From Escherichia coli (GTDB lineage Bacteria > Pseudomonadota > Gammaproteobacteria > Enterobacterales > Enterobacteriaceae), in the NCBI RefSeq assembly GCF_011045215.1, contig NZ_CP049201.1: 64,000 bases of DNA; one strand, written 5' to 3'. The position numbers and the translations under genes are program-made. This document shows, one piece after another, positions 1 to 64,000 of this stretch (within the stretch, counting starts at the first letter, position 1; every line of letters starts with the position of its first letter). The notes beneath the pieces are model-generated. The model ran no database searches. It was given only the letters and a program-made list of their open reading frames with translations, and was not told where the DNA came from.

Positions 1-209
1 TGAACAGGCTGATGGCATGGTTATCATCAAAACCAAGCTGATGGGTGAGATAGAGAATGAGTAAGGCACGCATGCCGTAAAAACTGAAGTACTCCCAGAT
101 TTGGATCGCCACGATATAGTATATCGCGCGCGGCTGTGAGGGTGTTTTCATGTGTTCTCCTTATGAGCAAAAAAGGGAAGTGGCAAGCCACTTCCCTTGT
201 ACGAGCTAA

Positions 210-2357
210 TTATTTTTTGCTTTCTTCTTTCAATACCTTAACGGTATAGCGGCCATCAGCCTGACGGTATGCACCGTGAATATCGGTTTCAAAGCCCGGA
301 TAGTGAGCGCCGATTTCACACAGCATCTGCAGGAACTCCAGAACCGGACGGCTTTCTTCGGTGATCATTTCACCCGGCATTACCAGAGGAACTCCCGGCG
401 GATATGGAAGGATCATATTGGCGTTAATACGACCTACCATTTCGTCGAGGTAAACTTCTTCGATCATACCGTGCAGCTCTTTCTGGAACGCAGCATACGG
501 AGTCATTACCATTGTCGGCAGCACTTCAAATGCGCGATACATCAGATCCGGCAGATTGTGGTGAACAATCCGTTTGTGGATATTCTGAGCCAGTTCCTGA
601 ATACGCATGTTTTCATAGAATTCAGGATCTTCACGATACAGAGACGGCAGCATGTTTTTCACACGCAGGTTCAGGTCGAACGCACGTTTGAAGTCAGTCA
701 GAGCACGCAGCAGGCTCAGTGCTTTGGTCTTATCGATACCGATGCTGAACAGGAACAGCAGGTTATACGGACCGGTTTTCTCAACAACGATGCCATGTTC
801 GTCGAGGTATTTCGCCACGATGCTGGCCGGAATACCAAAGTCGCTCATGGTGCCGTCTTTTTCCATCCCCGGAGTCAGCAGGGTGACTTTGATCGGGTCA
901 AGATACATGTGCTCGTTATCGATGTTTTTGAAGCCGTGCCAGGTGCTGTCAGAACGCAGCGGCCAGCATTCAGTCGTATCGATATGATCCGGCTGCCAAA
1001 CATCAAAGAACCAGCCATCAGATTCCGTTCTCAGACGTTTGATCTCTTTACGGAATTTGATCGCACGTTCAATGGAACCGTTGATCAGACGCTTACCAGC
1101 ATTACCTTTCATCATCGCCGCAGCGGTTTCAGTGGACGCCACGATACCGTAGTGTGGAGAAGTGGTGGTGTGCATCATGTAGGCTTCGTTAAAGGTTTCT
1201 TCGTTTACGTCACCTTTAACGTGGATCATGGAAGCCTGAGAGAACGCCGCCAGCAGTTTGTGAGTAGACTGGGTTTCGTAAATCACTTTCCCTTCTACAC
1301 GGCCACCGCTCATACCGCATTTACCTTCGTAAATCGGTGAGAAGTTGGTGTAAGGCACCCACGCGGAGTCAAAGTGGATGGATTTCACATCCAGTGTTTT
1401 CTTGATGAAGTCGGTGTTGTACAGCAGACCATCATAGGTAGAGTTAGTAATTACAGCATGTACCGGCCAGGTTGCGTTTGGTGTTTCCTTCACGCGCTTA
1501 GCAATGGTAGCGTGCTGGAATTCACTCTGTGGGATACCACCAAGAATACCGTAAGCGTTACGGGTCGGGCGGAAATAGATTGGCGTAACATCGCTCATCA
1601 TCATCAGGTGGGTCAGCGATTTGTGGCAGTTACGGTCAATCAGAATGGTGCTGCCTGCTGGAGCAGAGTACATACCAACAATTTTGTTCGCAGTGGAAGT
1701 ACCGTTGGTCACCATGTAGCTGCGGTCTGCGTTAAAGACGCGAGCGATATACTGTTCTGCTTCTTTGTGTGGACCACTGTGATCCAGCAGAGAACCCAGT
1801 TCAGATACTGAAATGGAAATATCAGATTTCATGGTATTCGGACCAAAGAAATCATAGAACAGGCTACCTACCGGGCTTTTCTGGAATGCAGTACCGCCCA
1901 TGTGACCAGGAGTACAGAAAGTATATTTACCTTCACGAACATATTTAAACAGTGCTTTAGTCAGCGGAGGCAGAATAGTGTTGATATATTCGTCAGTGGT
2001 CTGCTTGATCTTGTTAGCAATATCTTCAGCAGCACCTAGCGCATATTCAAAGAAGCTAATCTGTAAACGCAGGTCATTCAGGCTTACATCGAGAGTGGAA
2101 TACGTATTAGCGAACGCGTACAACGGCAGGTTCTCGTTCATTTTGCTAATTTCTTCGCACAGCTCGAGATTATATTTATCCCAGTCAAAAATAACGCCGC
2201 ACAGACGCGCATTGTTTTCGATCAGTTTTAATAAGTCGTCACGGTCGTTCGGGTAAACAATCTGGAAGTTCAGACGTTCAAGCGCGCGATGAAGTTCACG
2301 GATGGGTTCTTCTTTAAAATAAACCCCCATGTGATTCAATATTGCAATAACGTTCAT
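210..2357 (-). CDS. cadA: inducible lysine decarboxylase CadA (PLP-dependent)
   Basis: 715-aa ORF whose N-terminus MNVIAILNHMGVYFKEEPIRELHRALERLNF and overall sequence I recognise as E. coli CadA. GGAG sits 8 nt upstream of the ATG at 2357; the ORF-track start at 2396 is an upstream in-frame ATG adding 13 aa. Confidence 0.93.
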   Translation of the reverse strand: MNVIAILNHMGVYFKEEPIRELHRALERLNFQIVYPNDRDDLLKLIENNARLCGVIFDWDKYNLELCEEISKMNENLPLYAFANTYSTLDVSLNDLRLQISFFEYALGAAEDIANKIKQTTDEYINTILPPLTKALFKYVREGKYTFCTPGHMGGTAFQKSPVGSLFYDFFGPNTMKSDISISVSELGSLLDHSGPHKEAEQYIARVFNADRSYMVTNGTSTANKIVGMYSAPAGSTILIDRNCHKSLTHLMMMSDVTPIYFRPTRNAYGILGGIPQSEFQHATIAKRVKETPNATWPVHAVITNSTYDGLLYNTDFIKKTLDVKSIHFDSAWVPYTNFSPIYEGKCGMSGGRVEGKVIYETQSTHKLLAAFSQASMIHVKGDVNEETFNEAYMMHTTTSPHYGIVASTETAAAMMKGNAGKRLINGSIERAIKFRKEIKRLRTESDGWFFDVWQPDHIDTTECWPLRSDSTWHGFKNIDNEHMYLDPIKVTLLTPGMEKDGTMSDFGIPASIVAKYLDEHGIVVEKTGPYNLLFLFSIGIDKTKALSLLRALTDFKRAFDLNLRVKNMLPSLYREDPEFYENMRIQELAQNIHKRIVHHNLPDLMYRAFEVLPTMVMTPYAAFQKELHGMIEEVYLDEMVGRINANMILPYPPGVPLVMPGEMITEESRPVLEFLQMLCEIGAHYPGFETDIHGAYRQADGRYTVKVLKEESKK

Positions 2358-2436
2358 AGTCATATCTCCAGGTAAAAAAGGCCCCTCCCAACACATGGGA
2401 CAAAATGAAAGGAGGAGCCTCGGAAAATACTTTTAA

Positions 2437-3771
2437 TTAATGTGCGTTAGACGCTGTTTGGTTATCCATTGAGTGGCTCTGGCGCTCGTGCATTTTGCGA
2501 GCGTAGAACATCAGGATAATCAGGCTGACGATGAAGGTACCTGCCAGCTCGAAGGAGCTTGCGCCCATCAGCGCGATGAAGCAGAACACGCAACCCAGTA
2601 CAGAGCAGATCAGGCTGACAAAGTTGCGGATGTTAACGCCTTCAAAACGAATCAGGTCAACGCAAGAGTAGAAGTACGGCAGCATAGTCAGCAGTACTGC
2701 GATACCGGTCAGTTCACCGAACAGGTCAGATGCTTTACCACCGGCAGAGTTCATCAGAGTGATGAGGATCATCAGGGCAGTCATTTTCACTGCAGCCAGC
2801 AGCAGACCTTTTTTCGGAATACCGTTGCTGTCGACTTCACCATAAACTTTCGGGAAGTTACCGTCGTTAGCGGCACGTACACCTGCCTGGCCTACCAACA
2901 TCATCCAGGAGCCCAGAGAAGTCAGGCACGCAAAGGCGGTGAATGCAGAAACCAGCGGCGCAGCCCAGTTACCGAGGATAGTTGAAGCACTGATTGCAAA
3001 CGGAGCACCGGAAGCCGCCATTACAGAAGACGGATACATACCGGAAAGCACCTGAGTCGCAGCGATGTAAACAATACCTGCTAAACCAGTACCCAGCATG
3101 GTTGCCAGCGGAACGGTACGTTTCGGGTTTTTAACCATACCAGTACTTACAGCTGCGGATTCAACACCCACGAAGGCCCACAGGCAGAGCAGAATACTTT
3201 TAATGATCGCATGACCATCAGTGGTATCCGCAGTATTCCAGTTAGCTGCATAAGTTGCCGCATCAAACCAATGCCAGCCAACAATAGCAGTCATCACCAC
3301 AGGAATAAGAACCAGCACCAGACCAATAGTGGTTAAACGGCTTACCCAGGTACCGCCGAGCATATTTACAAAGGTAAATACCCAGACGATAGCAATACAG
3401 GCGATACCCGCCGGAACAGGATCATTTAATACTGGGAAGAAGGTGGAAAGATAAGATACAGCGGTAATACCAATCGCCAGGTTACCAATCCAGTTAGCAT
3501 GGTAATAAAGAACACCTGTCTGAAAACCAAATGCAGGGGAAATTTCTCCGGCATAAGCAATTGGGCCACCTTGTTGCGGGTTTTTTGTTGCCAGTCGGGC
3601 ATATACATACGCCAGCGACATTGCACCAATAATAGAGATAATCCAACCCCAGATAGCAATACCACCGATACTTGCTAGGTTCGCAGGTAATAATGCAATA
3701 CCGCTCCCCATCATATTACCGGCAACAACACCGGTACAGGCAAATAGCCCGATCTTCTTGGCAGAACTCAT
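2437..3771 (-). CDS. cadB: lysine/cadaverine antiporter CadB
   Basis: 444-aa polytopic membrane protein (MSSAKKIGLFACTGVVAGNMMGSGIALLPANLA...), APC-family permease, directly upstream of cadA in the canonical cadBA arrangement. AGGAG RBS before the ATG. Confidence 0.93.
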   Translation of the reverse strand: MSSAKKIGLFACTGVVAGNMMGSGIALLPANLASIGGIAIWGWIISIIGAMSLAYVYARLATKNPQQGGPIAYAGEISPAFGFQTGVLYYHANWIGNLAIGITAVSYLSTFFPVLNDPVPAGIACIAIVWVFTFVNMLGGTWVSRLTTIGLVLVLIPVVMTAIVGWHWFDAATYAANWNTADTTDGHAIIKSILLCLWAFVGVESAAVSTGMVKNPKRTVPLATMLGTGLAGIVYIAATQVLSGMYPSSVMAASGAPFAISASTILGNWAAPLVSAFTAFACLTSLGSWMMLVGQAGVRAANDGNFPKVYGEVDSNGIPKKGLLLAAVKMTALMILITLMNSAGGKASDLFGELTGIAVLLTMLPYFYSCVDLIRFEGVNIRNFVSLICSVLGCVFCFIALMGASSFELAGTFIVSLIILMFYARKMHERQSHSMDNQTASNAH

Positions 3772-4136
3772 GCTCTTCTCCTAATTTCATTTTTGAATTT
3801 GGAGTCCGGGTCATGATGTATAACTATTTCCTGACCAGACCAAACTGGCGATAAGATTACTCACGAAAAAAGGATTAATCCTAAAGATTAGGTGAAATAA
3901 CACAAAAGTTTCTGTAAGTGAGAACTTGAGGTTTTTTATTAACACATCAGGATCGCAAGTTGATATCATGAAAAGATAAACATTCAATGTTTACAATGGA
4001 TTGCGTGACATTGTCTGGTTAAATTTATGTAATAAAAATTATGCGGCAAATAAATTGCCGCAACATATTATACCAACAGGAACATACAAAAACTCAACAA
4101 CAAATATTCCCTGGCATGAATCAACCCGGGAGTTAC
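3772..4136 (-). promoter_or_regulatory. cadBA promoter/operator region (expected CadC-binding sites)
   Basis: 365-bp AT-rich intergenic region between cadC and cadB. From established knowledge this interval carries Pcad and the CadC target sites; individual sites were not mapped here. Confidence 0.45.
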
Positions 4137-5675
4137 TTATTCTGAAGCGAGAAATTTGTCGAGATAAGGTACAACATAAGGAACAGAAGTCTGGAATATA
4201 CCATTTTCAATCCAGTAAAGGGTGTTTGCCCCTGGGCGTAAATTAAAGGCGGTGAGATATGCATCAGCTGCTTCCCGATTCATCCCCTTCATTTCATAAA
4301 CCTTGCCAAGCAATACATAATTTAGCCAGGACATTTCAAGATCAATGCCAGTATTTATCGCCTGGTAAGACTCATCTGTTTTACCTTTTACCAGAGCACT
4401 GACCGCTTTTATTTGATATATAATGGACAGGTTATTCAATTCCGGTAGTGTAACAATGTTATCTATTTCTGTGTTCAGTGCTGCTAATTGTTTTTCATCT
4501 AAAGGATGTTGAGAATGGCGCACGATATCAACTAATGCTTTTTCTGCTCTCGCGTAGGTAAATTCTGGAGATGATTGAACAATCTCACCTAATAATTCAC
4601 TGGCACGGTTCAATGATTTATCATCGCCATGCAGTAAATAATCATGTGCCTGATAAAAATTAGTTAATAACGCACCACGATGAGGCAAAATTTGCTGGAG
4701 CGTCTCCTGCATTCGTTGTGGCCACGGTTGGTTTAACGCTTTTGATAAACTCTCCAGTAAATCATTTTGAATCGCCAGCTGATTACCGTTAGTGATGACA
4801 TAACGTTTATCCAGCATGGTTGAACCATCTGCATTGTCTACCAATTTTATCGACATAAAGCATTGTTGAGCACGGTATTGGCGCTGATTAACAAACGCAA
4901 TAGATAATGTTTTACCGGAACTGCTCGGTTCATCAATGTTGTAGTTGATTTTGTCATGCACCATAAAGGTGGAGAAGGTGTTAAGTGATGTCGCCACCAA
5001 ATCACCCACGCCTATCGCGTAAGAGAGCTGATACGGGGAACTCCAGCTGTTACAACTTTTATTTACCATATTAATGTCAATATCGCGTGGATTGAGCAAA
5101 ATACGCGATTTGCTCATCGGAAGACGTGTATCAAGACTTGAAAACGCTACCAGTGCTACACAGATACCTAAGGACAACAGGAAAAAAAACCATACCCAAA
5201 AGGTAGTGAATCGTTTGCTTTTAACTGGGGATTGTTCAGGTGGCGTTGCGGTGTTTTGAATGTTAAGGCTGTGGGAGGGAGAATCTGTGGCAGGAACCGC
5301 CTCTGGTATAGGGGGAGGCGAAGATAGCATTATTTCCTCTCCCTCTTCTTCGCTGTACCAGATAACCGGCACCATTAATTTATAGCCGCGCTTTGGTACA
5401 GTAGCGATATAGACAGGACTATCTTCATCATTATCTTTTAATGACTTACGTAGTTCTGAGATACTCTGCGTCACAACGTGATTGGTGACAATACTTCTCT
5501 TCCAGACATTATCGATAAGTTCATCCCTGCTAAGTACTTCGCCACTGTGTTGAGCAAAGAAAACCAGAAGATCGATTAATCTCGGCTCAAGGGTAAGTTG
5601 ACGCCCATTGCGGCTAATTTGGTTTATGGACGGAGTAACAAGCCATTCGCCAACGCGAACTACAGGTTGTTGCAT
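4137..5675 (-). CDS. cadC: ToxR-like membrane-integrated transcriptional activator CadC
   Basis: 512-aa ORF with an N-terminal winged-helix DNA-binding region (MQQPVVRVGEWLVTPSINQISRNGRQLTLEPRLIDLL), a central TM segment (FWVWFFFLLSLGICVALVAF) and a periplasmic sensor domain; matches E. coli CadC. Confidence 0.93.
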   Translation of the reverse strand: MQQPVVRVGEWLVTPSINQISRNGRQLTLEPRLIDLLVFFAQHSGEVLSRDELIDNVWKRSIVTNHVVTQSISELRKSLKDNDEDSPVYIATVPKRGYKLMVPVIWYSEEEGEEIMLSSPPPIPEAVPATDSPSHSLNIQNTATPPEQSPVKSKRFTTFWVWFFFLLSLGICVALVAFSSLDTRLPMSKSRILLNPRDIDINMVNKSCNSWSSPYQLSYAIGVGDLVATSLNTFSTFMVHDKINYNIDEPSSSGKTLSIAFVNQRQYRAQQCFMSIKLVDNADGSTMLDKRYVITNGNQLAIQNDLLESLSKALNQPWPQRMQETLQQILPHRGALLTNFYQAHDYLLHGDDKSLNRASELLGEIVQSSPEFTYARAEKALVDIVRHSQHPLDEKQLAALNTEIDNIVTLPELNNLSIIYQIKAVSALVKGKTDESYQAINTGIDLEMSWLNYVLLGKVYEMKGMNREAADAYLTAFNLRPGANTLYWIENGIFQTSVPYVVPYLDKFLASE

Positions 5676-6254
5676 AATAGAAACTCATTCGAAAAGGGAA
5701 TGATGCAATGATAATTGCCACAACCTATTTTTACCATCTATAGATGGGTTTATTTACATATTATTGGTGAATGCAAGACGTTATTTTTACCAGCCATAAA
5801 CTTCTTGATTACATGGTATTAAGAAAGGATTTTACTGAGAACCAGAAGTAATATTCCTTACCATCAAAATTCATCATCTTTGCCAAAGAAAAATGTTCAG
5901 AAAATAATCCATGGAAAATTGTCCGGAGCGCTTACTATTTTAATGGATTGTTAGTCTTTGCATGAGCAAGCGGACTGATACATTTCTCTTTGTTCTCATT
6001 CAGAAAATCTCATCAGTCGCCGTTCAGACCGGTGTTGTGCTTTATGGATGCGTTACGCTCCTGATGACGTCATTTGACGTTCAACAGCATCACGGGGTCG
6101 CACGACATTTCACGTCAGTTAGTGCTATAGCTCAGGAACAAATTTTCCCGAATTGGGATATGCCCGCAAATTGCTGGTGATGTGGGGAGAATCTGGTTGA
6201 GTTCGGTAGAATTGATTTGGCGGCAGAACGCTTAAATCGTGGCGTCCTGAAACG

Positions 6255-6282
6255 AAAAACGGACCTCCGTGGAGGTCCGTTT
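6255..6282 (-). terminator. GC-rich hairpin immediately 3' of the tRNA-Phe remnant (likely pheU terminator)
   Basis: Perfect inverted repeat aaaaacGGACCTCCgtGGAGGTCCgttt; T/A runs on both sides so it could act bidirectionally. Confidence 0.6.
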
Positions 6283-6291
6283 ATATGAATT

Positions 6292-6340
6292 TGGTGCCCG
6301 GACTCGGAATCGAACCAAGGACACGGGGATTTTCAATCCC
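6292..6340 (-). repeat. pheU: 3' 49-nt fragment of tRNA-Phe (pheU-type); candidate attachment-site direct repeat at the island junction
   Basis: The reverse complement of TGGTGCCCGGACTCGGAATCGAACCAAGGACACGGGGATTTTCAATCCC equals the 3' 49 nt of E. coli tRNA-Phe including CCA. Identity stops abruptly at 6341 (the tRNA would continue CTGCTCT; the window has ATGGCAA). Not a functional tRNA. Confidence 0.8.
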
Positions 6341-6439
6341 ATGGCAATGAGCTTCTGATAATTAAGAGTTCGTCAAGTAGTTAAAAGAGTTTTTTCATGT
6401 GCATCCAGTCTCAACTTATAAATGAGAAGGATGTGCGTA

Positions 6440-7315
6440 ATGAACATTCTGCCCGTTGTGTCCACCAAAGGTGGCGAAGGAAAATCAACCCAGTCTGCTA
6501 ACCTTGCCGGTTTTCTGGCGGATGCCGGCCTCCGTACCCTGCTGATAGACGGAGACCATGCCCAGCCCACGGCAAGCAATATCTTTCCGCTGACGTATGA
6601 AGCGCCGGCCGGTCTTTTTGAATTACTGATGCGCACGGCTGACCTCAGTCATCCCGACAACATCATTTCCCGCACGGCTATCGACGGCCTTGACCTGATA
6701 GTCTCCAATGACCCCCATGAACAACTGAAAACGGCCATGCTTCATGCGCCGGATGGTCGTCTCCGTCTGCGTAATGTGCTCCAGCATCCGCTTTTCCAGA
6801 GCTATGACGTCATTGTGGTGGATTCACAGGGCGCGCGTTCCGTCATGCTGGAAATGATTGTGCTGTCTGCCACGGAGTCTGTGGTGGGGATGGTGAATCC
6901 GGTTCTGCCGGATGTGCGTGAGTTCATTCGCGGCACAGTCAATGTCATGGAAAACCTGTTGCCCTACCGTGAACTGGGTATCCCCCTGCCGAAAGTCCGC
7001 ACCCTGGTTAACTGCATGGATTATACGGCGCTGGCCAGACAAACACTGGCGGAGCTGACCGACATTATTAACTCCGGTCGCTACAGCAAAGTGCTTCCGG
7101 AAGGCGCGGTCACCCTGCTTTCAACACAGATTTATGACCTGAATATTTACAAACAGGGACACGCAGCCGGCCAGCCGGTGCACCGCCTTGAAAAAGCGTC
7201 TGCCCGTCGCAGTGATTCTGCGCTGGTCACCATGCACAGCCTGGCCTGTGAGTTGTTGCCGGAGTGGAGTGAGTTTTTTGATGTACTGCTGGAAAACGGA
7301 GGTGAAAGCCTGTGA
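6440..7315 (+). CDS. ParA/Soj-family partition ATPase
   Basis: Deviant Walker A KGGEGKST near the N-terminus (MNILPVVSTKGGEGKSTQSANLA), then LLIDGDHAQ. AAGGA RBS 9 nt before the ATG at 6440. First gene inside the island, as in soj-terminal ICEs. Confidence 0.85.
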   Translation: MNILPVVSTKGGEGKSTQSANLAGFLADAGLRTLLIDGDHAQPTASNIFPLTYEAPAGLFELLMRTADLSHPDNIISRTAIDGLDLIVSNDPHEQLKTAMLHAPDGRLRLRNVLQHPLFQSYDVIVVDSQGARSVMLEMIVLSATESVVGMVNPVLPDVREFIRGTVNVMENLLPYRELGIPLPKVRTLVNCMDYTALARQTLAELTDIINSGRYSKVLPEGAVTLLSTQIYDLNIYKQGHAAGQPVHRLEKASARRSDSALVTMHSLACELLPEWSEFFDVLLENGGESL

Positions 7316-7701
7316 ACAGAAAACTGATATGGCGTGCTGTGGCTTCAGCTTCAGTTTCCTGCCCCGGACACGATGAAGTGCATGTGTTTGTTGAGGCTGC
7401 AGATTACGAAGAAGCGAAAAAACATTTGTATGACCGTCTGGAGGAGGAATGGCAGCTTCCTGTGAGCCACATAACTTTCCACAACGTGTGGAATGAAAAC
7501 GAGCTATGTGAAATGTCTGCAGGTCCGAAGGTGCCTTCAGGCCTTCCCCTGCTTGAGTCGGGTGGGGGAAATGGTGAGGTCTTTTATGACCATAATCCGC
7601 TGCTCCTCATTGCTTCTCAGCGTCTCAGGGCTGTGATTGAAGGGGTGCTGAGTGTCCTGCCAGAGCGTGGTGAACAGGATGAGTGTGGTCGTGGAATTTA
7701 A
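7312..7701 (+). CDS. hypothetical protein (129 aa)
   Basis: ORF overlapping the parA stop (possible translational coupling). No recognisable motif. Confidence 0.4.
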   Translation: MNRKLIWRAVASASVSCPGHDEVHVFVEAADYEEAKKHLYDRLEEEWQLPVSHITFHNVWNENELCEMSAGPKVPSGLPLLESGGGNGEVFYDHNPLLLIASQRLRAVIEGVLSVLPERGEQDECGRGI

Positions 7702-7942
7702 GTCTCTGACAGGTCGCAGCCGGACAGTATGTGTCGGGTGTGGTTATTCCGGTGTTCGGTTTGGTGATGCTGCAGGCCAGGACACCCGGCAGTGGGTGAA
7801 GGTGAATCATGAGAGCGGGCTGGGGCTGTGCTCCGGCTGTGATGCCTTTCTTTTGCAGGAACGCCTGCGTCGTCAGCGGCATGACCCGCTTTTTTCATGT
7901 GGTGTTTCCGGCAAACATCGAAAAACAGAGGGGGCGATATGA
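7679..7942 (+). CDS. hypothetical small protein with two CxxC pairs (putative zinc ribbon)
   Basis: ORF with CVGC...CSGC spacing; start chosen at an internal ATG. Weak RBS, so low confidence. Confidence 0.25.
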   Translation: MSVVVEFKSLTGRSRTVCVGCGYSGVRFGDAAGQDTRQWVKVNHESGLGLCSGCDAFLLQERLRRQRHDPLFSCGVSGKHRKTEGAI

Positions 7943-8016
7943 CAGTTTTTGTAATGCATATCCCTGTCGGTACCGGGGACAGCGGACATGTGTGGTGTCC
8001 GCTGCATGCTGATGAA

Positions 8017-8445
8017 TCAGCCTTTACCCGTGAACGGGTCATCCAGCTTATCCAGACGTCTTTCTGCGTTGCGCAACACGTCCTGTGCTCCCGGGGTGGA
8101 TGCATATGCCTCCAGTTCAGCAGCAAGAGCCTGTTCCATTTCTGTTGCTGTCATGGCAGCAACATCGGCCGCAGAGCGGTTGTCGCGAATAATGAGGTAG
8201 CTGTGCAGGATATTAAGTGGTGCCACATTTTTATTGATGTTTTTCAGCCCCTGCTGAACCGCCAGCCAGTCGCCCAGCCACTGCAGGCGATACAGTTTGT
8301 GACGGTTGTAAGTTTCATTCGTTGTGTTACAGGCCATACGCCAGAACTCCTCAGACATGTTGATGAGCGTATTTTCACCTTCCGGCAGACTGAACGCAGC
8401 GAAGTCATCAATGCCGGACGGCAGTTGTTGATGATTTGTATTCAT
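8017..8445 (-). CDS. hypothetical protein (142 aa); first of three paralogous leaders MNT..QLPSGID
   Basis: AAGGA RBS 6-7 nt upstream. Its first 12 codons lie inside the repeated ~200-bp module. The overlapping plus-strand ORF 7897..8649 has no RBS and looks like an antisense artefact. Confidence 0.45.
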   Translation of the reverse strand: MNTNHQQLPSGIDDFAAFSLPEGENTLINMSEEFWRMACNTTNETYNRHKLYRLQWLGDWLAVQQGLKNINKNVAPLNILHSYLIIRDNRSAADVAAMTATEMEQALAAELEAYASTPGAQDVLRNAERRLDKLDDPFTGKG

Positions 8446-8649
8446 GTTTTTTCCTTACTAAGTCAGAGTGTTATGAATATAAAGATGCTGTCCGTACCTT
8501 CTGACCGGGGTCGCCAAACTTGCCGGTCTGAAAACGTACAGACAGTTACCGGGATTTTACTCCCGACAGCTGTACGTCCGGCACCCTTTTTTCTTTTTTT
8601 ACATAGTCCGGTTTCTGGCCCTGTGGGTCGGTATACCTGTTCCCGTTAA
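8446..8649. repeat. copy A of a ~200-bp repeated divergent-promoter module
   Basis: Near-identical to 9440-9660 and 10561-10750. Conserved core tgctgtccgtaccttctgaccgggg..ccggtctgaaaacgtacagacagttaccgggatttta.tcccgacagctgtacgtccggcaccc with internal inverted repeats (CTGTCCGTAC/GTACrGACAG; ACAGCTGT). Confidence 0.8.
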
Positions 8650-8667
8650 ATGAGAAGGAGTGGAATC

Positions 8668-9165
8668 ATGAACCGTAATCCGTCTGAAAATCTGTCTGAA
8701 AACGCGTCCCGCCAGTTCCTGTCCCTGGCCTCGCCAGCAGAGGCTGCATGCCATGCACTGCTTCGTTTCATTGAACGTGAGATTCTTGAGAAAAATGCGC
8801 CTGAAGAGCAGGTCCGGGAACGTTGCAGGGTATTCACCACACTGCTTAATGAGGGATTTACTGCCCTGTCTGATAAGGCTGGGCAGAATTTAGCTGACCT
8901 CCGGGAACAGTGCCGGCAACTGGAGCATCACATCACCAGACTTGGAGATGAATGCAACGATGTTAATCGCAGAAGCGCAGAGATTACCCGCAACATCAAT
9001 CGGGCTTTCGATATGAACATAGCGCTTGATATTGCCAGTCGGTCATATAATTCAACGCCTTCTGGCTCGTCCAGTACTCACTCCAGTAGTCCGTCAGAGC
9101 AAGAGATATCTCAGCAGGTGTCATCTGCTCAACCGTTGCCGGGAGCCAGTGATGCTGATGAATAA
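8668..9165 (+). CDS. hypothetical protein (165 aa), Ser-rich acidic C-terminus
   Basis: Strong RBS (gagaAGGAGtggaatcATG). Downstream of repeat copy A. Confidence 0.5.
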   Translation: MNRNPSENLSENASRQFLSLASPAEAACHALLRFIEREILEKNAPEEQVRERCRVFTTLLNEGFTALSDKAGQNLADLREQCRQLEHHITRLGDECNDVNRRSAEITRNINRAFDMNIALDIASRSYNSTPSGSSSTHSSSPSEQEISQQVSSAQPLPGASDADE

Positions 9166-9439
9166 GCGCAAACTTAACGGCTTCCGGAATGCTGATGAAG
9201 CCATCATCCCGGAAAAACCAGTGGCGGCTGTGAATCAGCCAGTGTCTGAGCCAGCAGAGTCGGTAGGCGAGCTTATGGTCTGCGCCGGGAAAGATTTCAG
9301 TTCCCTGGTCAAAGAAGGTTTTACAACGTTCCACATCGTCGGGGGCCATGCGTCCGGCTTTCCAGTCTTCAAAGTATTTTTCATTGCTGTCAGTGACATA
9401 AGGACAGTTGTTATCAATGCCGGACGGCAGTTGTTTTTC
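8996..9439 (-). pseudogene. paralog of the MNT..QLPSGID leader gene with ATG replaced by ATA at the conserved start
   Basis: Conserved RBS AAAGGAG is followed by ATAAATACAGAAAAACAACTGCCGTCCGGCATTGAT (INTEKQLPSGID) where copies A and C have ATG. The reading frame stays open to 8996; an internal ATG at 9349 may still give a 117-aa product. Confidence 0.3.
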
Positions 9440-9675
9440 TGTATTTATAAAAATTCTCCTTTAAAACAATCTGTTATGAGTATGCGAATGCTGTCCGTAC
9501 CTTCTGACCGGGGTTGCCAGACTTGCCGGTCTGAAAACGTACAGACAGTTACCGGGATTTTATTCCCGACAGCTGTACGTCCGGCACCCTTTTTCCTTTT
9601 TTTACACAGCCAGGTTTCCGGTTATCTGCGGGGAAGTGACGCACCTGGCGGGCTGAGAGATATGGAGGTGAAAGT
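9420..9675. repeat. copy B of the ~200-bp repeated divergent-promoter module
   Basis: Direct alignment with copies A and C (seen in sequence). Confidence 0.8.
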
Positions 9676-10413
9676 ATGTCTTCCTCAGTGAAATATTCTC
9701 CGGTTCCGGCGGTCTTAACCCGCCCTGAATCGCTGGCTGAACTGAACCTGCTGATGACCCGGATTGCCAGTGGGTGTCGTGTGGGGCTTCCGGCGTCAGG
9801 TCGTCCGGTCATTGCGGTGCACGGTGGTTATGTTTCATACAGTTCTCCACGCACCGGACATGTTTTTCAGGACGGTTTCCGCCCGGAGACAGTGATGACC
9901 GTCAGTAACCGGGAACGGATGTGTGAATGGTTCAGTCAGGTCTGGCTTCCGTTGCATCTGGCTGCCCTTGAAGGCGATGAGAACGCTTTTTTCAGTGCGG
10001 AGGTCAACATGGTGCGCCGGGAGCTGCAGCGCGTTCCGGGGGATTCAGTGAACTGCATGTGCTGGGCAAGCCTTGCTGCACTGGCATTTGATGCTGAAGA
10101 GCGGGTGGAACGGCAGAAAGGCAATAATGAGAACATCGCAACATATGATGAGAGCATCGCGACATATGCATTCCGTGCTGCCTGCACTGTGAGTCGCTGT
10201 CTGAGCCGGAATGCTTCCGGAGGTATTCCGCGCTCATACCCTGAATGGAAAGCGATTTTGTTTCCCCGTGATGGTGCTGACATTTTCCCCGACGGGTGGC
10301 TGGAAAATATGACCCGTCGGGCTGAACGTGTTTTTACGAGTGCGAAACGTCAGTGTGGAATGCTCTCAGCCAGTCAGGCAGCGCTTTTTTCTCAACGTGT
10401 TGAAACGGAGTAA
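9676..10413 (+). CDS. hypothetical protein (245 aa)
   Basis: Strong RBS (GGAGGTGaaagtATG). Downstream of repeat copy B. Confidence 0.5.
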   Translation: MSSSVKYSPVPAVLTRPESLAELNLLMTRIASGCRVGLPASGRPVIAVHGGYVSYSSPRTGHVFQDGFRPETVMTVSNRERMCEWFSQVWLPLHLAALEGDENAFFSAEVNMVRRELQRVPGDSVNCMCWASLAALAFDAEERVERQKGNNENIATYDESIATYAFRAACTVSRCLSRNASGGIPRSYPEWKAILFPRDGADIFPDGWLENMTRRAERVFTSAKRQCGMLSASQAALFSQRVETE

Positions 10414-10564
10414 AAGGATGAGCCGATTCAATACAGTTCGGGGGAAAGGGGTTACAGAGCCCGTCTTTTTCCGTCATGACCTTTCCGTTACTCAACAGCC
10501 AGAACTGCAGGGGGTATTTCACTTCAGATTCAATGCCGGACGGCAGTTGTTTTTCTGTATTCAT
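10334..10564 (-). CDS. hypothetical small protein (76 aa), third MNTEKQLPSGIE paralog
   Basis: RBS AAAGGA and conserved N-terminal codons inside repeat copy C. Its 3' end overlaps the plus-strand gene 9676..10413 by 80 bp, so one of the two calls may be wrong. Confidence 0.3.
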   Translation of the reverse strand: MNTEKQLPSGIESEVKYPLQFWLLSNGKVMTEKDGLCNPFPPNCIESAHPFTPFQHVEKKALPDWLRAFHTDVSHS

Positions 10565-10760
10565 AAATTTTTTCCTTTAAAACAACTTGTTATGAATGAA
10601 CGAATGCTGTCCGTATCTTCTGACCGGGGGCGGCAAACTCACCGGTCTGAAAACGTACGGACAGTTACCGGGATTTTATTCCCGACAACTGTACGTCCGG
10701 CACCCTTTTTCCTTTTTTCACATAGCCAGGTTTCCGGCAGTCAGAGGGGGAGGGGACACC
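10545..10760. repeat. copy C of the ~200-bp repeated divergent-promoter module
   Basis: Direct alignment with copies A and B; lies immediately upstream of the helicase gene. Confidence 0.8.
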
Positions 10761-12128
10761 ATGGCTGAAATGTCTGTTCTCTGTGCATACGAAGCAGAGC
10801 AGGCCGTTCTGGGCGGTCTGATGCTGGAGAATGAACGCTGGGATGAAGTGGTGCTGATGCTGAGTCCTGACGATTTTTATGTGGCTCCGCACCGGGTCAT
10901 TTTTCGTGCCATGTCTGAACTGGCGGTGAATGGCCAGCCTCTGGACCTGATTACACTGTCAGAACTCCTGGAACATCAGGGCAGGCTGGACGTACTGGGC
11001 GGTTTTGCTTATCTGGCAGAGCTCAGCAAGAACACACCTTCTGCGGCCAACATCATGGCCTATGCAGGCATTGTGGTGGAGAAAAGCGTTCTGCGTCAGT
11101 TACAGGCCACCGGAAACACCCTGATTGCTGATGTGGCGGCACCGAACGCCACATCACGGGACGTGCTGGATACTGCAGAGCGGCGTCTGTTTGCTCTTGC
11201 GCAGAACAGGACGCTCCGGGAGCGCACGGAAGCCTCTCTTTCATCCGCGCTCGATACCGTTCTGCAGCAACTGGAAAGTGTGCTCGGTTCCGGCGGTGTG
11301 ACCGGTACCCCCACGGGATTTGACTGTCTGGATGAAATGACCTGTGGCCTGCAGCCAGGTGACCTGGTCCTGCTGGCTGCCCGTCCGTCAATGGGGAAAA
11401 CCTCTCTGGCACTGTCCATGTGTCTCAGTGCCGCCCTGCGGCGGACGGAAGAGAGCGTTCTGGTATTCAGCATCGAGATGCCGAAGGAGCAACTGATTCT
11501 GCGCATGCTTTCCATGCTGGGACGTGTGGAACTGAATCATCTGCGCAGTGGCAACATGGATGATGAGGACTGGACGAGGGTGTCATCTGCGGTTGGCATG
11601 GCGCTGGGTGACGGAGGCATGGATGCGCTGGGTGAGCGCCTGATAATTGATGACTGCAGCCAGCAGACACCGTCATCGCTGCGTGCCAGTGCCCGCCGTT
11701 ATACCCGCCTGTACGGTAAACCCGCTCTGATTATGGTGGATTATCTGCAGCTGATTCGTGCGCCGGAGCTGGAGAACCGCACCCAGGAAATTGCTGAAAT
11801 TTCCCGTTCCCTGAAAGCGCTGGGGAAGGAGCTGGGATGTCCGGTGCTGGCCCTCTCCCAGCTTAATCGTCAGGTGGAACAGCGTGCAGATAAACGCCCC
11901 AATAACGGTGACCTGCGTGATTCCGGGGCACTGGAGCAGGATGCTGACCTGATTATGTTTATTTACCGCGACGAGGTCTATAACCCCGATTCACTGGCAA
12001 AGGGGGAGGCTGAAATTATTGTCAGCAAGCAGCGTCAGGGGCCCACAGGCACGGTGCGGGTCAGGTTCGACGGTCGTTACACACTGTTTACGCCCTCTGA
12101 AAATGACGGACAGGGAGGATATGCGTGA
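10761..12128 (+). CDS. DnaB-like replicative DNA helicase (ICE-encoded)
   Basis: DnaB N-terminal signature (MAEMSVLCAYEAEQAVLGGLMLENERWDEV...), RecA-like core with Walker A AARPSMGKTSLALS and Walker B LIMVDYLQL. GGGAGG RBS. The ORF-track start at 10596 lies inside the repeat and is unlikely. Confidence 0.85.
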   Translation: MAEMSVLCAYEAEQAVLGGLMLENERWDEVVLMLSPDDFYVAPHRVIFRAMSELAVNGQPLDLITLSELLEHQGRLDVLGGFAYLAELSKNTPSAANIMAYAGIVVEKSVLRQLQATGNTLIADVAAPNATSRDVLDTAERRLFALAQNRTLRERTEASLSSALDTVLQQLESVLGSGGVTGTPTGFDCLDEMTCGLQPGDLVLLAARPSMGKTSLALSMCLSAALRRTEESVLVFSIEMPKEQLILRMLSMLGRVELNHLRSGNMDDEDWTRVSSAVGMALGDGGMDALGERLIIDDCSQQTPSSLRASARRYTRLYGKPALIMVDYLQLIRAPELENRTQEIAEISRSLKALGKELGCPVLALSQLNRQVEQRADKRPNNGDLRDSGALEQDADLIMFIYRDEVYNPDSLAKGEAEIIVSKQRQGPTGTVRVRFDGRYTLFTPSENDGQGGYA

Positions 12129-13804
12129 TGGCACACAAACCACTGAATCTCGGGGCTGCCATTATGCAGCCCGGTCGTCAGGCCAGTGCCGCCGGTAATG
12201 TGGTGGCGCTGGGGGAAACCCCCATGATTCTGACGCTGGACCAGTTGCGTCCGAATCCGGATAACCCGCGCACCACGCGCAATCCGCGTTATGACGACAT
12301 CAAAAACTCCATTCACGCCCGCGGGCTGGATACAGTGCCCAAAGTCACCCGTATGCCGGACAGTGAGCCGGATGTGTATATCTTCAGTGACGGGGGAAAC
12401 ACCCGTTACCAGATACTGACGGAACTCTGGAAAGAAACGGGGGACCCGCGTTTTTACCGTATTCATGTGCTGTTCAAACCCTGGCCGGGACGGCTTCAGT
12501 GTGTGATTGGTCATCTGGCGGAAAATGAAGTTCGCGGTGAACTGACCTTTATTGAGAAGGCACAGGGCATTCACAAGGCAAGACAAATTCATGAGGAACA
12601 ACTCGGCAGAAAAGTTTCCCTTCGTGAACTGGCGGATTTGTTAACCCATGAAGGGTTGCCGGTACACAACTCCACGATCAGCAGAATGGAGGATGCCCTG
12701 AAATATCTGTACCCCTGGATCCCCGACCTGATGGAGTCAGGACTGGGGCGACATCAGATTACGGCACTGCTGGCACTTCGTCAGGACGCAGAGCGTGTCT
12801 GGGGACAGTTTGCGCTGACGTCCGGCACGGACGCGGAATTTGACCGCGTGTTCGGGGAAAGCTGCCGGAAGTTTAATTCGCCGGAGCTGTGGTCACTGGA
12901 GATGTTTCGGGATGAGCTGATTGGAGATTTGTTGCAGGCGCTGCCACATCCCTCCCTGGACTATGACCGGTGGCTGTTGGAGCTGGATCCGAAAGAGCGG
13001 AACCGTCGTCACCATTTTGGTGAGCCGGAACCGGTGGTGGTACCGCCGTCAGTCCGTGACAGTGGCACAGGGCAGTCCGGTGCACCGGTATCCCGTATCC
13101 GGCCGGAGGTACCGGAAATCTCTGCCCCTGATACTGAGCCCGGACAGCATGATGTTGCCCGACCGGAGAACGCTGTTTCTGACACAGGCCTCACTGAAAA
13201 ATGCGGGTTTCCTTCCCCGGAGGAGACTGCAGACAGAGCGCCTTCTTCTGCCGGGAAAGTCCGGCGTTCAGAGATGCAGCCGGATATGTACGGCGGTGAG
13301 CCGGTCTTCAGCGGTGATGCTGTGGACGCGGGGATTGCCGGGGCCGCTGTGCCATCCGTTATGACCGGCGATACAGTGCCGTCCGGAACACCTGATGTAC
13401 TTCCCGTGTCTGTGACGCATTTTGCTGAAGGACGGGATGATATCGAGCATCTGCAGAATGAGGCCTTCCGGCTGGCATGGGAACTGGCTGAATCTGCCGG
13501 CTGTGCTGAAGAAATTGCCATGGACAGAGAAAGTGACCTGTCGGCTGGTTTCGGGACTGCAGAGGAGAAATGTTCGCCGGTGACGGCATTTCTGATGGGG
13601 CTGACCGGCGATGCGCCGCTGACAGTGTCTCCCGTCAGTCTGACAGACCTGCTGACAGGCGGCAGTGCGCCGGAAGCATGGCCACTGCTGGATGATGAAC
13701 ATGCCGTGAAGCTGCTGCGTCTTCTGAGTGTGCTGCGCCGTCTGCGCGCCCTGCAGCGCAGTGTGTTACCCGAAGATGATGAGGAGGATGAAAGTGATGA
13801 GTGA
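12128..13804 (+). CDS. ParB-like nuclease-domain protein with long low-complexity C-terminus
   Basis: N-terminal ParB/Srx-like region (LDQLRPNPDNPRTTRNPRYDDIKNSI...DGGNTRYQIL). Start overlaps the helicase stop (ATGA), suggesting coupling. Confidence 0.75.
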   Translation: MAHKPLNLGAAIMQPGRQASAAGNVVALGETPMILTLDQLRPNPDNPRTTRNPRYDDIKNSIHARGLDTVPKVTRMPDSEPDVYIFSDGGNTRYQILTELWKETGDPRFYRIHVLFKPWPGRLQCVIGHLAENEVRGELTFIEKAQGIHKARQIHEEQLGRKVSLRELADLLTHEGLPVHNSTISRMEDALKYLYPWIPDLMESGLGRHQITALLALRQDAERVWGQFALTSGTDAEFDRVFGESCRKFNSPELWSLEMFRDELIGDLLQALPHPSLDYDRWLLELDPKERNRRHHFGEPEPVVVPPSVRDSGTGQSGAPVSRIRPEVPEISAPDTEPGQHDVARPENAVSDTGLTEKCGFPSPEETADRAPSSAGKVRRSEMQPDMYGGEPVFSGDAVDAGIAGAAVPSVMTGDTVPSGTPDVLPVSVTHFAEGRDDIEHLQNEAFRLAWELAESAGCAEEIAMDRESDLSAGFGTAEEKCSPVTAFLMGLTGDAPLTVSPVSLTDLLTGGSAPEAWPLLDDEHAVKLLRLLSVLRRLRALQRSVLPEDDEEDESDE

Positions 13805-14522
13805 TATGCCGCATCAGGAGCGTCTGGTCAGACGGGTCAGGAAACTGCTGGAGCTGAGTCGCAATAACAGTAATGCCCATGAGGCCGGGCTGGCGCTTGC
13901 AAGGGCGCAACAGCTGATGGCGAAACACGGTATCACGGAGCAGGATGCCGGACTTTCTTCGGTGCAGACGTCTTCATCACAGGGGGCACCTTCTGAGGCT
14001 GAAAAAGTTCCGGCGTGGATGTTTCGTCTGGTCATGGTGGTGTCACAGACATTTGGCTGCAGGGCGTATTACGACTGGCGGTTGATGCCCGGTGGCAGGT
14101 ATCGCCGGTGTGTGACGTTTTACGGTTTCAGTGAACGTCCTCAGGTGGCGGCTTATGCGTTTGATGTTCTGTGCCGCCAGTTGAGGGACGCAACGGATGC
14201 GTATCTCCGTACACAGAGCCGGCGGCTGAAACTGAGCACCCGCCGCGCCCGGGCCGCTCAGTTCCGCGATGGCTGGGTTCAGGGCGTTCGTCAGGTGGTG
14301 ATGCCATTCAGTGTGACAGAAGAGGAAAGCCGGCTGATGCGCCTCTGGCTGGAGCAGCAGGAGATGGAGACGGTGGACCCCCGGGAGGTGAAAGCCTGTC
14401 GCGGCGGTGACCAGGCCCGCTGGCAGGGGTATGAGGCCGGGAAAAATGCCTTACTGCATCATGGTGTGGGGGGAACAGCCCGCCAGATGGTGCCGGGGCT
14501 GATGATACGGGAGGCGTCATGA
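13797..14522 (+). CDS. conserved ICE protein (DUF2786-like N-terminal motif)
   Basis: GAGGAGGA RBS 8 nt upstream; overlaps the ParB-like stop. Motif KLLELSRNNSNAHEAGLALARAQQLMAKHG. Family assignment is from memory. Confidence 0.55.
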   Translation: MSDMPHQERLVRRVRKLLELSRNNSNAHEAGLALARAQQLMAKHGITEQDAGLSSVQTSSSQGAPSEAEKVPAWMFRLVMVVSQTFGCRAYYDWRLMPGGRYRRCVTFYGFSERPQVAAYAFDVLCRQLRDATDAYLRTQSRRLKLSTRRARAAQFRDGWVQGVRQVVMPFSVTEEESRLMRLWLEQQEMETVDPREVKACRGGDQARWQGYEAGKNALLHHGVGGTARQMVPGLMIREAS

Positions 14523-15097
14523 ATAACAGCTTATCTCAGGCAACCAACGGTCTGCTGATGCAACTGGTGATGGACCTCAGGAGCGGCTATCTGCGTCGCT
14601 GTGAATCTCTGGGACTGGCCCGGGAGGAAATGCAGATGCTGCAGGGACTGACCATTGAGGAAATCCATTACCTGTCTAACTCGGAAGTGTCGGTTATCCG
14701 GCTGGACATTAATCATGAAAACCTGCTGCGAATGCTGCAGCAGGCCCGGACGGAGCAGAAACGTCTGCAGCGCATTGACCGTGCCCTGGCGCTGGGTGGT
14801 TCCATTGAGCTGATGGCGTTTTACTTTGGACTTTCCAGTGTGGATGTTGCGGCGCGCCGGCGCATTGCCGGTATTGATGTTCGTCCGGGACGTGGTGTCA
14901 CGCTGAGCGATGAGGAAAGTGCAGAGCTGTGGCGGTTATGGCAGAAGGCGGGCATCACGGATGTGGAGAGTGCGGACGGACTGGATGTCATGATGCTGGC
15001 TGCGGAGCAGATGAATATCCCGCTGACGGCTATCTGGCATGCAGTAAGGGGTTGGTGCGCTGACCGGCAGACGGAGCCGGTAAGGAATGCGTCATGA
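14519..15097 (+). CDS. conserved ICE protein (192 aa); resembles SPI-7/PAPI-1 replication-region proteins
   Basis: Overlaps the upstream stop. Synteny with the helicase/ParB block. Confidence 0.5.
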   Translation: MNNSLSQATNGLLMQLVMDLRSGYLRRCESLGLAREEMQMLQGLTIEEIHYLSNSEVSVIRLDINHENLLRMLQQARTEQKRLQRIDRALALGGSIELMAFYFGLSSVDVAARRRIAGIDVRPGRGVTLSDEESAELWRLWQKAGITDVESADGLDVMMLAAEQMNIPLTAIWHAVRGWCADRQTEPVRNAS

Positions 15098-15342
15098 AAA
15101 TGACAGAGCTGGCACCGGGCATTCTGGCCAGCCCGTGCGTTCCGCCGGCCTGCTGTCGTAAGGCGGTTCAGATGGTCATTCTGTTCCGGCAGGGTGTGCG
15201 TAATTACCGGCAACTGAATGACCGGGGGACCCGTTATTACAAGATAAACGTCGGACGTGCCTGGCGTCTGCTGAGCCGTAACCGGGGAGAGACCTGGGAA
15301 CTGCTCAGTCATGAGCGTTACAACAGCGCCAGACGTAAATGA
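15094..15342 (+). CDS. hypothetical small protein (82 aa)
   Basis: Translationally coupled ORF in the same operon. Confidence 0.4.
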   Translation: MKMTELAPGILASPCVPPACCRKAVQMVILFRQGVRNYRQLNDRGTRYYKINVGRAWRLLSRNRGETWELLSHERYNSARRK

Positions 15343-15415
15343 AGCGTGCAGGCCGGACCGGAGTATCGGGGCCGGCCCTGTTGACGACAGGGTATTGCAC
15401 AGGAAATTGATTCCC

Positions 15416-15691
15416 ATGAATGAGCTTAGCTGGAAGGCGTTAAGTAAGGCGGTAAAAAGATATCAGGATGTGCTGTCGTGGAGTCGTTCAGACAGACACA
15501 GTCCGGGCGCTGAGCGGGAATTAGCTGCTGCAGCCGGAAATATCAGGAAGGCCATTGGTGATCAGGAAATTGACGTGATTGTGGAACTGGTGACGGAACT
15601 GGAAGATGCAGAATGGAGAATTACAGTATACGGCACCCTCTTATTATGGACGTGGGCATTAATCGCCCTGTACATCCTGTATTACCGGTGA
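15416..15691 (+). CDS. hypothetical small protein (91 aa), paralog of the next gene
   Basis: Shares the motif YQALREVAQNYQSTLAW / WKALSKAVKRYQDVLSW with 15706..16134. Hydrophobic C-terminus. Confidence 0.45.
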   Translation: MNELSWKALSKAVKRYQDVLSWSRSDRHSPGAERELAAAAGNIRKAIGDQEIDVIVELVTELEDAEWRITVYGTLLLWTWALIALYILYYR

Positions 15692-15705
15692 ACAGGAGAC
15701 AACCA

Positions 15706-16134
15706 ATGAACAGTATTCATTATCAGGCACTGCGTGAAGTTGCACAAAACTATCAGTCGACGCTGGCGTGGTATCAGGCTATCCCGGATAGCCCAAACGC
15801 TGAGGTTGATTGTGATGAGGCTTTGGCTGCGTTTAAGCGTCAAATCCGTCACAGGGAAGTGGATATTATCGCCGATCTGCTGGATGAACTGGAAGCCGCA
15901 AAAAAGCGTATTGCGGAACTGGAGGAAGAGAAAGAAACGTTGCGTCCGGTTGGTGTTATGAGCAGGAGAGCATTTTGGCGGCTTGAGAATAGAGGACCAC
16001 GATTTATTGCACTCTGGCCCGGACCGGGAATATACCTGCTGCGTAAACGTCCTGATGATGGCGTTATTGTTTACGCCAGAACTGACGCCGGCATTGGCGT
16101 GAAGCAGCAAAATGACGCAGGGATTAAGGATTAA
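15706..16134 (+). CDS. hypothetical protein (142 aa), paralog of the previous gene
   Basis: AGGAG RBS; coiled-coil-like segment ELEAAKKRIAELEEEKE. Confidence 0.5.
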   Translation: MNSIHYQALREVAQNYQSTLAWYQAIPDSPNAEVDCDEALAAFKRQIRHREVDIIADLLDELEAAKKRIAELEEEKETLRPVGVMSRRAFWRLENRGPRFIALWPGPGIYLLRKRPDDGVIVYARTDAGIGVKQQNDAGIKD

Positions 16135-16237
16135 TCGAAAGTGTTCAGCCAGCCCCCTGCATCCAGCAGGGGGCTGTAATAAGCATTTTTGTACCGGATA
16201 AAAAGCGGCGATATTGCCGCTACTGAATGAGGTGATT

Positions 16238-17482
16238 ATGGCGTTACCTGCGGAAAGCCTGATTGCGTATACCCTGGAAAAAATGAAGCACCGTATGACC
16301 ACCGGAGCCCGGAAGGAGGAGGGGCGAATACGCAGCGGACTGTTGTTCACCGGCAATGTGCACGATGCCATTCCGCGTCGTCTGTTGCTGGATACGCGTC
16401 TTTCACCGCTGGACAAGATGGCATGGATGATGATCCGGCTGTATGCGCAGAATAATGAGGGGGCCATTTTTCCTACTTACGATGAACTGCAACTGCAGCT
16501 GGCATCGCCGGGAAAGGGAAAAGCTTCCAGAGAAACCGTCAGCCGGGTATTGCTGATGTTGCGGATCACGGGCTGGCTGAGCCTGTGTAAACGGGTACGT
16601 GATGATAAAGGCCGGGTTCGGGGAAACATTTACGCCCAGCATGACGAGCCCCTGACGTTCTGCGATGCAGAGGCGATGGATCCGCGTTATCTGGATATAG
16701 TGGCAGAAGCCTGTATGAGCCGGAACCGGACCATCAGTCAGACGGCACGGGATATTCTTTGTGAAATAAAAAATGATCCGGGAATGCGTCACTATCACAG
16801 CCATATCAGTCAGCTGGAAGCCCGGATAGGAAGTGCCCAGACACCGGGGCAGATGGCTGCCCGTCAGCGGGTGACAGAGGACAGAATGCGGCCGGGTTCG
16901 GAAACCGAACCAGTGGTGAGAACACTGAGTTCGGCACCGGAAAAGCTGAGTTCGGAAACCGAACCGGGTAAAAAAATGGGGCAAAAAAGACAGAGTTCGG
17001 ATCCCGAACCATCAGGAAAATCAGCAGGTTATCACAGAGTCCGGGAACCGAACCATTACGTACGTAATATCACACACAGTGTGATTAAAAACACGTACGT
17101 ACTGCCGGCGTCGCTGACGGGGCAAATCAGGGAGGAAGATGCCATCATGCTGACTAGTCAGTTGCAGGCGTTGCCGGAAGCGCTGGCACAGGGGGTGCTG
17201 GAAAGCCTGTCAGGGATGCTGGGCAGTCAGTCACTGCAGAACCCGGTGGGCTGGCTGCTTGCAGTGCTGAAGCGTGCCCGGGAGGGAAATTTTTATCCAC
17301 CGAAACAGAAACAGCGCGTCGCTGCATCAGCCACCATACAGGCGGGAGCGGGAGGGCGCACCACTTCGCAGCCTGTTGTCACCCGGAAACGTACAGAACC
17401 CATTTCAGCAGAACGTCTGAGTGGCATTGTGGCAGGACTACGGGCCTCCCTTCGCAACCGTCCTGCGATGAGAGCCCGGTGA
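16238..17482 (+). CDS. putative ICE replication-initiation-associated protein (414 aa)
   Basis: GAGGTG RBS. Large conserved ORF immediately upstream of the iteron array; basic Gly/Ser/Pro-rich C-terminal half. Function inferred from synteny. Confidence 0.5.
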   Translation: MALPAESLIAYTLEKMKHRMTTGARKEEGRIRSGLLFTGNVHDAIPRRLLLDTRLSPLDKMAWMMIRLYAQNNEGAIFPTYDELQLQLASPGKGKASRETVSRVLLMLRITGWLSLCKRVRDDKGRVRGNIYAQHDEPLTFCDAEAMDPRYLDIVAEACMSRNRTISQTARDILCEIKNDPGMRHYHSHISQLEARIGSAQTPGQMAARQRVTEDRMRPGSETEPVVRTLSSAPEKLSSETEPGKKMGQKRQSSDPEPSGKSAGYHRVREPNHYVRNITHSVIKNTYVLPASLTGQIREEDAIMLTSQLQALPEALAQGVLESLSGMLGSQSLQNPVGWLLAVLKRAREGNFYPPKQKQRVAASATIQAGAGGRTTSQPVVTRKRTEPISAERLSGIVAGLRASLRNRPAMRAR

Positions 17483-17502
17483 TGGCGTTGTGATTCACGT
17501 TC

Positions 17503-18090
17503 ACAGAGAGCAAAAATCAACCAGTGCTGCCAGTGGCAGCATAGAGCAAAAATTAGCCAGTGCTGCTCGGGGCAGCATAGAGCAAAAATTAGCCAGTGCT
17601 GCCCGGGGCAGCATAGAGCAAAAATCAGCCAGTGCTGCCCGGGGCAGCATAGAGCAAAAATCAGCCAGTGCTGCCCGGAGCAGCATAGAGCAAAAATTAG
17701 CCAGTGCTGCCCGGGGCAGCATAGAGCAAAAATTAAGCAGTGCTGCCCGGGGCAGCATAGAGCAAAAATTAGCCAGTGCTGCCCGGGGCAGCATAGAGCA
17801 AAAATCAGCCAGTGCTGCCCGGGGCAGCATAGAGCAAAAATTAAGCAGTGCTGCCCGGGGCAGCATAGAGCAAAAATTAGCCAGTGCTGCCCGGGGCAGC
17901 ATAGAGCAAAAATCAGCCAGTGCTGCCCGGGGCAGCATAGAGCAAAAATCAGCCAGTACTGCCCGGAGCAGCATAGAGGAAAAATTAGTCAGTGCTGCCC
18001 GGGGCAGCATAGAGCAAAAATTAGGCAGTGCAGCCCGGGACAGCATAGAGTGAAAATTAGCCAGTGCTGCCAGTGTCACCAAAGAACAAA
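17503..18090. repeat. tandem array of about 15-16 copies of a 36-bp unit (iteron-like; candidate vegetative origin)
   Basis: Unit GCAGCATAGAGCAAAAATTAGCCAGTGCTGCCCGGG repeated head-to-tail with few substitutions (TTAGCC/TCAGCC/TTAAGC). Each unit holds a 7-bp palindrome GCTGCCC-G-GGGCAGC. The periodicity creates artefactual repetitive ORFs on both strands. Confidence 0.85.
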
Positions 18091-18354
18091 AATTATGCTG
18101 CGTCAGCAGCATGGAAGGCGGCGGCACTGAATATCCTGAAACATCTGACGGTAAACCGCCGAAGCCCGGCGTCAGCCGGAAACGTCCTGACAGGATGCAG
18201 TGCTCTCCCCGGCCCTGCCAGACCCTGTTTGTTTCAGGAAAAAGCCTGTGTCACATAAAAGAACCGGAGTACAGAGGTAAAACAGAATACTTGCCGCCGT
18301 TTTTTCCGTCAGTATACTTTTTCGTGCTGAAATTCTGGCTAAGGAAAGATTTTT

Positions 18355-19101
18355 ATGACAAATATTAAAATTCTGGCATTCAGTGTGCTGGCAGCCTTTT
18401 CAGTGGGTGCCGCGCATGCGGAAAGTACGCTGACAGTGGGGGCCGGGGTCGGCGTTGTTGAACAATCCTATAAAGGGTATGACGCAAAGGCTTACCTGAT
18501 CCCTGCGGTTTCTTATGACAGTGATTATTTCTGGTTCCGGGGGCTGGGCGGGGGCTTTTATCTGTGGAATGACAGTGCGGATACGCTTTCTGTGACGGCA
18601 TACTGGGCACCGATGTATTTTAAACCGGATGACAGTAATGACCATCAGTTACGTCTGCTGGATGAGCGTAAAAGCACACTGATGGCGGGGATATCCTGGT
18701 CTCATAATACGCCATATGGTTTCCTGCGCACGGGGCTTGCTGCGGATGTACTGGATAACAGTAATGGTGTTGTTGGTGATGTGGCGTGGTTATACCGTTA
18801 TGTGAATGGTGGATTCACCCTGACACCGGGGATTGGTGTGGAGTGGAGCAGCCAGAAACAGAACGACTATTATTATGGCGTATCGCGTCGTGAATCTGCG
18901 CGCAGCGGTCTGGAGCGGTATAAAGCGGATAATGGCTGGTCACCTTACCTTGAAATCAGTGCAAATTACACCTTTGCCGGCAACTGGGGGATCTACGGAA
19001 CCGCACGTTACAGCCGCTTATCTGATGAAGTTAAAAACTCTCCCATGGTGGATAAGTCATGGGATGGACTGTTTTCCACCGGGATCACTTATCGTTTCTG
19101 A
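18355..19101 (+). CDS. MipA/OmpV-family outer-membrane protein
   Basis: Signal peptide (MTNIKILAFSVLAAFSVGAAHA), beta-barrel-like alternating pattern, C-terminal aromatic residue (ITYRF). Confidence 0.75.
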   Translation: MTNIKILAFSVLAAFSVGAAHAESTLTVGAGVGVVEQSYKGYDAKAYLIPAVSYDSDYFWFRGLGGGFYLWNDSADTLSVTAYWAPMYFKPDDSNDHQLRLLDERKSTLMAGISWSHNTPYGFLRTGLAADVLDNSNGVVGDVAWLYRYVNGGFTLTPGIGVEWSSQKQNDYYYGVSRRESARSGLERYKADNGWSPYLEISANYTFAGNWGIYGTARYSRLSDEVKNSPMVDKSWDGLFSTGITYRF

Positions 19102-19265
19102 TATCGGTATGATCTGATGCTCACCGGTGCCGGATCATGGGCACCGGTGTACTGAACTTCCCTTTCTTCCCCATTTTTCTGTGGCCTGAATCTGGTTTTC
19201 TGTTGTTCCTTCTGCGCTTCGTCCTGACGATCTCACTTTATCCCTGATTGTTATAAGGAACTGAT

Positions 19266-19964
19266 ATGAGTGAAGATAAACTGAACCAGAAAGATGTCCG
19301 GGCCGGCGCATTGCAGTCCTCGCTGTCCATTCTGTTACATACCCATTATGCCATTCGTCTTTGGGAAGGACGTTTACCCGGACGAAAGCCCGGGAATATG
19401 CCCTGGATTATGAGTATGCCGCAGGCAATAAAACGTGCCGGGGGGATTTACCGGGATTCCCTGGCGGATAATCCCTATGCCGATGAAGCGATGTGGAAGG
19501 TGGAAAATGCAATTAATGCTGCCAGTGAAAAAGTACATGCTCTGGTTGGCTGGCTGGAGCAGGTTCTGTGTGCCGTGCCGGCGAATATTACCATGACTGA
19601 TGTTGTATCCCGTTCTCCATTAAATATTGGGGTTTACAGTAGTTCTCCGCTGGGGTATCGCTGTGTCTGGCTGCTTGTGGGATATGATCAGATGGCTCTG
19701 AAAGCGTTTCAGGCATCCCACTTTGGCCTGATTTCCCGGCAGAAACGGGACGAGTTACTCTCACATGGCGGGTATCTTATCCGGAAAATTTACGGCATTT
19801 TAAGGGGTTATTATGCCATCCCTGTCACACGACAGGATCTTGAAGAAAAAACACCGGCGGGAGAACAGGCGATGGCACGCCTGGGGCTCCCTGATGCTGA
19901 GATTATGAATGGGCAGTTGCGATCATCATTTTCTCCTCCGCTGAAGAAAAAGAAGAATAAATAG
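19266..19964 (+). CDS. conserved ICE protein (232 aa), Lys-rich C-terminus
   Basis: ORF directly upstream of topB, as in PAPI-1-type elements. No catalytic motif recognised. Confidence 0.5.
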   Translation: MSEDKLNQKDVRAGALQSSLSILLHTHYAIRLWEGRLPGRKPGNMPWIMSMPQAIKRAGGIYRDSLADNPYADEAMWKVENAINAASEKVHALVGWLEQVLCAVPANITMTDVVSRSPLNIGVYSSSPLGYRCVWLLVGYDQMALKAFQASHFGLISRQKRDELLSHGGYLIRKIYGILRGYYAIPVTRQDLEEKTPAGEQAMARLGLPDAEIMNGQLRSSFSPPLKKKKNK

Positions 19965-19974
19965 TGGGGGATAA

Positions 19975-21984
19975 ATGCAACTTTACTTGTGTGAAAAACC
20001 GTCACAGGCGCGGGATATTGCCCGGGTGCTGGGGCTCAGCGGGCGGGGAGAGGGCTGTATTGAAGGTGATACTGTCACGGTCACCTGGGCTGTGGGGCAT
20101 CTGCTGGAGCTGGCCGCCCCGGAAGCGTACGGGGAACAGTTCGGGGTTCCCTGGCGTATGGAGTCGCTTCCCGTTCTGCCTGAAAAGTGGCAGATGACGG
20201 TTAAACCGCAGACGAAATCCCAGTTTACGGTGATCAGCCGCCTGCTGAAGCGTGCGTCTGAAGTGGTGATTGCCACGGATGCGGACAGGGAAGGAGAAGT
20301 CATCGCCCGGGAACTGCTGACGTACTGCCGGTACCGGGGGCCAGTCCGTCGGCTGTGGCTGTCTGCCCTGGATGAGGCCAGCGTCCGGGAGGCGCTGGCA
20401 AATATTCTGCCCGGTGAGCAGACGGCCCGTCTGTATGATGCCGGCCTGGCCCGTGGTCAGGCTGACTGGCTGATCGGGATGAACCTGACGCGTCTGTATA
20501 CCCTTAAGGCCCGGGCGTCGGGGATCCAGGATGTGTTGTCCGTCGGAAGGGTACAGACGCCGACACTTGCCATGGTGGTCAGACGGGATCAGGAGATTGC
20601 CGGTTTTGTGCCACGCCCCTGGTGGCAGGTGTTTGTCGGGCTGGAGAAAGACGGGATCCGGTTCCGGGTCGTCTGGGTGGCGGCAGAGCAGTACTGCGAT
20701 GAAGAGAAACGGTGCGTGAACGTTCAGGCGGCCCGGGCTGTTCTTCAGTTGTGTCAGCAGACACCGTCAGCGGTGGTGCATGAGGTGACCCGGAAGTGTG
20801 AAAAAACACCGGCTCCGCTCTGTTTTTCGCTGGGTACACTGCAGGAGGCCTGCTCCCGGAAATTTGGTATGGGAGCGCAGACTGTGCTGAATATCGCGCA
20901 GTCCCTGTATGAGACGCACAAAGCCACGACGTATCCCCGGACGGACTGTGGCTATCTGCCTGAATCCATGCAACAGGAAAGCCGGGAGGTACTGGCGGCG
21001 ATGGCGCGTTCAGACCCGGCCCTGACGCCGGTTCTGGCACAGCTCGATCCCGGTTTTGTTTCACGTATCTGGAATGACAAAAAGATTACGGCACACCATG
21101 CCATTATTCCGACCCGGCAGGTCTTTGATATCAGGGCACTGAGTGAAGATGAACTGAAGGTGTATCAGCTTATCCGCCAGCATTATCTGGCCCAGTTTCT
21201 GCCCCTGCAGGAGTCTGATATTACTGATGCAACACTGACACTCGGCGGGCAACGGTTCAGGGCCCGCGGGAAAGTGAATGTGGTGACGGGCTGGCGAAGC
21301 CTGTTTTCCGGGGAGGCTGCAGAAGTTGCTGAAGGTGAAGATGAACAGACGACGGAAATGGCGTTGCCGGCGCTTGAACGGGGAGAGCACTGCCGGATTA
21401 GCGGTTCAGAACTGAAGGACCGGATGACGTCACCTCCGGCACCTTTTACGGAAGGAACCCTGATTGCCGCCATGAAGAATGCTGCCAGTCAGGTCAGCGA
21501 CCCGAAGCTGAAAAAAGTGCTGCGGGAGAATGCCGGTCTGGGGACGGAGGCCACGCGGGCCGGTGTGCTGGAGGTGTTATTTGCCCGGCAGTATCTGGAG
21601 AAGAGCGGGAAGCATATCCGGTCAACGCAACGGGGCAGGGAACTGACGGCCGCCCTGCCGGAAGCCCTGACCAGTCCGGGCATGACGGCGCTGTGGGAGC
21701 AGGCTCTGGATGATATTGCACAGGGCAGAATGTCACTGGATACCTTTATGGGCAGACAGCAGCAGTGGGTGCGTCATCTGGTCTCATCCGGGCGGGAACA
21801 GCCCTTCAGTATGACGGTTCCGGTGACGCCGCCGTGCCCGCTTTGTCAGGGGCCGACCCGGCAGCGAAAGGGAAAGCACGGACTGTTCCGGAGCTGTCAG
21901 CGGTATCCTGAGTGTAAGGGCGTGGTGAACACGCAGAAAAAGGCCGGGCGACGAAAAAACGCGGGAAAAACTAAAACGGAGTAA
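19975..21984 (+). CDS. topB: DNA topoisomerase III (TopB-like)
   Basis: TOPRIM N-terminus (MQLYLCEKPSQARDIARVLGL...VVIATDADREGEVIAREL), type IA core, C-terminal zinc-ribbon cysteines (CPLCQG...CQRYPEC). Confidence 0.9.
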   Translation: MQLYLCEKPSQARDIARVLGLSGRGEGCIEGDTVTVTWAVGHLLELAAPEAYGEQFGVPWRMESLPVLPEKWQMTVKPQTKSQFTVISRLLKRASEVVIATDADREGEVIARELLTYCRYRGPVRRLWLSALDEASVREALANILPGEQTARLYDAGLARGQADWLIGMNLTRLYTLKARASGIQDVLSVGRVQTPTLAMVVRRDQEIAGFVPRPWWQVFVGLEKDGIRFRVVWVAAEQYCDEEKRCVNVQAARAVLQLCQQTPSAVVHEVTRKCEKTPAPLCFSLGTLQEACSRKFGMGAQTVLNIAQSLYETHKATTYPRTDCGYLPESMQQESREVLAAMARSDPALTPVLAQLDPGFVSRIWNDKKITAHHAIIPTRQVFDIRALSEDELKVYQLIRQHYLAQFLPLQESDITDATLTLGGQRFRARGKVNVVTGWRSLFSGEAAEVAEGEDEQTTEMALPALERGEHCRISGSELKDRMTSPPAPFTEGTLIAAMKNAASQVSDPKLKKVLRENAGLGTEATRAGVLEVLFARQYLEKSGKHIRSTQRGRELTAALPEALTSPGMTALWEQALDDIAQGRMSLDTFMGRQQQWVRHLVSSGREQPFSMTVPVTPPCPLCQGPTRQRKGKHGLFRSCQRYPECKGVVNTQKKAGRRKNAGKTKTE

Positions 21985-22220
21985 TCTTAATTTCTCCCTG
22001 TTCAGGATCGGGTAGTGTGGTTAAGCTTTGATGTATACCCCCGTTATCAGCGGGAGGCTGGCTCAACGAAAACACAACGGCGTTCAGTCAGCTACTGATA
22101 CCACAACCGGCCATCGCACATCCTGTCGGGTTGTAAGGCGCATGCCCTCCGTGAAAAACGCGCCGGGATTTATCCCCGGAGACAAGTGAGATAACCACCG
22201 GGCTGGTACCCCCCTGTAAC

Positions 22221-22248
22221 GGCGCTGTATTTGCAGCGCCGTTTTTTA
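22221..22248 (+). terminator. rho-independent terminator downstream of topB
   Basis: GGCGCTGtatttgCAGCGCC followed by TTTTTTA. Confidence 0.65.
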
Positions 22249-22312
22249 TTCCGGGTTGACTTTCCATGGATGTGTTTTAAAAATAACCGGGCTTATTTGC
22301 TGCATCTGCAGC

Positions 22313-22496
22313 CAGCCAATGTTTCAGCAGTCTGAGAGAAACGCCTTCGGGTGACTGCCAGCCAACGTTTCACCGGCCTGAGAGAAACACCTTCGGGTGG
22401 CCGGAATATCCTCGTAGCCTGAAAGAGGATGCCTGTGGGCGGTACATCCGTTTAACCTCTGGAAACGGATATCACTGTTCAGTGATTGAGGTCTTT
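22313..22496 (+). ncRNA. structured repeat element R1 (two pseudoknot-like units plus terminal hairpin domain); candidate sRNA or single-strand structural element
   Basis: Units CCAGCCAAyGTTTCa-stem-TGAGAGAAACrCCTTCGGGTG-stem, then ..GGTACATCCGTTTAACCTCTGGAAACGGATATCACTGTTCAGTGATTGAGGTC followed by TTTTT. Homologous to R2 and R3 with compensatory stem changes. Confidence 0.45.
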
Positions 22497-22614
22497 TTAC
22501 TTCTCAGACAGCCGGAATTCAGCTGATCCGGCATCCCCGACGGGAACATTCACTTCCGTCAGGGATGGTGATGTTCTCCGTCATCACATTTTTTAACTCC
22601 ATGGAGAAATCATC

Positions 22615-23070
22615 ATGTCTGTAAATACTGCTAAAACTGAATACTTTAATCTGACCCTGAAAGGTCTGGGGTATCTCAGTAATGTACGTCAGGTGAATCA
22701 CCAGAACGGCTCGTTTCTCAGCTGTGTGGTGAATGCGCTGAGCGGACCCACGGACAGCCCGTCCTACGTCCGTTTTGATGTCACGGTTGCCGGTAAAGAG
22801 GCGACTGCCCTGATTGCCCGCTGCCAGAAGGCGGTGGATGAAGATCGCAAGGTGCTGCTTGGCTTCACGCTGAGCAACCTGTCCACTGACATCTTCACTC
22901 TGAACAAGGGAGAGCATGCCGGTGAACAACGCGTCAGCCTGAAGGCCCGCCTGATCAAGGTGGACTGGATCAAGATAGGCCAGGAGATGGTTTACAAGGC
23001 TGAAAAATCAGACTCCCAGCCGCCGCAAAACGGCACCATGCAACAGCAATACGCAGAAAACTCTTTCTGA
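22615..23070 (+). CDS. conserved ICE protein upstream of ssb (151 aa; DUF3577-like)
   Basis: GGAG RBS; position between topB and ssb is typical for this ICE family. Family name is from memory. Confidence 0.55.
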   Translation: MSVNTAKTEYFNLTLKGLGYLSNVRQVNHQNGSFLSCVVNALSGPTDSPSYVRFDVTVAGKEATALIARCQKAVDEDRKVLLGFTLSNLSTDIFTLNKGEHAGEQRVSLKARLIKVDWIKIGQEMVYKAEKSDSQPPQNGTMQQQYAENSF

Positions 23071-23160
23071 TCGTACTTTTCTCAACCGTCCTGATGAAAA
23101 CAGACTGCCTCATCAGGGCGGTCTGTTTTCTTATTGTCTTTATCTTTAAGGAAACTTCTT

Positions 23161-23364
23161 ATGCAACAGCCAAATGGCATGCTGGCCGCACAGGCCGGCT
23201 ATACGTTACCCCTTCAGGTTCTCCGCAGCGTACGTGGTTATTATATTGGTACTCAGTGTGATGAGGGACCGGTGTCCCGCGAATCCGTGGAGTATTACAG
23301 AGACCATGAGCAGGCGGCACAGGCGCTGGAAAGCGGCACCTGGACGCAGCGGACGTGTGCGTGA
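23161..23364 (+). CDS. hypothetical small protein (67 aa)
   Basis: Short ORF with AGGAA-like RBS between the DUF3577-like gene and ssb. Confidence 0.35.
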   Translation: MQQPNGMLAAQAGYTLPLQVLRSVRGYYIGTQCDEGPVSRESVEYYRDHEQAAQALESGTWTQRTCA

Positions 23365-23379
23365 GGATGAGGAGGCTAT

Positions 23380-23913
23380 ATGGCATCACGCGGTATTAAT
23401 AAGGTGATACTGATAGGACATCTTGGACAGGATCCGGAGATTCGTTATCTTCCCAATGGCGGAGCCGTGGCGAACCTGACCCTGGCCACCAGTGAATCCT
23501 GGCGTGATAAACAGAGCGGTGAAATGAAGGAGCAGACCGAGTGGCACCGCGTGGTGATTTTCGGAAAACTGGCGGAGATAGCCGGTGAATACCTGCGTAA
23601 GGGTTCACAGGTGTACATCGAGGGCCAGTTAAAGACCCGGAAGTGGTTCGATCAGCAGAATGGTGTTGATCGCTACGCAACGGAAGTGGTGGTGAGTGTC
23701 AACGGCACCCTGCAGATGCTGGGCTCTCCGCGCCAGCAGGCCAGTGGTGCCGCACCCGTACACAGCGGTCAGGGAACTGCCGGTGCGCCGGCGGGTAACT
23801 CACCGTCACCGGCTTCCGGGAACGGCGGGGGAATGCCGATGGATTTTGACGACGACATTCCCTTCAGTGGACCGGGATATGGCGCTGAACGGCGGATTAT
23901 CCATGCCATGTAA
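23380..23913 (+). CDS. ssb: single-stranded DNA-binding protein with a 15-aa extension beyond the DDDIPF tip
   Basis: OB-fold N-terminus ([44 protein letters not shown]...), Gly/Pro/Gln-rich linker and acidic MDFDDDIPF motif, but the frame continues [15 protein letters not shown] before the stop. Confidence 0.85.
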
Positions 23914-23961
23914 TGTTAACCCCGGGGGCATCACTGCCCCCATTTTTACCAAGGAGGTATC

Positions 23962-24894
23962 GTGAGTGAAAAAAATCATACCACCCCCACGCCACACGAT
24001 GCGGCGTTCAGGGCGATGATGGAAACCCCTTCGGTTGCAAGGGATTTTCTGGAGGCTGCGTTGCCGCCGGCACAGTTACAGCGGTGCGATATGAACACCC
24101 TGAAGCTGGAGCCGGCCACGTTTGTGGATCCGGATTTGCGTCAGTATGCCAGTGACGTTCTGTGGAGCATGAAAACCACCGACGGGCGTGATGGTTACAT
24201 CTACGCGCTGACGGAACATCAGAGCTCTGCGGATCGTTTTATGGCCCTGCGCATGATGCATTATGTGCTGGCGATAATGTATCGTCACCTGAAAACGCAT
24301 AATCAGGCCCCCGTTGTGATCCCGGTGCTTTTTTATCACGGTGAACCCAGTCCGTATCCGTACAGCCTGAACTGGCTGGACTGTCTGGACGATCCGGCGC
24401 TTGGTCGTGAGCTTTACGGCGAAGGAAAGCCGCCCCGCGTCATTGATGTGGGTCTTCTTGATGATGAGGGTATCCGTCACTATCAGCAGATGGCGGCCCT
24501 GATGCTTCTGATGAAGGTCCGTCAGCGGAAGGGCGATCTGATGACGCAGCTTGACTTTCTGTCACAGTTGCTTCAGATACAGGGAACACACGATCAGGTG
24601 GTGGTTCTGTTAAACTATATGGTGAAGGCGTGCGATTCGGCTTCACCGGAATTTATACGGGTGATGGCAGAACATCTGCCCCGGTATGAGGATGATATTA
24701 TGACTATCGCTGAACGACTTGAACTGGCGGGTATCGAAAAAGGTATCGAAAAAGGCCGTCAGGAAGAGAGAGAAAAGGCGCTTGAGAAGACGCTTGAGGC
24801 TGCCCGTCGGATGCAGAAGATGGGGATGTCGCCTGAGAGTATTCAGGAGATCCTGCAGCTTTCTGATGACGAGCTGCGGAAAGCGCTCGGTTAA
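23962..24894 (+). CDS. Rpn-family recombination-promoting nuclease / putative transposase (YhgA-like)
   Basis: N-terminal hallmark TPHDAAFRAMMETPSVARDFLEAALP and PD-(D/E)XK-like core (YIYALTEHQS). AAGGAGG RBS. Confidence 0.75.
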   Translation: MSEKNHTTPTPHDAAFRAMMETPSVARDFLEAALPPAQLQRCDMNTLKLEPATFVDPDLRQYASDVLWSMKTTDGRDGYIYALTEHQSSADRFMALRMMHYVLAIMYRHLKTHNQAPVVIPVLFYHGEPSPYPYSLNWLDCLDDPALGRELYGEGKPPRVIDVGLLDDEGIRHYQQMAALMLLMKVRQRKGDLMTQLDFLSQLLQIQGTHDQVVVLLNYMVKACDSASPEFIRVMAEHLPRYEDDIMTIAERLELAGIEKGIEKGRQEEREKALEKTLEAARRMQKMGMSPESIQEILQLSDDELRKALG

Positions 24895-25079
24895 TCCGTT
24901 TCCGTGTTATCACGGGGCGGGGTGTGGCTGATATGAGAGGCCACTTTCCGCATAATCAACATCACGCCAGCTTTTACGCTGGCGTTTTTTTTGTTTACTG
25001 ATAATGAGTTGTTCGTTGAGCCTGCCGGCGCTTCTTTGCACAGTGACCGCTGTTTTATCACTGCAGAGGAGTTATCCGG

Positions 25080-25682
25080 ATGAAGATGCAACCCGGGATC
25101 TTATTTTCCCTGGTTACCCTGGCCCTGCTGGCCGGGTGTAACAGCCCACAAAAACTTCAGCAACGTGCGCCGGCCACGCCGGTACCTTCCGTCAGCGTTT
25201 CCCGCAATGTACAGCCGGTGTCACAGGATATTTATGCGCAGCCGGCACCGGAGGTGGTGCGTTACGACCGTTACCTGCTGGTCAGCACGGCACCGCAGGC
25301 CGCGCAGCGTGACCCGCTTTCCCAGGTGATTGATATCCGTATTCCGGCGTCGTTAAAGCCCACCGTGGCTGATGCCATGCGTTATGCCCTGAAACAGTCC
25401 GGTTACACGCTGTGTGTCACCGGGCCGGCCAATGGTGTGTTGTACCGCCAGCCCCTGCCCGCCGTGCAGTATCAGCAGGGACCGGTGCGACTGCGTACGG
25501 CCCTGCAGGTGATGGCGGGACCGGCCTGGCAACTGGAGGTGGATGACGTTCAGCGTGTGGTCTGCCACAGCCTGCGGGCGGGGTATCAGTTACCGGCAGG
25601 CCAGCTGGCACCCGTGTCGGTTTCCCCGGTAATCACGGCCCCGGTGGTGCAACCGGTTAAGGGAGGCTTCCTGAAAAAATGA
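25080..25682 (+). CDS. pilL: PilL-like conjugative type IV pilus lipoprotein
   Basis: Lipobox LLAGC after a signal peptide; first gene of the long plus-strand transfer cluster, as in SPI-7/PAPI-1-type ICEs. Confidence 0.65.
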   Translation: MKMQPGILFSLVTLALLAGCNSPQKLQQRAPATPVPSVSVSRNVQPVSQDIYAQPAPEVVRYDRYLLVSTAPQAAQRDPLSQVIDIRIPASLKPTVADAMRYALKQSGYTLCVTGPANGVLYRQPLPAVQYQQGPVRLRTALQVMAGPAWQLEVDDVQRVVCHSLRAGYQLPAGQLAPVSVSPVITAPVVQPVKGGFLKK

Positions 25683-26452
25683 GCAAACAACAGGAGATGA
25701 TGACACCTGTTCCGGCAGATAACCCCACAACACGCCGGTGTTCACTTCTGCGGGGTGTGGCAGTCGGCTCCCTGATCCTGCTGGTTATGGTGGCGGGCAT
25801 GGCGCTGTATCTGACAGGGCGCGGCATGCTGGCGATGGATACCCGCCTGGCAACACTGGAACAACAGCAGGGGGAGCGTCTGACACCGGCGGCGCTGGCC
25901 CCGTTACAGTCACGACTGAGTGAACTGGAGACGAAGCTGCAGACGGAGAGTGCGCGTCTGGCGCAGCTGGCCCGGCAGCCCGTTCTGACGGAGGTTCAGC
26001 AGACGCAGCTTAATGGACTGCCGGCGTCCCTTGAGCAGATTCAGGCGGCACAGAAGGCCCTTTTCCTGCGGCTGGACACACTGGCGGCACTGGCAGAGAA
26101 GTCACAGTCCCGGGCGGTTCAGTCCGAATCCCCCTCTGCTTCCGGTACTGAGAAAAAGGACGTATCCGGAACGAAAGAACCCTCTCCGGTGGTACAGAAA
26201 ATCGCCCGCCCTGCAACGGCACGCTCAGGTACGTCACACACCTCCCGTTACGCACCGTTTGTGCTGACCGGCACCGAGCGCCGGGGGGCGCTGTCATATG
26301 CGGCGGTGGCACCCCGGGGATATACCAGCCTGTCGCAGGTGGCACTGCTCGGGGAAGGTGAGAGTGTGGCCGGCTGGACACTGATTCATGCCGGTCACGA
26401 ACAGGCGACGTTCCGGGTGAACGGACGTCCGGTACAGGTCAGGGTGGAGTGA
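25679..26452 (+). CDS. conserved ICE transfer protein (TM anchor, coiled-coil, C-terminal beta domain)
   Basis: Overlaps the pilL stop; TM helix VAVGSLILLVMVAGMALYL. Confidence 0.55.
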   Translation: MSKQQEMMTPVPADNPTTRRCSLLRGVAVGSLILLVMVAGMALYLTGRGMLAMDTRLATLEQQQGERLTPAALAPLQSRLSELETKLQTESARLAQLARQPVLTEVQQTQLNGLPASLEQIQAAQKALFLRLDTLAALAEKSQSRAVQSESPSASGTEKKDVSGTKEPSPVVQKIARPATARSGTSHTSRYAPFVLTGTERRGALSYAAVAPRGYTSLSQVALLGEGESVAGWTLIHAGHEQATFRVNGRPVQVRVE

Positions 26453-27178
26453 GTGAAGATGAGACTGAAATCCCTGTTACTGGTGATGCTGATACCTGCA
26501 CTGGCGCAGGCTGCAGACCAGAACACGACCGGGACGGACGCGTCCCGCACGGATACGTCACAGCATACGCAGAGCACCACGCAGTCGCTGCAACAGCAGG
26601 CTGGCCGGTGGGGACTGAGTGAGGAGGACTGGGGGCGTTATCAGGAACTGATGGCGGGACCCCGCGGGATACAGTCGCCGGGTCTGGACCCGCTGACAGC
26701 ACTGGGTATTGAGGCCCGTACACCGGCTGAACGCCGTGCATATGCCGAAAAGTGGGTGAAGGAAGAGTATGCCCGTACGGAGAAGGAGCTGGCTTTTCAG
26801 CGGGAGGTTGATGCGGCATGGCAGCGTCTTTATCCCGGAAAGCTGCCGGTCAGTATGGGCAATACCGGTATTCTGACCGGGGACACCGGAGGCAGACTGG
26901 CGCTGTTTGTGAAGGCGAAGGACTGTGCGTCCTGTGATATCCGCCTGAGTAAGGTGCTGGCATCCGGTAAGCCGGTGGATATTTATCTGGTGGACAGTCA
27001 GGGGAAAGACGGAGTGCTTCGTCAGTGGGCACGTGAGCACAACATCCCACCAGAGAAGGTCCGCAGCCGGCATATCACCCTGAACCATGATGCGGGGCGC
27101 TGGCTGCGTTTTGGTGAGGGACAGATGCCGGTGGTACTGCAGCAGGGGGCAGACGGATGGCGCGTGGCTGCATTCTGA
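26453..27178 (+). CDS. conserved ICE periplasmic protein (signal peptide; CxxC pair)
   Basis: Signal peptide MKMRLKSLLLVMLIPALAQA; KDCASCD motif. Confidence 0.55.
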   Translation: MKMRLKSLLLVMLIPALAQAADQNTTGTDASRTDTSQHTQSTTQSLQQQAGRWGLSEEDWGRYQELMAGPRGIQSPGLDPLTALGIEARTPAERRAYAEKWVKEEYARTEKELAFQREVDAAWQRLYPGKLPVSMGNTGILTGDTGGRLALFVKAKDCASCDIRLSKVLASGKPVDIYLVDSQGKDGVLRQWAREHNIPPEKVRSRHITLNHDAGRWLRFGEGQMPVVLQQGADGWRVAAF

Positions 27179-27819
27179 GTCTTCTGCTGATGACGGGCAT
27201 GTGTCAGGCCGTTGCGCAGACCATTCCGGACGGCTATGTGCAGGTGGCCCGTGCACATGGGATTCCGGCAGAAGTGCTGTATGCCGTCTCCCTGACAGAG
27301 ACCGCCATGGCACCCGGGGATGTGGCCGGCGTCATGCAGTATTCCCGCCGCGACGGGCGTCTGCCGGATGTCTCCCGCCCCTGGCCCTGGACACTCAATG
27401 TGGCCGGGAAGGGGTACCGTTATGCCAGCCGTCTGGAGGCCTGGCAGGCACTGCAGGTGTTTCTGAAACGTTATCCGGCCAGACGCATTGATGTCGGGAT
27501 AGCGCAGGTCAATCTGGGGTGGAATGGTCATCGCTTCCCGTCAACATGGGCGGCCTTTGACCCGTACATCAGTCTTGAGACGGCGGCGGTCATTCTGCAG
27601 GAGTGCCGTCAGCGCCATCCCGACAGCTGGCTGAAGACAGCCGGTTGTTATCACCATCCTGCCGGTGGAAAGCCGGCCGCCCGTTACACCGCTGTGGTCA
27701 GACGTCATCTGGACCGGCTGTATGTCCGGTCAGCAACAACAGGTATGACGTCACGGCAGACAGCCATGCTGGCACCGGCTGCGGATTATATCTGGACAGA
27801 GCCCCGGAGGCGCGAATGA
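27157..27819 (+). CDS. lytic transglycosylase (SLT-domain), T4SS-associated
   Basis: Signal peptide, then SLT-like motifs (AVSLTETA; IDVGIAQVNLGWNG). Confidence 0.65.
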   Translation: MARGCILSLLLMTGMCQAVAQTIPDGYVQVARAHGIPAEVLYAVSLTETAMAPGDVAGVMQYSRRDGRLPDVSRPWPWTLNVAGKGYRYASRLEAWQALQVFLKRYPARRIDVGIAQVNLGWNGHRFPSTWAAFDPYISLETAAVILQECRQRHPDSWLKTAGCYHHPAGGKPAARYTAVVRRHLDRLYVRSATTGMTSRQTAMLAPAADYIWTEPRRRE

Positions 27820-28343
27820 ACAGACTGAAACGGATTATCCCTTTTACTTTTCCTGTATGGCTTCTGTTTTCAGCGAACGTCAGTGCTGAACTGACGGTGA
27901 TTGCTGACCTGGGCGGCAGGGATGCTGCTCCTTTTTTTGAGGGTATCAACCGGCAGGCACCGGCTTCTGCTCCGGTTGTTTCACCACCGCCTCTTCTGCA
28001 GGGGGAAGCCGCGATGCTGCCGGTCAGCACACCTGAAATGTCACCCGGCGAGGTGACACCACGCCCGCTTCAGCTACCGGGCATCGGTGCACTTTTCCTT
28101 GTGGGGGATGATGCGTATTCCCGCGAGTGGCTGCAGAAAAATGCTGCTGCGCTCCGGGCGCGCCATGCCGTCGGGATGGTGGTGAATGTGGCTGATGAAA
28201 ACGGCCTGCGCACGCTGCGTGAACTGGCCCCCGGCGTGGCGATGGCACCGGCATCCGGTTCTGCGCTGGCCCGCCGGTTACAGCTGAAGTCTTACCCGGT
28301 ACTGATAACGGACAACGGGCTGTCACAGGAGGTGGTGCCATGA
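27816..28343 (+). CDS. conserved ICE periplasmic protein (signal peptide)
   Basis: Start overlaps the previous stop; signal peptide MNRLKRIIPFTFPVWLLFSANVSA. Confidence 0.55.
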   Translation: MNRLKRIIPFTFPVWLLFSANVSAELTVIADLGGRDAAPFFEGINRQAPASAPVVSPPPLLQGEAAMLPVSTPEMSPGEVTPRPLQLPGIGALFLVGDDAYSREWLQKNAAALRARHAVGMVVNVADENGLRTLRELAPGVAMAPASGSALARRLQLKSYPVLITDNGLSQEVVP

Positions 28344-28945
28344 TGCCGGCACCAGTGATAACCGCAGCCCTGCTGGTCAGCCCGGTGCTGATGGCCTGTC
28401 TGATGCTCTGCCTGCTGACCGTGTTGCTGATGCTCATTCTGCGGGAATGTCGACGGAAACGGGGAGGTGTCCGGAACCGTCGCCATCAGCGTTACCGTGC
28501 CACCGCCGCCCGGGTACTGGGCAGACTGAAGACGCTGCCGGGGGATGCGCATCGTCTGAAGTATCTGCGCAAAATCAACCCGTATGTCTTCGAAGAATTG
28601 CTGTTACTGGCCCTGAAGCAGCAGGGGATGACGGTTATCCACAATCCCTGCTACAGCGGTGATGGTGGTCTGGACGGACAGGTGATGATTAACGGTGAGC
28701 GCTGGCTGATACAGGCAAAGCGCTACGGACGGACCATCCGCCCGGCACATATTGATGCCTTCGGGGAACTGCTGCGCCGGGAGGGCTGCCGGGGGTTTTT
28801 TATTCATACCGGCCGTACGGGGCCGGCCAGCCGGGCCAGGCTGACACTGTGGCCGGATATCGAACTGGTCAGCGGGCAGCGTCTGCTGAAACTGCTGAAC
28901 GGAACATTACTGACAGATGAACTTACCAGAGGGGAGCGGAGATGA
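28340..28945 (+). CDS. membrane-anchored restriction-endonuclease-like protein (Mrr-cat-like PD-(D/E)XK domain)
   Basis: N-terminal TM segment, then FEELLLLALKQQGMTVIHNPCYSGDGGLDGQVMINGERWLIQAKRY, which resembles the D...(D/E)xK core of Mrr-type nucleases. Confidence 0.5.
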   Translation: MMPAPVITAALLVSPVLMACLMLCLLTVLLMLILRECRRKRGGVRNRRHQRYRATAARVLGRLKTLPGDAHRLKYLRKINPYVFEELLLLALKQQGMTVIHNPCYSGDGGLDGQVMINGERWLIQAKRYGRTIRPAHIDAFGELLRREGCRGFFIHTGRTGPASRARLTLWPDIELVSGQRLLKLLNGTLLTDELTRGERR

Positions 28946-39061: not shown

Positions 39062-40541
39062 ATCCAACACGCTGGTCAAATTTGTGGTGCCCGTTGTTGT
39101 GGTGGTCGGGGTATTCATCGGGCTTAAAGGCTGTGGTGATCCCGCGTCGTCATCAGGCCCGTCAGCACAGCAGACACAGGTTCCGGGGACGCTGTCTCAG
39201 GAGGAGCTGAAGGCGCTGGGTGTTGAGGGTGACACGCCGGAAGACACCCTGCGCACGCTTATCGGGCGTCTCAATCAGGTACGTGAACGTCAGCAGACGC
39301 TGGACGAACAGAACAGCAAACTGCTGAAGGAGAATGAACAACTGCGTAAACGCGGAACGGATGTGTCCGGTCAGCTGAACGATGCCGTGGCAGGACTGCA
39401 GAAAAGTTATGAGGAGAAACAGCGCCAGCTGCAGAACGAGCAGAACACCCTGATGGCAAAGGTGCAGTCCCTGACGGAGCAGCTGGCGCAGCAGGGTGGC
39501 ACCAGTAAGGCAAATACTGACAGCGATATTCCCCTCGGGCTGGGGCTTGACGGACTGAGTGGTTCTCCGGGAAGCGCGGTGTCACAGGGGGCCGATGGCC
39601 TGATGTGGGTGACGCCGGCTGACCAGTCACAGCCTGACCCACGGGATGTGGCAGGGGGTAAAAGTGGTCCCCGTTTCCCCACCTCCTTTCTGGATGATAA
39701 CCCGCTGACCCGTCAGAAGGCGGCGTATGAACAGCAGGTGAAGGGATACAGTAACGAGAAACAACAGGCCACCACACAGGCCGTCTACACCCTGCCGGAG
39801 AATGCCACCCTGGTCGGGAGCCGGGCAATGACGGCCCTGCTGGGGCGGGTGCCGGTCAACGGCACGGTGACAGACCCTTATCCGTTCAAGGTGCTTATCG
39901 GTAAGGACAACCTGACTGCCAACGGCATTGAACTGCCGGATGTGGAAGGGGCCGTGGTGTCCGGTACCGCCAGTGGTGACTGGACGCTCTCCTGTGTGCG
40001 GGGCCAGGTGAACAGTATCACCTTTGTGTTTGCTGACGGGCGGGTTCGCACGCTGCCGGCACCGGATGTGAACGGCACCACCAACAGCAATCAGCAGACG
40101 AAGAACGGGAATAACACCGGCGGCATTGGCTGGATTTCGGATGAGGATGGCATTCCGTGTATCAGTGGCACCCGTAAGTCCAATGCTGCCACATACCTGC
40201 CCACCATTTTCGGTCTGTCTGCCGCGGGGGCGGCCGGTGAGGCCCTGAGTCAGGGGCAGTACACCACGCAGAATAACGTCAACGGCCTTTCTTCTGCGCT
40301 GACCGGGAGTGCCGGGGAGGCGGCACTGGGTAAGGCGATTTCCGGCGGAATGAATGAGACAGCAGAGTGGGTGAAGCAGCGTTACGGGCAGACGTTTGAT
40401 GCCATTTATGTGCCACCGGGAAAAAGGCTGGCCGTTCACATCACCCGCCAGCTGGCGATTGATTACGAAGACCAGGGCCGTAAGGTGCGTTATGACTTCA
40501 CCCTGCCGGGAGAGGCGGACACACAGGGTGGTCTGGACTGA
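39051..40541 (+). CDS. conserved ICE protein with TM anchor, coiled-coil and beta-rich C-terminus (possible VirB10/TraB-like)
   Basis: Architecture only; no catalytic motif. Confidence 0.55.
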   Translation: MQIKSNTLVKFVVPVVVVVGVFIGLKGCGDPASSSGPSAQQTQVPGTLSQEELKALGVEGDTPEDTLRTLIGRLNQVRERQQTLDEQNSKLLKENEQLRKRGTDVSGQLNDAVAGLQKSYEEKQRQLQNEQNTLMAKVQSLTEQLAQQGGTSKANTDSDIPLGLGLDGLSGSPGSAVSQGADGLMWVTPADQSQPDPRDVAGGKSGPRFPTSFLDDNPLTRQKAAYEQQVKGYSNEKQQATTQAVYTLPENATLVGSRAMTALLGRVPVNGTVTDPYPFKVLIGKDNLTANGIELPDVEGAVVSGTASGDWTLSCVRGQVNSITFVFADGRVRTLPAPDVNGTTNSNQQTKNGNNTGGIGWISDEDGIPCISGTRKSNAATYLPTIFGLSAAGAAGEALSQGQYTTQNNVNGLSSALTGSAGEAALGKAISGGMNETAEWVKQRYGQTFDAIYVPPGKRLAVHITRQLAIDYEDQGRKVRYDFTLPGEADTQGGLD

Positions 40542-40552
40542 AGGAGAATGAG

Positions 40553-40996
40553 ATGAAACCAGATTGTTCACGCCTGCGTGTTTCAGGCAGAACGCTGTTA
40601 CCGTTACTGGTACTGACAGGGGCTGTGCTGGCCGGCGGCTGTTCCACGTCAAAAGAGGAACTGCTGCCCGCCGGGGAGCAGTCGATGCTGGAAATCTGGC
40701 AGGGGCAGTCTGGCGGCGGAAGTGCCCGTTCTGCTGCGGCAGCCCGTGACACACTGCGGCGTCCGCTGACAGAAACGGAACAGCAGGACGCTGCGCAGAC
40801 GGACCGCAGTTACAGCCGGACACAGGAGAGTGAAATCAGCCAGCAGTTTCCACGACTGCCCAACCCGGACATGGTGATGTATGTCTTTCCGCACCTTGCA
40901 GAGGGGAACTCACCGGTACCGGGCTACAGCACGGTGTTTTCATTTTACAGCCAGACGCAGTATGCGATGCCCGGTGAACGCACGGCAGCGTTCTGA
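40553..40996 (+). CDS. conjugal transfer lipoprotein
   Basis: Lipobox LAGGC after a signal peptide. Confidence 0.55.
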   Translation: MKPDCSRLRVSGRTLLPLLVLTGAVLAGGCSTSKEELLPAGEQSMLEIWQGQSGGGSARSAAAARDTLRRPLTETEQQDAAQTDRSYSRTQESEISQQFPRLPNPDMVMYVFPHLAEGNSPVPGYSTVFSFYSQTQYAMPGERTAAF

Positions 40997-41070
40997 CGGG
41001 GCGGATGAGCTGAGTGATGGTGCCGGCGTGATGCCGGCGGTTTATCAACGTATGTTAAGGGACAAGTAAA

Positions 41071-43899
41071 ATGGGTTTCCCGCTGTTTAAAAAGAAAGTG
41101 AAACCGGCAATATCTGCAGAGACGACCGTGTCAGCAGAATGCGCGCAGCATTCCGGAGGCGATGACGCCGGTACTCCCCGTAACCAGACCCGCCCCGGGC
41201 GAATGACCCGTCAGGAGGAGGCGAAGATTTACCATGCGGGCCCGTCCATTATTGATTTTCTGCCCTGGGTGGAATATCTGGATGAAGAGCAGTGCCTGCT
41301 GCTGGATGACGGAGTGTCGGTCGGTGCCGTGTATGAGGTGACACCTGCGGCCACGGAAGGGCGCACGGCAGAGCGTCTTGAGCAAATCCGTGACACGGTG
41401 GAGGATGCCCTGCAGGACAGCTTTGATGAATACGACACTCACCCCTGGGTGGTGCAGTTCTTCTGTCAGGATGAAAATGATGTGGATGCGTATCTTGACC
41501 ATCTGAGGGGGTATGTGAAGCCCCGTGCGCAGCACACCGCTTTTACAGAGGCCTGGCTGGGCGAGATGGAACGGCATCTGCGGGGAATTGCCCGCCCGGA
41601 AGGGCTTTTCACGGACACGCTGGTGACCGGTCAGCCCTGGCGTGGTCAGCAGCGACGGACCCGGATGGTGGTGTACCGCCGTATCGGGAAAAACAGCCAT
41701 GACCCGATGCCGCCGGTGGCGATGCTGAACCAGGTGTGTGAACGCGTGGTGGGGGCGCTGGGCGGGGCGGGGGTGCGCTGTACCCGTCTGAACGGTCTGC
41801 AGGTACATGGCTGGCTGCTCAGACTGTTCAATCCCCGGCCGGCGTGGGTGGACAGGGACACACTGTACCGTCTGGCCACCCGTGCAGCGCCGCAGGAGAC
41901 ACCGGAGGGCATGATGCCGGTGATGACCGACTTTGCAGAAAGTCTCTGGTTCACGCCGCCGGTGTCGGATCCGGAAAACGGCGTGTGGTGGCTGGACGGA
42001 CTTCCGCATGCCGCCGTGGTGGTGGAGAAACTGCGTACACCCCCGGAGGCAGGGACGCTGACCGGTGAGAAGGCCCGGGGCGAAAAGACGGTGAATGCCC
42101 TGATGGATACGTTCCCTGAAGGCACCATGCTGTGCATGACCATTGTGGTACAGCCGCAGGACACACTCGAGGAGCGTTTTACCCGTCTGTCAAAAAATGC
42201 GGTCGGGGAAAACACAGAGTCCATTCGTGCCCGTCAGGATGTGGCCACCGTGAAGGAATATCTGGGGAACCGCCACAAACTTTACCGGGCGGGGATCAGT
42301 TTTCTGTTACGGGCTGAGGATATGGACAGCCTGAAGCGTAAGCGGGTGGCCCTGACCACGGCACTGCTGGGCGCCGGCCTGCAGCCGGTACGCCCGGAGT
42401 TTGATGTGGGGCCACTGAACAGCTGGCTGCGCGCGCTGCCCATGTGTTTTGACCCGGATACGGACAGGAAGCAGTGGTACACGCGTCTGATGTGGGTGCA
42501 GCATCTGGCTGGTCTCCTGCCGGTGACCGGGCGGGAGACGGGCACCGGTCACCCCGGATTCAGTTTCTTTAACCGGGGTGGGGATGTGCTGACCTTTGAT
42601 CCGCTGAATAAACTGGACCGCACCCAGAATGCGCACCTGCTGCTGTTTGGTCCGACCGGCGCCGGGAAATCCGCCACGCTGTGCTCCTCGCTGTCGCAGA
42701 TCATGGCCGTACATCGCCCCCGTCTTTTTATTGCTGAAGCCGGGAACTCGTTCGGGCTGCTGGCGGATTATTTTGAGAGCCTCGGGCTGAGCGTCAACAA
42801 AATCAGCGTGAAACCGGGCACCGGTGTCAGCCTGCCACCGTTTGCGGATGCACATCACCTGGTGGCACAGGGACAGACCCTGCAGGATGTGGATGAACAG
42901 ACACTGCCGGATATTGATGATGACACGCAGGACGTGAATGAGGACCAGCGCGATATCCTGGGAGAAATGGAGATCTCTGCCCGCATGATGATCACCGGGG
43001 GGGATCCGAAGGAAGAGGCGGCACTCAAACGGGCGGACAGGGCGATGATCCGTGAAGCCCTGCTGATGGCCACGCACACCACATACCGGGAGGGACGCCA
43101 GATGCTGCCGGCGGATTTGCAGTCGGCACTGTGGGAAATCTCCCGGGACAGTCAGCGAAATGAACTCCGGCGGACGAAAGCGGCAGAGATGGCGGAAGCG
43201 CTGGGGATGTTCACTCAGCCGGGCAGTTTTGAAGCGGAGCTGTTTAACCGGGAGGGGGCGCTGTGGCCGGAAGCGGATGTGACGCTGATTGACCTGGGGC
43301 ATCTGGCCCGTGAAGGGTATGAAGCCCAGATGGCGCTGACCATGGTGTCGATGACCAACATGATTAACAACATCGCGGAGCGTGACCAGTATCTGGGGCG
43401 GGACATTCTGTTTGCGGTGGATGAGGCACACATTGTGACGGTGAATCCGTTGCTGTCCCCGTACATGACCAAGGTGGTGAAAATGTGGCGCAAGCTGGGC
43501 GCCTGGCTGTGGCTGGCCACGCAGAACCTGAAAGACTATCCGAATGTCGCCGAGAAGATGCTGAATATGGCCGAGTGGTGGGTGTGCCTGACCATGCCGC
43601 CGGAGGAGGTGAACAGCATTGCTCGTTTTAAGGCACTGACAGAGGAACAGAAAGCGGTGCTGCTGTCAGCCGGCAAACTGTCGGGGTGTTACACGGAAGG
43701 GGTGGTGCTGGCGAAGAAGGTGGAGGCGCTGTTCCGGGTGGTGCCCCCGAGTATTTACCTGGCGCTGGGGATGACGGAGAAGGAGGAGAAGGCGGAGCGC
43801 CGGGCGTTAATGAAAGCGCATCAGTGCAGCGAGCTGGAAGCCGCATTTCATGTGGCCCGGAAGCTGGACAGGCTGCGTGGGCTGGCTGACGGGGAGTAA
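41071..43899 (+). CDS. conjugative transfer ATPase (VirB4/TraC-like)
   Basis: 942 aa with Walker A LLLFGPTGAGKSAT and Walker B FAVDEAH. Confidence 0.85.
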   Translation: MGFPLFKKKVKPAISAETTVSAECAQHSGGDDAGTPRNQTRPGRMTRQEEAKIYHAGPSIIDFLPWVEYLDEEQCLLLDDGVSVGAVYEVTPAATEGRTAERLEQIRDTVEDALQDSFDEYDTHPWVVQFFCQDENDVDAYLDHLRGYVKPRAQHTAFTEAWLGEMERHLRGIARPEGLFTDTLVTGQPWRGQQRRTRMVVYRRIGKNSHDPMPPVAMLNQVCERVVGALGGAGVRCTRLNGLQVHGWLLRLFNPRPAWVDRDTLYRLATRAAPQETPEGMMPVMTDFAESLWFTPPVSDPENGVWWLDGLPHAAVVVEKLRTPPEAGTLTGEKARGEKTVNALMDTFPEGTMLCMTIVVQPQDTLEERFTRLSKNAVGENTESIRARQDVATVKEYLGNRHKLYRAGISFLLRAEDMDSLKRKRVALTTALLGAGLQPVRPEFDVGPLNSWLRALPMCFDPDTDRKQWYTRLMWVQHLAGLLPVTGRETGTGHPGFSFFNRGGDVLTFDPLNKLDRTQNAHLLLFGPTGAGKSATLCSSLSQIMAVHRPRLFIAEAGNSFGLLADYFESLGLSVNKISVKPGTGVSLPPFADAHHLVAQGQTLQDVDEQTLPDIDDDTQDVNEDQRDILGEMEISARMMITGGDPKEEAALKRADRAMIREALLMATHTTYREGRQMLPADLQSALWEISRDSQRNELRRTKAAEMAEALGMFTQPGSFEAELFNREGALWPEADVTLIDLGHLAREGYEAQMALTMVSMTNMINNIAERDQYLGRDILFAVDEAHIVTVNPLLSPYMTKVVKMWRKLGAWLWLATQNLKDYPNVAEKMLNMAEWWVCLTMPPEEVNSIARFKALTEEQKAVLLSAGKLSGCYTEGVVLAKKVEALFRVVPPSIYLALGMTEKEEKAERRALMKAHQCSELEAAFHVARKLDRLRGLADGE

Positions 43900-43902
43900 G
43901 AC

Positions 43903-44284
43903 GATGCTGTGCCTGAAATATCCGGAGCCGGAAGAGGTGTCACAGGGGCATCCTGCCGGAAGTGTGTTTGTGCTGCCGCCACAGGGGCAGCCCGGTGCCA
44001 GCCGTGCCACCCGGGATAATCTTGAGCGTCTGCGCGGACATCTGCAGAAGCAACTGGGGCTGGTGACGCGTATCTGTTGCCAGCCTCAGCGTGTGGGGGT
44101 GAACAGCAGCGTGGCGGTGGCACTGGAAGGGGGGACGGGGCAAAAGGTGCATCTTCTGCTGACGGTAAGTGGTCATGAGGGCTGGCCGTCGGAGGAGGAG
44201 TATGCGCATCCCCGCTGGTATATCCCGGTGACCGATGCTGCTGATTTGTGTTATCTGCTGCTGTGGCTGGCTGAGTTACAGTGA
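43903..44284 (+). CDS. hypothetical ICE protein (127 aa)
   Basis: ORF immediately after the ATPase gene. Confidence 0.45.
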
Positions 44285-44383
44285 GGGGATATGTGCACTG
44301 ATTTTAATGCTGCTCCGGGGCTCGCACTGACCGGGATGACAGTGATATATGGCGTATTGCAGATTAAGTAAAGAGGATGAAGT

Positions 44384-44626
44384 ATGAACTCTGGTTATGA
44401 TTTACCGGGAGGGTTGGGGCCGGTAAGGGAACGGATAATCGATGACCCATGGTTTTTTCTGTCTGTCGCACTGATTCTGTTGGTCGTGGTATATGTCGTG
44501 TCACTGGGGCTGAAAGAAGTCATTTTCAGTGTCAGAAAGGGTAAAGGGAAGAGAAATATGCTCAGGAAGGCGTACCGCTCCCGGGGCTCTGCTGAGGTGC
44601 GGGGGATGAAAAAGTCTGAGAAATGA
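44384..44626 (+). CDS. small membrane protein (80 aa)
   Basis: AGAGGA RBS; single TM helix, basic C-terminus. Confidence 0.45.
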   Translation: MNSGYDLPGGLGPVRERIIDDPWFFLSVALILLVVVYVVSLGLKEVIFSVRKGKGKRNMLRKAYRSRGSAEVRGMKKSEK

Positions 44627-44710
44627 ATCAGGTTATTATAAAAGGTGATATGTTTTTATTAGTATTACAGAACAGATATGTTATTTACAGCCTGATACAT
44701 TTTCCGTTTG

Positions 44711-44733
44711 CCGCACTCCGGTGCGGTTTTTTC
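44711..44733 (+). terminator. rho-independent terminator
   Basis: CCGCACtccgGTGCGG followed by TTTTTTCTT. Confidence 0.6.
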
Positions 44734-45608
44734 TTCCTGAATGTCTGTTTTTAACAGGGGCGCAGTGGCGGATGTGTATTCTGTGCTGCCCTGCGAGTAC
44801 CCGCAGAGTCATATCTGTTCATGAGCGATTCACATTGCTGCAGTTGAAATAACCCTGTACTTTTTGCAACAATATAAGGTGTTGGTAGTGTTTATTTTCC
44901 ATAATGACAAATCCGGAGTGATATTGCCTGCAGGTGGCGGGCATTTTTTTTAGTATATCTTCGCATGAGCCATTGCCATACCGCTGACTTTTTTTCGCGC
45001 TTACGTCACAGGTGATGGCTCAGCCGAAGATATACTGGTTGCAGAGATGAAGTATGGCTGTTCGTTATAAAATTACGGCAATAATAATGAAGCCCGGTAA
45101 TCCACCGGTGCTCTGGACCCGTTACTCCGGAAATAAAATGACCCGGGCTGAGTGTGAGAATATGTTTTCCATTCCAAAAGAGCCTGGTCGTTCTTTTGGC
45201 GATAAGGTAAAAGTACAGGATTTTCTGTGTGTGGCGGTTGAAGGTGAAAAAGTCTGAAAATGCCATGTTGCAATAAAAATGAATGTTATATGATGATAAC
45301 ATCCGGGTTGCCAGGTGAACTGGCTCATGATGATATGATGAGGCATGAACGCTAAACCTCCTTACATTGAGACGTAATTTTTCCGGGCCTGGTTGCCCGG
45401 TTTTTTTATTACGGAATACACAAAAATCCGAAATGCGATATATGAACGGAACTTACGGGCAGTAATATTCTGTGAGTTTTCCCGGTGGCATACCTGTGCC
45501 ATGAGCGCCTTGTTCTGATGCCTTGTGGGCTGACAGGCAATAACAATATAGTGTGAAAAATGCCTGATTTCAGCGTGCCGTGGTTCCTCCGGATAATACA
45601 CCGTTGAA

Positions 45609-45818
45609 TTATTTTCTGAAAAACTTTCTGAGCAGGGCGCCAGCGATTAATAAGCCACTGCATATCAGTATGAGCAGAATTGAGACGCCAAAAGCGGGAG
45701 GTGGGCATTCCCATTCATTCGGGCATTCCCCGTTCAGATAAACAATGTATGTGCTGGTTGCGATATAACCCGCAATCAGTATTATCAGCACCAGTATGGT
45801 GTTAAATATTTTATACAT
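45609..45818 (-). CDS. small two-TM membrane protein (69 aa) in an AT-rich insert
   Basis: GGAG RBS 7 nt upstream of the second ATG; two hydrophobic helices separated by CPNEWECPPP. Confidence 0.4.
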   Translation of the reverse strand: MYKIFNTILVLIILIAGYIATSTYIVYLNGECPNEWECPPPAFGVSILLILICSGLLIAGALLRKFFRK

Positions 45819-46002
45819 CGGCATACTCCGTGATTGTCCTGTGTCCTCTCCGGGATTCTGACAGCGCTCCGGGCTGATTGTTCATGAATTTTACCTGTTG
45901 CTCTTCCCGTTAATTTTCAGTATCCGGTTTTGAATTAATTGATGACCCTGCTTCCGGTTCTGCGCACGCTGTCAGGTATGTATTGCCTGACGGAGTCATT
46001 CC

Positions 46003-46398
46003 ATGTACCGGAAGCTGTTGTATTCCTTTCTTGCCCTGCCGGTGATATCAGTTGCCGGCACTGCCGTTTATACCGACTCGGCACATTTGCCGGTTAATCC
46101 GCCCCCTGATGTACAGGTTGTGTTGCTCGACGGGCCACAGCAACTGCAGGATGCTTTTTTCGGCCCGTTGCCGGCTGACCCTGAAGCTGCTGAGGTGGTT
46201 GTTCGTGAGCACATGCAGTCCCCTGAATGGCAGTCTGTACAGGCTGACCTTGCAGACCGTTACCGCCAGGTGACCCACGCCTGGTCGCTGGGGCTTAAAA
46301 AATACCCTGCGGTGGTGTTCGATGACCGGGAAGTGGTGTACGGCACCACCGATGTGGCACAGGCTGAACGACTCCGGAGTCAGGGAGGTCAGCCATGA
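46003..46398 (+). CDS. conserved ICE periplasmic protein (131 aa)
   Basis: Signal peptide MYRKLLYSFLALPVISVAGTA. Confidence 0.5.
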   Translation: MYRKLLYSFLALPVISVAGTAVYTDSAHLPVNPPPDVQVVLLDGPQQLQDAFFGPLPADPEAAEVVVREHMQSPEWQSVQADLADRYRQVTHAWSLGLKKYPAVVFDDREVVYGTTDVAQAERLRSQGGQP

Positions 46399-47369
46399 CG
46401 GGTCTGCGAACACGACGTTATGCTGGCGCATTTTTGTTGTGGACAGCGACTGTTTCTGTGGCTGACGCTTCCCTGAATACGGCACAGATAGTGGCCGGTG
46501 CCATTTCTCAGAGCTGCATCAGCTGGCGGGTCAGTGGTATCTGTTACTGGCTGCACTGCTCCTGGTCGGGGTGTCGGGTCAGAACGTCCGTGAAGGTCTC
46601 ACATTTTATTCCTGAAGCCGTGGTGTCCACCTATACCGCACCGGGTGGTAACCCCTGGCGGGAGATGGCTCTGGTCAGTCAGACATCCGGCGGTGTGGAG
46701 AACGCCATCAGCAGCGGGATTGCCGGGCTGTCTGCCGGCGGGGGAAACCCGGCAGATATGAAATCGCCGGGGCAGCGTAAATCTGCTATCCGTTTCAGAT
46801 ACGCGGATGCGCTGGGACATCCGGCCACGTTGCTTATCGGGGGCAGCATTCCCGGGTATTCGTGTGAATCAGCTGCCACACCACTGAGGCCTTATTTTCT
46901 CAGCACACTGGACAGTCTTGCCTGGCGCACCGGCATGCCTGAATCCCTTTATCCCGAAGCCATGATACCCGGCAGACGGGAGCTGGGAAGCCAGCGCAAT
47001 GCGGACATGTGGGGAAATATCTACCCCCGTTCCGGTTTTGTCAGCCAGACCGATGATGACAAAGCGGCTGCCCTGGTGGCCCAGCGGGTGGCGGATATTA
47101 TCACCCGCACCGGTGAGCCCCACGTCTATCAGTCTCTGCAGGGCCGAAAAAAAGATGGCTACTGGCCACCGGATGCGGTGGAAGAAAACACCGGCACCCG
47201 TAATCACAAGTGGCAGCGCCTGACCCCTTCTGTTTCTTCATCCTGCGCCGTGTTTCCGGATGGCAGCCATGCCGCGCCGGAGGACGGTAATGCCGCTTTT
47301 GCCCTGTGGCGTCCCTACAGTTGCTGTAAAAAGCGGGGCCAGAAATTCCTGGGCAGTACGAATTTTTAG
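46395..47369 (+). CDS. TraU-like conjugal transfer protein
   Basis: Signal peptide and Cys-rich pattern similar to F-type TraU (SQSCISWRVSGICYWLHCSWSGC). Confidence 0.6.
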   Translation: MTGLRTRRYAGAFLLWTATVSVADASLNTAQIVAGAISQSCISWRVSGICYWLHCSWSGCRVRTSVKVSHFIPEAVVSTYTAPGGNPWREMALVSQTSGGVENAISSGIAGLSAGGGNPADMKSPGQRKSAIRFRYADALGHPATLLIGGSIPGYSCESAATPLRPYFLSTLDSLAWRTGMPESLYPEAMIPGRRELGSQRNADMWGNIYPRSGFVSQTDDDKAAALVAQRVADIITRTGEPHVYQSLQGRKKDGYWPPDAVEENTGTRNHKWQRLTPSVSSSCAVFPDGSHAAPEDGNAAFALWRPYSCCKKRGQKFLGSTNF

Positions 47370-47382
47370 AGGAAAGCAAATC

Positions 47383-48837
47383 ATGAAGCATAAACCACAA
47401 CTGACAAACATCGTGGCACTGGCGGTCATGCTGGCCTGCAGCACCATGGCCGGTGCGGCGGAGAATGAACGCAGTACGTTCGGTCTCTCCCTGCCACAGG
47501 TGAATGACAGTGCCATCGGGTACGGAAAATCCATTGACGGTGCCATCTCGGACAAACTGTTTTACACCCTGGGGGGCGGTTCAGTGATATCGCAGCCGGC
47601 AACCCGGAGCAACATGAAGAAGCTCGGGGTGGATATTGGCTGGAGCAGTAACCTGATGTGCGGCAACTTTGACCTGAAAACCACGGTGAGTAATCAGCTG
47701 AACGGGGTGACGGACGGTTTTAAAAACCTGATGGGGGATGTGATACAGGGGGCGACGGGGGCGGTGGCCAGCCTGCCGGCGATGATTATCCAGCGGGCGA
47801 ATCCGGGACTGTATGATGCCCTGACCAACGGGGTACTGCAGGCGAATGTGGCGTTCGACAAGGCACAGCTGAACTGCCAGAACATGGCGAAGCGCATGAT
47901 GGAGTTCTCGGACAGCAGCAAGTGGACACAGGCTGCGGTTATGGAGGAGTACAAGTCACTGGTTAACAGTGGTGAGGCGGATGCTGTCAGTGCAGATAAT
48001 AAAGCACAGAAAATGACCGGAAAAAAAGGGAGTACCTGGATTGGTGGGCAGAGTCGTGGTGGTGCCGGACAGCCGGCTATTCGGCCCACGCATGATCTGG
48101 CCGCGGCGGGTTTTAACATGATGAATAACCTGCCGGTCACCAGTACATCCACGATCAGTGCGGCCAGTTGTACCGGAAGTGTCTGCAGTAAGTTCAGCAA
48201 TGCTGAAGAGGCGGCAAAGGCGGTGGTGAAAGTGCTGGGCGATCGTTCCATGCGGACCTGCGTGAATGCAACAGAGTGTACCAGCGGAGATGAAGATCAG
48301 CAGCCGGGGACGTCTGTTGCCGGAACGGGGTTTGCCCCGATGCTGGAGGAAGCGGTGAAAGTGAATACAGAGCAACTGGTGAAACTGGTTAATGGCACGG
48401 AAAAACCGACAGCCGCAAATCTGGCCAGACTCCGGTCAGGCAGTCTGACGGTAACGGCCGGAGTGATTAAGGCGCTGCAACGGGATCCGGATAATGCGGC
48501 GCTGACCGGACGTCTGGCTGGCGAACTGGCCATGGCAGATACGGTGGAGACGGCACTGCTGATGCGCAGGATGATTATGACGGGGATGTCGGAACCAAAT
48601 GCAACAGAGCAGCCTCGTGCTGTTGCTGACGGGGAGCGTCGTATTGAGGCGCTGGACCGGGAGATTGCCGCGCTGAAAAACGAGATGGAACTGAAGCGTG
48701 AACTGGCCCGTAACAGCGTACTGACCATTATTGAGCGTGAGAATCAGCGTGTTGGCGTTAACCCGCAGACGGAAAGTGCGGACAGCTCTGATACCCGAAT
48801 TAATCAACTGGAGCAGGGAACAGATGAAGATGAATAA
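47383..48837 (+). CDS. conserved ICE periplasmic protein (484 aa; possible mating-pair component)
   Basis: Signal peptide, Cys pairs, C-terminal coiled coil. Confidence 0.55.
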   Translation: MKHKPQLTNIVALAVMLACSTMAGAAENERSTFGLSLPQVNDSAIGYGKSIDGAISDKLFYTLGGGSVISQPATRSNMKKLGVDIGWSSNLMCGNFDLKTTVSNQLNGVTDGFKNLMGDVIQGATGAVASLPAMIIQRANPGLYDALTNGVLQANVAFDKAQLNCQNMAKRMMEFSDSSKWTQAAVMEEYKSLVNSGEADAVSADNKAQKMTGKKGSTWIGGQSRGGAGQPAIRPTHDLAAAGFNMMNNLPVTSTSTISAASCTGSVCSKFSNAEEAAKAVVKVLGDRSMRTCVNATECTSGDEDQQPGTSVAGTGFAPMLEEAVKVNTEQLVKLVNGTEKPTAANLARLRSGSLTVTAGVIKALQRDPDNAALTGRLAGELAMADTVETALLMRRMIMTGMSEPNATEQPRAVADGERRIEALDREIAALKNEMELKRELARNSVLTIIERENQRVGVNPQTESADSSDTRINQLEQGTDEDE

Positions 48838-49165
48838 ACGTAACGCCCGTCAGCGTCTGAAAGCGGTGCTGCTCACAGGCGGTATCCTGCTGGCATTTAT
48901 GGTGGTGGCGCTGTTCATTGCGGATGTGGCCATTCGTCATCCTGAAGGGACAGCTACGTTCAGTTCGTGGATGCGGGCTCACCGTTCTGGCTGGCTGCTC
49001 TGGCGTCTGTGCATTTATATCCTGCTGGGCTGGGGTATCTGGCGTATCGTGCATGCGCCGGGGTTCCGGGCGGAATACCGCCAGCCGTTGATGCGTATCT
49101 GTTGCGCCAGTGTGGCGTTTATTCTGGTCTGTGAATATGCGCTGCTGAAGGCGCAGGGAGGCTGA
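48824..49165 (+). CDS. small ICE membrane protein
   Basis: Overlaps the upstream stop; three hydrophobic segments. Confidence 0.45.
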   Translation: MKMNKRNARQRLKAVLLTGGILLAFMVVALFIADVAIRHPEGTATFSSWMRAHRSGWLLWRLCIYILLGWGIWRIVHAPGFRAEYRQPLMRICCASVAFILVCEYALLKAQGG

Positions 49166-50754
49166 TGATGACAACAAACAGCTATCTTGAATATTTTCTG
49201 ACCCTGCTGGGCTGGCTGATTAATAACGGCCTGTGGGATGTGCTGCTGGGGACCGGGTTGTTTGCACTGCCGCTGGTATTTAAGGTGATTGGGATTTGGC
49301 TGCGGGTCAGGGAAGAAGGGGAGGATGAGGGGAATAAGGGACTTCTCTCGCTGCCCCGTATTGAACATGCACTGTACATGGGTTTTTTTGTGATTATCAG
49401 TTGCTGCGTGCCGCTGGTTAATGTCAGTCTGGGGACTATTGAGTATGACGGCAGTCGTGCAAAGCAGTGCGGAACATGGACGCCGAAGGCACCGGATAAG
49501 ACCGGGTATGCAGGTGTGATTTCCAGTATGGACGGTAAAACGGCGCAGATCCCGCTGTGGTGGCTGATGGTGCACAAACTTTCAAAAGGGGTGACTCAGG
49601 CCGCAGTGGCATCCATTCCCTGTACACCGGATATGCGACAGATGCGTTTTGAGGTTCAGCATACCCGGATCAACAATAAGGCACTGATTGAAGAGCTGCA
49701 GGATTTTACCAATGACTGCTACTCACTGGCGCTGTACAGCTGGAAGCACCAGGATCAGGGAATGACAACGGATAAAAATACGCTGCGGGATATTGAGTGG
49801 ATTGGCAGCAGGACATTTCAGTCGCGTTATTACAATGAACTGCAGTCGAAGATGCCGAGAAGTGCGTTTCCGTGGAATGCATCCCGTGACAGTGGACGCC
49901 CAAACACCGGTCGGGGTGGTTACCCGACCTGTAATGAGTGGTGGAGTGAGGCGGATGTCGGGCTGAAAAGTCGGGTGATGAAGCAGGCTGACCCCGGTAT
50001 GTGGCTGCGTCTGTCAGCAACAATGAAAATGATCGGGAATACAGGCAAGGAGTATGAAGAAGCGGTGATACGCCGTCTGGTCAGTCCGGTGAATATGACA
50101 GTGTCACATGGTGGCAGAGCCTATGCCGGTTATGGCGGGAATGCGGATTTGTCGCTGGATAATGCGGTGACCCGCGTGTTCTCAACGGGGGGCGTGGCGC
50201 TGGGGAGTCTGGCGGCGTTTCCGGCCCTGGATGCGATGCGACAGGCATTACCCATGGTACAGGGGATCCTGTTGATGGCTATTTACGTGATGTTACCGCT
50301 GATTCTGGCGTTTGCGGCGTACGAGATAAAGACGGTGATTACACTGACGTTTGTGATTTTTGCGACTAATTTCCTGACGTTCTGGTGGGAGCTGGCACGA
50401 TGGCTGGATTCATGGATGTTTACAGCGCTGTACAGTTCGGGAACACACAGCCGTTTCAATATGGCAGGGTTTCAGAATACCTCAGATGACCTGATTATGA
50501 ATCTGGTGATGGGCAGTATGTTCCTGATTCTGCCAGCGGTCTGGATGGGGGCATTATCTTGGGCCGGGGTGTATATTGGAGGAGCGATGACTCAAAGTAT
50601 GGGAGATGGCACCAGACAAGCTCAGGCATCAGGAGGCAGTGCTGTTAATATGTTGCAGGATGCTGGGTTGCGGGGGATGTCTGGGGGCACGTCAGCAGGC
50701 TCAACAGGCCAAACAGTAGGCTCGGTAGGTCAAAAATTGAATAAGCAAAAATAA
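49165..50754 (+). CDS. TraG-like (F-type TraG N-terminal domain) polytopic membrane protein
   Basis: 529 aa with multiple TM helices flanking a large periplasmic domain, Gly/Ser-rich C-terminus. Last conserved transfer gene before the cargo. Confidence 0.6.
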   Translation: MMTTNSYLEYFLTLLGWLINNGLWDVLLGTGLFALPLVFKVIGIWLRVREEGEDEGNKGLLSLPRIEHALYMGFFVIISCCVPLVNVSLGTIEYDGSRAKQCGTWTPKAPDKTGYAGVISSMDGKTAQIPLWWLMVHKLSKGVTQAAVASIPCTPDMRQMRFEVQHTRINNKALIEELQDFTNDCYSLALYSWKHQDQGMTTDKNTLRDIEWIGSRTFQSRYYNELQSKMPRSAFPWNASRDSGRPNTGRGGYPTCNEWWSEADVGLKSRVMKQADPGMWLRLSATMKMIGNTGKEYEEAVIRRLVSPVNMTVSHGGRAYAGYGGNADLSLDNAVTRVFSTGGVALGSLAAFPALDAMRQALPMVQGILLMAIYVMLPLILAFAAYEIKTVITLTFVIFATNFLTFWWELARWLDSWMFTALYSSGTHSRFNMAGFQNTSDDLIMNLVMGSMFLILPAVWMGALSWAGVYIGGAMTQSMGDGTRQAQASGGSAVNMLQDAGLRGMSGGTSAGSTGQTVGSVGQKLNKQK

Positions 50755-50778
50755 TTCCAGCGCGGTAAATATTAAATC

Positions 50779-50820
50779 AGGGGATTGAAGGATGCTCTGA
50801 AATCCCCGATTTTATGTTTT
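50779..50820. terminator. bidirectional rho-independent terminator at the transfer-cluster/cargo boundary
   Basis: GGGGATTgaaggatgctctgaAATCCCC followed by a T-rich tract; sits between convergent genes. Confidence 0.6.
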
Positions 50821-50823
50821 TAA

Positions 50824-51231
50824 TTAATTTCCATCGCGCTCCCATTGTTCTCTCCATATAGGACGCTCCCATTCTTCTCTCCATATAGGACGCTTCCATT
50901 GTTCTCCTTCGTACTCAAAATTCAAGTCATGCCTCTTTTCAAGACTATCACATTGTGTATTAAATCCGGCACCAACACATCGAAGAATGTATGCAACAGC
51001 CCATGTAAACGCCAGACACCCGAGAACTGCCGTGATACTGAAGAGTGCACAAACCACAATTCCGGTTAATCCAATAGCCAGCGGAAGCCGTCCAGTCCAG
51101 GCTGGCAGATGCCTTTTTCTGGCCGCATGAATCCAGAAGTTGTCCCACCGACGAAGCGTTCTTACGAGTCGTTTCCACTGAATGGCAAACCGTTGTCCTC
51201 TGAGATAAGCGGCTTTGTTAGTCGTTTTCAT
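50824..51231 (-). CDS. membrane protein with C-terminal tandem WKRPIWRE-type repeats
   Basis: Two TM helices; the C-terminus contains EGEQWKRPIWREEWERPIWREQWERDGN, mirrored at DNA level by repeats at 50830-50900. Confidence 0.4.
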   Translation of the reverse strand: MKTTNKAAYLRGQRFAIQWKRLVRTLRRWDNFWIHAARKRHLPAWTGRLPLAIGLTGIVVCALFSITAVLGCLAFTWAVAYILRCVGAGFNTQCDSLEKRHDLNFEYEGEQWKRPIWREEWERPIWREQWERDGN

Positions 51232-51357
51232 AAGAAAAACTCCTAATTTTCAGTCCTATGTAATGAATTTAATGTTCAAACTATAAGCCATTTTTGTATA
51301 AATATAGGTGAAAAACCATACAGAATCTACCGATAAATGTCTCAAAAGGAGGTGTAA

Positions 51358-51921
51358 ATGTTGAGTAAAAAATTGTTATTGGTTTGTGTTTCATGCCTGG
51401 CGTTAACTGCCTGTTCTGTTGATGAAATTGCTTCGGTTAACAAGCAAATTAGTGATGGTGCTTTTGCTTTAACGGGGGCATTGCGTGGAAACTCATCGTC
51501 TGCGGATTCAAATGGAATGCCGGTTTTAAGTCAGGCGCAAAAACCGGCGACAAAATCCAGAACGCAGGAATATTCAGTACCCGTTGATGTTGATACAGCT
51601 GCTGCTCGCCTTAAACGTTATTACGAGTTTATATCTTTCGATGAAATTGAAGCTATCCGCAAAAAAAACACCAGTGGGGAATGGGCGGCATCAGCAATAC
51701 TTGAACAGAACCCTGTATGGGAGGTTATGCCCGGTAGTTATTATAAAATGGGTCAAAACTGGGACGATTATGATCATCTGACTATTGAAGTGGAAAAGAA
51801 TGGGGCGGGAAGTAAATTATATATTACGTTTAAATCGCCATCGGATAAAAGACTGAATAGTGAAAGTCTCAGGAAACTGATGTTGAATATTAAAGATGTT
51901 GCTGAAGGGAAAATTCGTTAA
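51358..51921 (+). CDS. AT-rich cargo lipoprotein (187 aa)
   Basis: Perfect AAGGAGG RBS; lipobox LALTAC; promoter-like TTCAAA-16-TATAAA upstream. Confidence 0.6.
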   Translation: MLSKKLLLVCVSCLALTACSVDEIASVNKQISDGAFALTGALRGNSSSADSNGMPVLSQAQKPATKSRTQEYSVPVDVDTAAARLKRYYEFISFDEIEAIRKKNTSGEWAASAILEQNPVWEVMPGSYYKMGQNWDDYDHLTIEVEKNGAGSKLYITFKSPSDKRLNSESLRKLMLNIKDVAEGKIR

Positions 51922-51941
51922 TTGATGATGAGATCGTGTTT

Positions 51942-52070
51942 ATGTTAAAGAAAATTGTGCTCGGATTGTTAATTGTTGCGCTGGTCGCTTTTTCTTTTGA
52001 TTTTGGTCGGCGGTGGGAGCTGTCTAAAACAGCAGAATATTGTTCTTCAATTGGCAAAAAAAATATCTGA
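51942..52070 (+). CDS. possible small membrane peptide (42 aa)
   Basis: Short ORF (MLKKIVLGLLIVALVAFSFDFGRRWELSKTAEYCSSIGKKNI) between the lipoprotein and DUF2726-like genes; weak RBS. Confidence 0.25.
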   Translation: MLKKIVLGLLIVALVAFSFDFGRRWELSKTAEYCSSIGKKNI

Positions 52071-52127
52071 TGCTGGTCCCGCATATTGCGTCGAAAAGTA
52101 ATCTGTAAATGGAGATGGTTTGATTTT

Positions 52128-52772
52128 ATGGACTATATTGTTATTTTCGTAGTAGGTTTTTTTATCGGTCTTGTATATGGTAGCGGTAAAAAATATGTAA
52201 AAGATAAACATGTGAGTTATTACCGTGAAAATCGTAATAACGATTTCCAGAAAGCAAATAGTAATATTGAAAAATATGAAAGAGATAATAAGGTATACAG
52301 AAATCCCCGCTGGGAGGGAAAAGATGAAATATTCTGGGGGATGATGAATTCGCAAATTTGCCTTGAAAGAAAACGTGGGCCATATTTATGCACTGATCCT
52401 GAAAATAAGTATTTGTTGAAATTAACTGAGTGGTTTGGTGACATTTGTTACATAAATTGTCAGGTGTCTTTAGGGCAATTGGTTGATTTTAAGGCTAAAA
52501 ATAATAAGCAATTTACTGAGGAGGAAAGAAGGCGGTTTTTTAGTATCTATGCTTCGATGGCAATGGATTATGTACTTGTGTACAAAAAAACAAAAAGAAT
52601 TGTTTGTGTCATAGAGCTTAATGATGGTTCACATAATAAAGAGGAACGAATCGAACGAGACAGAAAAGTTGCTGAGTTATTGAAACGTTGCGATATTTCA
52701 TTTCTCCCGGTGTCTATTGATAAAATGGATATTAAACCCGACATATGGAAAGACAGGGGAAATAGAGAATAA
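52128..52772 (+). CDS. membrane-anchored DUF2726-like nuclease-fold protein
   Basis: GGAG RBS; N-terminal TM helix; C-terminal motif MDYVLVYKKTKRIVCVIELNDGSHNKEERIERDRKVAELLKRCDISFLPV, matching the D..(I/V)E.DG.H...D..R pattern of DUF2726/DUF559-type endonuclease folds (recalled). Confidence 0.55.
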   Translation: MDYIVIFVVGFFIGLVYGSGKKYVKDKHVSYYRENRNNDFQKANSNIEKYERDNKVYRNPRWEGKDEIFWGMMNSQICLERKRGPYLCTDPENKYLLKLTEWFGDICYINCQVSLGQLVDFKAKNNKQFTEEERRRFFSIYASMAMDYVLVYKKTKRIVCVIELNDGSHNKEERIERDRKVAELLKRCDISFLPVSIDKMDIKPDIWKDRGNRE

Positions 52773-52914
52773 ATAATTAATTTGTATCTACAGAATATTA
52801 ATGCTCAGGCTGGTTAACCCCGGCCTTTTTATTTTATATACAGACGTTCCTGTGAGACTATTGACATATAAAAGCCCGTCTTGCTAATCTTTTCCCGCTT
52901 TAATGTCGCTGTAT

Positions 52915-53101
52915 GCGACCATCCAAATCCCCAGTAGTCTGAGAGGGGAGCCTTCGGGCGGCTACCAGCCAATGCTTTAACGATCTGAGAGAAGCGCCTT
53001 CGGGTGATCGTAATGTTCTCGTAGCCTGGAAGAGAACGCCTTACGTGGCGGTACATCCGTTTAACCTCTGGGAACGGATATCACGGAACCGTGATTGAGG
53101 T
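52915..53101 (+). ncRNA. structured repeat element R2 (homolog of R1 and R3)
   Basis: Same unit architecture as R1 with compensatory stem substitutions (TCCCC/GGGGA in place of GTTTC/GAAAC; ACGATC/GATCGT in place of GCAGTC/GACTGC) and the conserved 3' domain GGTACATCCGTTTAACCTCTGGGAACGGATATCACGGAACCGTGATTGAGGTC. Confidence 0.45.
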
Positions 53102-53763
53102 CGTGCTGGCCTGAGGCCAGTTGTTCTATGCAGGCATCCTGCAGATGCCATGATTCTTTACTTACAGGCTTATCACGCCTGCATATCAATACGTTAAGTC
53201 TTTCAGAGACATGTCTGAACGAACTGACGTCTTTAATCTGTTCGGGCATTCGCCCCGGGCTTCTTACGACTGTACGCACTGCATAAGGCCATCTGAAATC
53301 TGGCCGCTTGCGTGCGTATGTGGAGTTTGAAGCTGCGCGGCGTCACTTTTGTCGGCGTGTAACGATGACAAAGTGACGCATGCGCGTCTGCTTTACGAAC
53401 CCGCACAAACCGTCGCGTCACGGGATGTTTTTTAACATTTGAAGAAGTGACCAGACGTGAGAGTGTTTTTTCAACCTTCTCTGCAAACGTACAGACGATA
53501 CCGTGAATAACGTTCATCGACCGTTCTTCTTGCAGAATTTTATTGTTTTTTAAGGAGTTTTATGTAGTGAGATGCCGAACCGGCGATACCACTTATTAGG
53601 GGTGGTATCGGGGGCGACCTGGAAACAGGTACAGCGAATGCTGCAGTCGGTGTGCAACACCGGTTTGTTACCCCTCAATACCTAAACAGTCTGCGCTACC
53701 CTGGCGCTCAGGCACTCATTACCCGAAGGATCGCAACGCTTAACCGTGTCGCCAGGGAGAATG

Positions 53764-53812
53764 CAGATGAATTTTGCTGTTGTGTTCACGGCACAACAGC
53801 AAAATTCATCTG
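53764..53812. promoter_or_regulatory. perfect 21-7-21 palindrome upstream of the recombinase gene (candidate operator or recombination site)
   Basis: CAGATGAATTTTGCTGTTGTG-ttcacgg-CACAACAGCAAAATTCATCTG, followed directly by the 14-bp palindrome GCTGTACGTACAGC at 53812-53825, 25 bp upstream of the GAGGAGG RBS. Confidence 0.5.
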
Positions 53813-53850
53813 CTGTACGTACAGCTGTTTAAGACAAAGAGGAGGTATCT

Positions 53851-54753
53851 GTGTCCAGACGTGAAAAATTACTGAAACAGGATTTGGTTGCTCATATCCG
53901 GAAAGACCGGGGGAGTTTCAAGAAGCTGAGTGACTATTCCCGGATCATGCACCGGTTTGCGGAAAGACTGGCTAAACTGAATATACAGATCAGTTCTGCT
54001 GCGCAGGTAAAAGTGCGGCATATTGAATTATATATGAACAGCAGGAGTGATGTTTCAAAGCGAACCAGAGAAAATGAAATGTCTGCAATACGGGTTATGT
54101 TACGTCAGGCCGGTAAACATAAAATGGCAGATCCTGAACATCCCCGTCTCAGCAATAAGGCGTTAGGTATTTCAGGAGGAAGCCGTAAAGGGACAAAGAA
54201 ATTAATTACGGATGAGCGTTTCCGGGAAATTCTTCAGCGCGTGGAAGCAAAAGATAAAGGGGTGGCAGCTGTTGTTAAACTGTCACGTTATCTCGGTCTG
54301 AGAAATGAAGAAGCTGTCCAGTCGGCCAAATCGTTACGGACGTGGAAAAAAGCGTTACAACGGGGAGATGAAAAAATAAGGGTGATTTTTGGTACGAAAG
54401 GGGGACGGGAAAGAATGACGACGGTTGTTGACCGGGATAAAGTTCTTGATGCTGTTAATTACGCACTCAAATATGCCAGTGAGCATAATGAACGTCTGAT
54501 AGACAGAGATAATCTTAAGTCGGCAATGGATTATTATCTTAATACGTTACGACGTTATGGAGAACTGAAAGGCGGAGATGAAACCGCACACAGTTTTCGG
54601 TACAGTTACGCCGCAAGTGCCATGAAATATCATATTATGAATGGTTACAGTTATAAGGAGGCACTTGCACTGACATCAATTGATCTTGGTCATGGTGATG
54701 GCAGAGGTCGATATATTGAACAGGTTTATTGTCAGTTATTAGGCTATGAGTAA
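53851..54753 (+). CDS. tyrosine site-specific recombinase (phage-integrase/Xer-like catalytic domain)
   Basis: GTG start with GAGGAGG RBS. Catalytic-domain boxes: LSRYLGLRNEEAVQ (box I Arg), HSFRYSYAASAM (H-x-x-R), GHGDGRGRYIEQVY (catalytic Tyr). Confidence 0.65.
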   Translation: MSRREKLLKQDLVAHIRKDRGSFKKLSDYSRIMHRFAERLAKLNIQISSAAQVKVRHIELYMNSRSDVSKRTRENEMSAIRVMLRQAGKHKMADPEHPRLSNKALGISGGSRKGTKKLITDERFREILQRVEAKDKGVAAVVKLSRYLGLRNEEAVQSAKSLRTWKKALQRGDEKIRVIFGTKGGRERMTTVVDRDKVLDAVNYALKYASEHNERLIDRDNLKSAMDYYLNTLRRYGELKGGDETAHSFRYSYAASAMKYHIMNGYSYKEALALTSIDLGHGDGRGRYIEQVYCQLLGYE

Positions 54754-54785
54754 TAATTTATATCGATTTTGTGTGGGTAAATATC

Positions 54786-55109
54786 ATGGATTGTACTATT
54801 TTAATGAAAATAATCTCTGTAAAGGAGATTACAAAAGATTCGCCTTTGTGGTCACACTACCTGGTGCGATATATTGATTCCGGATATCAGGCTGAGTTTG
54901 AATGTGAAGGAACAGCAGATAAATGGGGCATCTATGATGAATGGGACATCTGTGAGTCGATTGCGGATTATTTTGACGTGGTGGGAGATTTTGACTGTGA
55001 TGTCAGACGGACGGGAAGAATAATACTGATGAAAGGTACCTGTGTTTTTCCTCCAGGAGAACCGGTTAAGGGAACACATAATATTCCTTTTTGGATCGAT
55101 GTTGAATAG
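54786..55109 (+). CDS. small strongly acidic protein (107 aa); candidate DNA-mimic or anti-restriction-like protein
   Basis: Very high Asp/Glu content (for example DEWDICESIADYFDVVGDFDCD); AT-rich codon usage. Confidence 0.4.
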   Translation: MDCTILMKIISVKEITKDSPLWSHYLVRYIDSGYQAEFECEGTADKWGIYDEWDICESIADYFDVVGDFDCDVRRTGRIILMKGTCVFPPGEPVKGTHNIPFWIDVE

Positions 55110-55157
55110 CTTGACATCCATCTTTTGTGCCTTAAAAATATACAGGCTAACTTTGTT

Positions 55158-55414
55158 ACCTTCGGGTGACCATCCAATGTTTCGGTAGTCTGAGAGAAAC
55201 GCCTTCGGGTGACTACAGTTATCTTCGGATAACCATCCAAATCCCCGGTAGTCTGAGAGGGGAGCCTTCGGGCGACTACCAGCCAATGCTTTGACGATCT
55301 GAGAAAAGCGCCTTCGGGTGATCGTAATGTCTCCGTAGCCTGAAAGGGGACGCCTTAGAGGGTGGTACATCCGTTTAACCTCTGGAAACGGATATCACGG
55401 AACAGTGATCGAGG
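55158..55414 (+). ncRNA. structured repeat element R3 (three units plus terminal domain)
   Basis: Largest copy: a partial unit, then GTAGTC/GACTAC, GGTAGTC/GACTACC and ACGATC/GATCGT units, and the conserved 3' domain ending ..GATCGAGGTC followed by TTTTAT. Confidence 0.45.
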
Positions 55415-55488
55415 TCTTTTATACTTAACCCGTGCGGGAGATACATTCCCGTATGGTGATTGTATCTCCGGTTTTACTGTGGAGGTAC

Positions 55489-55839
55489 ATGATGCCGTTA
55501 TCTTCTTTTGTTCAGGAGTTGCTGGCTCCCTGGTATTCTTTTCGTTCTGTCTGTTGGCGCATTTTTGTGGCTTTTCCGCAACTGCGGGCAACTGTATTGC
55601 GTACCCGCTGGTATCTGTCGTTGACAGGACAACGAGAATATTGCCCCAATGTCTGGTTTGATGGCAGTGTGTACCATTGTGCTGTGTTGGTGCGGGAGTG
55701 TCATGATGCCCGTAAATCAGTACCAAAGGTGCAGTACTATATCCCTGGATACTTTTCTTCATATCGTTCAGCATACCGGACAGCCAGGAGAACGGCGATT
55801 GCGCTGGCGACGATAAAAGTGTCGTGCAGGGCTGTCTGA
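55489..55839 (+). CDS. hypothetical basic protein (116 aa)
   Basis: GGAGG RBS; first gene downstream of R3. Confidence 0.4.
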   Translation: MMPLSSFVQELLAPWYSFRSVCWRIFVAFPQLRATVLRTRWYLSLTGQREYCPNVWFDGSVYHCAVLVRECHDARKSVPKVQYYIPGYFSSYRSAYRTARRTAIALATIKVSCRAV

Positions 55840-55948
55840 TTCATTATTACCGAACCGGAGCATCAGCGTTGTTGTGATGCCTCCATCCCCTGACGGGTGT
55901 TTTTGTCCGTCGGGGCGAAGACTCCCGTTTCTTTTTACAGGAGTCTTT

Positions 55949-56323
55949 ATGTCAACGTTTATTTTGTGCCCTGAACCGGGCATCTCTTCTTTTTTCCGGC
56001 GAATGACGGCTCAGTTGCGGGTGTTTTTTTCACGCAATAACCTGTCATATTACAGTCGCTGGTACACCAATCCGGCCGGCAATCTGAGTGTGCGGGTCTG
56101 TATGTTTCGTCGTGGCGGTGTCTGGACACCCTGTCTGTATTACCGGCAGGGAATGCACCGCAACGCGTACACAGGCTGGTATCAGCCGTTACCGCGTGAG
56201 GTCATTTGTCTGAACCGGTTTACCGGGCGGATATCCCGTCGCAGGACCTGGCATGCTGCCTGCCGTATGGCGGAACAACTGACCACCCTGCGTTACCGGT
56301 TTGGTCTGCAGGCTGATGGATGA
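55949..56323 (+). CDS. hypothetical protein (124 aa), Arg/Tyr-rich
   Basis: AGGAG RBS. Confidence 0.4.
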   Translation: MSTFILCPEPGISSFFRRMTAQLRVFFSRNNLSYYSRWYTNPAGNLSVRVCMFRRGGVWTPCLYYRQGMHRNAYTGWYQPLPREVICLNRFTGRISRRRTWHAACRMAEQLTTLRYRFGLQADG

Positions 56324-56427
56324 AAGCGTCGTACAGCCCTGCTGATTTATCATTTATTACCCTGTCGGGAACACGCTTCCCGCAGGGGAGATGTGTTCCC
56401 GTGATTTTTTGTCTCTGAGGTGAACAC

Positions 56428-56907
56428 ATGAATAGTCTGTTAATACTCCTTTACGTTGTTGTATGGCGTGTCTGCACCATTCTTCGGGTAATCACACCAG
56501 TGTCGGCTGTCCGTGCGTGGTGTGAGTATCAACTGGAAGGTATGACGATACTTCGTGATGCGTACAGCTCGCTGGCAAAGGCGGCTGGAATGCAGAATGA
56601 AGCATTTGAATATCTTAAAGGTATTGCACGTCATCTGGGCTACGAAAGCGGTGGTGACCAGCTGAAATCAGGACTTTTCCGGCCGTTTCTGTGGCATATA
56701 CGTGCGAAAGGCCACAGGCTGGGGGCTGTCATGGAGATGGAGGTATGGAAGACATGGAAGAACGGCTGTAACGATGTCTGCAATCCATGGAAGGATATCT
56801 ACAATCCATGGGAGCGTGGATGGAACGATGGCTGGACTGAATGTCTGAATCAACGTGTAGCCGGCATCCTGAAGCAGGCCTGTGTTGACTTTTCCGACGC
56901 AGACTGA
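56428..56907 (+). CDS. hypothetical protein (159 aa) with N-terminal hydrophobic segment and Trp-rich C-terminus
   Basis: GAGGTG RBS; repeated NPW motifs (CNPWKDIYNPWERGWNDGW). Confidence 0.4.
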   Translation: MNSLLILLYVVVWRVCTILRVITPVSAVRAWCEYQLEGMTILRDAYSSLAKAAGMQNEAFEYLKGIARHLGYESGGDQLKSGLFRPFLWHIRAKGHRLGAVMEMEVWKTWKNGCNDVCNPWKDIYNPWERGWNDGWTECLNQRVAGILKQACVDFSDAD

Positions 56908-57012
56908 AGGGTTTTTCTTTTACTTACTGCACCGTGTGTCTGCGCCGGTGCTTTCCCTGGCGGGAGTTTTGTTCCGTCAGGGACAGGACTTCCTGAACAG
57001 ACGGAGGTCATT

Positions 57013-57390
57013 ATGTATTCACCCTTACTTGTTCATTATTCAGCACTGCAGACGCAGTCTGCTCTGCTGGCGCATATCAGCCAGCTGGAAGGTGAGCTGA
57101 TGCGGTTACGCGCCTGGCAACGGCTGGGGATTACTCCGGAGCCGGATGATGAGACGGAGCCTTCACTGGTATACGTGCAACTGTGGGATACCGGTGAGGC
57201 GCTGGGCTGGCTGCTGTATGACCTGGAGCAGGAGAACATTCCTGCTCCGGGAGTTCAGGCCCGTCAGGCGCTTGACAGTCTGATGGCGCTGGGGCGTGAA
57301 ATTAATCATGAAATCTGGACTGACAGTATCAGTACCGGAAAGCTGACGGCCGGGGCGGATGCCTGTTTTGCCCGCCACGACATGATGTAG
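57013..57390 (+). CDS. hypothetical acidic protein (125 aa)
   Basis: GGAGG RBS. Confidence 0.4.
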   Translation: MYSPLLVHYSALQTQSALLAHISQLEGELMRLRAWQRLGITPEPDDETEPSLVYVQLWDTGEALGWLLYDLEQENIPAPGVQARQALDSLMALGREINHEIWTDSISTGKLTAGADACFARHDMM

Positions 57391-57477
57391 TTAATAACCT
57401 GACCCTGACGGGGCGTGCTCTCCGTCAGGAAGGCATTCCCCGTAGTTTATTTTTAATCTGACCATGAGGAATGTTCC

Positions 57478-58107
57478 ATGTCTGAATTATCTTCACGTCC
57501 GGCCCGTGAGCCGGTGGTATATACCCTTGAGCAGGTTGCCACAATACCGGAAAAGCAGTGGCATGCTTTTGTTCTGGCCGTAACTGAAACCTTCTGGCAG
57601 TTGCCGGAGGCGTTACGGCCGCAGAATGCGTATTTCGGCTCCCTGACCCGGGCATCTGAGTTGTTTCCGGTAACGGATACACTGGCGTTTTACAGCCGGT
57701 CTGCAGACGGGTTGTGGTCGGTGAATGTCACCATTGAACGGGAACATCGTCAGAACATTCTGGTGCTTAAGGAGCTGAATTTCGGACGCCAGCCGGGGGA
57801 TTTCTTTGCCCGTACGGTGTTTGTGCTGTTGCACAATCTGTGTCCGGATTGTTTCCACATTCATTCCACTGCCGGTGGTGCCAGCTGGTCACTGCCGCTG
57901 AAATGGATAAAACGGTTCCTGGGGCATGAGAATTTTTCTGCTCCGGAGTCTGTATTAACCACCCCGGTAAGGGGAGATGCGTTTGACTGTTTACTGCTGC
58001 AGTTTCTGTCCGGTCAGGGGCGACAGTTATCCCCGGATGACTGGTCAGCGCTGGAAGAGGCTGAACATCAGCTTTACTGGCTGCGGGCACTTGCCGGTGG
58101 ACACTGA
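57478..58107 (+). CDS. hypothetical protein (209 aa)
   Basis: AGGAA-type RBS; CPDC pair; no recognised domain. Confidence 0.4.
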   Translation: MSELSSRPAREPVVYTLEQVATIPEKQWHAFVLAVTETFWQLPEALRPQNAYFGSLTRASELFPVTDTLAFYSRSADGLWSVNVTIEREHRQNILVLKELNFGRQPGDFFARTVFVLLHNLCPDCFHIHSTAGGASWSLPLKWIKRFLGHENFSAPESVLTTPVRGDAFDCLLLQFLSGQGRQLSPDDWSALEEAEHQLYWLRALAGGH

Positions 58108-58229
58108 CAGAACACCGTTGTTTCTTTTCATTTACCCGGAATAACGCCATCGCGTATTCCGTCATTCATATAACCCGGCAGGGAGATATCCCTGTGGGGA
58201 GAGTCCCTGCGTTATTCAGGAGAATTGTT

Positions 58230-58613
58230 ATGGGACTCGATATTTACTTTATGGCTCGTGATAACCATCAGAATGGTGCCGTTGTGGAAACACAGGAACA
58301 TCAGGAAGTGGGGGCTTTCCGTAAGGTGATGCCGCTTCTGACATGGTTCCGTAACCATACTGGTGCTTCGGATGAGCAGCATACTTTCCCTGTAACACGC
58401 CGGTCACTGGCTGCATTATTGCGTGACCTCAGTATGCTGATGCCGGGAAACTGCCACAGCCTGTTTCCTTATGTCAGAAACTCGCGTTTACGGGGTGAAG
58501 ACTATGCTGATGATTACTGGTATGACGTGAATGACGTAAAAGCGTGGGTCAGCGATACGCTGAAGACGTTTGATTTTGAGCGTCGTTCACTGGTGATGCT
58601 GGCGTTGTGGTAA
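58230..58613 (+). CDS. hypothetical protein (127 aa)
   Basis: GGAGA RBS before the internal ATG. Confidence 0.4.
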   Translation: MGLDIYFMARDNHQNGAVVETQEHQEVGAFRKVMPLLTWFRNHTGASDEQHTFPVTRRSLAALLRDLSMLMPGNCHSLFPYVRNSRLRGEDYADDYWYDVNDVKAWVSDTLKTFDFERRSLVMLALW

Positions 58614-58742
58614 GTCTGAGACCGCATAATATGAACCGCTGGCGGAGGGGGTAACCTGACCGCCATTCATCCCGTGAGGGCATTGTTCCTCACGGGACAG
58701 TGCCCTCTTTTTACATCTGATACAAAAAGAGGAGCGTAAACC

Positions 58743-59690
58743 ATGTCTGAATGGTGCCAGAATCGTTTTGAAATTACCGGTAAGTCAGTCTGTCTGGATG
58801 TGCTGACGCAGTGGATTGAAGGATGTGAGATACCGCGTTACCGCCATGCCATACAGCAGAGTATACAGCTGTTTCTGGCCGGTTGTGCAGGGCTGGTGAA
58901 ACCCACCCGGACGACGCAGTATCCGCCATATCCGGCGCTGGTTCGTCACGGTACTGGGATGTCATCTCCGGCTAACCAGGCATTTGAACAGTGGCTGGGG
59001 CTGCTGGTAAAAGATGCCGTACTGGATGAAGAGACGATAAAGACCATTGACCGCCTTTATCACCAGACATGTATTGGCGCAGTCCGCTGGGGGAATCTGC
59101 CGGATAATGCCCGGGAGATAATCACCGCGTTAATGCGTTGTCAGTATTCTGACTGGTTTGGCCTGGTCGGACTGAGCGAACACATTGATGCCGGAGCCTG
59201 CTGGAGCCGGCTGTCGGATTACCCGGAGCAGGCGCAGCCCTGTGACATGCTGATGGTCATACCCTCCCGTCTGGCCACAGAGCTGAATGGTTCAGGTGGA
59301 CTGCTGCAGGGTATTTCCACCACGACCAGCCTTTACAGCCGGATATACGGTGTGGAGTGGCCATCAGGTCACAATGTCCGCTGGGTGCGTGATGAGATGA
59401 GCAGTCTGGTGCTTCTGACGGATACGCCCTGGTATCCGCCTTCAGGTGAGCTGGTTGGTGAAATCTCGAAGGTGTTCGACTGTGAGATACGGCACTGGTA
59501 CAGCGAACCTGTCCGGGGCATACAGGGTTACAACTGTTATGACGGTGGTGAACATACGGACAGTGACCCGCAGGCTGAATGGCCGGGGAGGGAAACACTT
59601 CCTCAGCCCCGGCTGTATCTGGTGGAGGAGCGCGCTGAAGAACAGACAGAAGCCGCACCTTTACCGGTTCCGCTGGCTTCAGGCCAGTAA
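58743..59690 (+). CDS. hypothetical protein (315 aa), Cys-rich N-terminal half, acidic C-terminus
   Basis: GAGGAG RBS. Confidence 0.45.
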   Translation: MSEWCQNRFEITGKSVCLDVLTQWIEGCEIPRYRHAIQQSIQLFLAGCAGLVKPTRTTQYPPYPALVRHGTGMSSPANQAFEQWLGLLVKDAVLDEETIKTIDRLYHQTCIGAVRWGNLPDNAREIITALMRCQYSDWFGLVGLSEHIDAGACWSRLSDYPEQAQPCDMLMVIPSRLATELNGSGGLLQGISTTTSLYSRIYGVEWPSGHNVRWVRDEMSSLVLLTDTPWYPPSGELVGEISKVFDCEIRHWYSEPVRGIQGYNCYDGGEHTDSDPQAEWPGRETLPQPRLYLVEERAEEQTEAAPLPVPLASGQ

Positions 59691-59811
59691 TTAACCTCAG
59701 GGTGTCACATTCGTGGCACCCGTTTTTTCCTGTCATCTTTCATTTCAGCCCGAAGGGGAACACCTGTTCCTCCCCGGGGCCATGTGTTCCCTGTTTTTTA
59801 CGGAGAAACAC

Positions 59812-60504
59812 ATGGCCACCTTTATCGACCATCAGAAGGCCTTCATTTCGCTGTTTAATCAGACCGCCCGTTATCACAAACGCCATAAGGTGTTTGAAGA
59901 CTTTGTCAGCTGCAGTGTGATTGCCCTGGAGAACCGGCTTCAGTTCAGTGAGGCACGGGAGCAGAAGTACCTGCGAATCGTCAGTGGTTATGAAAAGCAG
60001 GATGTTATCAACATGGCGCATTTGCTTGCTCATGTCATTGAGGGACTGGAGCAGGGATTCTGTGACTTTCTGGGCAGCGTGTTCATGCAACTGGAGCTGG
60101 GGGATAAATACCGGGGCCAGTTTTTCACGCCCTGGAGTGTGGCCAGAATGATGGCACAGATGCAGCTGGGGAATGTGACGACGCTGTTTGAGAACAAGCC
60201 CTTTATCACGCTCCGTGAACCGGCCTGTGGTGCCGGCAGTATGATACTGGCTATGGCTGACACCCTGAACCATTCGGGATATCCGGCATATCGCAGGATG
60301 TGGGTGTCGGCAACGGATATTGACCCGCTGGCAGCCGGCATGGCGTATATACAACTGTCGCTGTGTGGTGTGGCCGGTGAAGTGGTGATTGGCAACTCAT
60401 TGTGTAATGAGCGACGCCGGGTACTGCTGACGCCCGGGCATTACCTCGGGAACTGGTCATATCGTCTGCGTCATTCTCAGGAACAGGTCACAGCTGATGC
60501 CTGA
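59812..60504 (+). CDS. short methyltransferase-like protein: HsdM-type SAM-binding motif without the NPPF/Y catalytic motif
   Basis: REPACGAGSMILA (motif I-like) and ..ATDIDPLAAGMAYIQLSLCGVAGEVVIGNSL, but the ORF ends about 30 aa later and is followed by a clean terminator. Confidence 0.45.
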   Translation: MATFIDHQKAFISLFNQTARYHKRHKVFEDFVSCSVIALENRLQFSEAREQKYLRIVSGYEKQDVINMAHLLAHVIEGLEQGFCDFLGSVFMQLELGDKYRGQFFTPWSVARMMAQMQLGNVTTLFENKPFITLREPACGAGSMILAMADTLNHSGYPAYRRMWVSATDIDPLAAGMAYIQLSLCGVAGEVVIGNSLCNERRRVLLTPGHYLGNWSYRLRHSQEQVTADA

Positions 60505-60517
60505 TTTTTTATCACTA

Positions 60518-60549
60518 CGCCAGTCTTCGGGCTGGCGTTATTATATTTG
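60518..60549 (+). terminator. rho-independent terminator
   Basis: CGCCAGtcttcgggCTGGCG followed by TTATTATATTTG. Confidence 0.6.
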
Positions 60550-60863
60550 CGTTGCTTGTTATTGGGGGCGGTTTCTATGTACGTCAGGAGCATTTTTAAA
60601 CCGATGTGGATAAGTAACTGATTGATTCATCGTGATCAGCTATCGCTTCTAAGTTATTGCTTTTCTCTTATCGCATTTAGGTTATCTCATGTCCCTAAAG
60701 GTCTGCCAAACACCGTATAGCGTGGGAGTACACCCTACCGCGATAACGTAACCGTACAATATTGTACGTTTCCCAAACGCAGCTCTGTGGGGGAAATTTG
60801 GGTTAAGTATCGACCGGTGTATGATAGGGCAATATTTAACCAGAGAAATTAAAAGGATTTGTT

Positions 60864-63089
60864 ATGTCTAAGCCGGAAAACGGCCAACAGCTGCCCGCCA
60901 TCTGTTGGCCGGTGCCTAAAAATAACCGGGGCGGGGAGTTCAGTAATCTCGAGGAGATGTTGGCGCATCTGGAGGGCGAGGCCACCGGGCACTGGCTGAT
61001 TGGCCGTAATGGTATGTGGCACGGGGGAATTCATATCACGGATATCACGACTCCGTGGTGTGCGCTCAGCGGTCAGTCGATGAATGAGGCGGTGGATTTT
61101 CCTGTGCCGTTTAAGGGAGAGCAGCCCGTGCGCTGCATGGCGGATGGTGAGGTGGTGGCGTACCGGATAAACCGGGATTCTCTCAGCGTGCCGTGGTACT
61201 GGGGGGATTTACACTACTCCGGGTCTTTTGTACTCATTCGCCATCGTATTCAGCCAGGGGAAACGGCAGAGAGCGGGCTGACCTTTTACACCCTGTATAT
61301 GCACCTCGCGCCCTGGCTGGCTTACCCGGAGCAGGACAGTACGGCGTTTAAGGTCGCAGACAGACAGTATCTGAATGCGTATGCGGACGCGTCCCGGCAG
61401 TGGGTGGTGGCAGAGTTGCCACCCGGTACACGTGTGATATGGGACAAAGCGGTAAGTGCAGACACCATGACAGGGAGCAACGGTCGGCAGTATGCGCGCG
61501 TTACGCTGGCGGAGCCGGTGACGGGCAGGATGAACCTGAACGCCGGAGACCGGGTATGGACAGTATGCGATAAAGGGAATCTGGTTCCGGTTCGTGACAG
61601 TATCATCCGTCCGGCGTGGTGGTCGCCGTTCCTGCCGCCGTCACGCGAAACGGTACAGTTTGATACGGTGGTGTGTCCGACACCTTACCCGATTAAAGCC
61701 GGTGCCCCGGTGGGGCATCTGGGCTATTTTCAGGTACCCACGGATAACGGGCATGAAAAACGCTATCAGGTGCATATCGAATGCCTGACAACGGACGACC
61801 TGCCGCGCTTCCTGAGCAACCCGGAAGGTGTGGGGCGTGACACTCCCGCCTTTGCCCGTTGTCCGAAGGATATACCGGTGTATCTGAAATATACGGACGG
61901 AGAAATACACAAGAGCCTGGTAACCACGGAGAGCGAAACGGTGATGGCGCTGTCAGGTCAGGTGGTGACGGACAAAGAGGGTAAACGCTACTGGTCGGGG
62001 GGAGGGGTATCACGCGGACTGCTGGCGGAGTCAGATGTGCAGTTGTTATCCAGGTATGACCTGGCTGACCGGGGTTTTGAGGCCACGGAGGATAACCCGG
62101 TGAGCTTTGACCATCTCGACGGAAAGAGACAGCCGAAGGGGCTGGTGAGGACGATTTTTGAGCGTTTTTTCAACGTGGCGGATAATGACGGTAAGCTCTA
62201 CAGCAAAATAGTGGCATTCAACTACCGGCAGCTGCTGGACCAGATTGATGACGCCAAATCCCCCCGGTATAACCCGGAACTGTACCGGCGCGCGGTACAG
62301 AACCCGTCAATGCGTGAGCATCTGTATCGTTTGTGCGTGAAACATCCCAGCGAGTGGTATTACTCGTCGGAGTCTTCGGTATGGAAAGCATTTTTTACGC
62401 CCCAACTGAAAAGAGACGCCACGGAGTGGTACGCCTACAGTATGAAATTTTTGACGGATCTCCGCTGGATGTACCGTGTGGCCGGAATGGTGGAAAATCC
62501 GTGGCATATGCACCCACTGGTATTTCTTGATGCTATTAATGATATAGGTATGACTCTCGATGAAGCCAGAGTTCGGGCATTTATGAGAATGATTCGAGTT
62601 GGCGAAGGGACTGTTGGTGAGGTTGGGTATGAAACATTGTTTGGTAAGCAGTCATTCATAAAAGATTATCATAAAGATTTTAGTGATCACCCGAACATAA
62701 TAATTACTAGAGGTACATTAAAGTCTTCTGCGGCTGGAGCATATCAAGTAATGGGTTATACATGGAATGATCCTAACATGTTGTTTTATCGCAAAAAATA
62801 TGGGATCGTGGATTTTTCTCCGAAATCACAAGATGAGTTTTGTGTGCTAATCCTTAAATATAAAAGGAAAGGGGCTTTAAAACTTATCATTGATGGTGAC
62901 ATTGATGGGGCTTTAGATATTTTGAGTTACGAATGGGCAAGTCTTCCCCCTGCCAGATACCCTCAACCAACCAAGAGTAAGAGTGAGGTTATGTCCTTAT
63001 ACAATAAGTATTTATTAGAAGAGCTCTTAGGGGAGACAGATCTTCACCTGCCAATCGGCTACATAAAACAAGTTTATAATGGTGTGTAA
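60864..63089 (+). CDS. two-part protein (741 aa): GC-rich N-terminal region fused to an AT-rich C-terminal lambda-lysozyme-R-like lytic transglycosylase domain; candidate peptidoglycan-targeting toxin or bacteriocin
   Basis: The C-terminal ~170 aa align with recalled phage lambda R: GEGT (catalytic Glu), FSDHP, KSSAAGAYQ, DFSPKSQD, KGALKLIIDGDIDGALD, WASLP. Base composition changes sharply near 62550. The N-terminus has HxH-type motifs (WHGGIHIT; YMHL) of uncertain meaning. Confidence 0.6.
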   Translation: MSKPENGQQLPAICWPVPKNNRGGEFSNLEEMLAHLEGEATGHWLIGRNGMWHGGIHITDITTPWCALSGQSMNEAVDFPVPFKGEQPVRCMADGEVVAYRINRDSLSVPWYWGDLHYSGSFVLIRHRIQPGETAESGLTFYTLYMHLAPWLAYPEQDSTAFKVADRQYLNAYADASRQWVVAELPPGTRVIWDKAVSADTMTGSNGRQYARVTLAEPVTGRMNLNAGDRVWTVCDKGNLVPVRDSIIRPAWWSPFLPPSRETVQFDTVVCPTPYPIKAGAPVGHLGYFQVPTDNGHEKRYQVHIECLTTDDLPRFLSNPEGVGRDTPAFARCPKDIPVYLKYTDGEIHKSLVTTESETVMALSGQVVTDKEGKRYWSGGGVSRGLLAESDVQLLSRYDLADRGFEATEDNPVSFDHLDGKRQPKGLVRTIFERFFNVADNDGKLYSKIVAFNYRQLLDQIDDAKSPRYNPELYRRAVQNPSMREHLYRLCVKHPSEWYYSSESSVWKAFFTPQLKRDATEWYAYSMKFLTDLRWMYRVAGMVENPWHMHPLVFLDAINDIGMTLDEARVRAFMRMIRVGEGTVGEVGYETLFGKQSFIKDYHKDFSDHPNIIITRGTLKSSAAGAYQVMGYTWNDPNMLFYRKKYGIVDFSPKSQDEFCVLILKYKRKGALKLIIDGDIDGALDILSYEWASLPPARYPQPTKSKSEVMSLYNKYLLEELLGETDLHLPIGYIKQVYNGV

Positions 63090-63527
63090 ATGAAAAATAT
63101 ATTCCTTATATTGATATTTGTATCATCATTTACTTATGCTGGTTCTGATTTTGGAACTTGGGGAACATCATGTGATGATAATGGGTTCATTCTTTCATTA
63201 AAAGAAGATTCATCTCCATTTGTTGTTAGTGATAATCAGATAGTTGTATCCATACATTCAAGAAGGATTAACCATAAAGTTATTGATGTTTTTTTTGATG
63301 ATACATTAGATCTTGGGATAGGAGGCATGGGGTTTAACTGGGGGGATGTTGATAAAACCAAAAAAATAGCCGAGTTAACATATTCTGAAAATAATAAATG
63401 GCTGATGAAATGGTTTGGTTTTTGGGATGCAAAAAAAAAGACACGTTTTTGGGTGAAAGAGCCTGATTTTATCCAAACATACGCAAAAAATAACGTCATA
63501 ACATTGATTAAATGCGAAGAACAGTGA
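63090..63527 (+). CDS. AT-rich secreted small protein (145 aa); candidate cognate immunity protein
   Basis: ATG overlaps the upstream stop (TAAATG); signal peptide MKNIFLILIFVSSFTYAG; same low-GC composition as the lysozyme-like domain. Confidence 0.5.
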   Translation: MKNIFLILIFVSSFTYAGSDFGTWGTSCDDNGFILSLKEDSSPFVVSDNQIVVSIHSRRINHKVIDVFFDDTLDLGIGGMGFNWGDVDKTKKIAELTYSENNKWLMKWFGFWDAKKKTRFWVKEPDFIQTYAKNNVITLIKCEEQ

Positions 63528-64000
63528 TGGTTTGACTGCAATGGCTAAATTGAGGCAGCAATAATTTCAGGAAAACAAAAATGATCTTCTTGAGATCCTT
63601 TTTTCTGAGAGTAGTTTCTTGTCCTGTAAATGAAAAAACGCCGGAAGGCGGGTTGGTTCGGGTTCGTTGATCTACCAAATCTTTGAAGCTGGGCGGTAAC
63701 AGGACTCTATGTGGGAGACAGTTACCAATACATTATAGTACTTCCCAGTAATCTGCTGATCAGACCGGGCCAGCCAGAGATGCAGGTCGGTGATGATCAA
63801 CCGTCGTATACGAATCTGTATGGTGTTGAGCTGCTGTCCCGATTTAGTATCAGACTGGATGTAGTGAATCTGTTTTTCCGGACGAGCATTTCATGGTGAA
63901 TTGTCGTGGTGTTATATTAAAGTGTTGTCTGAAAAGATAGACAAAGTAGGATGTACTGGAATAGCCACATTTTTCAGCAACGTGTTTCACTGAGTATTTC

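Follow-up and report, generated by a model that had tools for sequence, protein, structure and literature searches.

In the SNIPE system, a GIY-YIG nuclease is sequestered at the membrane by an N-out single-pass transmembrane (TM) segment; it cuts phage DNA while this is being injected, and the variant deleted for the TM segment is toxic (bioRxiv 10.1101/2025.11.03.685801). A survey of PD-(D/E)XK proteins placed the family DUF2726 beside Vsr and DUF559 (PMC3424549), and our search of the literature on DUF2726 found no functional study. Exclusion, in turn, has been linked to the lipoproteins TraT of F and TrbK of RP4 and to the EexA/EexB pair of R27 (cited in PMC5297154). It is also shown by PAPI-1-type ICEs, for which the determinants are unknown (PMC5297154). 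Here, we analysed an AT-rich block that encodes a lipoprotein, a small peptide and a DUF2726 protein and lies in the window, i.e., the whole 64,000-nucleotide stretch of Escherichia coli contig NZ_CP049201.1 under study. A first-pass annotation, made from the sequence alone, had taken the block for a single phage-defence or exclusion module. The reading that is preferred here is that the block joins independently inherited modules, and that its last gene encodes a membrane-anchored nuclease fold with a role in defence or exclusion; a probability of about 0.45 is given to this combined reading.

The window carries an MPF_G-type ICE (PAPI-1/SPI-7/ICEclc type), as verified by NCBIfam matches to TraD (TIGR03754), the TraC-type ATPase (TIGR03744), TIGR03755/03756, PFL_4669 and TopB, and the closest E. 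coli relatives of this ICE are annotated alike. The features of the region are collected in Table 1. The GC content is 0.32–0.43 over the block versus 0.53–0.60 in the T4SS genes 5′ of it, which agrees with the AT-rich character proposed in the first-pass annotation, and the bidirectional terminator and perfect ribosome-binding site that it described were likewise recovered. However, the block does not immediately follow the last transfer gene, as had been stated, since the minus-strand membrane-protein ORF, which that annotation did not mention, separates the hairpin from the block. The claim of an own sigma-70-like promoter stands in part: a candidate can be read by eye in the 126-bp region separating the divergent minus-strand ORF and lipoprotein gene, but a consensus scan gave nothing 5′ of 51358 and, over the region, returned three sites versus 7.9 in shuffled sequences, i.e., fewer than in the shuffles. 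Downstream of the block, the order STAXI, EFASI, Integrase_1 was the same at every ICE locus examined, with Rfam scores of 109.7 and 55 bits for the STAXI/EFASI region. In the whole window, STAXI occurs three times and EFASI once.

Table 1. Features of the AT-rich block and its surroundings (positions in the window).
Feature	Position	Strand	Remarks
TraG_N-domain gene	49165-50754		End of T4SS block
Bidirectional hairpin	50774-50812		dG -18.3 and -14.1 kcal/mol; z -4.1 and -3.4
Neighbouring ORF, conserved 135-aa membrane protein	50824-51231	-	Convergent with TraG_N gene; outside the AT-rich block
Candidate sigma-70 promoter, TTCAAA-16 nt-TATAAA	51275-51302	+	Read by eye from the sequence
Shine-Dalgarno, AAGGAGGT	51346-51353	+	5 nt 5′ of the ATG at 51358; from the sequence
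Lipoprotein gene, 187 aa	51358-51921	+	
Small ORF, 42 aa (44 aa from alternative start 51936)	51943-52070	+	
A8 homopolymer	52056-52063	+	Predicted frameshift site of the small ORF; alignment with relatives
DUF2726 gene, 214 aa	52128-52772	+	
DUF2726 cassette boundaries	52101-52861		Homology to ICEs without the gene breaks, then resumes
Intrinsic terminator, 7-bp GC-rich stem then UUUUUAUUUU	52807-52836	+	Closes the transcription unit
STAXI motif	52904-53057	+	Rfam; directly 3′ of the terminator
EFASI	53564-53721		After STAXI; Rfam
Integrase_1-type gene	53851-54753		After EFASI

Regarding the product of the last gene of the block, DUF2726 (PF10881) was the sole domain that Pfam found, covering residues 87–200 (E=5e-17, 62.3 bits, model positions 4–113 of 126). 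In line with the published placement of the family, at aa ~87–200 the protein adopts a Vsr/DUF559-type PD-(D/E)XK fold with a restriction-endonuclease-like alpha/beta core, whose best structural matches are Vsr, I-Bth0305I and TnsA, all of them true DNases. The motif reads D147...I-E163-L-N-D166-G-S-H169...R174..R177-D178 in the window, and 50 diverse relatives all share E92, D147, E163, H169, R177 and D178, with D166 being nearly invariant among them. At the opposite end, a hydrophobic helix (aa 2–18) is followed by the basic juxtamembrane stretch KKYVKDKH, a low-confidence linker (aa ~20–60) and a pre-domain segment, RWE..DELFW.M (aa ~60–75), that is conserved in this DUF2726 subfamily. The first-pass annotation was therefore right in describing an N-terminal TM helix joined to a C-terminal endonuclease-fold motif. 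Given that an N-terminal TM or hydrophobic segment occurs in 105 of the 123 full-length relatives, this helix is the usual architecture of the family. Because the positive charges come after the helix, the positive-inside rule predicts an N-out/C-in topology, in which the nuclease domain would lie at the inner membrane on its cytoplasmic side. A cleavable signal peptide was considered for this N-terminus and rejected, since a basic n-region is lacking and the positive charges are located behind the helix. The idea of a nuclease with secreted partners, also put forward at first pass, found no support, since the nuclease domain is predicted to be cytoplasmic and the lipoprotein and peptide to be exported. 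These findings indicate that the DUF2726 protein is very probably a membrane-anchored nuclease fold.

What the window protein shares with the Pfam family is the motif D...IEL(N/D)DxSH...RxxRD and the typical N-terminal TM anchor, and what its subfamily adds is the RWE..DELFW.M segment and a fixed location in MPF_G ICEs. The gene is thus new within a known family, the E. coli orthologue being already named "DUF2726 domain-containing protein" by NCBI and the architecture being typical. In contrast to the structural resemblance, no sequence-level similarity to Vsr or to the I-Bth0305I catalytic domain was detected: neither the protein nor a 50-sequence profile gave a meaningful match when searched against PDB sequences, and hhalign yielded no alignment between the family profile and Vsr of E. 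coli. Vsr and I-Bth0305I differ further in being soluble and in having partners (Dcm for Vsr, the intron for I-Bth0305I) that are absent here. With regard to defence catalogues, PADLOC-DB v2.0.0 contained no family matching the lipoprotein, the peptide or the DUF2726 protein at E<=0.1, which is in agreement with the earlier statement that this is not a described system, and the DUF2726 paralogue of E. coli 042 was likewise without a PADLOC match. NCBIfam gave trivial or no matches to the DUF2726 protein, and its match to phrog_14167, a PHROGs family of unknown function, was the sole non-trivial one for the three proteins across PHROGs, NCBIfam and PADLOC.

The closest functional parallel is provided by SNIPE, with which the DUF2726 protein shares a single-gene organization and, as predicted here, an N-terminal single-pass TM segment that leaves a short N-terminus in the periplasm and the nuclease domain in the cytoplasm, that is, the same logic of a nuclease sequestered at the membrane. 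However, the DUF2726 domain is PD-(D/E)XK/Vsr-like rather than GIY-YIG, the DUF4041 DNA- and tape-measure-binding domain is lacking, the protein is less than half the size and has no PADLOC match, and it is therefore not a SNIPE member. [quoted passage not shown] The tether would hold the nuclease off the nucleoid, protecting the chromosome, and would at the same time set it at the entry point of foreign DNA, such as phage genomes or conjugative or inoviral ssDNA, which would be cut there in the manner of the unrelated nuclease of SNIPE. Since no PADLOC, NCBIfam or PDB sequence match was obtained, the defence role rests on context and analogy, and that the DUF2726 protein by itself serves in defence or exclusion is plausible but judged tentatively, at somewhat less than an even chance.

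To establish whether the three genes belong together, their distribution was compared. Among 33 related E. coli records from 5,426 complete genomes, nine had the whole block and 24 only its first ~855 nt, a match that spans the lipoprotein gene and, where examined, that of the peptide. In the ICEs without DUF2726, homology ends right after the stop of the small ORF and returns at ~52861, and a different segment of ~0.5 kb stands in place of the cassette. Besides E. coli, the lipoprotein gene followed by DUF2726 was observed in only two ICE lineages, L003/L004 and L008, the DUF2726 copy of L008 being frameshifted, and DUF2726 without the lipoprotein was found in at least six ICE lineages as well as in non-ICE contexts. 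Across these contexts no gene 5′ or 3′ of DUF2726 was shared, and there was no conserved adjacent partner of the kind by which type II toxin–antitoxin pairs are recognized. The first-pass annotation had itself proposed that its three-gene module be abandoned if the genes did not co-occur in other genomes and, on that ground, the idea fails, because the lipoprotein gene occurs without DUF2726 in most of the records and DUF2726 widely without the lipoprotein gene. The block is thus a transcription unit of independently inherited pieces and not a dedicated system, the independence of the modules being regarded as highly probable. As it stands, accessory and element-associated genes are combined in it as an ordinary mosaic, whose function we infer from context alone.

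The small ORF of the window belongs to the piece that is shared without DUF2726. In four relatives (L001, L009, L010, L002) an intact 52-aa peptide, MLKKIVLGLLIVALVAFSFDFGRRWELSKTAEYCSSIGKKISDAGPAYCVEK, is found at this place, with one TM helix and two Cys in its tail, and a dN/dS of 0.08–0.23 demonstrates that it is under purifying selection. Alignment and translations revealed that the tract is A8 in the window versus A7 or an interrupted run in the relatives, so that the extra A would cut the peptide to 42 aa by frameshift; the intact reading frame would finish at 52100/52101. The hydrophobic peptide suggested at first pass therefore exists as an ORF, but this ORF appears to be a frameshift-truncated, inactivated copy of a conserved 52-aa bitopic peptide. 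The 52-aa peptide is not present in L003 and L008, and searches of NCBIfam, PADLOC and PHROGs with the small peptide gave trivial or no matches.

As anticipated by the first-pass annotation, the first gene of the block encodes a lipoprotein. Its signal, MLSKKLLLVCVSCLALTAC, ends in the lipobox LTAC with Cys19, which is invariant in 48 homologues, and MLSKKLLLVCVSCLALTA-C19 conforms to the consensus [LVI][ASTVI][GAS]C. The +2 residue is S, A or T and never Asp among the 48 sequences, and since it is Ser in the window copy, sorting to the outer membrane is predicted. In the AlphaFold model, a flexible linker is followed by a confident helix-grip (SRPBCC/BamC-N/Flpp3-like) domain at aa ~65–187, and the only structural matches to it were generic helix-grip/SRPBCC proteins, BamC-N and Flpp3, which gave no lead to function. 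Sequence searches of Pfam gave nothing below E=0.6 and those of NCBIfam nothing at E<0.09, leaving the models of TraT and named T4SS lipoproteins unmatched, and no PADLOC or PHROGs family was matched either. In diverged ICEs (L011, L013, L015), where the lipoprotein is 39–51% identical, its gene abuts or overlaps PFL_4669/AcaB and precedes topB; in the window, the PFL_4669 and topB genes abut, with nothing in between. A second lipoprotein copy elsewhere in the window was ruled out by tblastn.

In comparison with TraT, TrbK and EexA/EexB, the window lipoprotein is similarly element-encoded, situated near a TraG-type gene and kept across an ICE family, but it has no sequence or family match to them, its fold is helix-grip/BamC-N-like and, in other ICEs, its gene stands beside PFL_4669/topB rather than traG. 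The lipoprotein, together with the peptide, is better described as part of the gene set of the enterobacterial PAPI-1/SPI-7-type (MPF_G) ICE family than as cargo. Thus, the first-pass description of the block as ICE cargo is correct as to its location within an ICE but fits the lipoprotein poorly. The simplest reading of the two products is that they are envelope proteins belonging to the element, most likely with an element-linked envelope function, e.g., surface or mating-related exclusion; surface exclusion is conceivable because PAPI-1 shows exclusion.

The relatives of the DUF2726 gene were found in several settings. In ICEs, the gene occupies a slot between the T4SS module and STAXI–EFASI–Integrase_1, and the relatives located there are 35–51% identical. 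In this slot and without the lipoprotein, it follows VapBC in a Dickeya ICE and, at another locus, an Abi_2 gene that matches PADLOC PD-T4-5 (E=1e-33); again without the lipoprotein, it comes after a MazEF-like pair in a Pectobacterium ICE and straight after the minus-strand ORF in L019. Hence, in sister ICEs, the slot upstream of STAXI collects toxin–antitoxin and Abi genes. In the ICE of Proteus mirabilis ATCC 29906, DUF2726 is a pseudogene that lacks the catalytic core, and it has also decayed in a Salmonella ICE copy; because of this decay and of its absence from most E. coli relatives, the gene is considered dispensable. Outside ICEs, it was observed in T6SS core clusters of Citrobacter and Pantoea (tssM-tssA-DUF2726-tssF-tssG-tssJ-vgrG), directly 5′ of vgrG in Erwinia, as a lone gene in Xenorhabdus and, with the N-terminal TM helix, in inoviruses (filamentous phages) of Vibrio. 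Additionally, a lone DUF2726 gene lies between phoH and tRNA-Ser (serX) in 1,050 of the 5,426 complete E. coli genomes (19%). The T6SS core operon is not a typical setting for a defence gene and counts against the defence reading, and the constant position upstream of STAXI, which persists even in ICE lineages where identity has dropped to 35%, could indicate an ICE-specific role instead.

The independence of the modules bears directly on the model of the first-pass annotation, spelled out here as one trans-envelope system for defence or exclusion that would consist of an outer-membrane lipoprotein sensor, an inner-membrane peptide and the membrane nuclease. The three genes are indeed adjacent and codirectional in the window and in nine E. 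coli genomes, followed by one terminator and with none between them, and the lipoprotein gene also precedes DUF2726 in the diverged ICEs L003 and L008. However, these two ICEs are missing the peptide, which is frameshifted in the window; the lipoprotein gene exists without DUF2726 in 24 of the 33 E. coli records and at the other ICE position; DUF2726 is without the lipoprotein in most contexts; and the cassette boundary falls exactly between peptide and DUF2726. A three-gene cooperative system is, by this lack of co-occurrence, largely refuted, and it was given a very low probability. A doubt of another kind concerns the domain itself, which could be non-catalytic or not a DNase, serving as a membrane-tethered nucleic-acid binder or as an RNA-acting RAP-like protein. 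This is distinctly unlikely, considering that the invariance of E92, D147, E163 and H169 and the near invariance of D166 in the 50 relatives are what a metal-dependent active site would be expected to show, and that the top structural matches (Vsr, I-Bth0305I, TnsA) cleave DNA.

If the domain is a nuclease, it may serve the element rather than defend the cell. A role in the membrane DNA transactions of the ICE, for example processing or trimming of the transferred strand at entry or exit, or work with the STAXI/EFASI elements and the Integrase_1-type recombinase, would explain why DUF2726 lies 130–190 nt upstream of STAXI–EFASI–Integrase_1 in every ICE locus carrying the gene and why its divergence tracks the ICE backbone (98/47/49/46/42/35% identity versus 95/73/70/71/71/62% for TraG_N), and TM-DUF2726 genes are found in inoviruses as well, whose ssDNA likewise passes the inner membrane. 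On the other hand, relatives of 36–51% identity occur in non-ICE loci without STAXI, and the absence of the gene from most close E. coli ICEs and its pseudogenization in Proteus and Salmonella ICEs demonstrate that it is not needed for ICE function, so that this explanation is regarded as unlikely. The company of VapBC, a MazEF-like pair and an Abi gene in the same slot of sister ICEs could also suggest an addiction or toxin-like factor that stabilizes the ICE, or one that kills competitors, and nuclease folds can be toxic, by analogy with SNIPE lacking its TM segment. However, no conserved antitoxin or immunity partner was found in any context, the gene stands alone in 19% of E. coli genomes and in Xenorhabdus, and the upstream peptide is not co-inherited with it, which makes such a factor highly unlikely.

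Returning to the preferred reading, its extension to the family, whereby TM-anchored DUF2726 proteins would be widespread membrane-sequestered endonucleases that intercept phage or ssDNA at the inner membrane, is doubtful at present. If true, the interception of incoming DNA would account for the recurrence of these genes on ICEs, inoviruses and chromosomal islets, and would represent a second and evolutionarily independent solution, besides SNIPE, to the distinction of self from non-self by location. Likewise, were the protein an active membrane-tethered nuclease, a function would be provided for a large DUF family present in about one-fifth of complete E. coli genomes, and PAPI-1/SPI-7-type ICEs would be seen to have a hotspot of defence or addiction genes in their slot upstream of STAXI.

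A separate observation was made upstream of the block, in the minus-strand ORF, where the N-terminal 84 aa are almost invariant and the C-terminal tail is hypervariable. The segment 50688–50977 has no detectable homology to L001, L002 and L009, its two flanks being 92–98% identical, and in L010 the break is wider (50647–50981). This divergent segment spans the last ~22 codons of the TraG_N gene, the hairpin and the tail of the minus-strand ORF, and the two tails co-vary, with three types in five loci. Such co-varying tails are what a TraG/Eex-type specificity pair for entry exclusion, like that of SXT/R391, would be expected to show, and this hypervariable Eex-like/TraG tail pair at 50688–51231 is more intriguing than the DUF2726 gene.

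The gene that converges on TraG_N at the end of the type IV secretion (T4SS) block encodes a conserved membrane protein in which the N-terminal 84 aa are almost unchanging, while the C-terminal tail is hypervariable and, in the window, is made of 27-nt tandem repeats (50837-50906). Across the segment 50688-50977, which also takes in the TraG_N 3' end, nucleotide homology to the close relatives L001, L002 and L009 is absent, although the flanks are 92-98% identical there. In addition, the tails of TraG_N and of the minus-strand product were found to co-vary, with three types among the five loci compared. Exclusion is a property of PAPI-1-type ICEs (PMC5297154). The hypervariable tail, the local loss of homology and the co-varying tails together mark the two genes as candidates for a TraG/Eex-like pair that would set entry-exclusion specificity in MPF_G ICEs. 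The L001 copy of the minus-strand ORF was left unannotated by PGAP.

The same lipoprotein family as in the window is encoded at about 6001-6580 in each of three more distant ICEs (L011, L013 and L015), where the gene lies between the PFL_4669/AcaB gene, which it abuts or overlaps, and topB. In the window lineage, by contrast, this junction (19266-21984) is empty and the lipoprotein gene is located after TraG_N. A backbone-associated gene has thus moved from one site of the element to another.

TM-anchored DUF2726 genes recur beside T4SS, T6SS and inovirus genes. Those embedded in T6SS loci are close relatives (44-48% identity), being found between tssA and tssF in Citrobacter and Pantoea, with the gene order confirmed by NCBIfam in the former and the ORF order matched by similarity in the latter, and immediately 5' of vgrG-DUF2169-PAAR in Erwinia. 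In filamentous Vibrio phages (Inoviridae/Tubulavirales, 10-13 kb), such genes sit in the accessory region. Out of 5,426 complete genomes of E. coli, 1,050 (about 19%) carry a paralogue as a lone chromosomal gene between phoH and tRNA-Ser; this gene would lend itself well to functional study of the DUF2726 family. Some ICE-borne copies are decayed: that of Proteus mirabilis ATCC 29906 is split and devoid of the IELDDxSH core, and that of a Salmonella locus carries a frameshift downstream of the TM helix.

Coordinates of features in the window and in related loci (L-numbers)
Feature	Location	Strand	Remark
cadC, chromosomal	4137-5675	-	
ParA-like gene of ICE	6422-7315		
STAXI motif 1	22298-22448	+	
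TraG_N 3' end	50688-50754		inside variable segment
Minus-strand ORF, conserved 135-aa membrane protein	50824-51231	-	convergent with TraG_N gene
STAXI motif 2	52904-53057	+	
EFASI motif	53564-53721	+	single in window
Perfect 22-nt inverted repeat, 7-nt spacer	53763-53813		38 nt upstream of Integrase_1-type gene start (53851)
STAXI motif 3	55154-55279	+	
TM-DUF2726 relative, T6SS locus	L005 8001-8636		
TM-DUF2726 relative, T6SS locus	L029 9797-10483		
TM-DUF2726 relative, T6SS locus	L031 9938-10588		
TM-anchored DUF2726 gene, Vibrio phage Vaf1	L020 1554-2222		
TM-anchored DUF2726 gene, filamentous Vibrio phage	L021 8132-8773		
Paralogous TM-DUF2726 gene, E. coli 042	L053 9093-9779		228 aa; about 37% identity
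Decayed ICE DUF2726 gene, Salmonella	L008 7800-8438		
Decayed ICE DUF2726 gene, P. mirabilis ATCC 29906	L032 9699-10258		

At one end of the ICE, its ParA-like gene adjoins chromosomal cadC (region 4137-7315). Neither ARAGORN nor Rfam detected a tRNA gene in any part of the window, so that no attachment site was recognised at this end. Towards the integrase, the order variable slot (the site holding the DUF2726 gene in the window)-STAXI-EFASI-Integrase_1 gene-STAXI is kept in all related ICE loci examined, and in relatives the STAXI and EFASI motifs flank a region rich in anti-restriction-type genes (ArdC-N, Antirestrict, RadC). The inverted repeat preceding the integrase gene is shared with the close relatives L001, L009 and L010, and may act as an operator, as a terminator or in recombination.

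Follow-up and report, generated by a model that had tools for sequence, protein, structure and literature searches.

STAXI RNA copies at the head of three operons of an Escherichia coli integrative conjugative element: candidate cis-acting leaders upstream of serial terminator/anti-SD modules

Background

The structured RNA motif STAXI was described in 2010 as tandem pseudoknots, two or more and mostly three in number, with UUCG loops that occur in Enterobacterales near topoisomerase III, ssb, integrase, and ArdC-type genes, and its name was formed from these neighbours, i.e., Ssbp, Topoisomerase, Antirestriction, and XerDC Integrase (Weinberg et al. 2010, PMC2864571). Two further motifs are relevant here: EFASI RNA, whose name refers to an occurrence “frequently around STAXI and integrases” and which follows STAXI after several hundred bases (PMC12370729), and radC RNA (RF01754), another motif of 2010 to which Rfam assigns the type cis-regulatory. 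STAXI, EFASI, and radC RNA are conserved structured RNAs of mobile elements, and no function was reported for any of them in the literature searched. STAXI transcripts have been detected in published work by strand-specific RNA-seq (in Pectobacterium, downstream of topB) as well as by RT-qPCR, and RT-qPCR has also found STAXI RNA in vesicle preparations.

A similar layout is known from type III toxin–antitoxin systems, the antitoxins of which (ToxI, CptI, and TenpI) share with STAXI a promoter, tandem pseudoknot-forming units, a terminator-like hairpin, and a downstream gene; the repeats of ToxI antitoxins are near-identical. The RNA put of HK022 acts in cis as a processive antiterminator, and processive antitermination is recognised by an operon layout in which a special structured RNA directly follows the promoter and every gene is preceded by a terminator. 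Cis-acting antiterminator RNAs of conjugative elements are canT of Tn916 (PMC11658703) and conAn2 of pLS20 (PMC8191782). Like STAXI, put, canT, and conAn2 are promoter-proximal structured RNAs on the operon strand of a mobile element and are followed by several internal terminators, and the logic proposed for them, insulation of element genes from outside transcription, is the same; they belong, however, to phage and Gram-positive elements, and none of them is an array with a variable number of pseudoknots. Frpo, finally, is a hairpin in the transferred (template) strand that mimics duplex −35 and −10 elements (PMC11541004).

Here, a stretch of 64,000 nucleotides of Escherichia coli (GCF_011045215.1, NZ_CP049201.1), henceforth called the window, was analysed. 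An earlier note on this DNA had listed three copies of an “R element” with tandem pseudoknot units, and had considered and rejected a reading of these elements as type III antitoxin arrays.

Searches and comparison set

The whole window was scanned against Rfam at curated thresholds (gathering scores of 40.5 bits for STAXI, RF01728, and 51.2 bits for EFASI, RF02957). The comparison set consisted of 30 loci from other genomes that were collected by a two-unit pattern and in which Rfam found 34 STAXI and 14 EFASI matches; as near-duplicates are present among these loci, counts derived from them overstate independence. Promoters were searched in the 95 nt upstream of each STAXI copy.

Results

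The R elements are copies of STAXI

The scan of the window yielded four matches in all, each on the + strand, one of them to EFASI and three to STAXI. The R elements are these three copies of STAXI, i.e., of a catalogued motif that is already a known Rfam family:

22298-22492, + strand: STAXI copy 1 with its tail (Rfam match 22298-22448, 135.2 bits; tail pseudoknot 22441-22492)
52904-53057, + strand: STAXI copy 2 (Rfam match, 109.7 bits, E-value 1e-22)
55154-55415, + strand: STAXI copy 3 (Rfam match 55154-55279, 85.8 bits; array up to 55363; tail 55364-55415)

The same units of about 46 nt were recovered by repeat finders, and tandem pseudoknot units are thus located where the earlier note had placed them. 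Its start for the second element (52915) has to be moved, as the Rfam match begins at 52904, and it had not recognised the R elements as STAXI accompanied by EFASI. The repeat finders additionally revealed a conserved segment of 61 nt 3′ of the Rfam match that is common to all three copies. With full-length matches of 86-135 bits the copies are members of the published motif and do not differ from it in kind. They contain three (copies 1 and 2) or four (copy 3) pseudoknot units; copy 3, which is 91% identical to copy 2 over 185 nt, has an extra duplicated unit, with a duplication of 63 nt at its 5′ end resulting in two 5′ hairpins and four pseudoknot units.

In close relatives among E. coli, the element is annotated as an SPI-7/PAPI-1-type integrative conjugative element (ICE) at tRNA-Phe, adjoining cadC. 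Its gene order starts with parA, dnaB-PI, parB, STY4528, topB, STAXI copy 1, STY4534 (DUF3577), and ssb, continues with pilL and type IV secretion genes, a DUF2726 gene, STAXI copy 2, EFASI, and an integrase-like gene, and ends with STAXI copy 3, small genes, an ArdC-like gene, a DUF1281 gene, a methylase gene, cargo, and genes for a helicase, TraI, and an integrase. Each copy heads an operon, which comprises STY4534 and ssb in the case of copy 1, EFASI and the integrase-like gene in the case of copy 2, and a run of small genes followed by the ArdC-like and DUF1281 genes in the case of copy 3. The neighbourhood typical of STAXI is therefore present, with topB upstream and ssb downstream of copy 1, the integrase after copy 2, and the ArdC-like gene in the operon of copy 3.

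STAXI-like sequence was detected in 670 of 5426 complete E. coli genomes (approximately one in eight), O157:H7 among them. A phage origin of STAXI was rejected, given zero matches among 50,697 phage records. Plasmid contexts consisted mostly of fragments adjoining IS elements and did not reveal the polarity of transfer.

A pseudoknot array with a covarying tail

STAXI is built from a 5′ hairpin, two to five H-type pseudoknot units, and a distinct 3′ pseudoknot tail. In copy 2 these parts are positioned as follows:

52905-52919, + strand: 5′ hairpin
52923-52965, + strand: pseudoknot unit
52966-53011, + strand: pseudoknot unit
53012-53054, + strand: pseudoknot unit
53050-53101, + strand: tail of two hairpins and a pseudoknot, mostly outside the Rfam match

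Within a copy, the units share 57-77% identity; their differences are compensatory, and at least ten different compensated sequences occur in the pseudoknot helices. Unpaired nucleotides show strong conservation between genera, among them the motifs CCAAUG and CUGAGAG within the units. In the tail, the 3′ end (GAGGU or AAGGU) is paired with the loop of the first hairpin (ACCUC or ACCUU), the combination in copy 2 being ACCUC and GAGGU. For 25 distinct tails, 93% of the cells were paired and changes on both sides were found in 16 of the 20 pairs; values as high were obtained in none of 500 shuffles, and sliding the partners against each other made the signal collapse. The 3′ tail is thus a covarying pseudoknot and, together with a promoter at fixed register and the terminator/anti-SD modules downstream, adds to what the Rfam STAXI model contains. 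Some ideas judged by eye were dropped as unsupported, namely that the STAXI core might be complementary to the stretch following the tail, that GGCGGUA might resemble the RfaH ops site, and that CUGA motifs might be hammerhead-like.

Promoters at fixed register and selection on the sense strand

A promoter-like site was found upstream of every copy in the window, preceded in copies 1 and 2 by a terminator or terminator-like hairpin:

22218-22243, + strand: topB terminator, before the promoter-like site of copy 1
22256-22284, + strand: promoter-like site of copy 1 (TTGACT, 17 nt, AAAAAT)
52807-52826, + strand: terminator-like hairpin with T-run, which ends the upstream DUF2726 gene just before the promoter of copy 2
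52861-52888, + strand: sigma-70-like promoter of copy 2 (TTGACA, 16 nt, GCTAAT)
55111-55139, + strand: promoter-like site of copy 3 (TTGACA, 17 nt, AAAAAT)

The −10 element of copy 2 ends 15 nt before STAXI position 1, and transcription of this copy would start near 52895. In 24 of 29 unique copies, the best sigma-70-type match was found to end 11-16 nt upstream of STAXI position 1; the −35 element was often a perfect TTGACA, and −10 hexamers and spacers varied between copies. This register places the probable start site 5-9 nt before the first hairpin.

In the three helices of 68 parsed units, 133 G.U pairs were counted versus 3 A.C pairs. On the complementary strand these would be 133 mismatches, so the structure has been selected on the sense strand, and this selection, taken together with the promoter, points to RNA and not to transferred ssDNA. 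C(UUCG)G loops were present in the parsed helices. Inverted repeats over the STAXI promoter regions were searched for and none was found, unlike in Frpo. Taken with the published detection of transcripts and the discoverers' argument on UUCG loops (PMC2864571), these observations settle the question for RNA as far as sequence analysis can decide between RNA and ssDNA.

Switch modules downstream of STAXI

STAXI copies fall into two classes according to what follows the tail. In class 1, the next ORF begins 76-127 nt after the tail and is preceded by a module of a GC-rich hairpin A (consensus CCCYGNCGGGRR ... YYCCCGNCRGGG) and an anti-SD strand; the latter is paired with SD and start codon across a U-rich loop, and this pairing is kept despite quite different sequences. 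The window contains the following modules:

22535-22617, + strand: switch module before the STY4534 gene, with hairpin A, anti-SD strand, alternative pairings, and T-run
55430-55491, + strand: terminator/anti-SD switch module before the 116-aa ORF
55887-55951 (about), + strand: first of seven further modules in the copy-3 operon
56360-56430 (about), + strand: second further module
56955-57015 (about), + strand: third further module
57403-57480 (about), + strand: fourth further module
58174-58232 (about), + strand: fifth further module
58670-58745 (about), + strand: sixth further module
59750-59813 (about), + strand: seventh further module

In the copy-3 operon, each of the seven further modules (within 55887-59813) precedes the next gene in turn, through to the DUF1281 gene. 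In the minimum-energy fold of the full-length RNA, the anti-SD strand pairs with SD/ATG. When the RNA was cut at the T-run, the minimum-energy fold was a long terminator hairpin in 17 of 24 modules, in which the anti-SD strand pairs with the 5′ half of hairpin A and is followed by the T-run; an independent scan placed terminator-like sites at six of the nine modules of the window. In two STAXI operons, each cistron is accordingly preceded by a conserved switch that is predicted to form either a terminator or a fold masking the ribosome-binding site (RBS).

These modules are placed exclusively downstream of STAXI. In 239 kb of other genomes, all 37 matches to hairpin A were downstream of STAXI and none occurred in 114 kb upstream (P ~4e-11 under a uniform model, a significance that is inflated by near-duplicate loci), and in the window hairpin A was confined to STAXI-led operons, except for one unrelated short hairpin at 31968. 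The intercistronic modules matched no Rfam family at E ≤ 1. A loose scan for terminator-like sites gave 15 sites versus 8.1 expected in the STAXI operon and 26 versus 15.2 in the type IV secretion (T4SS) region; as the enrichment is about equal in both, site density does not discriminate for or against antitermination.

The interval between copy 2 and the integrase-like gene

Class 2 copies are followed by terminator-like hairpins, a spacer of 250-450 nt, EFASI, usually a long variable hairpin, and an integrase-like gene of 292-307 aa with PF12835. Copy 2 is of this kind, and its downstream interval contains:

53105-53121, + strand: terminator-like hairpin directly after the tail
53133-53149, + strand: second terminator-like hairpin after the tail
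53340-53379, + strand: conserved spacer hairpin between STAXI and EFASI (GCGUCACUUU ... AAAGUGACGC)
53564-53721, + strand: EFASI RNA (RF02957), 55.0 bits
53763-53813, + strand: perfect 22-bp hairpin between EFASI and the integrase start

The terminator-like hairpin that the earlier note had described after the repeat units is present, two of them following copy 2, whereas the spacer hairpin, the EFASI match, and the 22-bp hairpin, all inside 52915-53850, had escaped it; the last feature in this section is the RBS of the integrase-like gene. In most of the 12 loci compared, the outer stem of the spacer hairpin hardly varies; three of these 12 have a double change from G-C to U-A, and the upper stem is variable. 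The EFASI copy scores just above the gathering threshold (55.0 vs. 51.2 bits) and sits where the family description quoted above puts it (PMC12370729), ahead of an integrase and separated from the preceding STAXI by several hundred bases. In most of the other loci, the place between EFASI and integrase is likewise taken by a long hairpin, of another sequence. The order STAXI, EFASI, integrase was kept in 12 of 12 loci, with the integrase starting about 340-730 nt after the tail (approximately 745 nt in the window). No conserved ORF was found in the spacer between STAXI and EFASI across these 12 loci; the ORFs there vary in strand and position, so the spacer is probably non-coding and a coding spacer was rejected.

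Genes downstream of the three copies

The earlier note had stated that the genes behind the three copies are unrelated to each other and that none resembles a ToxN/AbiQ-type toxin. Both observations hold for the genes in question:

22615-23070, + strand: STY4534-family/DUF3577 gene, 151 aa, “ICE replication protein” (family match)
53851-54753, + strand: integrase-like gene, 300 aa, with Phage_int_SAM_2 (PF12834) and Integrase_1 (PF12835)
55489-55839, + strand: small basic protein gene, 116 aa, pI 9.9

No toxin or defence match was obtained from Pfam, NCBIfam, or PADLOC for any of them. The 116-aa protein, which is narrowly distributed, had no family match of any kind in these three resources; its structural model (pLDDT 39, from 5 sequences, with only 4 homologue clusters) is too poor to judge the fold. 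Likewise, fold recognition on the downstream products by sequence and profile searches of the PDB found nothing. The DUF3577 model is of low confidence (pLDDT 56) and its Foldseek matches are weak (E ≥ 0.03); the top matches are mostly OB-fold ssDNA-binding proteins (SSB, RPA, PriB), and no ToxN- or Kid-like protein is among the matches listed. BLASTP gave no significant support for paralogy of the two small proteins encoded first behind copy 3. Across 37 copies in other Enterobacterales, the next gene was STY4534, one of various small proteins or ORFs, or an integrase after EFASI, and the next ORF assigned downstream was on the same strand in every copy examined.

radC RNA in the position of STAXI

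Plasmids and ICE-like replicons of Pseudomonas, Ralstonia, Haemophilus, and Enterobacter were found to carry STY4534 homologues, and the hairpin-A/anti-SD module before the homologue was kept in all of these replicons. In Pseudomonas and Ralstonia, which are beyond the range of STAXI, and on an Enterobacter plasmid, the position of STAXI is occupied by radC RNA (97-124 bits). Similar to STAXI, radC RNA follows a promoter-like site, precedes an STY4534 gene with the same switch module, and is a structured leader of about 150 nt with a UUCG hairpin, but it is described by a different covariance model. By eye, the radC RNA of a Pseudomonas plasmid is preceded by a terminator-like hairpin and a TTGACA motif. 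One Klebsiella leader gave weak matches to both models, and homology of STAXI and radC RNA is therefore possible but unproven. No match to radC RNA was obtained in the window. One position, in front of one and the same switch and gene, can be taken by either of two different structured leaders, which argues for an action of the leader on the switch in cis.

Discussion

STAXI as a candidate cis-acting leader

The reading that we favour, and to which we would give slightly better than an even chance, is that of STAXI as a 5′ leader which controls in cis how the switches downstream are passed. Each copy appears to be transcribed from its own sigma-70-type promoter, so that the transcript begins with the array, which would decide in cis whether transcription and translation proceed through the switches. 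The next ORF on the same strand, either 76-127 nt after the tail or after EFASI, was counted in favour of such a leader, as were the restriction of the modules to positions downstream of STAXI and their two alternative folds. Processive antitermination, by the RNA itself or by the loading of a factor, would be the most likely mechanism, and expression of the establishment genes would then be reserved for polymerases that have initiated at the STAXI promoter. STAXI has the layout of the known antiterminator RNAs, i.e., it is promoter-proximal, lies on the operon strand, and has internal terminators downstream; no resemblance in sequence or structure was detected between STAXI and put, EAR, or further known antiterminator RNAs. 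Three observations count against antitermination: a unit number of two to five would suit a platform or sponge for binding at multiple sites better than an element bound to the polymerase, the favoured full-length fold masks the RBS, so that read-through alone would not give translation, and the density of terminator-like sites in the STAXI operon does not clearly exceed that in the T4SS region. The antitermination version specifically is therefore put forward as tentative and, taken by itself, rather doubtful. A protein that stabilises hairpin A in a BglG-like manner may alternatively drive the same switches, BglG acting on its RAT target. Against a cis leader in general counts copy 2, the terminators and long untranslated stretch of which also fit a free-standing sRNA.

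Competing explanations

A free-standing small RNA that acts in trans, either as a CsrB-like protein sponge or scaffold or by base-pairing, with the downstream genes being expressed independently, is indeed the type under which Rfam lists STAXI (sRNA gene). It would account for the promoter of its own, for the terminator-like hairpins that immediately follow the tail in copy 2 and other EFASI-type loci, for the two to five units with conserved unpaired CCAAUG and CUGAGAG, and for the published detection of STAXI RNA in vesicle preparations by RT-qPCR. We regard it as unlikely, since in one class of copies there is no terminator after the tail and the SD of the next gene follows 76-127 nt downstream on the same strand, the switch modules are strictly downstream of STAXI, STAXI can be replaced in its position by radC RNA, for which Rfam gives the type cis-regulatory, and no partner protein is conserved beside STAXI. 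A passive role would instead be that of a 5′ stabiliser or insulator against 5′-end-dependent RNase E attack and Rho loading that responds to no signal. The position at the extreme 5′ end starting with a hairpin, the very stable structure of a leader that is untranslated for 300-900 nt, and the exchangeability of two different structured leaders, STAXI and radC RNA, in the same slot are all consistent with it, but unpaired nucleotides conserved across genera and a covarying tail pseudoknot exceed the needs of a simple stabiliser, and the reiterated terminator/anti-SD switches would be left unexplained, which makes this explanation improbable in our estimate.

A role as ssDNA during conjugative transfer, be it as a priming site for the complementary strand or as a Frpo-like promoter, was proposed by the discoverers of the motif (PMC2864571). 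The association of STAXI with ssb, topoisomerase III, antirestriction, and integrase genes speaks for it, as does the resemblance of this gene set to Frpo-driven leading regions of plasmids (PMC11541004). However, no inverted repeat covers the promoter regions, whereas the Frpo hairpin mimics duplex −35/−10, and a Frpo-like ssDNA promoter was rejected on this ground; moreover, the pairing was selected on the sense strand (133 G.U vs. 3 A.C) and a Frpo-type promoter must be on the template strand, the promoter is an ordinary duplex promoter at fixed register, C(UUCG)G loops stabilise RNA and not DNA according to the discoverers' own argument (PMC2864571), and STAXI transcripts have been detected in published work. 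An ssDNA role is thus very unlikely. Hardly any weight at all is left for a ToxI-like type III antitoxin array that neutralises a downstream endoribonuclease toxin, a reading to which the shared layout of promoter, tandem pseudoknot units, terminator-like hairpin, and gene lends itself. The units of STAXI are diverged (57-77% identical) instead of near-identical, the downstream genes vary and belong to several unrelated classes instead of forming a conserved repeat–toxin pair, and the next gene in 12 loci is an integrase about 340-730 nt after the tail. Moreover, no cognate endoribonuclease gene of the ToxN/AbiQ, CptN, or TenpN type was found next to STAXI, given the absence of ToxN/AbiQ or defence-family matches and weak DUF3577 fold matches that are mostly to OB-fold proteins. 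The rejection of this reading in the earlier note is therefore supported by repeat identity, by the diversity of the downstream genes, and by the absence of toxin-family matches.

Implications

The operons headed by STAXI, EFASI, or radC RNA encode ssDNA-binding, ArdC-like antirestriction-type, and recombinase proteins, i.e., kinds that are expected to act upon entry into a new host. Under the antitermination version of the cis-leader reading, the pseudoknot array might license its own polymerase to pass serial terminator/anti-SD switches before each establishment gene. If this is true, ssb, antirestriction, and recombinase genes would be expressed from the element's own promoter only and be insulated from outside transcription. 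That STAXI and radC RNA are the first antitermination or licensing elements based on RNA to be described for conjugative elements of Gram-negative bacteria is a tentative and fairly speculative proposal.

The identification of the R elements as STAXI prevents their mis-annotation as a toxin–antitoxin or defence system, and thanks to the new comparative features the function of STAXI, a question of long standing, can be approached by a few direct experiments. Should the leader govern read-through at the switches, the spread of genomic islands in Enterobacterales would be subject to control at this point, and canT and conAn would have a Gram-negative counterpart.

Intercistronic modules downstream of STAXI

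The STAXI RNA (RF01728, a tandem-pseudoknot RNA) is followed in the window by a reiterated intercistronic module, in which an intrinsic terminator is overlapped by a GC-rich hairpin and the 3' arm of the terminator can alternatively pair with the Shine-Dalgarno site and start codon of the following gene. The module was found at nine sites, was placed exclusively downstream of STAXI, and had no match in Rfam.

Intercistronic modules in the window:
22535-22617, before the STY4534 gene (DUF3577 family)
55430-55491, before the 116-aa ORF 55489-55839
55887-55951
56360-56430
56955-57015
57403-57480
58174-58232
58670-58745
59750-59813

The module before STY4534 is also kept in elements of Pseudomonas, Haemophilus and Ralstonia. 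Several of the first genes after STAXI (window 55489-55839 and 55949-56323; first ORFs of L007, L015 and L028, loci from other genomes) encode small basic proteins sharing, by eye, a similar C-terminal motif, R-x-A-x-x-L-A-T-L-K/R-x-R-F; similarity between the two window products was not significant in BLASTP.

The window also contains other repeats. About 16 copies of a 36-nt unit, 92% identical, span 17507-18095 and are translated into a 12-residue repeat (SIEQKLASAARG) in ORF 17490-18053, shortly after the STY4528-like replication gene. At 50837-50906, 2.6 copies of a 27-nt unit give WERPIWRE-type peptide repeats at the C-terminus of the product of ORF 50824-51231 (minus strand). An intergenic stretch of the transfer-gene region, at 29500-29623, has a 23-nt sequence (TGGCAT...CGATCA) imperfectly repeated four to five times, which may be a protein-binding array.

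Hairpins around EFASI

The spacer between STAXI copy 2 and the EFASI RNA (RF02957) carries a hairpin at window 53340-53379 (GCGUCACUUU/AAAGUGACGC). Among 12 loci representing several genera, most keep this hairpin almost unchanged; three have a G-C to U-A double change, and the upper stem is variable and includes G.U pairs. The hairpin could function as RNA or as a binding site for a protein. Just 5' of the ribosome-binding site of the integrase-like gene, a perfect 22-bp hairpin (window 53763-53813) could be cut by RNase III or act as a stop that resists antitermination. In most related loci this position is taken by a long hairpin whose sequence differs.

In related islands (L017, 2810-2980; the E. 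coli islands L036 and L037), traT, a type-B L31 gene and hok/sok-type modules were located a few kb upstream of STAXI/EFASI; the modules were recognised by a match to sok in Rfam and by Hok/Gef genes. The O157:H7 STAXI copy is a remnant in the urease island, adjoining IS66 elements.

STAXI unit number and replacement by radC RNA

STAXI comprised 2 to 5 units across genomes, some with an inserted hairpin, and copy 3 (window 55155-55279) contains a 63-nt tandem duplication of the 5' hairpin and first unit. Before the STY4534 gene, the STAXI slot is held by radC RNA in Pseudomonas, Ralstonia and one Enterobacter plasmid.

radC RNA (RF01754) matches, in local coordinates:
L038, 1247-1396
L040, 1268-1412
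L041, 1239-1388

Because a Klebsiella leader (L042, 1154-1404) weakly matched the radC and STAXI models alike, the two kinds of leader may be related.

Follow-up and report, generated by a model that had tools for sequence, protein, structure and literature searches.

A candidate mobilization module with a structured RNA leader and a MOB_M-type relaxase-like gene in an Escherichia coli integrative conjugative element

Organization of the locus

The window, a 64,000-nucleotide stretch of Escherichia coli contig NZ_CP049201.1, contained a relaxase-like gene preceded by a leader of ~950 nt that was conserved across Enterobacterales. As shown in Table 1, the order of elements in the leader was promoter, STAXI, hairpin H2, EFASI, variable stem-loop and Shine-Dalgarno (SD) sequence. 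The preliminary description had assigned the gene to a cargo region, but it lay in the conserved backbone of an integrative conjugative element (ICE), flanked on one side by the TraG end of the mating-pair operon and on the other by anti-restriction-type genes. The upstream order of terminator and then promoter also preceded the STAXI copy at 22298.

The region before the gene had been described as non-coding, and this was borne out by a gene-caller gap of ~1 kb in nine related loci. Small ORFs of the leader were not conserved as proteins and were rejected as genes, their similarity following nucleotide conservation only; a minus-strand ORF of 94 aa had 71% identity where the relaxase-like protein had 95%. 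Downstream of the gene, the 107-aa ORF was conserved in the nearest relatives only (87% and 46% identity) and showed no similarity to MpsB, of which it is not a homologue. The relaxase-like protein and this ORF had no match in NCBIfam and PHROGs, and a 741-aa ORF at 60864 had none in NCBIfam.

Table 1 Features of the locus (positions in the window)
Feature	Position	Strand	Remarks
Intrinsic-terminator-like hairpin and T-run	52807–52826	+	Consensus scan; closes the upstream DUF2726 gene unit
Sigma-70-like promoter candidate, TTGACA-18-TAATCT	52861–52890	+	43 nt before STAXI; read from sequence
STAXI RNA (Rfam RF01728)	52904–53057	+	109.7 bits; 5′ part of leader
Two terminator-like hairpins	53105–53149	+	Terminator scan; just after STAXI
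Hairpin H1, GGCCA-loop-TGGCC	53287–53305	+	Alignment blocks
Hairpin H2, arms GCGTCACTT/AAGTGACGC	53340–53379	+	9-bp arms, bulge, covarying apical stem
EFASI RNA (Rfam RF02957)	53564–53721	+	55.0 bits (gathering score 51.2), full-length model
Pairing beyond EFASI (extra 3′ helix)	53699–53757	+	Conserved block 53721–53760
22-7-22 palindrome	53763–53813	+	Arms 53763–53784 and 53792–53813, perfect
14-bp palindrome GCTGTACGTACAGC	53812–53825		Not conserved
Shine-Dalgarno sequence AGGAGG	53840–53845	+	5 nt before GTG start; read from sequence
Relaxase-like gene	53851–54753	+	GTG start, 300 aa, PF12834 and PF12835
107-aa ORF 3′ of relaxase-like gene	54786–55109	+	Variable
Promoter TTGACA-17-AAAAAT and STAXI copy	55111–55325	+	Opens the following transcription unit

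The relaxase-like protein

Pfam models PF12835 and PF12834 matched the protein at E values of 1.6e-53 and 9.3e-23. In an alignment of 21 homologues (53–95% identity), the catalytic residues R151 (GLRxEE), K183 (GTKGGR), H247-x-x-R250 and H281 were invariant, as were both Y288 and Y293. The AlphaFold model (pLDDT 89.7) matched XerA, lambda Int, XerH and Cre in Foldseek (E 2e-5 to 1e-3), and a sequence search of the PDB gave chance matches only. The protein has a tyrosine-recombinase fold with an intact R-K-H-x-x-R-H/W-Y set, in support of the preliminary description.

PF12835 is used, as INT_DTR_like, as the signature of MpsA-type relaxases (PMC10484663), and it was also the best Pfam match of SGI1 MpsA. 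MpsA and the window protein were aligned by BLASTP at E 1e-5 (a weak similarity, 28% over 145 aa) and by hhalign at a probability of 86% (E 4.8e-6), with the GLRxEE and GTKGGRxR motifs of the two proteins aligned. WP_033567157.1 of pSGI4, a seed of the MOB_M profile (HMM cut-off 84 bits; bioRxiv 10.64898/2026.01.13.699239), was 53% identical to the window protein over its whole length. By its PF12835 domain, its homology to described members and its location next to the conjugation genes, behind a repeat-rich non-coding leader, the protein fits the MOB_M group. It is most likely a tyrosine-recombinase-like conjugative relaxase of MOB_M type, like SGI1 MpsA. The recombinase role proposed earlier was not supported: the family (MpsA; the SGI-4 seed WP_033567157.1) is now treated as MOB_M atypical relaxases. 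The window protein would probably nick oriT in transfer, a predicted role for which activity has been shown in distant relatives only.

Structured RNAs of the leader

Each of the window's three STAXI copies was preceded, at a distance of 42–43 nt, by the sequence TTGAC(A/T). By position, the promoter candidate of the leader is an analogue of the SGI1 promoter P5 (ttgacg-16-taatat; PMC9299015). As its −10 element was weak, we infer rather than assert that a long primary transcript would start there. In the interval from STAXI to the gene, no strong promoter was detected by consensus scan.

The leader copy of STAXI scored well above the gathering score of 40.5 bits and is a member of this Rfam family, which is characterized by tandem pseudoknot units with UUCG loops. 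The other two copies were located at 55154–55279 (85.8 bits) and 22298–22448 (135.2 bits). The conserved tail of the leader copy reached ~53102 and was repeated at 55232–55416 with 91% identity. In most homologous loci STAXI was located 750–950 nt upstream of the gene. The two terminator-like hairpins just after it might be a point of attenuation or processing of the primary transcript, by analogy with SGI1, in which a terminator-like inverted repeat lies 66 nt past the P5 start site (PMC9299015). Hairpin H1 covaried across genera (GGCCA/TGGCC, TGCCA/TGGCA, AGCCA/TGGCT and GCCCA/TGGGC), and its loop was conserved as TTTGGNACATT in most relatives.

EFASI exceeded its gathering score on the strand of the downstream gene and is a member of its family; it was found upstream of the gene in 11/11 homologous loci tested (57–96 bits). 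Both Rfam models matched the + strand here and in the same number of homologous loci (11/11). The inverted repeat CGATACCAC..GTGGTATCG, noted earlier near 53575–53615, was real: its arms, at 53584–53592 and 53602–53610, formed one helix of the EFASI match. The extra 3′ helix covaried with CCCCGATG/CGTCGGGG in other genera, including a + strand U-G wobble. The Rfam description puts EFASI after STAXI and ahead of integrase genes (PMC12370729). The window agreed with the published arrangement, in which STAXI is followed at some hundreds of nucleotides by EFASI and then by an integrase gene, both models matching the strand of the gene (PMC2864571; PMC12370729). The Rfam models are smaller than the conserved leader; H1, H2, the 3′ helix and the terminal stem-loop lie outside them. 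Both motifs have been detected as transcripts (PMC4710047; PMC12370729). The UUCG loops of STAXI favour RNA, and a single-stranded-DNA reading was also raised by its describers (PMC2864571).

Hairpin H2

The DNA target of the relaxase-like protein very probably lies in the repeat-rich DNA upstream of the gene. Within this DNA, the inverted repeat GCGTCACTTTTGTC..GACAAAGTGACGC, reported earlier near 53340–53390, was confirmed at 53340–53379 with a 1-nt bulge, and is here called H2. Its 9-bp arms were invariant in 38/38 diverse enterobacterial loci and its 10th pair covaried (GC in 25, UA in 8). H2 was present in 78 of ~90 loci, 320–560 nt upstream of the start codon, and its conservation crossed classes: it also preceded homologues of ~25–38% identity in Burkholderia, Paraburkholderia, Caballeronia, Vibrio pSIO1 and Thiothrix plasmids. 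On pSGI4 (CP061046) it was located at 2495–2534, ahead of EFASI at 2670–2870. It occurred once in the window and had no Rfam match.

The consensus of H2 was GCGTCACTK...MAGTGACGC. The distance between its arms varied from 6 to 22 nt, and H2 is therefore not a fixed duplex core site. An invariant duplex sequence is more typical of DNA recognition. The position of H2 relative to the gene was that of the essential IR1 in oriT-SGI1, to which it bore a loose resemblance only (GCGTCAC vs. GCGCAC in IR1). These features suggest H2 as the best candidate for an oriT-core recognition or nick hairpin. The invariance of the H2 duplex has no bearing on the palindrome described below.

The 22-7-22 palindrome

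The palindrome before the gene, given earlier as 21-7-21, was perfect and real but had arms of 22 rather than 21 bp; none was expected in shuffled sequences. In one alignment, compensatory changes were found at 8/22 pairs and 97.7% of cells were paired; in a second, at 10/19 pairs with 100% paired. The wobbles were all G(5′)-U(3′) on the + strand, five of the seven asymmetric columns of the arms were G-T on the + strand, and the loop was better conserved than the arms. The arms varied with compensation among loci whose proteins were 95%, 85% and 70% identical. What is conserved in the palindrome is thus the helix rather than the sequence. Single-sequence folding gave z scores of −7.0 and −8.7 on the two strands; as both strands fold equally well, it does not separate them.

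A stem-loop of this type kept a constant position, 9–49 nt upstream of the start codon. The palindrome was not conserved together with the gene, and many members of the family lacked it or had a very short version: it was absent or short in loci L003, L004, L086, L089 and L090 and in most other clades, and the closest clades (60–73%) also had none or a very short version. In most clades it was gone or reduced to 5–11 bp, with the catalytic residues still intact. No second copy with up to 3 mismatches was present in the window, and no partner was detected within ~6 kb in 19 homologous loci, so that the second copy of the arm to be looked for according to the preliminary description was found neither in the window nor near homologues. 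In E. coli genomes, for which places were counted only, each record had two, the number to be expected of one self-complementary site.

The palindrome had been proposed as a recombinase core site, for multimer resolution or cassette capture. An active site-specific recombinase of this kind, e.g. one that resolves multimers of the ICE in its excised circular form, would use it as core site with a 7-bp crossover. The full catalytic set and the fold of the protein are in accord with this, a spacer of 7–8 nt fits the geometry of lox, FRT and dif, recombinase genes often adjoin their sites, and distant homologues on small plasmids have rep and par genes as neighbours; moreover, symmetric protein sites can look like covariation. 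Against it, the arms differed, freely and with compensation, at a protein identity as high as 95%, their symmetry spanned all 19–22 bp, past any monomer footprint, and the arm asymmetries were biased to G-T on the + strand and the loop was better conserved than the arms. The losses of the palindrome beside intact catalytic residues, the missing partner site and the documentation of the family as relaxases argue in the same direction, and we consider a core site very unlikely. Given a protein that is most likely a relaxase and a leader that would be its transfer-origin and small-RNA region, the palindrome is read as an RNA stem-loop and not as a recombination site.

An operator had been suggested as well, with a regulator shared with the modules at 8446–10760, in which CTGTACGT recurs. 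The 14-bp palindrome before the ribosome-binding site was present as reported, and CTGTACGT was indeed enriched in the window (9 vs. 1.1 expected). However, five of the nine matches belonged to one repeat module present in three copies, and another two were the single 14-bp palindrome read on either strand. GCTGTACGTACAGC was lost in L091 (CCGAACGTACAGC; 95% protein identity) and also in L003 and L004, and it is probably incidental. An operator of a dimeric transcription factor at GCTGTACGTACAGC or at the 22-7-22 palindrome, both of them just upstream of the gene, is thus hardly credible: 7/9 CTGTACGT matches are not independent, the 14-bp palindrome is unconserved even at 95% protein identity, and the 22-bp arms, variable but compensated, with G-U wobbles on the + strand and absent in many relatives, do not behave as an operator.

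Lying between EFASI and the ribosome-binding site, the palindrome is an RNA stem-loop that varies among lineages. By analogy with SGI1, it probably forms the 3′ end of the leader RNA or is a hairpin at which this RNA is processed by RNase. No intrinsic terminator or sigma-70 promoter was detected at the palindrome by consensus scan. It was rejected as a Rho-independent terminator (stem A+U-rich, no U-run, CUGUACGUACAG following), and simple intrinsic termination is unlikely because of the missing U-tract. Two further ideas were discarded. Complementarity of the leader RNA to the variable arms or to a nearby target, as in a guide RNA, amounted to chance 9–12-mers only, and a loop-to-leader pseudoknot (CACGG/CCGUG) was lost in the TCACACAG and TCACGCAG loops.

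Comparison with known systems

The layout of the locus matched that of the SGI1 module, with the order P5 promoter, oriT-SGI1, sgm-sRNA, hairpin, mpsA and mpsB (Kiss et al. 2019, PMC6414798; Nagy et al. 2021, PMC9299015). The SGI1 sequence was taken from one Salmonella contig; oriT-SGI1 was not found in E. coli genomes. Both loci have a PF12835 protein of tyrosine-recombinase fold acting, or proposed to act, as relaxase; a long co-directional non-coding region with a sigma-70 promoter ~0.8–1 kb upstream; a GC-rich inverted repeat, essential in SGI1, 300–500 nt ahead of the start codon; a structured RNA core lying between this repeat and the gene; and a stem-loop right before the start codon, which in SGI1 is the end of the sRNA precursor. 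From promoter to start codon there were 990 nt in the window and 781 nt in SGI1. H2 and IR1 lay 511 and 328 nt before the start codon, EFASI and the sgm core at 287–91 and 306–97 nt, and the terminal hairpins at 88–38 and 43–17 nt. The Rfam EFASI and STAXI models gave nothing in the SGI1 leader at E ≤ 10; EFASI may accordingly be taken as the positional counterpart of the sgm-sRNA core, by position and transcript architecture and not by homology.

SGI1 differed in its terminal hairpin (a 9-bp imperfect repeat, not 22 bp), in the sequence of IR1 (CGCGCAC-5-GTGCGCG) and in the presence of mpsB after mpsA, no MpsB homologue following the window gene. It is also a mobilizable island dependent on IncC plasmids, whereas the window element has its own MPF_G system.

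SGI-4 resembled the window in having TraG-side genes upstream, genes for ArdC, DUF1281 and an N6-methylase downstream, and a leader with STAXI, H2 and EFASI; its terminal stem-loop was ~9 bp instead of 22 bp and its H2 contained a U-G wobble. The oriT of SGI-4 was reportedly localized by Neupane et al. (DNA Res 2025, dsaf023). In the literature found, the oriT region of SGI-4 or MOB_M elements was not connected with Rfam STAXI or EFASI or with sgm-sRNA. In beta-proteobacterial, Thiothrix and Vibrio leaders, no Rfam match to EFASI was obtained, only a loose CCUCAAC-like word.

MobK of pIGRK and TcpM of pCW3 are likewise tyrosine-recombinase-like and were compared by their descriptions; their oriT is in a repeat-rich intergenic region just upstream of the gene, and nicking by MobK requires the conserved Tyr and Mg2+ (PMC8152469). 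Unlike the window element, pIGRK and pCW3 are small plasmids with no RNA component reported.

The comparison with Xer/dif and IntI/attC proposed in the preliminary description, here extended to Cre/loxP, held for the protein fold and for the geometry of inverted arms around a 6–8-nt centre; some versions of H2 also had dif-like geometry (11-6-11 in Thiothrix, 10-7-10 in pSIO1). It failed for the palindrome, which has neither arms conserved in sequence nor a partner site. Unlike attC, the palindrome keeps its loop rather than the base of its stem and has no extrahelical bases.

Discussion

MpsA, MobK and TcpM are relaxases according to the literature, in which sgm-sRNA is required and the oriT of MOB_M elements is upstream of the gene. 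We favour, with moderate confidence, a joint reading of relaxase, H2 oriT, leader RNA and palindrome boundary in which the locus is the mobilization module of an ICE of SPI-7/SGI-4 type (MPF_G). The protein, a MOB_M atypical relaxase, would nick the oriT of the element rather than recombine two sites, and its target would be the non-coding DNA between the mating-pair operon and the gene, with H2 as recognition or nick element. From the promoter at ~52861, a long structured RNA with STAXI, H1, H2 and EFASI would be transcribed. Its 3′ part, EFASI and the extra helix, may be released as a small RNA which, as in SGI1, would be needed in trans for conjugative transfer. The palindrome would fold in the + strand RNA as a long stem-loop and set the 3′ boundary of this RNA, by termination or RNase cleavage, thus separating the leader RNA from a weakly expressed relaxase message that begins or continues just downstream. 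A perfect helix of two turns suits RNase III, and our guess is that this enzyme could cleave there.

Two observations do not fit this module easily. Elements of SPI-7/ICEclc type usually also carry a MOB_H TraI, and such a part would lie outside the window. In addition, homologues are found beside rep and par genes on small non-mobilizable plasmids, a setting that would also fit multimer resolution. In favour of the module, the 4.9-kb plasmid pSIO1 of Vibrio encodes nothing but a homologue, a coupling protein and the products of two small ORFs.

The palindrome might instead be a purely cis-acting element in the 5′-UTR of the relaxase/integrase mRNA, stabilizing it, modulating its translation or serving as RNase III site, with no separate small RNA. 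The constant position 9–49 nt before the start codon, the + strand helix kept by covariation, the missing U-tract and the absence of a strong promoter between STAXI and the gene all agree with this. However, the palindrome does not sequester the SD sequence and is lost while the gene stays; in SGI1, the relaxase gene was expressed independently of the RNA upstream of it, and the hairpin at the equivalent place is where 3′ ends of RNA cluster. We regard this explanation as unlikely in its pure form, although it overlaps the mobilization module and is not exclusive of it.

It is also rather improbable that the hairpins, H2 and the palindrome among them, function not as RNA but as single-stranded DNA of the transferred strand, whether as a single-strand origin, a priming signal or a folded substrate of the enzyme like those of attC and CTX phage. 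The describers of STAXI raised such a reading (PMC2864571), ICEs can carry single-strand origins, the invariant H2 stem with its arms 6–22 nt apart fits recognition of an intramolecular DNA duplex, and perfect Watson-Crick stems fold on either strand. On the other side stand the UUCG loops of STAXI, the detected transcripts and the promoters 42–43 nt upstream of each STAXI copy. The wobbles fit the sense strand, and the transferred strand would therefore need to be the coding strand. Furthermore, H2-bearing homologues occur on small plasmids typed as non-mobilizable, and the equivalent region of SGI1 is a trans-acting RNA.

Beyond the mobilization module itself, a wider proposal is possible and is put forward tentatively, as somewhat doubtful. 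STAXI, EFASI, H1 and H2 would belong to one long primary transcript overlying the MOB_M oriT in enterobacterial ICEs and islands; EFASI would be the functional counterpart of the sgm-sRNA of SGI1, an obligatory or physical RNA component of a relaxosome of tyrosine-recombinase type, and H2 the nick or recognition hairpin of the family, from Enterobacterales to Vibrio, Thiothrix and Burkholderiaceae.

MOB_M relaxases are reported as the commonest relaxases in enterobacterial chromosomes and are still annotated as integrases. A correct reading of the locus changes which gene and which DNA count as drivers of transfer in a widespread family of E. coli and Salmonella ICEs. It also suggests a testable role for the orphan RNAs STAXI (described in 2010) and EFASI (described in 2017), to which Rfam gives no function. 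Finally, it singles out a hairpin of 40 nt, whose 9-bp stem is invariant, as candidate oriT core of the whole family, which could reveal mobilizable islands carrying oriT only.

Location of the gene in the element

As shown in the table, the window opens with the chromosomal cadCBA genes of E. coli, and from ~6.4 kb it carries an integrative conjugative element (ICE) of the SPI-7/PAPI-1/ICEclc type, whose backbone begins with ParA. The region of interest was 98% identical to chromosomal islands in many E. coli strains. In an annotated relative (NZ_CP062204), the order was ParA, DnaB-PI, ParB, topoisomerase III, a STY4534-family protein and Ssb, followed by TIGR037xx ICE mating-pair genes, TraD, a conjugative ATPase, a TraG-N protein and a DUF2726 protein, and then by a ~1-kb gap, an "integrase domain-containing protein", small hypothetical proteins, DUF1281 and an N6-methylase. 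This gene order indicated that the integrase-like gene belonged to the conserved ICE backbone and not, as had been proposed, to the cargo. In strain C311 the same ICE adjoined the gsp type II secretion genes; thus, being next to cad in the window, it occupies different chromosomal sites. No canonical relaxase was seen within the window. Beyond the methylase, an ORF of 741 aa was not the expected MOB_H TraI and had no NCBIfam match. On the dnaB-PI side, a ~170-nt module occurred in three copies, each upstream of an ORF and consisting of AATGCCGGACGGCAGTTGTT, an imperfect hairpin (AAAACGTACAGACAGTTACCGGGATTTTAYTCCCGACAGCTGTACGTCCGGCACCC) and a T-rich run; none matched Rfam at gathering scores.

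Features of the locus and of compared loci (window positions unless a locus is named)
Feature	Position	Strand	Remark
cadA, cadB, cadC	1-5675		chromosomal
~170-nt modules	8446-8620; 9450-9625; 10570-10745		
TTGAC(A/T) before STAXI	22256-22261; 52861-52866; 55111-55116		
STAXI	52904-53057	+	109.7 bits
Hairpin H1	53287-53305		stem covaries
Hairpin H2	53340-53379		GCGTCACTTTTGTC/GACAAAGTGACGC, one bulged base
AAGGAG, 4 nt, ATG TAG	53552-53567		ribosome-binding site, start codon, immediate stop
EFASI	53564-53721	+	55.0 bits (gathering score 51.2)
Helix of EFASI	53584-53610		CGATACCAC/GTGGTATCG
Helix extending EFASI	53699-53706 and 53750-53757		conservation profiling
Palindrome arms	53763-53784 and 53792-53813		22-7-22
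14-bp palindrome	53812-53825		GCTGTACGTACAGC
Tyrosine-recombinase-like gene	53851-54753	+	GTG start, 300 aa
741-aa ORF	60864-63089		
STnc100, L020 (Trabulsiella)	1971-2156	-	
STnc100, L020 (Trabulsiella)	4320-4514	+	
sgm-sRNA region, L108 (SGI1)	~2905-2868 and 3000-2965	-	CCAGCCAAUG, then hairpin
Small 3' ORF, L097	2228-2467		
Small 3' ORF, L099	2340-2630		
Small 3' ORF, L100	1038-1298		
Small 3' ORF, L101 (pSIO1)	2814-3035		
Small 3' ORF, L102	1041-1403		
Small 3' ORF, L104	2387-2623		

Relationship of the gene product to MOB_M relaxases

All sequence features of the preliminary description, including the ORF, were found in the window. The product matched Pfam PF12835 ("Integrase_1", E 1.6e-53) and PF12834 (E 9.3e-23); sequence searches against NCBIfam, PHROG and PDB gave no match. 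AlphaFold modelling with 21 homologues as input (pLDDT 89.7) gave a structure that matched XerA, lambda Int, XerH, Tn1549 Int and Cre, and R151, K183, H247, R250, H281, Y288 and Y293 were invariant in the homologue alignment, confirming the suggested tyrosine-recombinase fold and catalytic set.

Published work, however, assigns this Pfam family a different place: a genomic-island classifier relies on PF12835 to recognize atypical relaxases of the type of SGI1 MpsA (PMC10484663). SGI1 DNA was recovered via its published oriT sequence, and PF12835 was the best Pfam match of MpsA (E 1.1e-10). Alignment of MpsA with the window protein (E 1e-5, hhalign probability 86%) spanned the family hallmarks GLRxEE and GTKGGRxR. 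MOB_M relaxases (TcpM, MobK, MpsA) are reported to be the commonest relaxases in chromosomes of the focal species of a preprint (10.64898/2026.01.13.699239) whose seed proteins include WP_033567157.1. The latter comes from the SGI-4 ICE (pSGI4), where it bears the name "integrase domain-containing protein", and was 53% identical to the window protein. Nicking of oriT by MobK depends on Tyr and Mg2+, and this oriT is the intergenic region upstream of mobK (PMC8152469).

Distant homologues (~25–38% identity) were carried by small plasmids, and on Vibrio pSIO1 (4.9 kb) a coupling-protein gene was the sole other large gene. This V. paracholerae plasmid (4906 bp, four genes, the homologue being of PF12834 type) had neither an annotated replication protein nor a canonical relaxase. 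On distant plasmids a small ORF (~70–120 aa) overlapped or directly followed the 3' end of the relaxase-like gene, recalling mpsB after mpsA, whereas in enterobacterial ICEs the following ORF was variable; that after the window gene was unrelated to MpsB.

Conserved RNAs and hairpin H2 in the leader

The region upstream of the gene was non-coding, as first described: gene callers annotated nothing there, and its small ORFs were not conserved as proteins among relatives. It matched two Rfam families, STAXI and EFASI ("Enterobacteriaceae, Frequently Around STAXI and Integrases"), in the order given by Rfam, STAXI, EFASI and integrase gene. The second inverted repeat of the preliminary description (CGATACCAC/GTGGTATCG) proved to be a helix of EFASI. 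In most of the loci collected, 80 of them from single genomes of different species and 10 from closer relatives, STAXI lay 750–950 nt and EFASI 110–290 nt before the start codon, and Rfam confirmed this arrangement in 11 of 11 loci tested. Because TTGAC(A/T) was present 42–43 nt upstream of all three STAXI copies, with a terminator before it in two, transcription units appear to begin with STAXI. Separate units with such a leader appear to comprise STY4534/ssb, the gene of the relaxase-like protein and the small genes after it. The AAGGAG-ATG-TAG element straddled the point where the EFASI match begins, and in Trabulsiella the module was flanked by two STnc100 sRNA matches.

Conservation profiling showed that the conserved leader exceeded what Rfam models. 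Its most conspicuous feature was hairpin H2, already noted as an inverted repeat, whose 9-bp arms (GCGTCACTT/AAGTGACGC) showed no variation in any of 38 diverse sequences; the 10th pair covaried, and beyond it lay a bulge and an apical stem that also covaried. H2 was found in 78 of ~90 loci, 320–560 nt before the start codon. It also preceded homologues on Burkholderia, Paraburkholderia and Caballeronia plasmids (270–355 nt upstream) and in Thiothrix pTunz2 (474 nt, 11-6-11), and an H2-like hairpin was present in pSIO1 (563 nt, 10-7-10). No Rfam family covers H2, and the sources consulted contained no description of this hairpin, which is conserved across proteobacterial classes. Since arm spacing varied from 6 to 22 nt, conservation concerned an intramolecular duplex and not a fixed duplex core site. 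That the hairpins function as single-stranded DNA carries some weight, most for H2, because its invariant stem suggests DNA recognition.

A palindrome of variable length

The palindrome before the gene was perfect as reported, but measured 22-7-22 and not 21-7-21; no match of such size occurred in shuffled sequence. Relatives at 95, 85, 82, 70 and 69% protein identity kept the 22-bp helix and TTCACGG loop, with 8 of 22 pairs changed on both sides and 97.7% of cells paired, against 33–55% in slid registers. In another clade (Trabulsiella, Pectobacterium, Brenneria, Erwinia, Hafnia, Yersinia), the helix had 19 bp and its loop was TCACNCNG; 10 of 19 pairs were compensatory and 100% of cells paired. 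Every wobble pair (five columns) was G(5')-U(3') on the + strand, and a single C-A cell was seen. Many clades, including the closest 60–73% relatives (L003, L004, L086, L089, L090), had a 5–11-bp hairpin or none. The helix never overlapped the SD sequence, no U-tract followed it, and a search of the window and of the surroundings of homologues found no further copy.

Covariation, + strand wobbles, lineage loss and the single copy are as expected of an element that base-pairs in the + strand and varies in length. The reading as a UTR element acting purely in cis also deserves some weight. A true recombination site, one of the original proposals, retains some through the fold and catalytic set of the protein, but a variable, compensating helix without a second copy does not fit a core site. 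An operator, also proposed, is given some weight, but the same facts do not fit it either.

The adjoining 14-bp palindrome was already gone at 95% protein identity. CTGTACGT did recur (9 occurrences, 1.1 expected), five from three copies of one repeat module and two being both strands of this single palindrome.

Comparison with SGI1

In SGI1, promoter P5 (ttgacg-16-taatat) drives a 650–700-nt primary RNA in the mpsA direction (PMC9299015). This RNA passes through oriT, which contains the essential GC-rich 7-bp IR1, and its matured 3' part, sgm-sRNA, is needed in trans for transfer. It ends near a hairpin beside the mpsA start codon, in the authors' view a terminator or RNase site; the promoter of mpsA itself is very weak and lies within ~100 bp of the start codon. 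Distances before the start codon in SGI1 and the window were 781 and 990 nt for the promoter, 328 and 511 nt for IR1 and H2, 306–97 and 287–91 nt for sgm and EFASI plus its helix, and 43–17 and 88–38 nt for the hairpin. The correspondence is positional: the Rfam EFASI and STAXI models did not match SGI1, and IR1 resembled H2 only loosely. The sgm-sRNA region contained CCAGCCAAUG as well as two hairpins with UUCG loops (CCGCCUUCGGCGG, GCGCGCUUCGCGC), words typical of STAXI units, at a place without a STAXI match.

A putative mobilization module

This kind of system is already known from SGI1 (2019, 2021), the SGI-4 oriT (2025) and a MOB_M survey (2026); we found no paper linking STAXI or EFASI to it. 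The locus is best read as a MOB_M mobilization module: its gene would code for a relaxase-type enzyme, oriT would consist of H2 with the DNA around it, the STAXI-to-EFASI transcript would provide the RNA component, and the palindrome would be the stem-loop bounding that RNA.

Follow-up and report, generated by a model that had tools for sequence, protein, structure and literature searches.

STAXI, whose name stands for Ssbp, Topoisomerase, Antirestriction, XerDC Integrase, entered the literature with Weinberg et al. (2010, Genome Biol 11:R31), who described tandem pseudoknot repeats with Ssb, topoisomerase, antirestriction and integrase genes as neighbours (PMC2864571). The same authors raised the possibility of a role as single-stranded DNA, judged RNA to be likelier given the UUCG tetraloops, and graded the motif 'n' for switch (PMC2864571). 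Their deposited alignment comprises a 5′ hairpin, three units and three pseudoknot helices, with nothing past unit 3, and Rfam lists the family (RF01728) under the type 'Gene; sRNA'. STAXI has been an orphan motif since 2010.

Pseudoknots at the 5′ end of an mRNA are known from other systems. The 5′ pseudoknot of the T4 gene 32 mRNA serves autoregulation; like STAXI, it is carried by the mRNA of an ssDNA-binding protein, and it has no sequence or fold similarity to STAXI. In the tisB mRNA, standby binding by protein S1 and the 30S subunit needs a 5′ pseudoknot and a single-stranded site ~100 nt before the sequestered ribosome-binding site (PMC7708055). At the DNA level, the Frpo/ssi elements resemble STAXI in being repeated non-coding elements ahead of ssb, antirestriction and methylase-type establishment genes; Frpo, however, a single-stranded DNA promoter of plasmid leading regions, is a long DNA hairpin that rebuilds the -35 and -10 boxes on the transferred strand (PMC11541004), whereas STAXI has an ordinary duplex promoter upstream.

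Here we analysed a 64,000-nucleotide stretch of an Escherichia coli contig (NZ_CP049201.1; hereafter, the window), in which a preliminary description had noted three copies of a structured repeat with compensatory stem changes and had not recognised them as members of a known family.

Results

Three STAXI elements in one island

The window is ~97% identical to E. coli chromosomal islands annotated with genes of SPI-7-type integrative conjugative elements (ICEs), among them parA, dnaB-PI, parB, STY4528, PFL_4669, topoisomerase III, STY4534, ssb, TIGR037xx transfer genes and traG, and the ICE genes all lie on one strand. Judged by its sequence, the window represents a SPI-7-type ICE.

The three repeats lie on the + strand, essentially where they had been placed. 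A scan of the whole window with Rfam 15 at the curated thresholds returned exactly three matches to RF01728, one at each repeat, all well above the gathering threshold of 40.5 bits (Table 1). It is virtually certain that the repeats are STAXI RNA motifs. In addition to the scores, the window copies share with the family the 5′ hairpin, the tandem knot units (three, three and four in copies 1, 2 and 3), the UUCG mini-hairpins, the Enterobacterales hosts, and the ssb, topB, antirestriction and integrase-like neighbours. The spacing within the island also has a published parallel: Pectobacterium atrosepticum has three STAXI copies per island, positions 648493 and 650761 appear in the published alignment, and copies 2 and 3 of the window are likewise ~2.2 kb apart. 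The match to a family described by Weinberg et al. in 2010 (PMC2864571) therefore disposes of the novelty claimed in the preliminary description, and not of the reality of the element.

Table 1. Positions of STAXI elements, their parts and associated features in the window
Feature	Position	Strand	Details
Promoter, copy 1	22256-22284	+	sigma-70-type; TTGACT, 17-nt spacer, AAAAAT
STAXI copy 1	22299-22492	+	3 units and terminal knot
RF01728 match, copy 1	22298-22448	+	135.2 bits, E 4.7e-29
5′ hairpin, copy 1	22299-22312	+	GCTGC-ATCT-GCAGC, from the Rfam alignment; few nt past the predicted transcription start
Units, copy 1	22321-22445	+	22321-22358, 22367-22404, variant 22409-22445; CCAGCCAAyG linkers between
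Terminal pseudoknot, copy 1	22446-22492	+	covariance model match 22444-22501
Leader, copy 1	22535-22617	+	separate from STAXI proper; P1 hairpin, then anti-SD segment pairing with SD and start codon of STY4534-family gene
STY4534-family gene	22615-23070		NF040584, 196 bits
Promoter, copy 2	52861-52890	+	TTGACA, 18-nt spacer, TAATCT
STAXI copy 2	52905-53101	+	3 units and terminal knot
RF01728 match, copy 2	52904-53057	+	109.7 bits, E 1.2e-22
5′ hairpin, copy 2	52905-52919	+	
Units, copy 2	52928-52965, 52974-53011, 53016-53054	+	
Terminal pseudoknot, copy 2	53055-53101	+	covariance model match 53053-53110
EFASI RNA motif (RF02957)	53564-53721	+	Rfam, 55 bits vs threshold 51.2
Integrase-domain gene	53851-54753		300 aa
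Promoter, copy 3	55111-55139	+	TTGACA, 17-nt spacer, AAAAAT
STAXI copy 3	55155-55415	+	4 units, extra small UUCG hairpin and terminal knot
RF01728 match, copy 3	55154-55279	+	85.8 bits, E 1.2e-16; partial alignment
5′ hairpin, copy 3	55155-55170	+	
Units, copy 3	55179-55216, 55242-55279, 55288-55325, 55330-55368	+	
Extra UUCG hairpin, copy 3	55218-55233	+	between units 1 and 2
Terminal pseudoknot, copy 3	55369-55415	+	covariance model match 55367-55424
Leader, copy 3	55429-55491	+	P1 hairpin; anti-SD TGTATCTCC pairs with SD GGAGGTACA of 116-aa ORF; inverted repeat I1
116-aa ORF	55489-55839		

Covariation of the repeat unit

The repeat unit is ~47 nt long and consists, in order, of the linker CCAGCCAAUG, the 5′ arm of stem S1 (5 nt), one free base, the 5′ arm of stem S2 (6 nt), the loop UGAGA, the 3′ arm of S1, the mini-hairpin GCC-UUCG-GGU and the 3′ arm of S2. 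The two stems are interleaved, which makes the unit an H-type pseudoknot; the mini-hairpin is embedded in it, and the three 3′ strands of the unit abut with zero unpaired bases between them. The pairs that the preliminary description had listed, GCAGTC/GACTGC, CCGGCC/GGCCGG, GTAGTC/GACTAC and ACGATC/GATCGT for one stem and GTTTC/GAAAC, TCCCC/GGGGA, GCTTT/GAAGC and GCTTT/AAAGC for the other, are all present in the window, as is the CC-UUCG-GG mini-hairpin.

Is this fold maintained beyond the window? Homologs were collected from one genome per species (GTDB set) with a loop-only pattern in which all stem positions were left free. The scan yielded 52 loci, 50 of them in Enterobacterales or close relatives and two in unrelated MAGs (Methanoperedens and Oleispira). 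The last two are chance matches, with no STAXI architecture and nothing found by the terminal-knot model described below, and both were left out of the analyses of the units and the terminal domain. The scan loci and the window together provided 76 distinct units with canonical loops, of which 59 had the conserved linker AA in register and formed the set for covariation.

In these 59 units, the proposed structure paired in 97.7% of cells, as against 83.7 ± 0.6% in shuffled controls, and none of the 500 shuffles reached the observed values. When the partners were slid by one to three columns, pairing fell to 49% or less. Double, compensatory changes occurred at 11 of the 14 pairs of the unit structure: the pseudoknot helix was 99.3% paired, with all five pairs doubly changed, and the nested helix 95.2% paired, with all six pairs doubly changed. 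Both interleaved stems therefore covary, and the H-type pseudoknot suggested for the three window copies holds in the larger set. The mini-hairpin was invariant except for one base pair, which was G-U in 46 units, G-C in 8, A-U in 5 and A-C in none. Across the 76 units, T34, T35 and G37 were invariant, C36 was present in 72, and the closing pair was C-G in 71.

On which strand does the element fold? Because G-U pairs filled 83 of the 826 cells and non-standard pairs only 19, we assign the fold to the + strand, which is the sense strand of the genes. Selection on the fold of one strand, which the preliminary description had proposed from the stem changes, is thus supported by both the covariation and the G-U counts. 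It is the covariation, not predicted stability, that supports the fold: z-scores of the minimum free energy (MFE) for the whole element were -0.39 and -0.09 (+ strand) and -0.35 (- strand), and these values, no better than those of shuffles, are uninformative, in part because the energy model leaves out knots. We also considered pairing between a CAGAC motif after the array and the GUCUG of the units. This pairing is available in copy 1; the motif is found in about half of the leaders (by eye), without covariation, and we rejected it.

A terminal pseudoknot outside the Rfam model

The region 3′ of the last unit had been interpreted as a domain of two hairpins. Both hairpins, ATCCGTTT/AAACGGAT (H1) and ATCAC../..GTGAT (H2), are present, but the domain they belong to is a pseudoknot, in which the H1 loop forms a helix with the tail that follows H2. 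In copy 1, the H1 loop ACCTC pairs with GAGGT after H2 (ATCACTG/CAGTGAT). In every locus, the 5 nt past H2 (GAGGU in the window) are complementary to the H1 loop (ACCUC), and variants of loop and tail change together (ACCUU:AAGGU, AUCUU:AAGAU, UUCUU:AAGAA, CCCU:AGGG and GCCUU:AAGGC).

A covariance model of the domain, built from 32 sequences with the two nested hairpins only and with the loop-tail helix left out, gave 59 matches in the 53 sources searched, three of them in the window. In the alignment of these 59 matches, H1 covaried at seven of eight pairs and H2 at five of six, and the loop-tail helix was 93.3% paired, with double changes at four of its five pairs (for example, C-G in 42 exchanging with U-A in 7, and U-A in 43 with C-G in 7). 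The order of the strands, namely H1 5′, knot 5′, H1 3′, hairpin H2 and knot 3′, is that of the repeat unit, and we therefore interpret the terminal domain as a divergent last unit. This divergent pseudoknot of repeat-unit topology lies outside the Rfam model, whose matches end at 22448 in copy 1 and 53057 in copy 2, and a scan of the terminal domain and leaders at a permissive E-value found no further Rfam family.

The 10-12 nt directly 3′ of the terminal knot are nearly free of G (4.6% vs a background of 25.6%), with UU at fixed positions. The terminal knot of copy 1 is followed by such a G-poor, T-rich tract, and the T-runs that the preliminary description had noted after copies 1 and 3 are present. 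Neither the published consensus nor the Rfam model extends past unit 3, and the terminal pseudoknot, the fixed promoter described next and the G-free tract are absent from both.

A positioned promoter and evidence for transcription

Each of the three copies is preceded by a sigma-70-type promoter (Table 1). Among 54 distinct elements, 85% had a promoter score of at least 8 of 12, compared with 16% of random windows, and in ~43 of the 54 the -10 box ended ~9-12 nt before the 5′ hairpin; in most of the exceptions, an inserted hairpin displaces the reference point. Because the position of the -10 box is fixed, the RNA is predicted to start a few nucleotides before the first hairpin.

Transcripts of STAXI have been reported previously. 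Strand-specific RNA-seq of Pectobacterium atrosepticum lists three STAXI transcripts (PMC4710047), and both STAXI and EFASI were found by RT-qPCR in E. coli vesicles (PMC12370729). Considering the positioned promoter, these RNA-seq and RT-qPCR data, the C(UUCG)G loops and the preferred G-U pair, STAXI very probably functions as RNA. In the window, none of the three copies has a canonical terminator called at its 3′ end; hairpins that resemble terminators are located further downstream, in the leaders.

Downstream genes and a leader that sequesters the Shine-Dalgarno sequence

Copy 1 lies between topB, which is upstream, and the STY4534-family gene, which is followed by ssb. Copy 2 is upstream of an EFASI motif (the name stands for 'frequently around STAXI and integrases'), and the integrase-domain gene comes after EFASI. 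Copy 3 lies ahead of the 116-aa ORF, which is followed by a run of small genes ending in a DUF1281 gene and a methylase gene. Wherever a ribosome-binding site allowed a downstream ORF to be called in a related locus, this ORF was co-oriented with STAXI, and these ORFs belong to a few unrelated families. The spacing differs by family: ~640-740 nt to an integrase-like gene in most of 15 loci (~470-490 nt in two), ~90-130 nt to a family of 100-122 aa (11 loci), ~100-118 nt to STY4534 in most of 10 loci (81 nt in one), ~315 nt to an Antirestrict (PF03230) gene (four loci; the gene is seen downstream in Photorhabdus), and 100 nt to a 93-aa family (three loci). We found no functional data in the literature for STY4534, DUF3577 or EFASI.

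The ORFs at short distance have a conserved leader in common. It opens with a GC-rich hairpin (P1); a segment with complementarity to the Shine-Dalgarno (SD) sequence and spacer, a U-run, the SD sequence and the start codon come next. This leader has no Rfam match. In all 16 leaders folded, the MFE structure locks the SD sequence, and often the AUG as well, in a long hairpin, and the duplex with the SD segment was 1-5.5 standard deviations better than duplexes with shuffled SD segments. Duplex energies were calculated for each sequence, the MAFFT alignment of the leaders being too gappy for pair counts. From these predicted folds, the genes behind the SD-locking leader look translationally closed by default. 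At the integrase-type loci, where the ORF is 640-740 nt away, the SD sequence is not sequestered.

Distribution and a small plasmid

STAXI-like DNA was found in 689 of 5,426 complete E. coli genomes, in most of them as one copy of ~87% identity without RefSeq annotation. In the O157:H7 genome examined, STAXI is located in the urease island, with IS66-family elements ~1 kb downstream. A further 39 plasmid records had a STAXI match, and none was found among 50,697 phage records. One of the plasmids, a 3.1-kb rolling-circle-type plasmid with an HUH Rep (NZ_CP059920.1), carries a promoter, STAXI, a conserved inverted repeat and EFASI, with no co-oriented gene behind the STAXI-EFASI module. The Rep nick site CTTGATA had no exact match on this plasmid and three matches with one mismatch, vs 5.7 expected.

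Discussion

How might STAXI act? The explanation that in our view best accounts for the whole, and that we regard as evenly poised between right and wrong, is that the array is a transcribed 5′ leader domain serving in cis as a landing platform for a protein or the ribosome. Each copy would be transcribed from its own sigma-70-type promoter into an RNA that opens with a small hairpin, continues with three or four compact H-type knots joined by short conserved single-stranded linkers (CCAAUG), and ends in a larger pseudoknot of unit topology and a G-free, U-rich single-stranded tract. Because no canonical terminator follows, the array is most likely the 5′ part of an mRNA, and in the window it would head three ICE operon mRNAs: STY4534-ssb, EFASI with the integrase-like gene, and the 116-aa ORF with the genes that follow it. 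Such a leader might form a rigid, nuclease-resistant 5′ domain whose repeated identical surfaces are a landing platform for one common factor, so that the three operons would be expressed together in spite of their often hairpin-locked ribosome-binding sites. We favour a surface for a common factor rather than base-pairing with a target because the array is promoter-proximal and present in three copies per island ahead of unrelated operons, because the loops are invariant while the stems drift and the unit number varies, and because a single-stranded tract ends the array. That STAXI acts mainly in cis as a leader is, taken alone, a tentative proposal to which we give a little less than an even probability. 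The copy without a gene on the 3.1-kb plasmid fits a trans-acting RNA or a role at the DNA level better, a short U-run follows the last knot in copies 1 and 3, and in published work STAXI is handled as an sRNA in its own right.

The candidate factor may be a protein that binds RNA, or it may be the 30S subunit together with S1, in a 'standby' mode. For the latter, the +42 mRNA of tisB (Romilly et al. 2020, PMC7708055) provides a model of geometry that resembles the STY4534, 122-aa and 93-aa classes, but not the integrase class. The likeness is one of architecture only: tisB +42 has one knot instead of an array and no sequence similarity to STAXI, and STAXI, unlike tisB, also precedes genes 300-740 nt away whose SD sequence is not sequestered. 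Because the integrase-type ORF lies 640-740 nt away with an open SD sequence, standby is not a general role of STAXI. A more ambitious version of the cis leader, which we consider distinctly unlikely, is that the array represents an unrecognised kind of 5′ leader, namely a multivalent platform that recruits one factor and jointly switches on three translationally locked ICE operons. Its parts would be the 5′ hairpin, n knots, the single-stranded CCAAUG linkers, the terminal knot and the G-free tract, and its factor either 30S/S1 in standby or an RNA-binding protein of the ICE or the host, such as an SSB-like protein. If true, this platform would parallel, at the RNA level, the ssDNA promoters from which these classes of genes are expressed in the leading regions of plasmids. 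As for a riboswitch, the SD-sequestering leader could be the expression platform; no coupling is evident, and the invariant nucleotides are those of the UGAGA loop and UUCG.

A serious rival, although we judge it somewhat unlikely, is that STAXI is a stand-alone trans-acting RNA of ~200-270 nt, freed by weak termination or by processing in the G-poor tract. Its knots might titrate or scaffold a protein in the manner of CsrB/RsmZ or 6S RNA, or be a decoy for a host factor during establishment of the ICE. Modular repeats of variable number, with invariant UGAGA and UUCG loops and free stems, are the typical pattern of a protein sponge, and the U-runs after copies 1 and 3, the reports of STAXI as an sRNA in RNA-seq and vesicles, its Rfam type and the plasmid copy without a downstream gene all agree with a free RNA. 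Against this, no canonical intrinsic terminator was called at the 3′ end in the window and most homologs have only YUUYA there, and co-orientation with the downstream ORFs and the fixed spacing to them are strict.

The idea of Weinberg et al. that the element works as ssDNA, in which case the unwound or displaced + strand would fold as a single-strand origin, a primosome site or a site for a DNA-handling protein, appears improbable to us. The neighbourhood of Ssb, topoisomerase III, replication proteins and the integrase-like gene would suit it, the sequence of the non-template strand is the same as that of the RNA, every unit contains an invariant CTG, and the STAXI-EFASI module is found both in ICEs and on a small HUH-Rep plasmid that depends on a single-strand origin. 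CTG is the preferred start site of DnaG, and ICEBs1 and rolling-circle plasmids have homologous single-strand origins in common. However, the special stability of C(UUCG)G is, as Weinberg et al. argued, a property of RNA and not of DNA (PMC2864571), G-U is preferred at one pair in 46 of 59 units, and the fold starts a few nucleotides after a positioned promoter. The folding strand is moreover the mRNA sense, and not the transferred strand if the rule for plasmid leading regions (PMC11541004) holds here. An ssDNA promoter of the Frpo type can be excluded, since the promoters are not covered by an inverted repeat and the folding strand, with its G-U pairs, has the sense of the mRNA.

It is likewise improbable that the array, as RNA made close to the promoter, modifies RNA polymerase in cis, causing processive antitermination like HK022 put or EAR and carrying transcription past the terminator-like leader hairpins and through the long ICE operons. 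HK022 put RNAs act on their own transcripts. Like put, STAXI comprises several promoter-proximal structured RNAs per mobile element, each copy comes directly after a promoter and before terminator-like hairpins with U-runs, and the ICE genes are all on one strand; but the array resembles neither put nor EAR in sequence or structure, its only Rfam match is STAXI, the number of units varies, and the leader hairpins are already explained as SD-sequestering. Finally, we give next to no credence to a type III antitoxin-like RNA (as in ToxIN, CptIN and TenpIN), with which STAXI shares the layout of a promoter, tandem pseudoknot repeats, a terminator-like hairpin and an ORF of 100-180 aa, because the stems differ within an array and only the loops are common (units 1 and 2 of copy 1 are ~76% identical by our own count), the downstream ORFs are of unrelated families that include an ICE replication protein and an antirestriction protein, and PADLOC gave no family match to a ToxN/AbiQ/CptN/TenpN-type toxin among eight downstream proteins. 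Repeats of type III antitoxins are near-identical and cut by their own toxin, unlike STAXI units.

The element is thus real and strongly supported, yet belongs to a family already described. The main gain of this study is a correct annotation. The details that we add to the published consensus are modest: a terminal knot, the fourth or fifth of its array, beyond the Rfam model, a sigma-70-type promoter at a fixed distance, the G-free tract, a co-oriented gene downstream, often after an SD-locking leader common to unrelated genes, and the STAXI-EFASI mini-plasmid. They are usable as experimental handles. STAXI precedes genes that an ICE needs on replication or on entry into a cell, such as those for Ssb, replication proteins, antirestriction proteins and a recombinase, and knowledge of its mechanism would explain the timing of these genes in SPI-7-type islands, the carriers of virulence and resistance genes in Salmonella Typhi, E. 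coli, Pectobacterium, Photorhabdus and others.

A conserved leader and a G-poor tract 3′ of STAXI

Downstream of STAXI copies 1 and 3 lies a conserved leader, which recurs at related STAXI loci, has no match in Rfam, and precedes unrelated ORFs belonging to the STY4534 family, a 100-122-aa family and a 93-aa family (see table). The leader opens with a GC-rich hairpin, CCCnnCGGGAA..TTCCCGnnGGG, followed by an anti-SD segment showing covariation with the SD (the ribosome-binding sequence of the downstream ORF) and its spacer, with a U-run in between. The SD was predicted to be locked in all 16 of the leaders that were folded. At several loci, an SD-like copy within the first hairpin could serve as an alternative partner of the anti-SD segment, which would produce a terminator-like stem.

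The 10-12 nt 3′ of the terminal knot contain scarcely any G, 4.6% versus a background of 25.6% (50 distinct homologs), with UU at fixed positions and a consensus of approximately NCAYUUYAAC. It may serve for weak termination, as a site for RNase E, or as a place where a protein or ribosome lands. Just 3′ of copy 1 lies UCUCAGAC (22502-22517), a sequence complementary to GUCUGAGA in unit 1 (22322-22337). Judged by eye, roughly half of the related leaders have a CAGAC motif at the corresponding position, but this motif showed no covariation with the STAXI units.

Copies 2 and 3 are each crossed by an open reading frame on the antisense strand, of 75 and 172 aa respectively. Recurring peptide segments (SRPKAPLSDY) in these frames simply mirror the repetition of the DNA units; the frames are repeat artefacts rather than genes.

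Features of the window and of related loci
Feature	Location	Strand	Remark
Conserved leader	window 22535-22617 and 55429-55491		ahead of ORFs
Conserved leader, other loci	L003, L012, L013, L015, L016, L018, L019, L025, L029, L032, L043, L044, L046 and others
G-poor tract	window 22493-22505 and 55416-55428		50 distinct homologs
Antisense frame, 75 aa	window 52829-53056	-	through copy 2
Antisense frame, 172 aa	window 54852-55370	-	through copy 3
First hairpin	window 53336-53385		GCGCGGCGTCACTTT..AAAGTGACGCATGCGC
EFASI (RF02957)	window 53564-53721		55 bits
Second hairpin	window 53764-53814		perfect, stem ~22 bp
STAXI	L059 6001-6180		E. coli O157:H7 strain OK1
STAXI	NZ_CP059920.1 (L055) 3063-2866	-	3,140-bp E. 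coli plasmid
EFASI	NZ_CP059920.1 2383-2261	-
rep	NZ_CP059920.1 839-1813	+	one HUH-type Rep

STAXI and EFASI in integrase-type loci and a small plasmid

The 740-nt untranslated stretch from copy 2 to the integrase-domain gene contains two strong hairpins, the second of which ends ~20 nt 5′ of the SD. It also holds an EFASI RNA motif that barely exceeds the threshold of 51.2 bits and occupies the typical place, 3′ of a STAXI and 5′ of an integrase-like gene. The inverted repeat of the first hairpin was found again in other integrase-type loci and in the small plasmid.

Among E. coli STAXI copies, most are single (642 of 698 matching records, with identities of 80-90%). The single O157:H7 genome that was inspected carries its copy, absent from the RefSeq annotation, within the urease island; truncated transposase genes of the IS66 family lie ~1 kb 3′ of it.

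The small plasmid has no integrase gene. Besides rep, whose product carries the motifs FLTLTVRN, HPHFHCLL and LKYSVKP, its principal identifiable feature is a STAXI promoter with its array, accompanied by the inverted repeat and EFASI; all of these are oriented convergently to rep. This STAXI-EFASI module may act alone as RNA, or may be a single-strand origin, a transfer site or a resolution site.

Follow-up and report, generated by a model that had tools for sequence, protein, structure and literature searches.

A seven-gene cassette array with repeated leader RNAs in a conserved module of SPI-7-type ICEs, likely linked by association to establishment or anti-defence

The closest described counterparts of the locus analyzed here are the anti-defence islands of plasmid leading regions (Samuel et al. 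2024, PMC11541004), exemplified by the IncF/IncI block of DUF1281 (YubB), methylase, ArdA, SSB, ParB-like and PsiB genes; DUF1281 is family 27 in Supplementary Table 1 of that study and enriched in plasmid leading regions. Two structured RNAs, STAXI and EFASI (RF01728 and RF02957), provide a second point of reference, and the name of STAXI records the kinds of gene it is associated with, namely ssb, topoisomerase, antirestriction and integrase (Weinberg et al. 2010, PMC2864571). That article and the Rfam summary give no function for STAXI, no promoter at a fixed distance and no repeated cassette leaders. Finally, YAPI of Yersinia pseudotuberculosis, with its api genes, belongs to the same ICE family as the island described here, and its Api92 protein, which matches the last gene of our block, has a solved structure (PDB 2IJR) and no assigned function.

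We analyzed a window of 64,000 nucleotides of Escherichia coli DNA (the whole stretch, contig NZ_CP049201.1), in which seven plus-strand open reading frames, g1 to g7, occupy positions 55489-59690 between a STAXI RNA and an N6_Mtase-like gene (Table 1). In E. coli RM11911, at 98% identity, the PGAP annotation (NCBI) contains these seven genes too. All seven have a GGAG-type ribosome-binding site 5-10 nt before the start codon, the intergenic spacers measure 87-129 nt, and the GC content of the genes (0.49-0.57) resembles that of the ICE backbone (0.50-0.62). The original prediction had described precisely this arrangement of consecutive co-oriented genes with their own ribosome-binding sites and backbone-like composition, lying after the structured element R3 and before the methyltransferase-like gene. 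It had also assigned the block to a variable region of the island, and there we disagree: the block is a conserved backbone module, kept with the ICE backbone across genera, and not variable cargo.

The island carrying the block is an ICE of the SPI-7 family that adjoins cadC, is of the MPF_G and MOBH type, and encodes the family markers dnaB-PI, STY4528 and STY4534; nearly all ICE genes, as well as traI, share the orientation of the array. Comparison of about 25 related loci gave the module order STAXI, EFASI, Integrase_1, STAXI, cassette array, DUF1281 and methyltransferase-like gene, an architecture kept in E. coli, Citrobacter, Duffyella, Pantoea, Mixta, Erwinia, Edwardsiella, Chimaeribacter, Rosenbergiella and Pluralibacter. 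The Integrase_1 gene delimits the array on its 5' side and is kept upstream of it in all related loci. Within this module, conserved among SPI-7-type ICEs and MPF_G plasmids related to them in Enterobacterales, the seven genes make up the cassette array. Cargo flanking the module differs between relatives and includes fimbriae, sialic-acid genes, lac genes and McrBC-like genes. In the island studied here, a lysozyme-domain protein encoded at 60864-63089 constitutes downstream cargo.

Table 1. Features of the module and its seven-gene array in the window.
Feature	Position	Strand	Evidence and properties
STAXI RNA copy 2	52904..53057	+	Rfam RF01728, 109.7 bits; starts the conserved module
EFASI RNA motif	53564..53721	+	Rfam RF02957, 55 bits (gathering 51.2); upstream of integrase-like gene
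Integrase_1-family tyrosine-recombinase-like gene	53851..54753	+	Pfam Integrase_1 E 9.5e-54; Phage_int_SAM_2 E 9e-23
Sigma-70-like promoter for STAXI copy 3 and array	55111..55139	+	TTGACA-17-AAAAAT; consensus scan, 10/12 matches
STAXI RNA copy 3 (R3)	55154..55325	+	Rfam RF01728 match 55154-55279, 85.8 bits (gathering 40.5)
g1 leader	55426..55488	+	R1 38.4 bits, E 4e-8; P1 hairpin, anti-SD, SD
g1	55489..55839	+	116 aa, basic, pI 9.9; dN/dS 0.12
g2 leader	55885..55948	+	R1 44.7 bits
g2	55949..56323	+	124 aa, very basic, pI 11.0; dN/dS 0.07-0.13
g3 leader	56357..56427	+	R1 38.5 bits
g3	56428..56907	+	159 aa; dN/dS ~1.0
g4 leader	56952..57012	+	R1 37.6 bits
g4	57013..57390	+	125 aa, acidic, pI 4.5; dN/dS 0.28
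g5 leader	57400..57477	+	R1 42.5 bits
g5	57478..58107	+	209 aa; dN/dS 0.14
g6 leader	58170..58229	+	R1 35.5 bits
g6	58230..58613	+	127 aa, small alpha/beta protein; dN/dS 0.28-0.86
Insertion slot for ArdC or ArdB/KlcA-type gene in relatives	58614..58624	+	Alignment breakpoints 58613/58618 and 58624
g7 leader	58667..58742	+	R1 46.6 bits
g7, DUF1281/YubB/Api92 family	58743..59690	+	315 aa; Pfam DUF1281 E 1e-74, DUF1281_C E 1.5e-14
Methyltransferase-like gene leader	59745..59811	+	R1 33.7 bits
Short N6-methyltransferase-like gene	59812..60504	+	Pfam N6_Mtase E 1.7e-6; closes the conserved module
Terminator-like hairpin, TTCG loop	60517..60538	+	Terminator scan; 3' of methyltransferase-like gene

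Our best overall explanation, to which we assign a probability of roughly 0.55, is that the block is an establishment/anti-defence cassette array of the SPI-7-type ICE module. Like the leading-region islands, the array consists of co-oriented small genes with individual spacers and combines known anti-restriction genes (ArdA, ArdB and ArdC, here in relatives) with a methyltransferase-type gene and many uncharacterized ones; DUF1281 is common to both, at 35-37% identity. Unlike these islands, it resides on an MPF_G, MOBH-type ICE with an unmapped oriT (neither it nor the nick-site orientation was found for SPI-7-family ICEs in the literature searched), is headed by a promoter-driven STAXI RNA instead of a Frpo/ssi-type element, and ends with a methyltransferase-like gene of a different family that lacks NPPY. 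The array may occupy a leading region and be transcribed early.

The published association of STAXI and EFASI is reproduced in the window, where STAXI lies near topB and ssb (at 22298), in a STAXI-EFASI-integrase arrangement (52904 and 53564) and before the array (55154); EFASI is found at the same position in four related loci (L006, L008, L009 and L010). STAXI is detected as RNA, and copy 3 comprises three pseudoknot units (55155-55216, 55218-55279 and 55264-55325). The -10 box ends 14 nt upstream of copy 3, a sigma-70-like promoter ends 13 nt before copy 2, and the distance is 12-14 nt at 11 of 14 STAXI copies from several genera. With a sigma-70-type promoter at this distance, from which the array is probably transcribed, STAXI would form the 5' end of the mRNA, so that copy 3 is the probable 5' leader of the array transcript; the hairpin downstream of the methyltransferase-like gene is the probable end of the transcription unit. 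A Frpo/ssi-type single-strand promoter was considered as the upstream element and ruled out, because STAXI follows a conventional -35/-10 promoter of the double-strand type and the cassette-leader helices contain many G.U pairs on the sense strand, where the template strand would have mismatches. The structured element noted earlier upstream of the block is a promoter-driven STAXI RNA and not a Frpo-type promoter.

Each gene is an independent cassette with its own ribosome-binding site and leader RNA, and every cassette has a conserved three-way leader composed of a P1 hairpin, a terminator and an anti-SD. We defined this motif in a covariance model (R1) as a P1 hairpin (CCC..GGG) followed by a segment B and then a T/U-run, B being complementary to the SD region as well as to segment A within P1; the motif ends at the start codon and is found on the sense strand only. 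R1 matches 9 sites in the window, all 5' of genes downstream of STAXI and with nothing elsewhere in the window below E 0.5, and 112 sites overall, with none in six chance-match control loci. In F and I plasmid loci no leader was found at E <= 0.01 (best E 0.022, on the antisense strand). The complementarity is specific to the leaders (permutation p < 2e-4), covariation in P1 exceeds that of all 500 shuffles, and compensatory changes affect the B:C pairing among g5 orthologues and the A:B helix of DUF1281 leaders. For g7, the alternative A:B helix and T-run form a terminator-like hairpin at 58676-58707 (in the scan, a 14-bp stem followed by TTTTT). Based on these pairings, the leaders may switch between a read-through state with masked SD (P1 and B:C) and a terminator state with free SD (A:B and U-run), which could place all cassettes under coordinated control.

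Classical transcription attenuators and anti-SD leaders likewise have three mutually exclusive pairings, with A:B followed by a U-run as in an intrinsic terminator. Unlike them, the cassette leader has no leader peptide, is repeated before every cassette and masks the SD in its read-through conformer; it matched no Rfam entry and no known riboswitch or leader family. Co-oriented, exchangeable single-gene cassettes with an imperfect hairpin each, located beside a tyrosine-recombinase-type gene, also recall integron arrays. We rejected an integron because the recombinase belongs to Integrase_1 and not IntI, neither a GTTRRRY core nor a common junction sequence was seen (cassette junctions lie at stop codons without a shared core), and the hairpins, SD included, are 5' of the genes while attC sites would be 3' of the cassettes.

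Whether the array serves counter-defence can be approached through the genes that occupy it in other elements. Homologous arrays between Integrase_1/STAXI and DUF1281 carry ArdA, ArdB/KlcA (Pfam Antirestrict), ArdC, LPD29 and DUF3085. ArdC is the most frequent antirestriction gene among them, and each of the 12 other-genus loci with enough sequence has it immediately 5' of DUF1281; ArdC, antirestriction or LPD29 genes occur in about half of the E. coli variants listed. In the slot after the g6 stop codon, locus L006 has a 1059-bp ArdC cassette and L007 a 497-bp Antirestrict cassette, whereas ArdC is absent from the window at exactly this site. ArdA, ArdB-KlcA and ArdC (PF07275; PF03230; PF08401 with PF18818) are missing among g1-g6, though the same Pfam scan picks up these families in the arrays of relatives, and searches of Pfam, NCBIfam, PHROGs and PADLOC linked no product of the window to a known anti-defence family. 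Judged by sequence, this copy has no recognized anti-restriction gene; clustering with anti-defence genes (ArdA, ArdB, ArdC and LPD29) is seen in relatives, and the window contributes only the methyltransferase-like gene. The proposed establishment or anti-defence role of the array is thus likely by association only, since the arrays of relatives carry Ard genes and the window lacks ArdC.

Within the block itself, g7 exceeds the Pfam gathering scores of both PF06924 (N-terminal; 250.4 against 27.3 bits) and PF18406 (ferredoxin-like C-terminal; 54.1 against 22.8 bits). It shares about 60% identity with Yersinia Api92 (residues 3-281, E 3e-117) and has a dN/dS of 0.06-0.11. Its family occurs in at least 5000 plasmids of the IncF/IncI type, where it is co-oriented with methylase, ardA, ssb and psiB. 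The earlier statement that no gene carries a recognizable motif accordingly applies to g1-g6, which are very narrow families without any Pfam, NCBIfam or PADLOC match at E <= 0.1, and fails for g7. Since relatives use these slots for ArdA, ArdB/KlcA and, most of all, ArdC, and the g7 family is enriched in plasmid leading regions, the products may affect the recipient cell shortly after transfer, where they would blunt restriction or other defences and help the incoming ICE to establish.

A tentative alternative, clearly less probable than this reading, is that the array belongs to ICE housekeeping and that its small proteins serve the Integrase_1 recombinase, DNA processing, replication or regulation with no part in counter-defence; g1 and g2, for example, could be nucleic-acid-binding accessory factors or regulators, as their very basic character would fit. 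Integrase_1/STAXI is always followed by g1, whose homologues (36-39% identical; the family has about 11 representative clusters) take the same position in Duffyella and Pantoea plasmids, g2 has homologues in three related loci (L002, L008 and L009; 31-49% identity), and g5 is the most widely conserved uncharacterized gene of the array and core in every genus examined. The core status of g1 and g5 beside Integrase_1 suits housekeeping equally well, and g1, g2 and g5 are under strong purifying selection, as backbone genes typically are. Beside ssb and topB, STY4534 ('ICE replication protein') is likewise preceded by STAXI and by this leader motif, so that the association of STAXI is with DNA-processing functions generally. 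Against housekeeping, cassettes are shuffled, deleted or replaced between close relatives while the rest of the ICE is retained: gene order is shuffled in E. coli TUM9803, and MS1494 lacks g1, g2 and g4 and keeps only a g3'-'g5 fusion remnant. The slots are, moreover, shared with ArdA, ArdB and ArdC, and phages and phage-plasmids without this integrase also carry g4 and g6. A g4 homologue (64% identical) lies directly 3' of ardA in TUM9803, g4 matches phrog_22073 (E 2e-7) and a single E. coli genome can have g4-like genes at as many as 10 sites; g6 is common to SSU5-like phage-plasmids and, by fold, also to jumbo phages. From one element to another, cassettes come, go and change order.

It is improbable that the window holds a decaying remnant whose functional payload was ArdC and DUF1281, with ArdC lost and the other reading frames, g3 above all, drifting. 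The precise absence of ArdC, found in 12 of 12 arrays from other genera and many E. coli variants, would agree with decay, as would the deletions and fusions in relatives (L007) and the dN/dS values of about 1 for g3 and up to 0.86 for g6. For g3, which has the weakest coding evidence of the seven genes, 18 non-synonymous and 5 synonymous changes were counted; its frame stays open, and two homologues (P0059 and P0075) are 60-63% identical. The other six genes are under purifying selection, with dN/dS against orthologues of 0.06-0.43 in more diverged comparisons, and diverged loci contain homologous proteins for all seven. Many E. coli genomes, from different hosts, retain the ArdC-less seven-gene version intact with 97-98% identity, and all leaders and ribosome-binding sites of the array are intact. 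Least probable is ordinary cargo, for instance toxin-antitoxin/addiction modules or host-adaptive functions, that simply happens to lie between the transfer genes and the island's integrase end, as might be suspected from small unannotated genes in an island with cargo like the lysozyme-domain protein, given that the block is kept with the ICE backbone across genera while flanking cargo varies, has backbone-like GC content and yields no match to PADLOC or toxin-antitoxin families.

The methyltransferase-like gene follows DUF1281 in 12 of 13 loci from other genera. Its protein has invariant QFFTPW and EPAxGAG (SAM-binding motif I) sequences; the N6_Mtase match is restricted to profile positions 23-119 of 311, an invariant GN[SA]L stands where motif IV NPP[YF] would be expected, and about 35 aa further on the protein terminates without a target-recognition domain. 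Lacking catalytic motif IV and this domain, it does not qualify as an N6-adenine DNA methyltransferase, and it is unrelated to the plasmid leading-region methylase.

Remote homology and structure comparison, proposed at the outset as a check for each product, was informative for g7. The g5 model has no fold neighbour among solved PDB structures, and fold searches with the g5 and g6 models gave no informative match or functional analogue. As g5::g6-like fusion proteins are present elsewhere, the two products may work together.

Virulence and resistance genes spread among Enterobacterales by SPI-7-type and PAPI-type integrative conjugative elements (ICEs), and it is poorly known how these elements survive restriction and other defences on entry. 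The window starts with cadA, cadB and cadC of an E. coli-type chromosome (210-5675) and from ~6.4 kb onward contains an SPI-7-family ICE marked by ParA, dnaB-PI, ParB, STY4528, TopB, STY4534, SSB, PilL, TraD, TIGR037xx transfer genes, and TraG. Downstream of the structured element R3, seven consecutive genes (g1-g7) are co-oriented on the plus strand, each with its own ribosome-binding site and a GC content (0.49-0.57) near that of the ICE backbone, just as the original prediction had described them; the ribosome-binding sites are of the GGAG type, and the spacers measure 87-129 nt. Exactly the same seven genes are found in the PGAP annotation of E. coli RM11911 (98% identity), protein-level homologues in diverged loci exist for all of them, and the block or a variant of it is present in 128 of 5426 complete E. 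coli genomes. Purifying selection is clear in six of the seven genes (dN/dS of 0.12 for g1, 0.07-0.13 for g2, 0.28 for g4, 0.14 for g5, 0.28-0.86 for g6, and 0.06-0.11 for g7), the exception being g3 with a dN/dS of ~1.0; its open reading frame (ORF) is open despite 23 substitutions, and it has homologues at 60-63% identity. These are real genes that form a conserved module, annotated already yet uncharacterised.

Table. Promoters, cassette leaders, and genes of the array in the window.
Feature	Position	Strand	Remarks
Sigma-70-like promoter (TTGACA-17-AAAAAT)	55111-55139	+	Ends 14 nt before STAXI
Sigma-70-like promoters of the other two STAXI copies	22225-22290, 52835-52895		As with 55111-55139, 13-14 nt separate the end of the -10 box from the STAXI start as defined by Rfam
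Cassette leaders	22532-22617, 55426-55491, 55885-55951, 56357-56430, 56952-57015, 57400-57480, 58170-58232, 58667-58745, 59745-59814	sense strand	Before every STAXI-downstream gene
g1	55489-55839	+	ORF
g2	55949-56323	+	ORF
g3	56428-56907	+	ORF
g4	57013-57390	+	ORF
g5	57478-58107	+	ORF
g6	58230-58613	+	ORF
g7	58743-59690	+	ORF

The earlier view that none of the products carries a recognisable motif holds for g1-g6, which matched nothing in Pfam, NCBIfam, or PADLOC, but not for g7, which belongs to DUF1281/YubB (Pfam E 1e-74, with DUF1281_C as well) and matches Api92, a protein encoded on the YAPI island of Yersinia (PDB 2IJR; E 3e-117). DUF1281/YubB has been listed as uncharacterised family 27 among leading-region-enriched families (Samuel et al. 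2024, PMC11541004), and on IncF/IncI plasmids it comes first in a co-oriented block with a methylase, ArdA, SSB, a ParB-like protein, and PsiB. When 1.84 billion representatives were searched exhaustively by HMMER with the g1-g6 concatenate, only 97 of them were hit; these are narrow families. A word-indexed protein search with g4, g5, and g6 returned close relatives only. Both g4 and g6 match PHROGs of unknown function, and g6 homologues lie within small-gene arrays of SSU5-like phage-plasmids. Fusions of a g5-like domain to a g6-like C-terminal domain (P0080, encoded at L035 8001-9029 in the same kind of array, and P0083; g6 part, hhalign E 3.6e-5) suggest that the neighbouring genes g5 and g6 (57478-58613) act together as a pair. 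Sequences like g4 (window 57046-57343), ~74% identical, are present in as many as 10 places of one E. coli genome (TUM9803 and FDN-4; hits H62 and H63), and g4 is therefore a member of a multi-copy family spread across several mobile elements. Zinc-binding motifs were ruled out in g1, where the cysteines are not conserved.

R3 itself corresponds to the STAXI RNA of Rfam (55154-55279, 85.8 bits) and has three units reaching to 55325. STAXI occurs twice more in the window, once at 22298 between topB and STY4534/ssb and once at 52904. An Integrase_1-family gene (53851-54753) has an EFASI motif upstream of it (53564), and all related loci examined show the order STAXI, EFASI, Integrase_1, STAXI, array. 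Among 14 STAXI copies, 11 have a promoter with 9-11 of 12 consensus positions at 12-14 nt from STAXI, including all three in the window together with Citrobacter, Duffyella, and Pantoea copies. Given this fixed distance and the detection of STAXI as RNA by other workers, the simplest reading is that STAXI forms the 5' end of the array transcript and is not a single-strand DNA promoter; an Frpo/ssi-type element of this kind is ruled out by the conventional promoter before STAXI and by G.U pairs on the sense strand. The arrangement gives STAXI, an RNA motif known since 2010 but still an orphan, a role that can be tested. Directly after the Integrase_1 gene lies a 112-aa ORF (54771-55109) that has 86-93% identity in E. 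coli relatives, where it is annotated as hypothetical.

The spacers before the STAXI-downstream genes share the same build throughout, with a hairpin P1, a segment B, a T-run, the Shine-Dalgarno (SD) region C, and the start codon. P1 has the form CCC-N4-GGG(A), loop, (T)CCC-N4-GGG, is frequently preceded by AACC, and contains in its 5' arm and loop an SD-like copy, segment A. Segment B is complementary to C, masking the SD, and also to A, and the A:B helix with the T-run behind it resembles an intrinsic terminator (for example, a 14-bp stem and TTTTT at 58676-58707). This complementarity is leader-specific (B:A, 7.8 within versus 4.5 between leaders; B:C, 6.4 versus 4.4; permutation p < 2e-4 for each), and compensatory changes are seen among orthologous g5 leaders and among DUF1281 leaders. 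Compared with the remaining leaders of this ICE, those of the array are also far more structured (median z of -3.6 versus -0.9, p = 3e-5). That occlusion of the ribosome-binding site would be special to the array is not supported by a generic measure, which gives an SD pairing probability of 0.72 for the array and 0.62 for control leaders of the ICE (p = 0.04) and so does not separate the two clearly. The array leaders stand out instead by their overall structure and their specific three-way complementarity.

A covariance model of the leaders (R1), built from 26 of them, finds exactly nine copies in the 64-kb window, located 5' of STY4534, g1-g7, and a methyltransferase-like gene, and 112 instances over all loci compared (~25, from Enterobacterales), each of them on the sense strand; none was found in six unrelated loci with chance copies of the P1 sequence. 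P1 lies above all 500 shuffles in percentage paired, in cells with changes on both sides, and in covariation score; the two measures that count pairs or pair types are not above the shuffles, and the register is imperfect in mid-helix. The many G.U pairs on the sense strand speak for an RNA element, and an Rfam search with the cassette leader gave no match at E <=1. Base-pairing between STAXI and the leaders as a trigger is unsupported, since duplex energies are no better than those of shuffled controls (mean z -1.1). More so than the block, this repeated leader and its link to STAXI are the newer part of our findings, and the leader provides a handle on how such arrays get switched on. The DUF1281 genes of IncF and IncI plasmids have a different leader (L005 4355-4465 and L003 8891-9001), identical in the two plasmids, that forms a stem-loop of ~90 nt in which TTCCTCCTCC pairs with the SD (GAGAGGAGAA).

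Across relatives, the array is modular. Exactly after the g6 stop codon (slot at window 58613-58624), one related locus (L006) carries a 1059-bp ArdC cassette and the E. coli MS1494 element (L007) a 497-bp cassette of the Pfam-Antirestrict type (ArdB/KlcA), while the order is g2-like, g6-like, ArdA, g4-like, LPD29, DUF1281 in E. coli TUM9803 and g2, g4, g5, DUF3085, ArdC, DUF1281 in a Citrobacter element. Scanning species-representative genomes with the DUF1281-leader hairpin as query yielded 13 Enterobacterales loci from Edwardsiella, Erwinia, Pluralibacter, Pantoea, Mixta, Leclercia, Chimaeribacter, and Rosenbergiella with the canonical order Integrase_1, g1, (g2), g5 (often twice), an unknown gene or DUF3085, ArdC, DUF1281, methyltransferase-like gene; ArdC is immediately 5' of DUF1281 in all 12 of these with enough sequence. 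An integron-like cassette system is ruled out because the hairpins are 5' leaders containing the SD, the junctions have no shared core, and the recombinase is not IntI. The MS1494 element lacks g1, g2, and g4, and a deletion there has created a chimeric ORF (L007 6435-6887) in which codons 1-33 of g3 run into the last 126 codons of g5. A 2.6-kb contig of an "Actinomycetes bacterium" metagenome-assembled genome (L022) encodes g5, g6, and g7 at 95-98% amino-acid identity plus an ArdC gene and is probably enterobacterial contamination.

The block belongs to a known class, the conjugative-element anti-defence-type islands, and the reading of the array with the best support is a role in anti-restriction or establishment, to which we assign a probability of about 0.55 on its strong association with ArdA, ArdB, ArdC, and the DUF1281 family. 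The proposal that these genes are establishment or anti-defence candidates finds partial support, all of it guilt by association; the array in the window contains neither ArdC nor any other recognised anti-restriction gene. ICE housekeeping is a serious rival since g1 and g5 are core members beside the recombinase and since the replication-type gene STY4534 likewise has STAXI and this leader in front of it; if the genes were housekeeping, the block would be an ordinary conserved ICE segment. Under an anti-restriction or establishment role, the module is a compact, defined hunting ground comprising the families of g1, g2, g4, g5, and g6 together with DUF1281/YubB, which is found in at least 5000 plasmids. 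Considerably more speculative, and on balance doubtful, is the idea that the array is a distinct, undescribed STAXI-led expression platform for anti-defence cassettes whose switches fire together and that g1-g6 are new anti-defence proteins. Each cassette would then bring a three-way RNA switch (P1 hairpin, intrinsic terminator, and anti-SD helix), and a common signal, perhaps a host factor or one of the basic proteins of the module itself (g1 or g2, for example), could flip all switches so that the whole array would fire on entry into a new host, with g5 and g6 as a putative two-part inhibitor of novel fold.

DUF1281 is followed in nearly every related array by the methyltransferase-like gene (59812-60504 in the window). 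Its family has invariant SAM-binding motifs, with QFFTPW and EPAxGAG kept in the window gene, shows an invariant GN[SA]L in place of the catalytic NPP[YF], and is devoid of a target-recognition domain. The product may bind SAM but is unlikely to be a stand-alone DNA methyltransferase. A comparison with the leading-region methylase of IncF/IncI plasmids found no homology.

At the chromosomal junction, cadC is adjoined by the ICE (window 1-6400), and RM11911 has a partial integrase pseudogene at the same place; the whole window yielded no tRNA gene. The literature on SPI-7, PAPI-1, and ICEclc elements yielded no usable coordinates or orientation of oriT. A weak Rfam match to RAGATH-25 on the minus strand inside g2 (55967-56019; 23.6 bits versus a gathering score of 49, E 0.026) is probably due to chance. 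Further downstream, DNA of lower GC content (60864-63527) encodes a 741-aa protein with a lysozyme/endolysin-like domain at its C-terminus (PHROG 90, E 1.5e-25) and, after it, a 145-aa ORF whose N-terminus resembles a signal peptide; this region looks like cargo, unlike the cargo at the same position in relatives.
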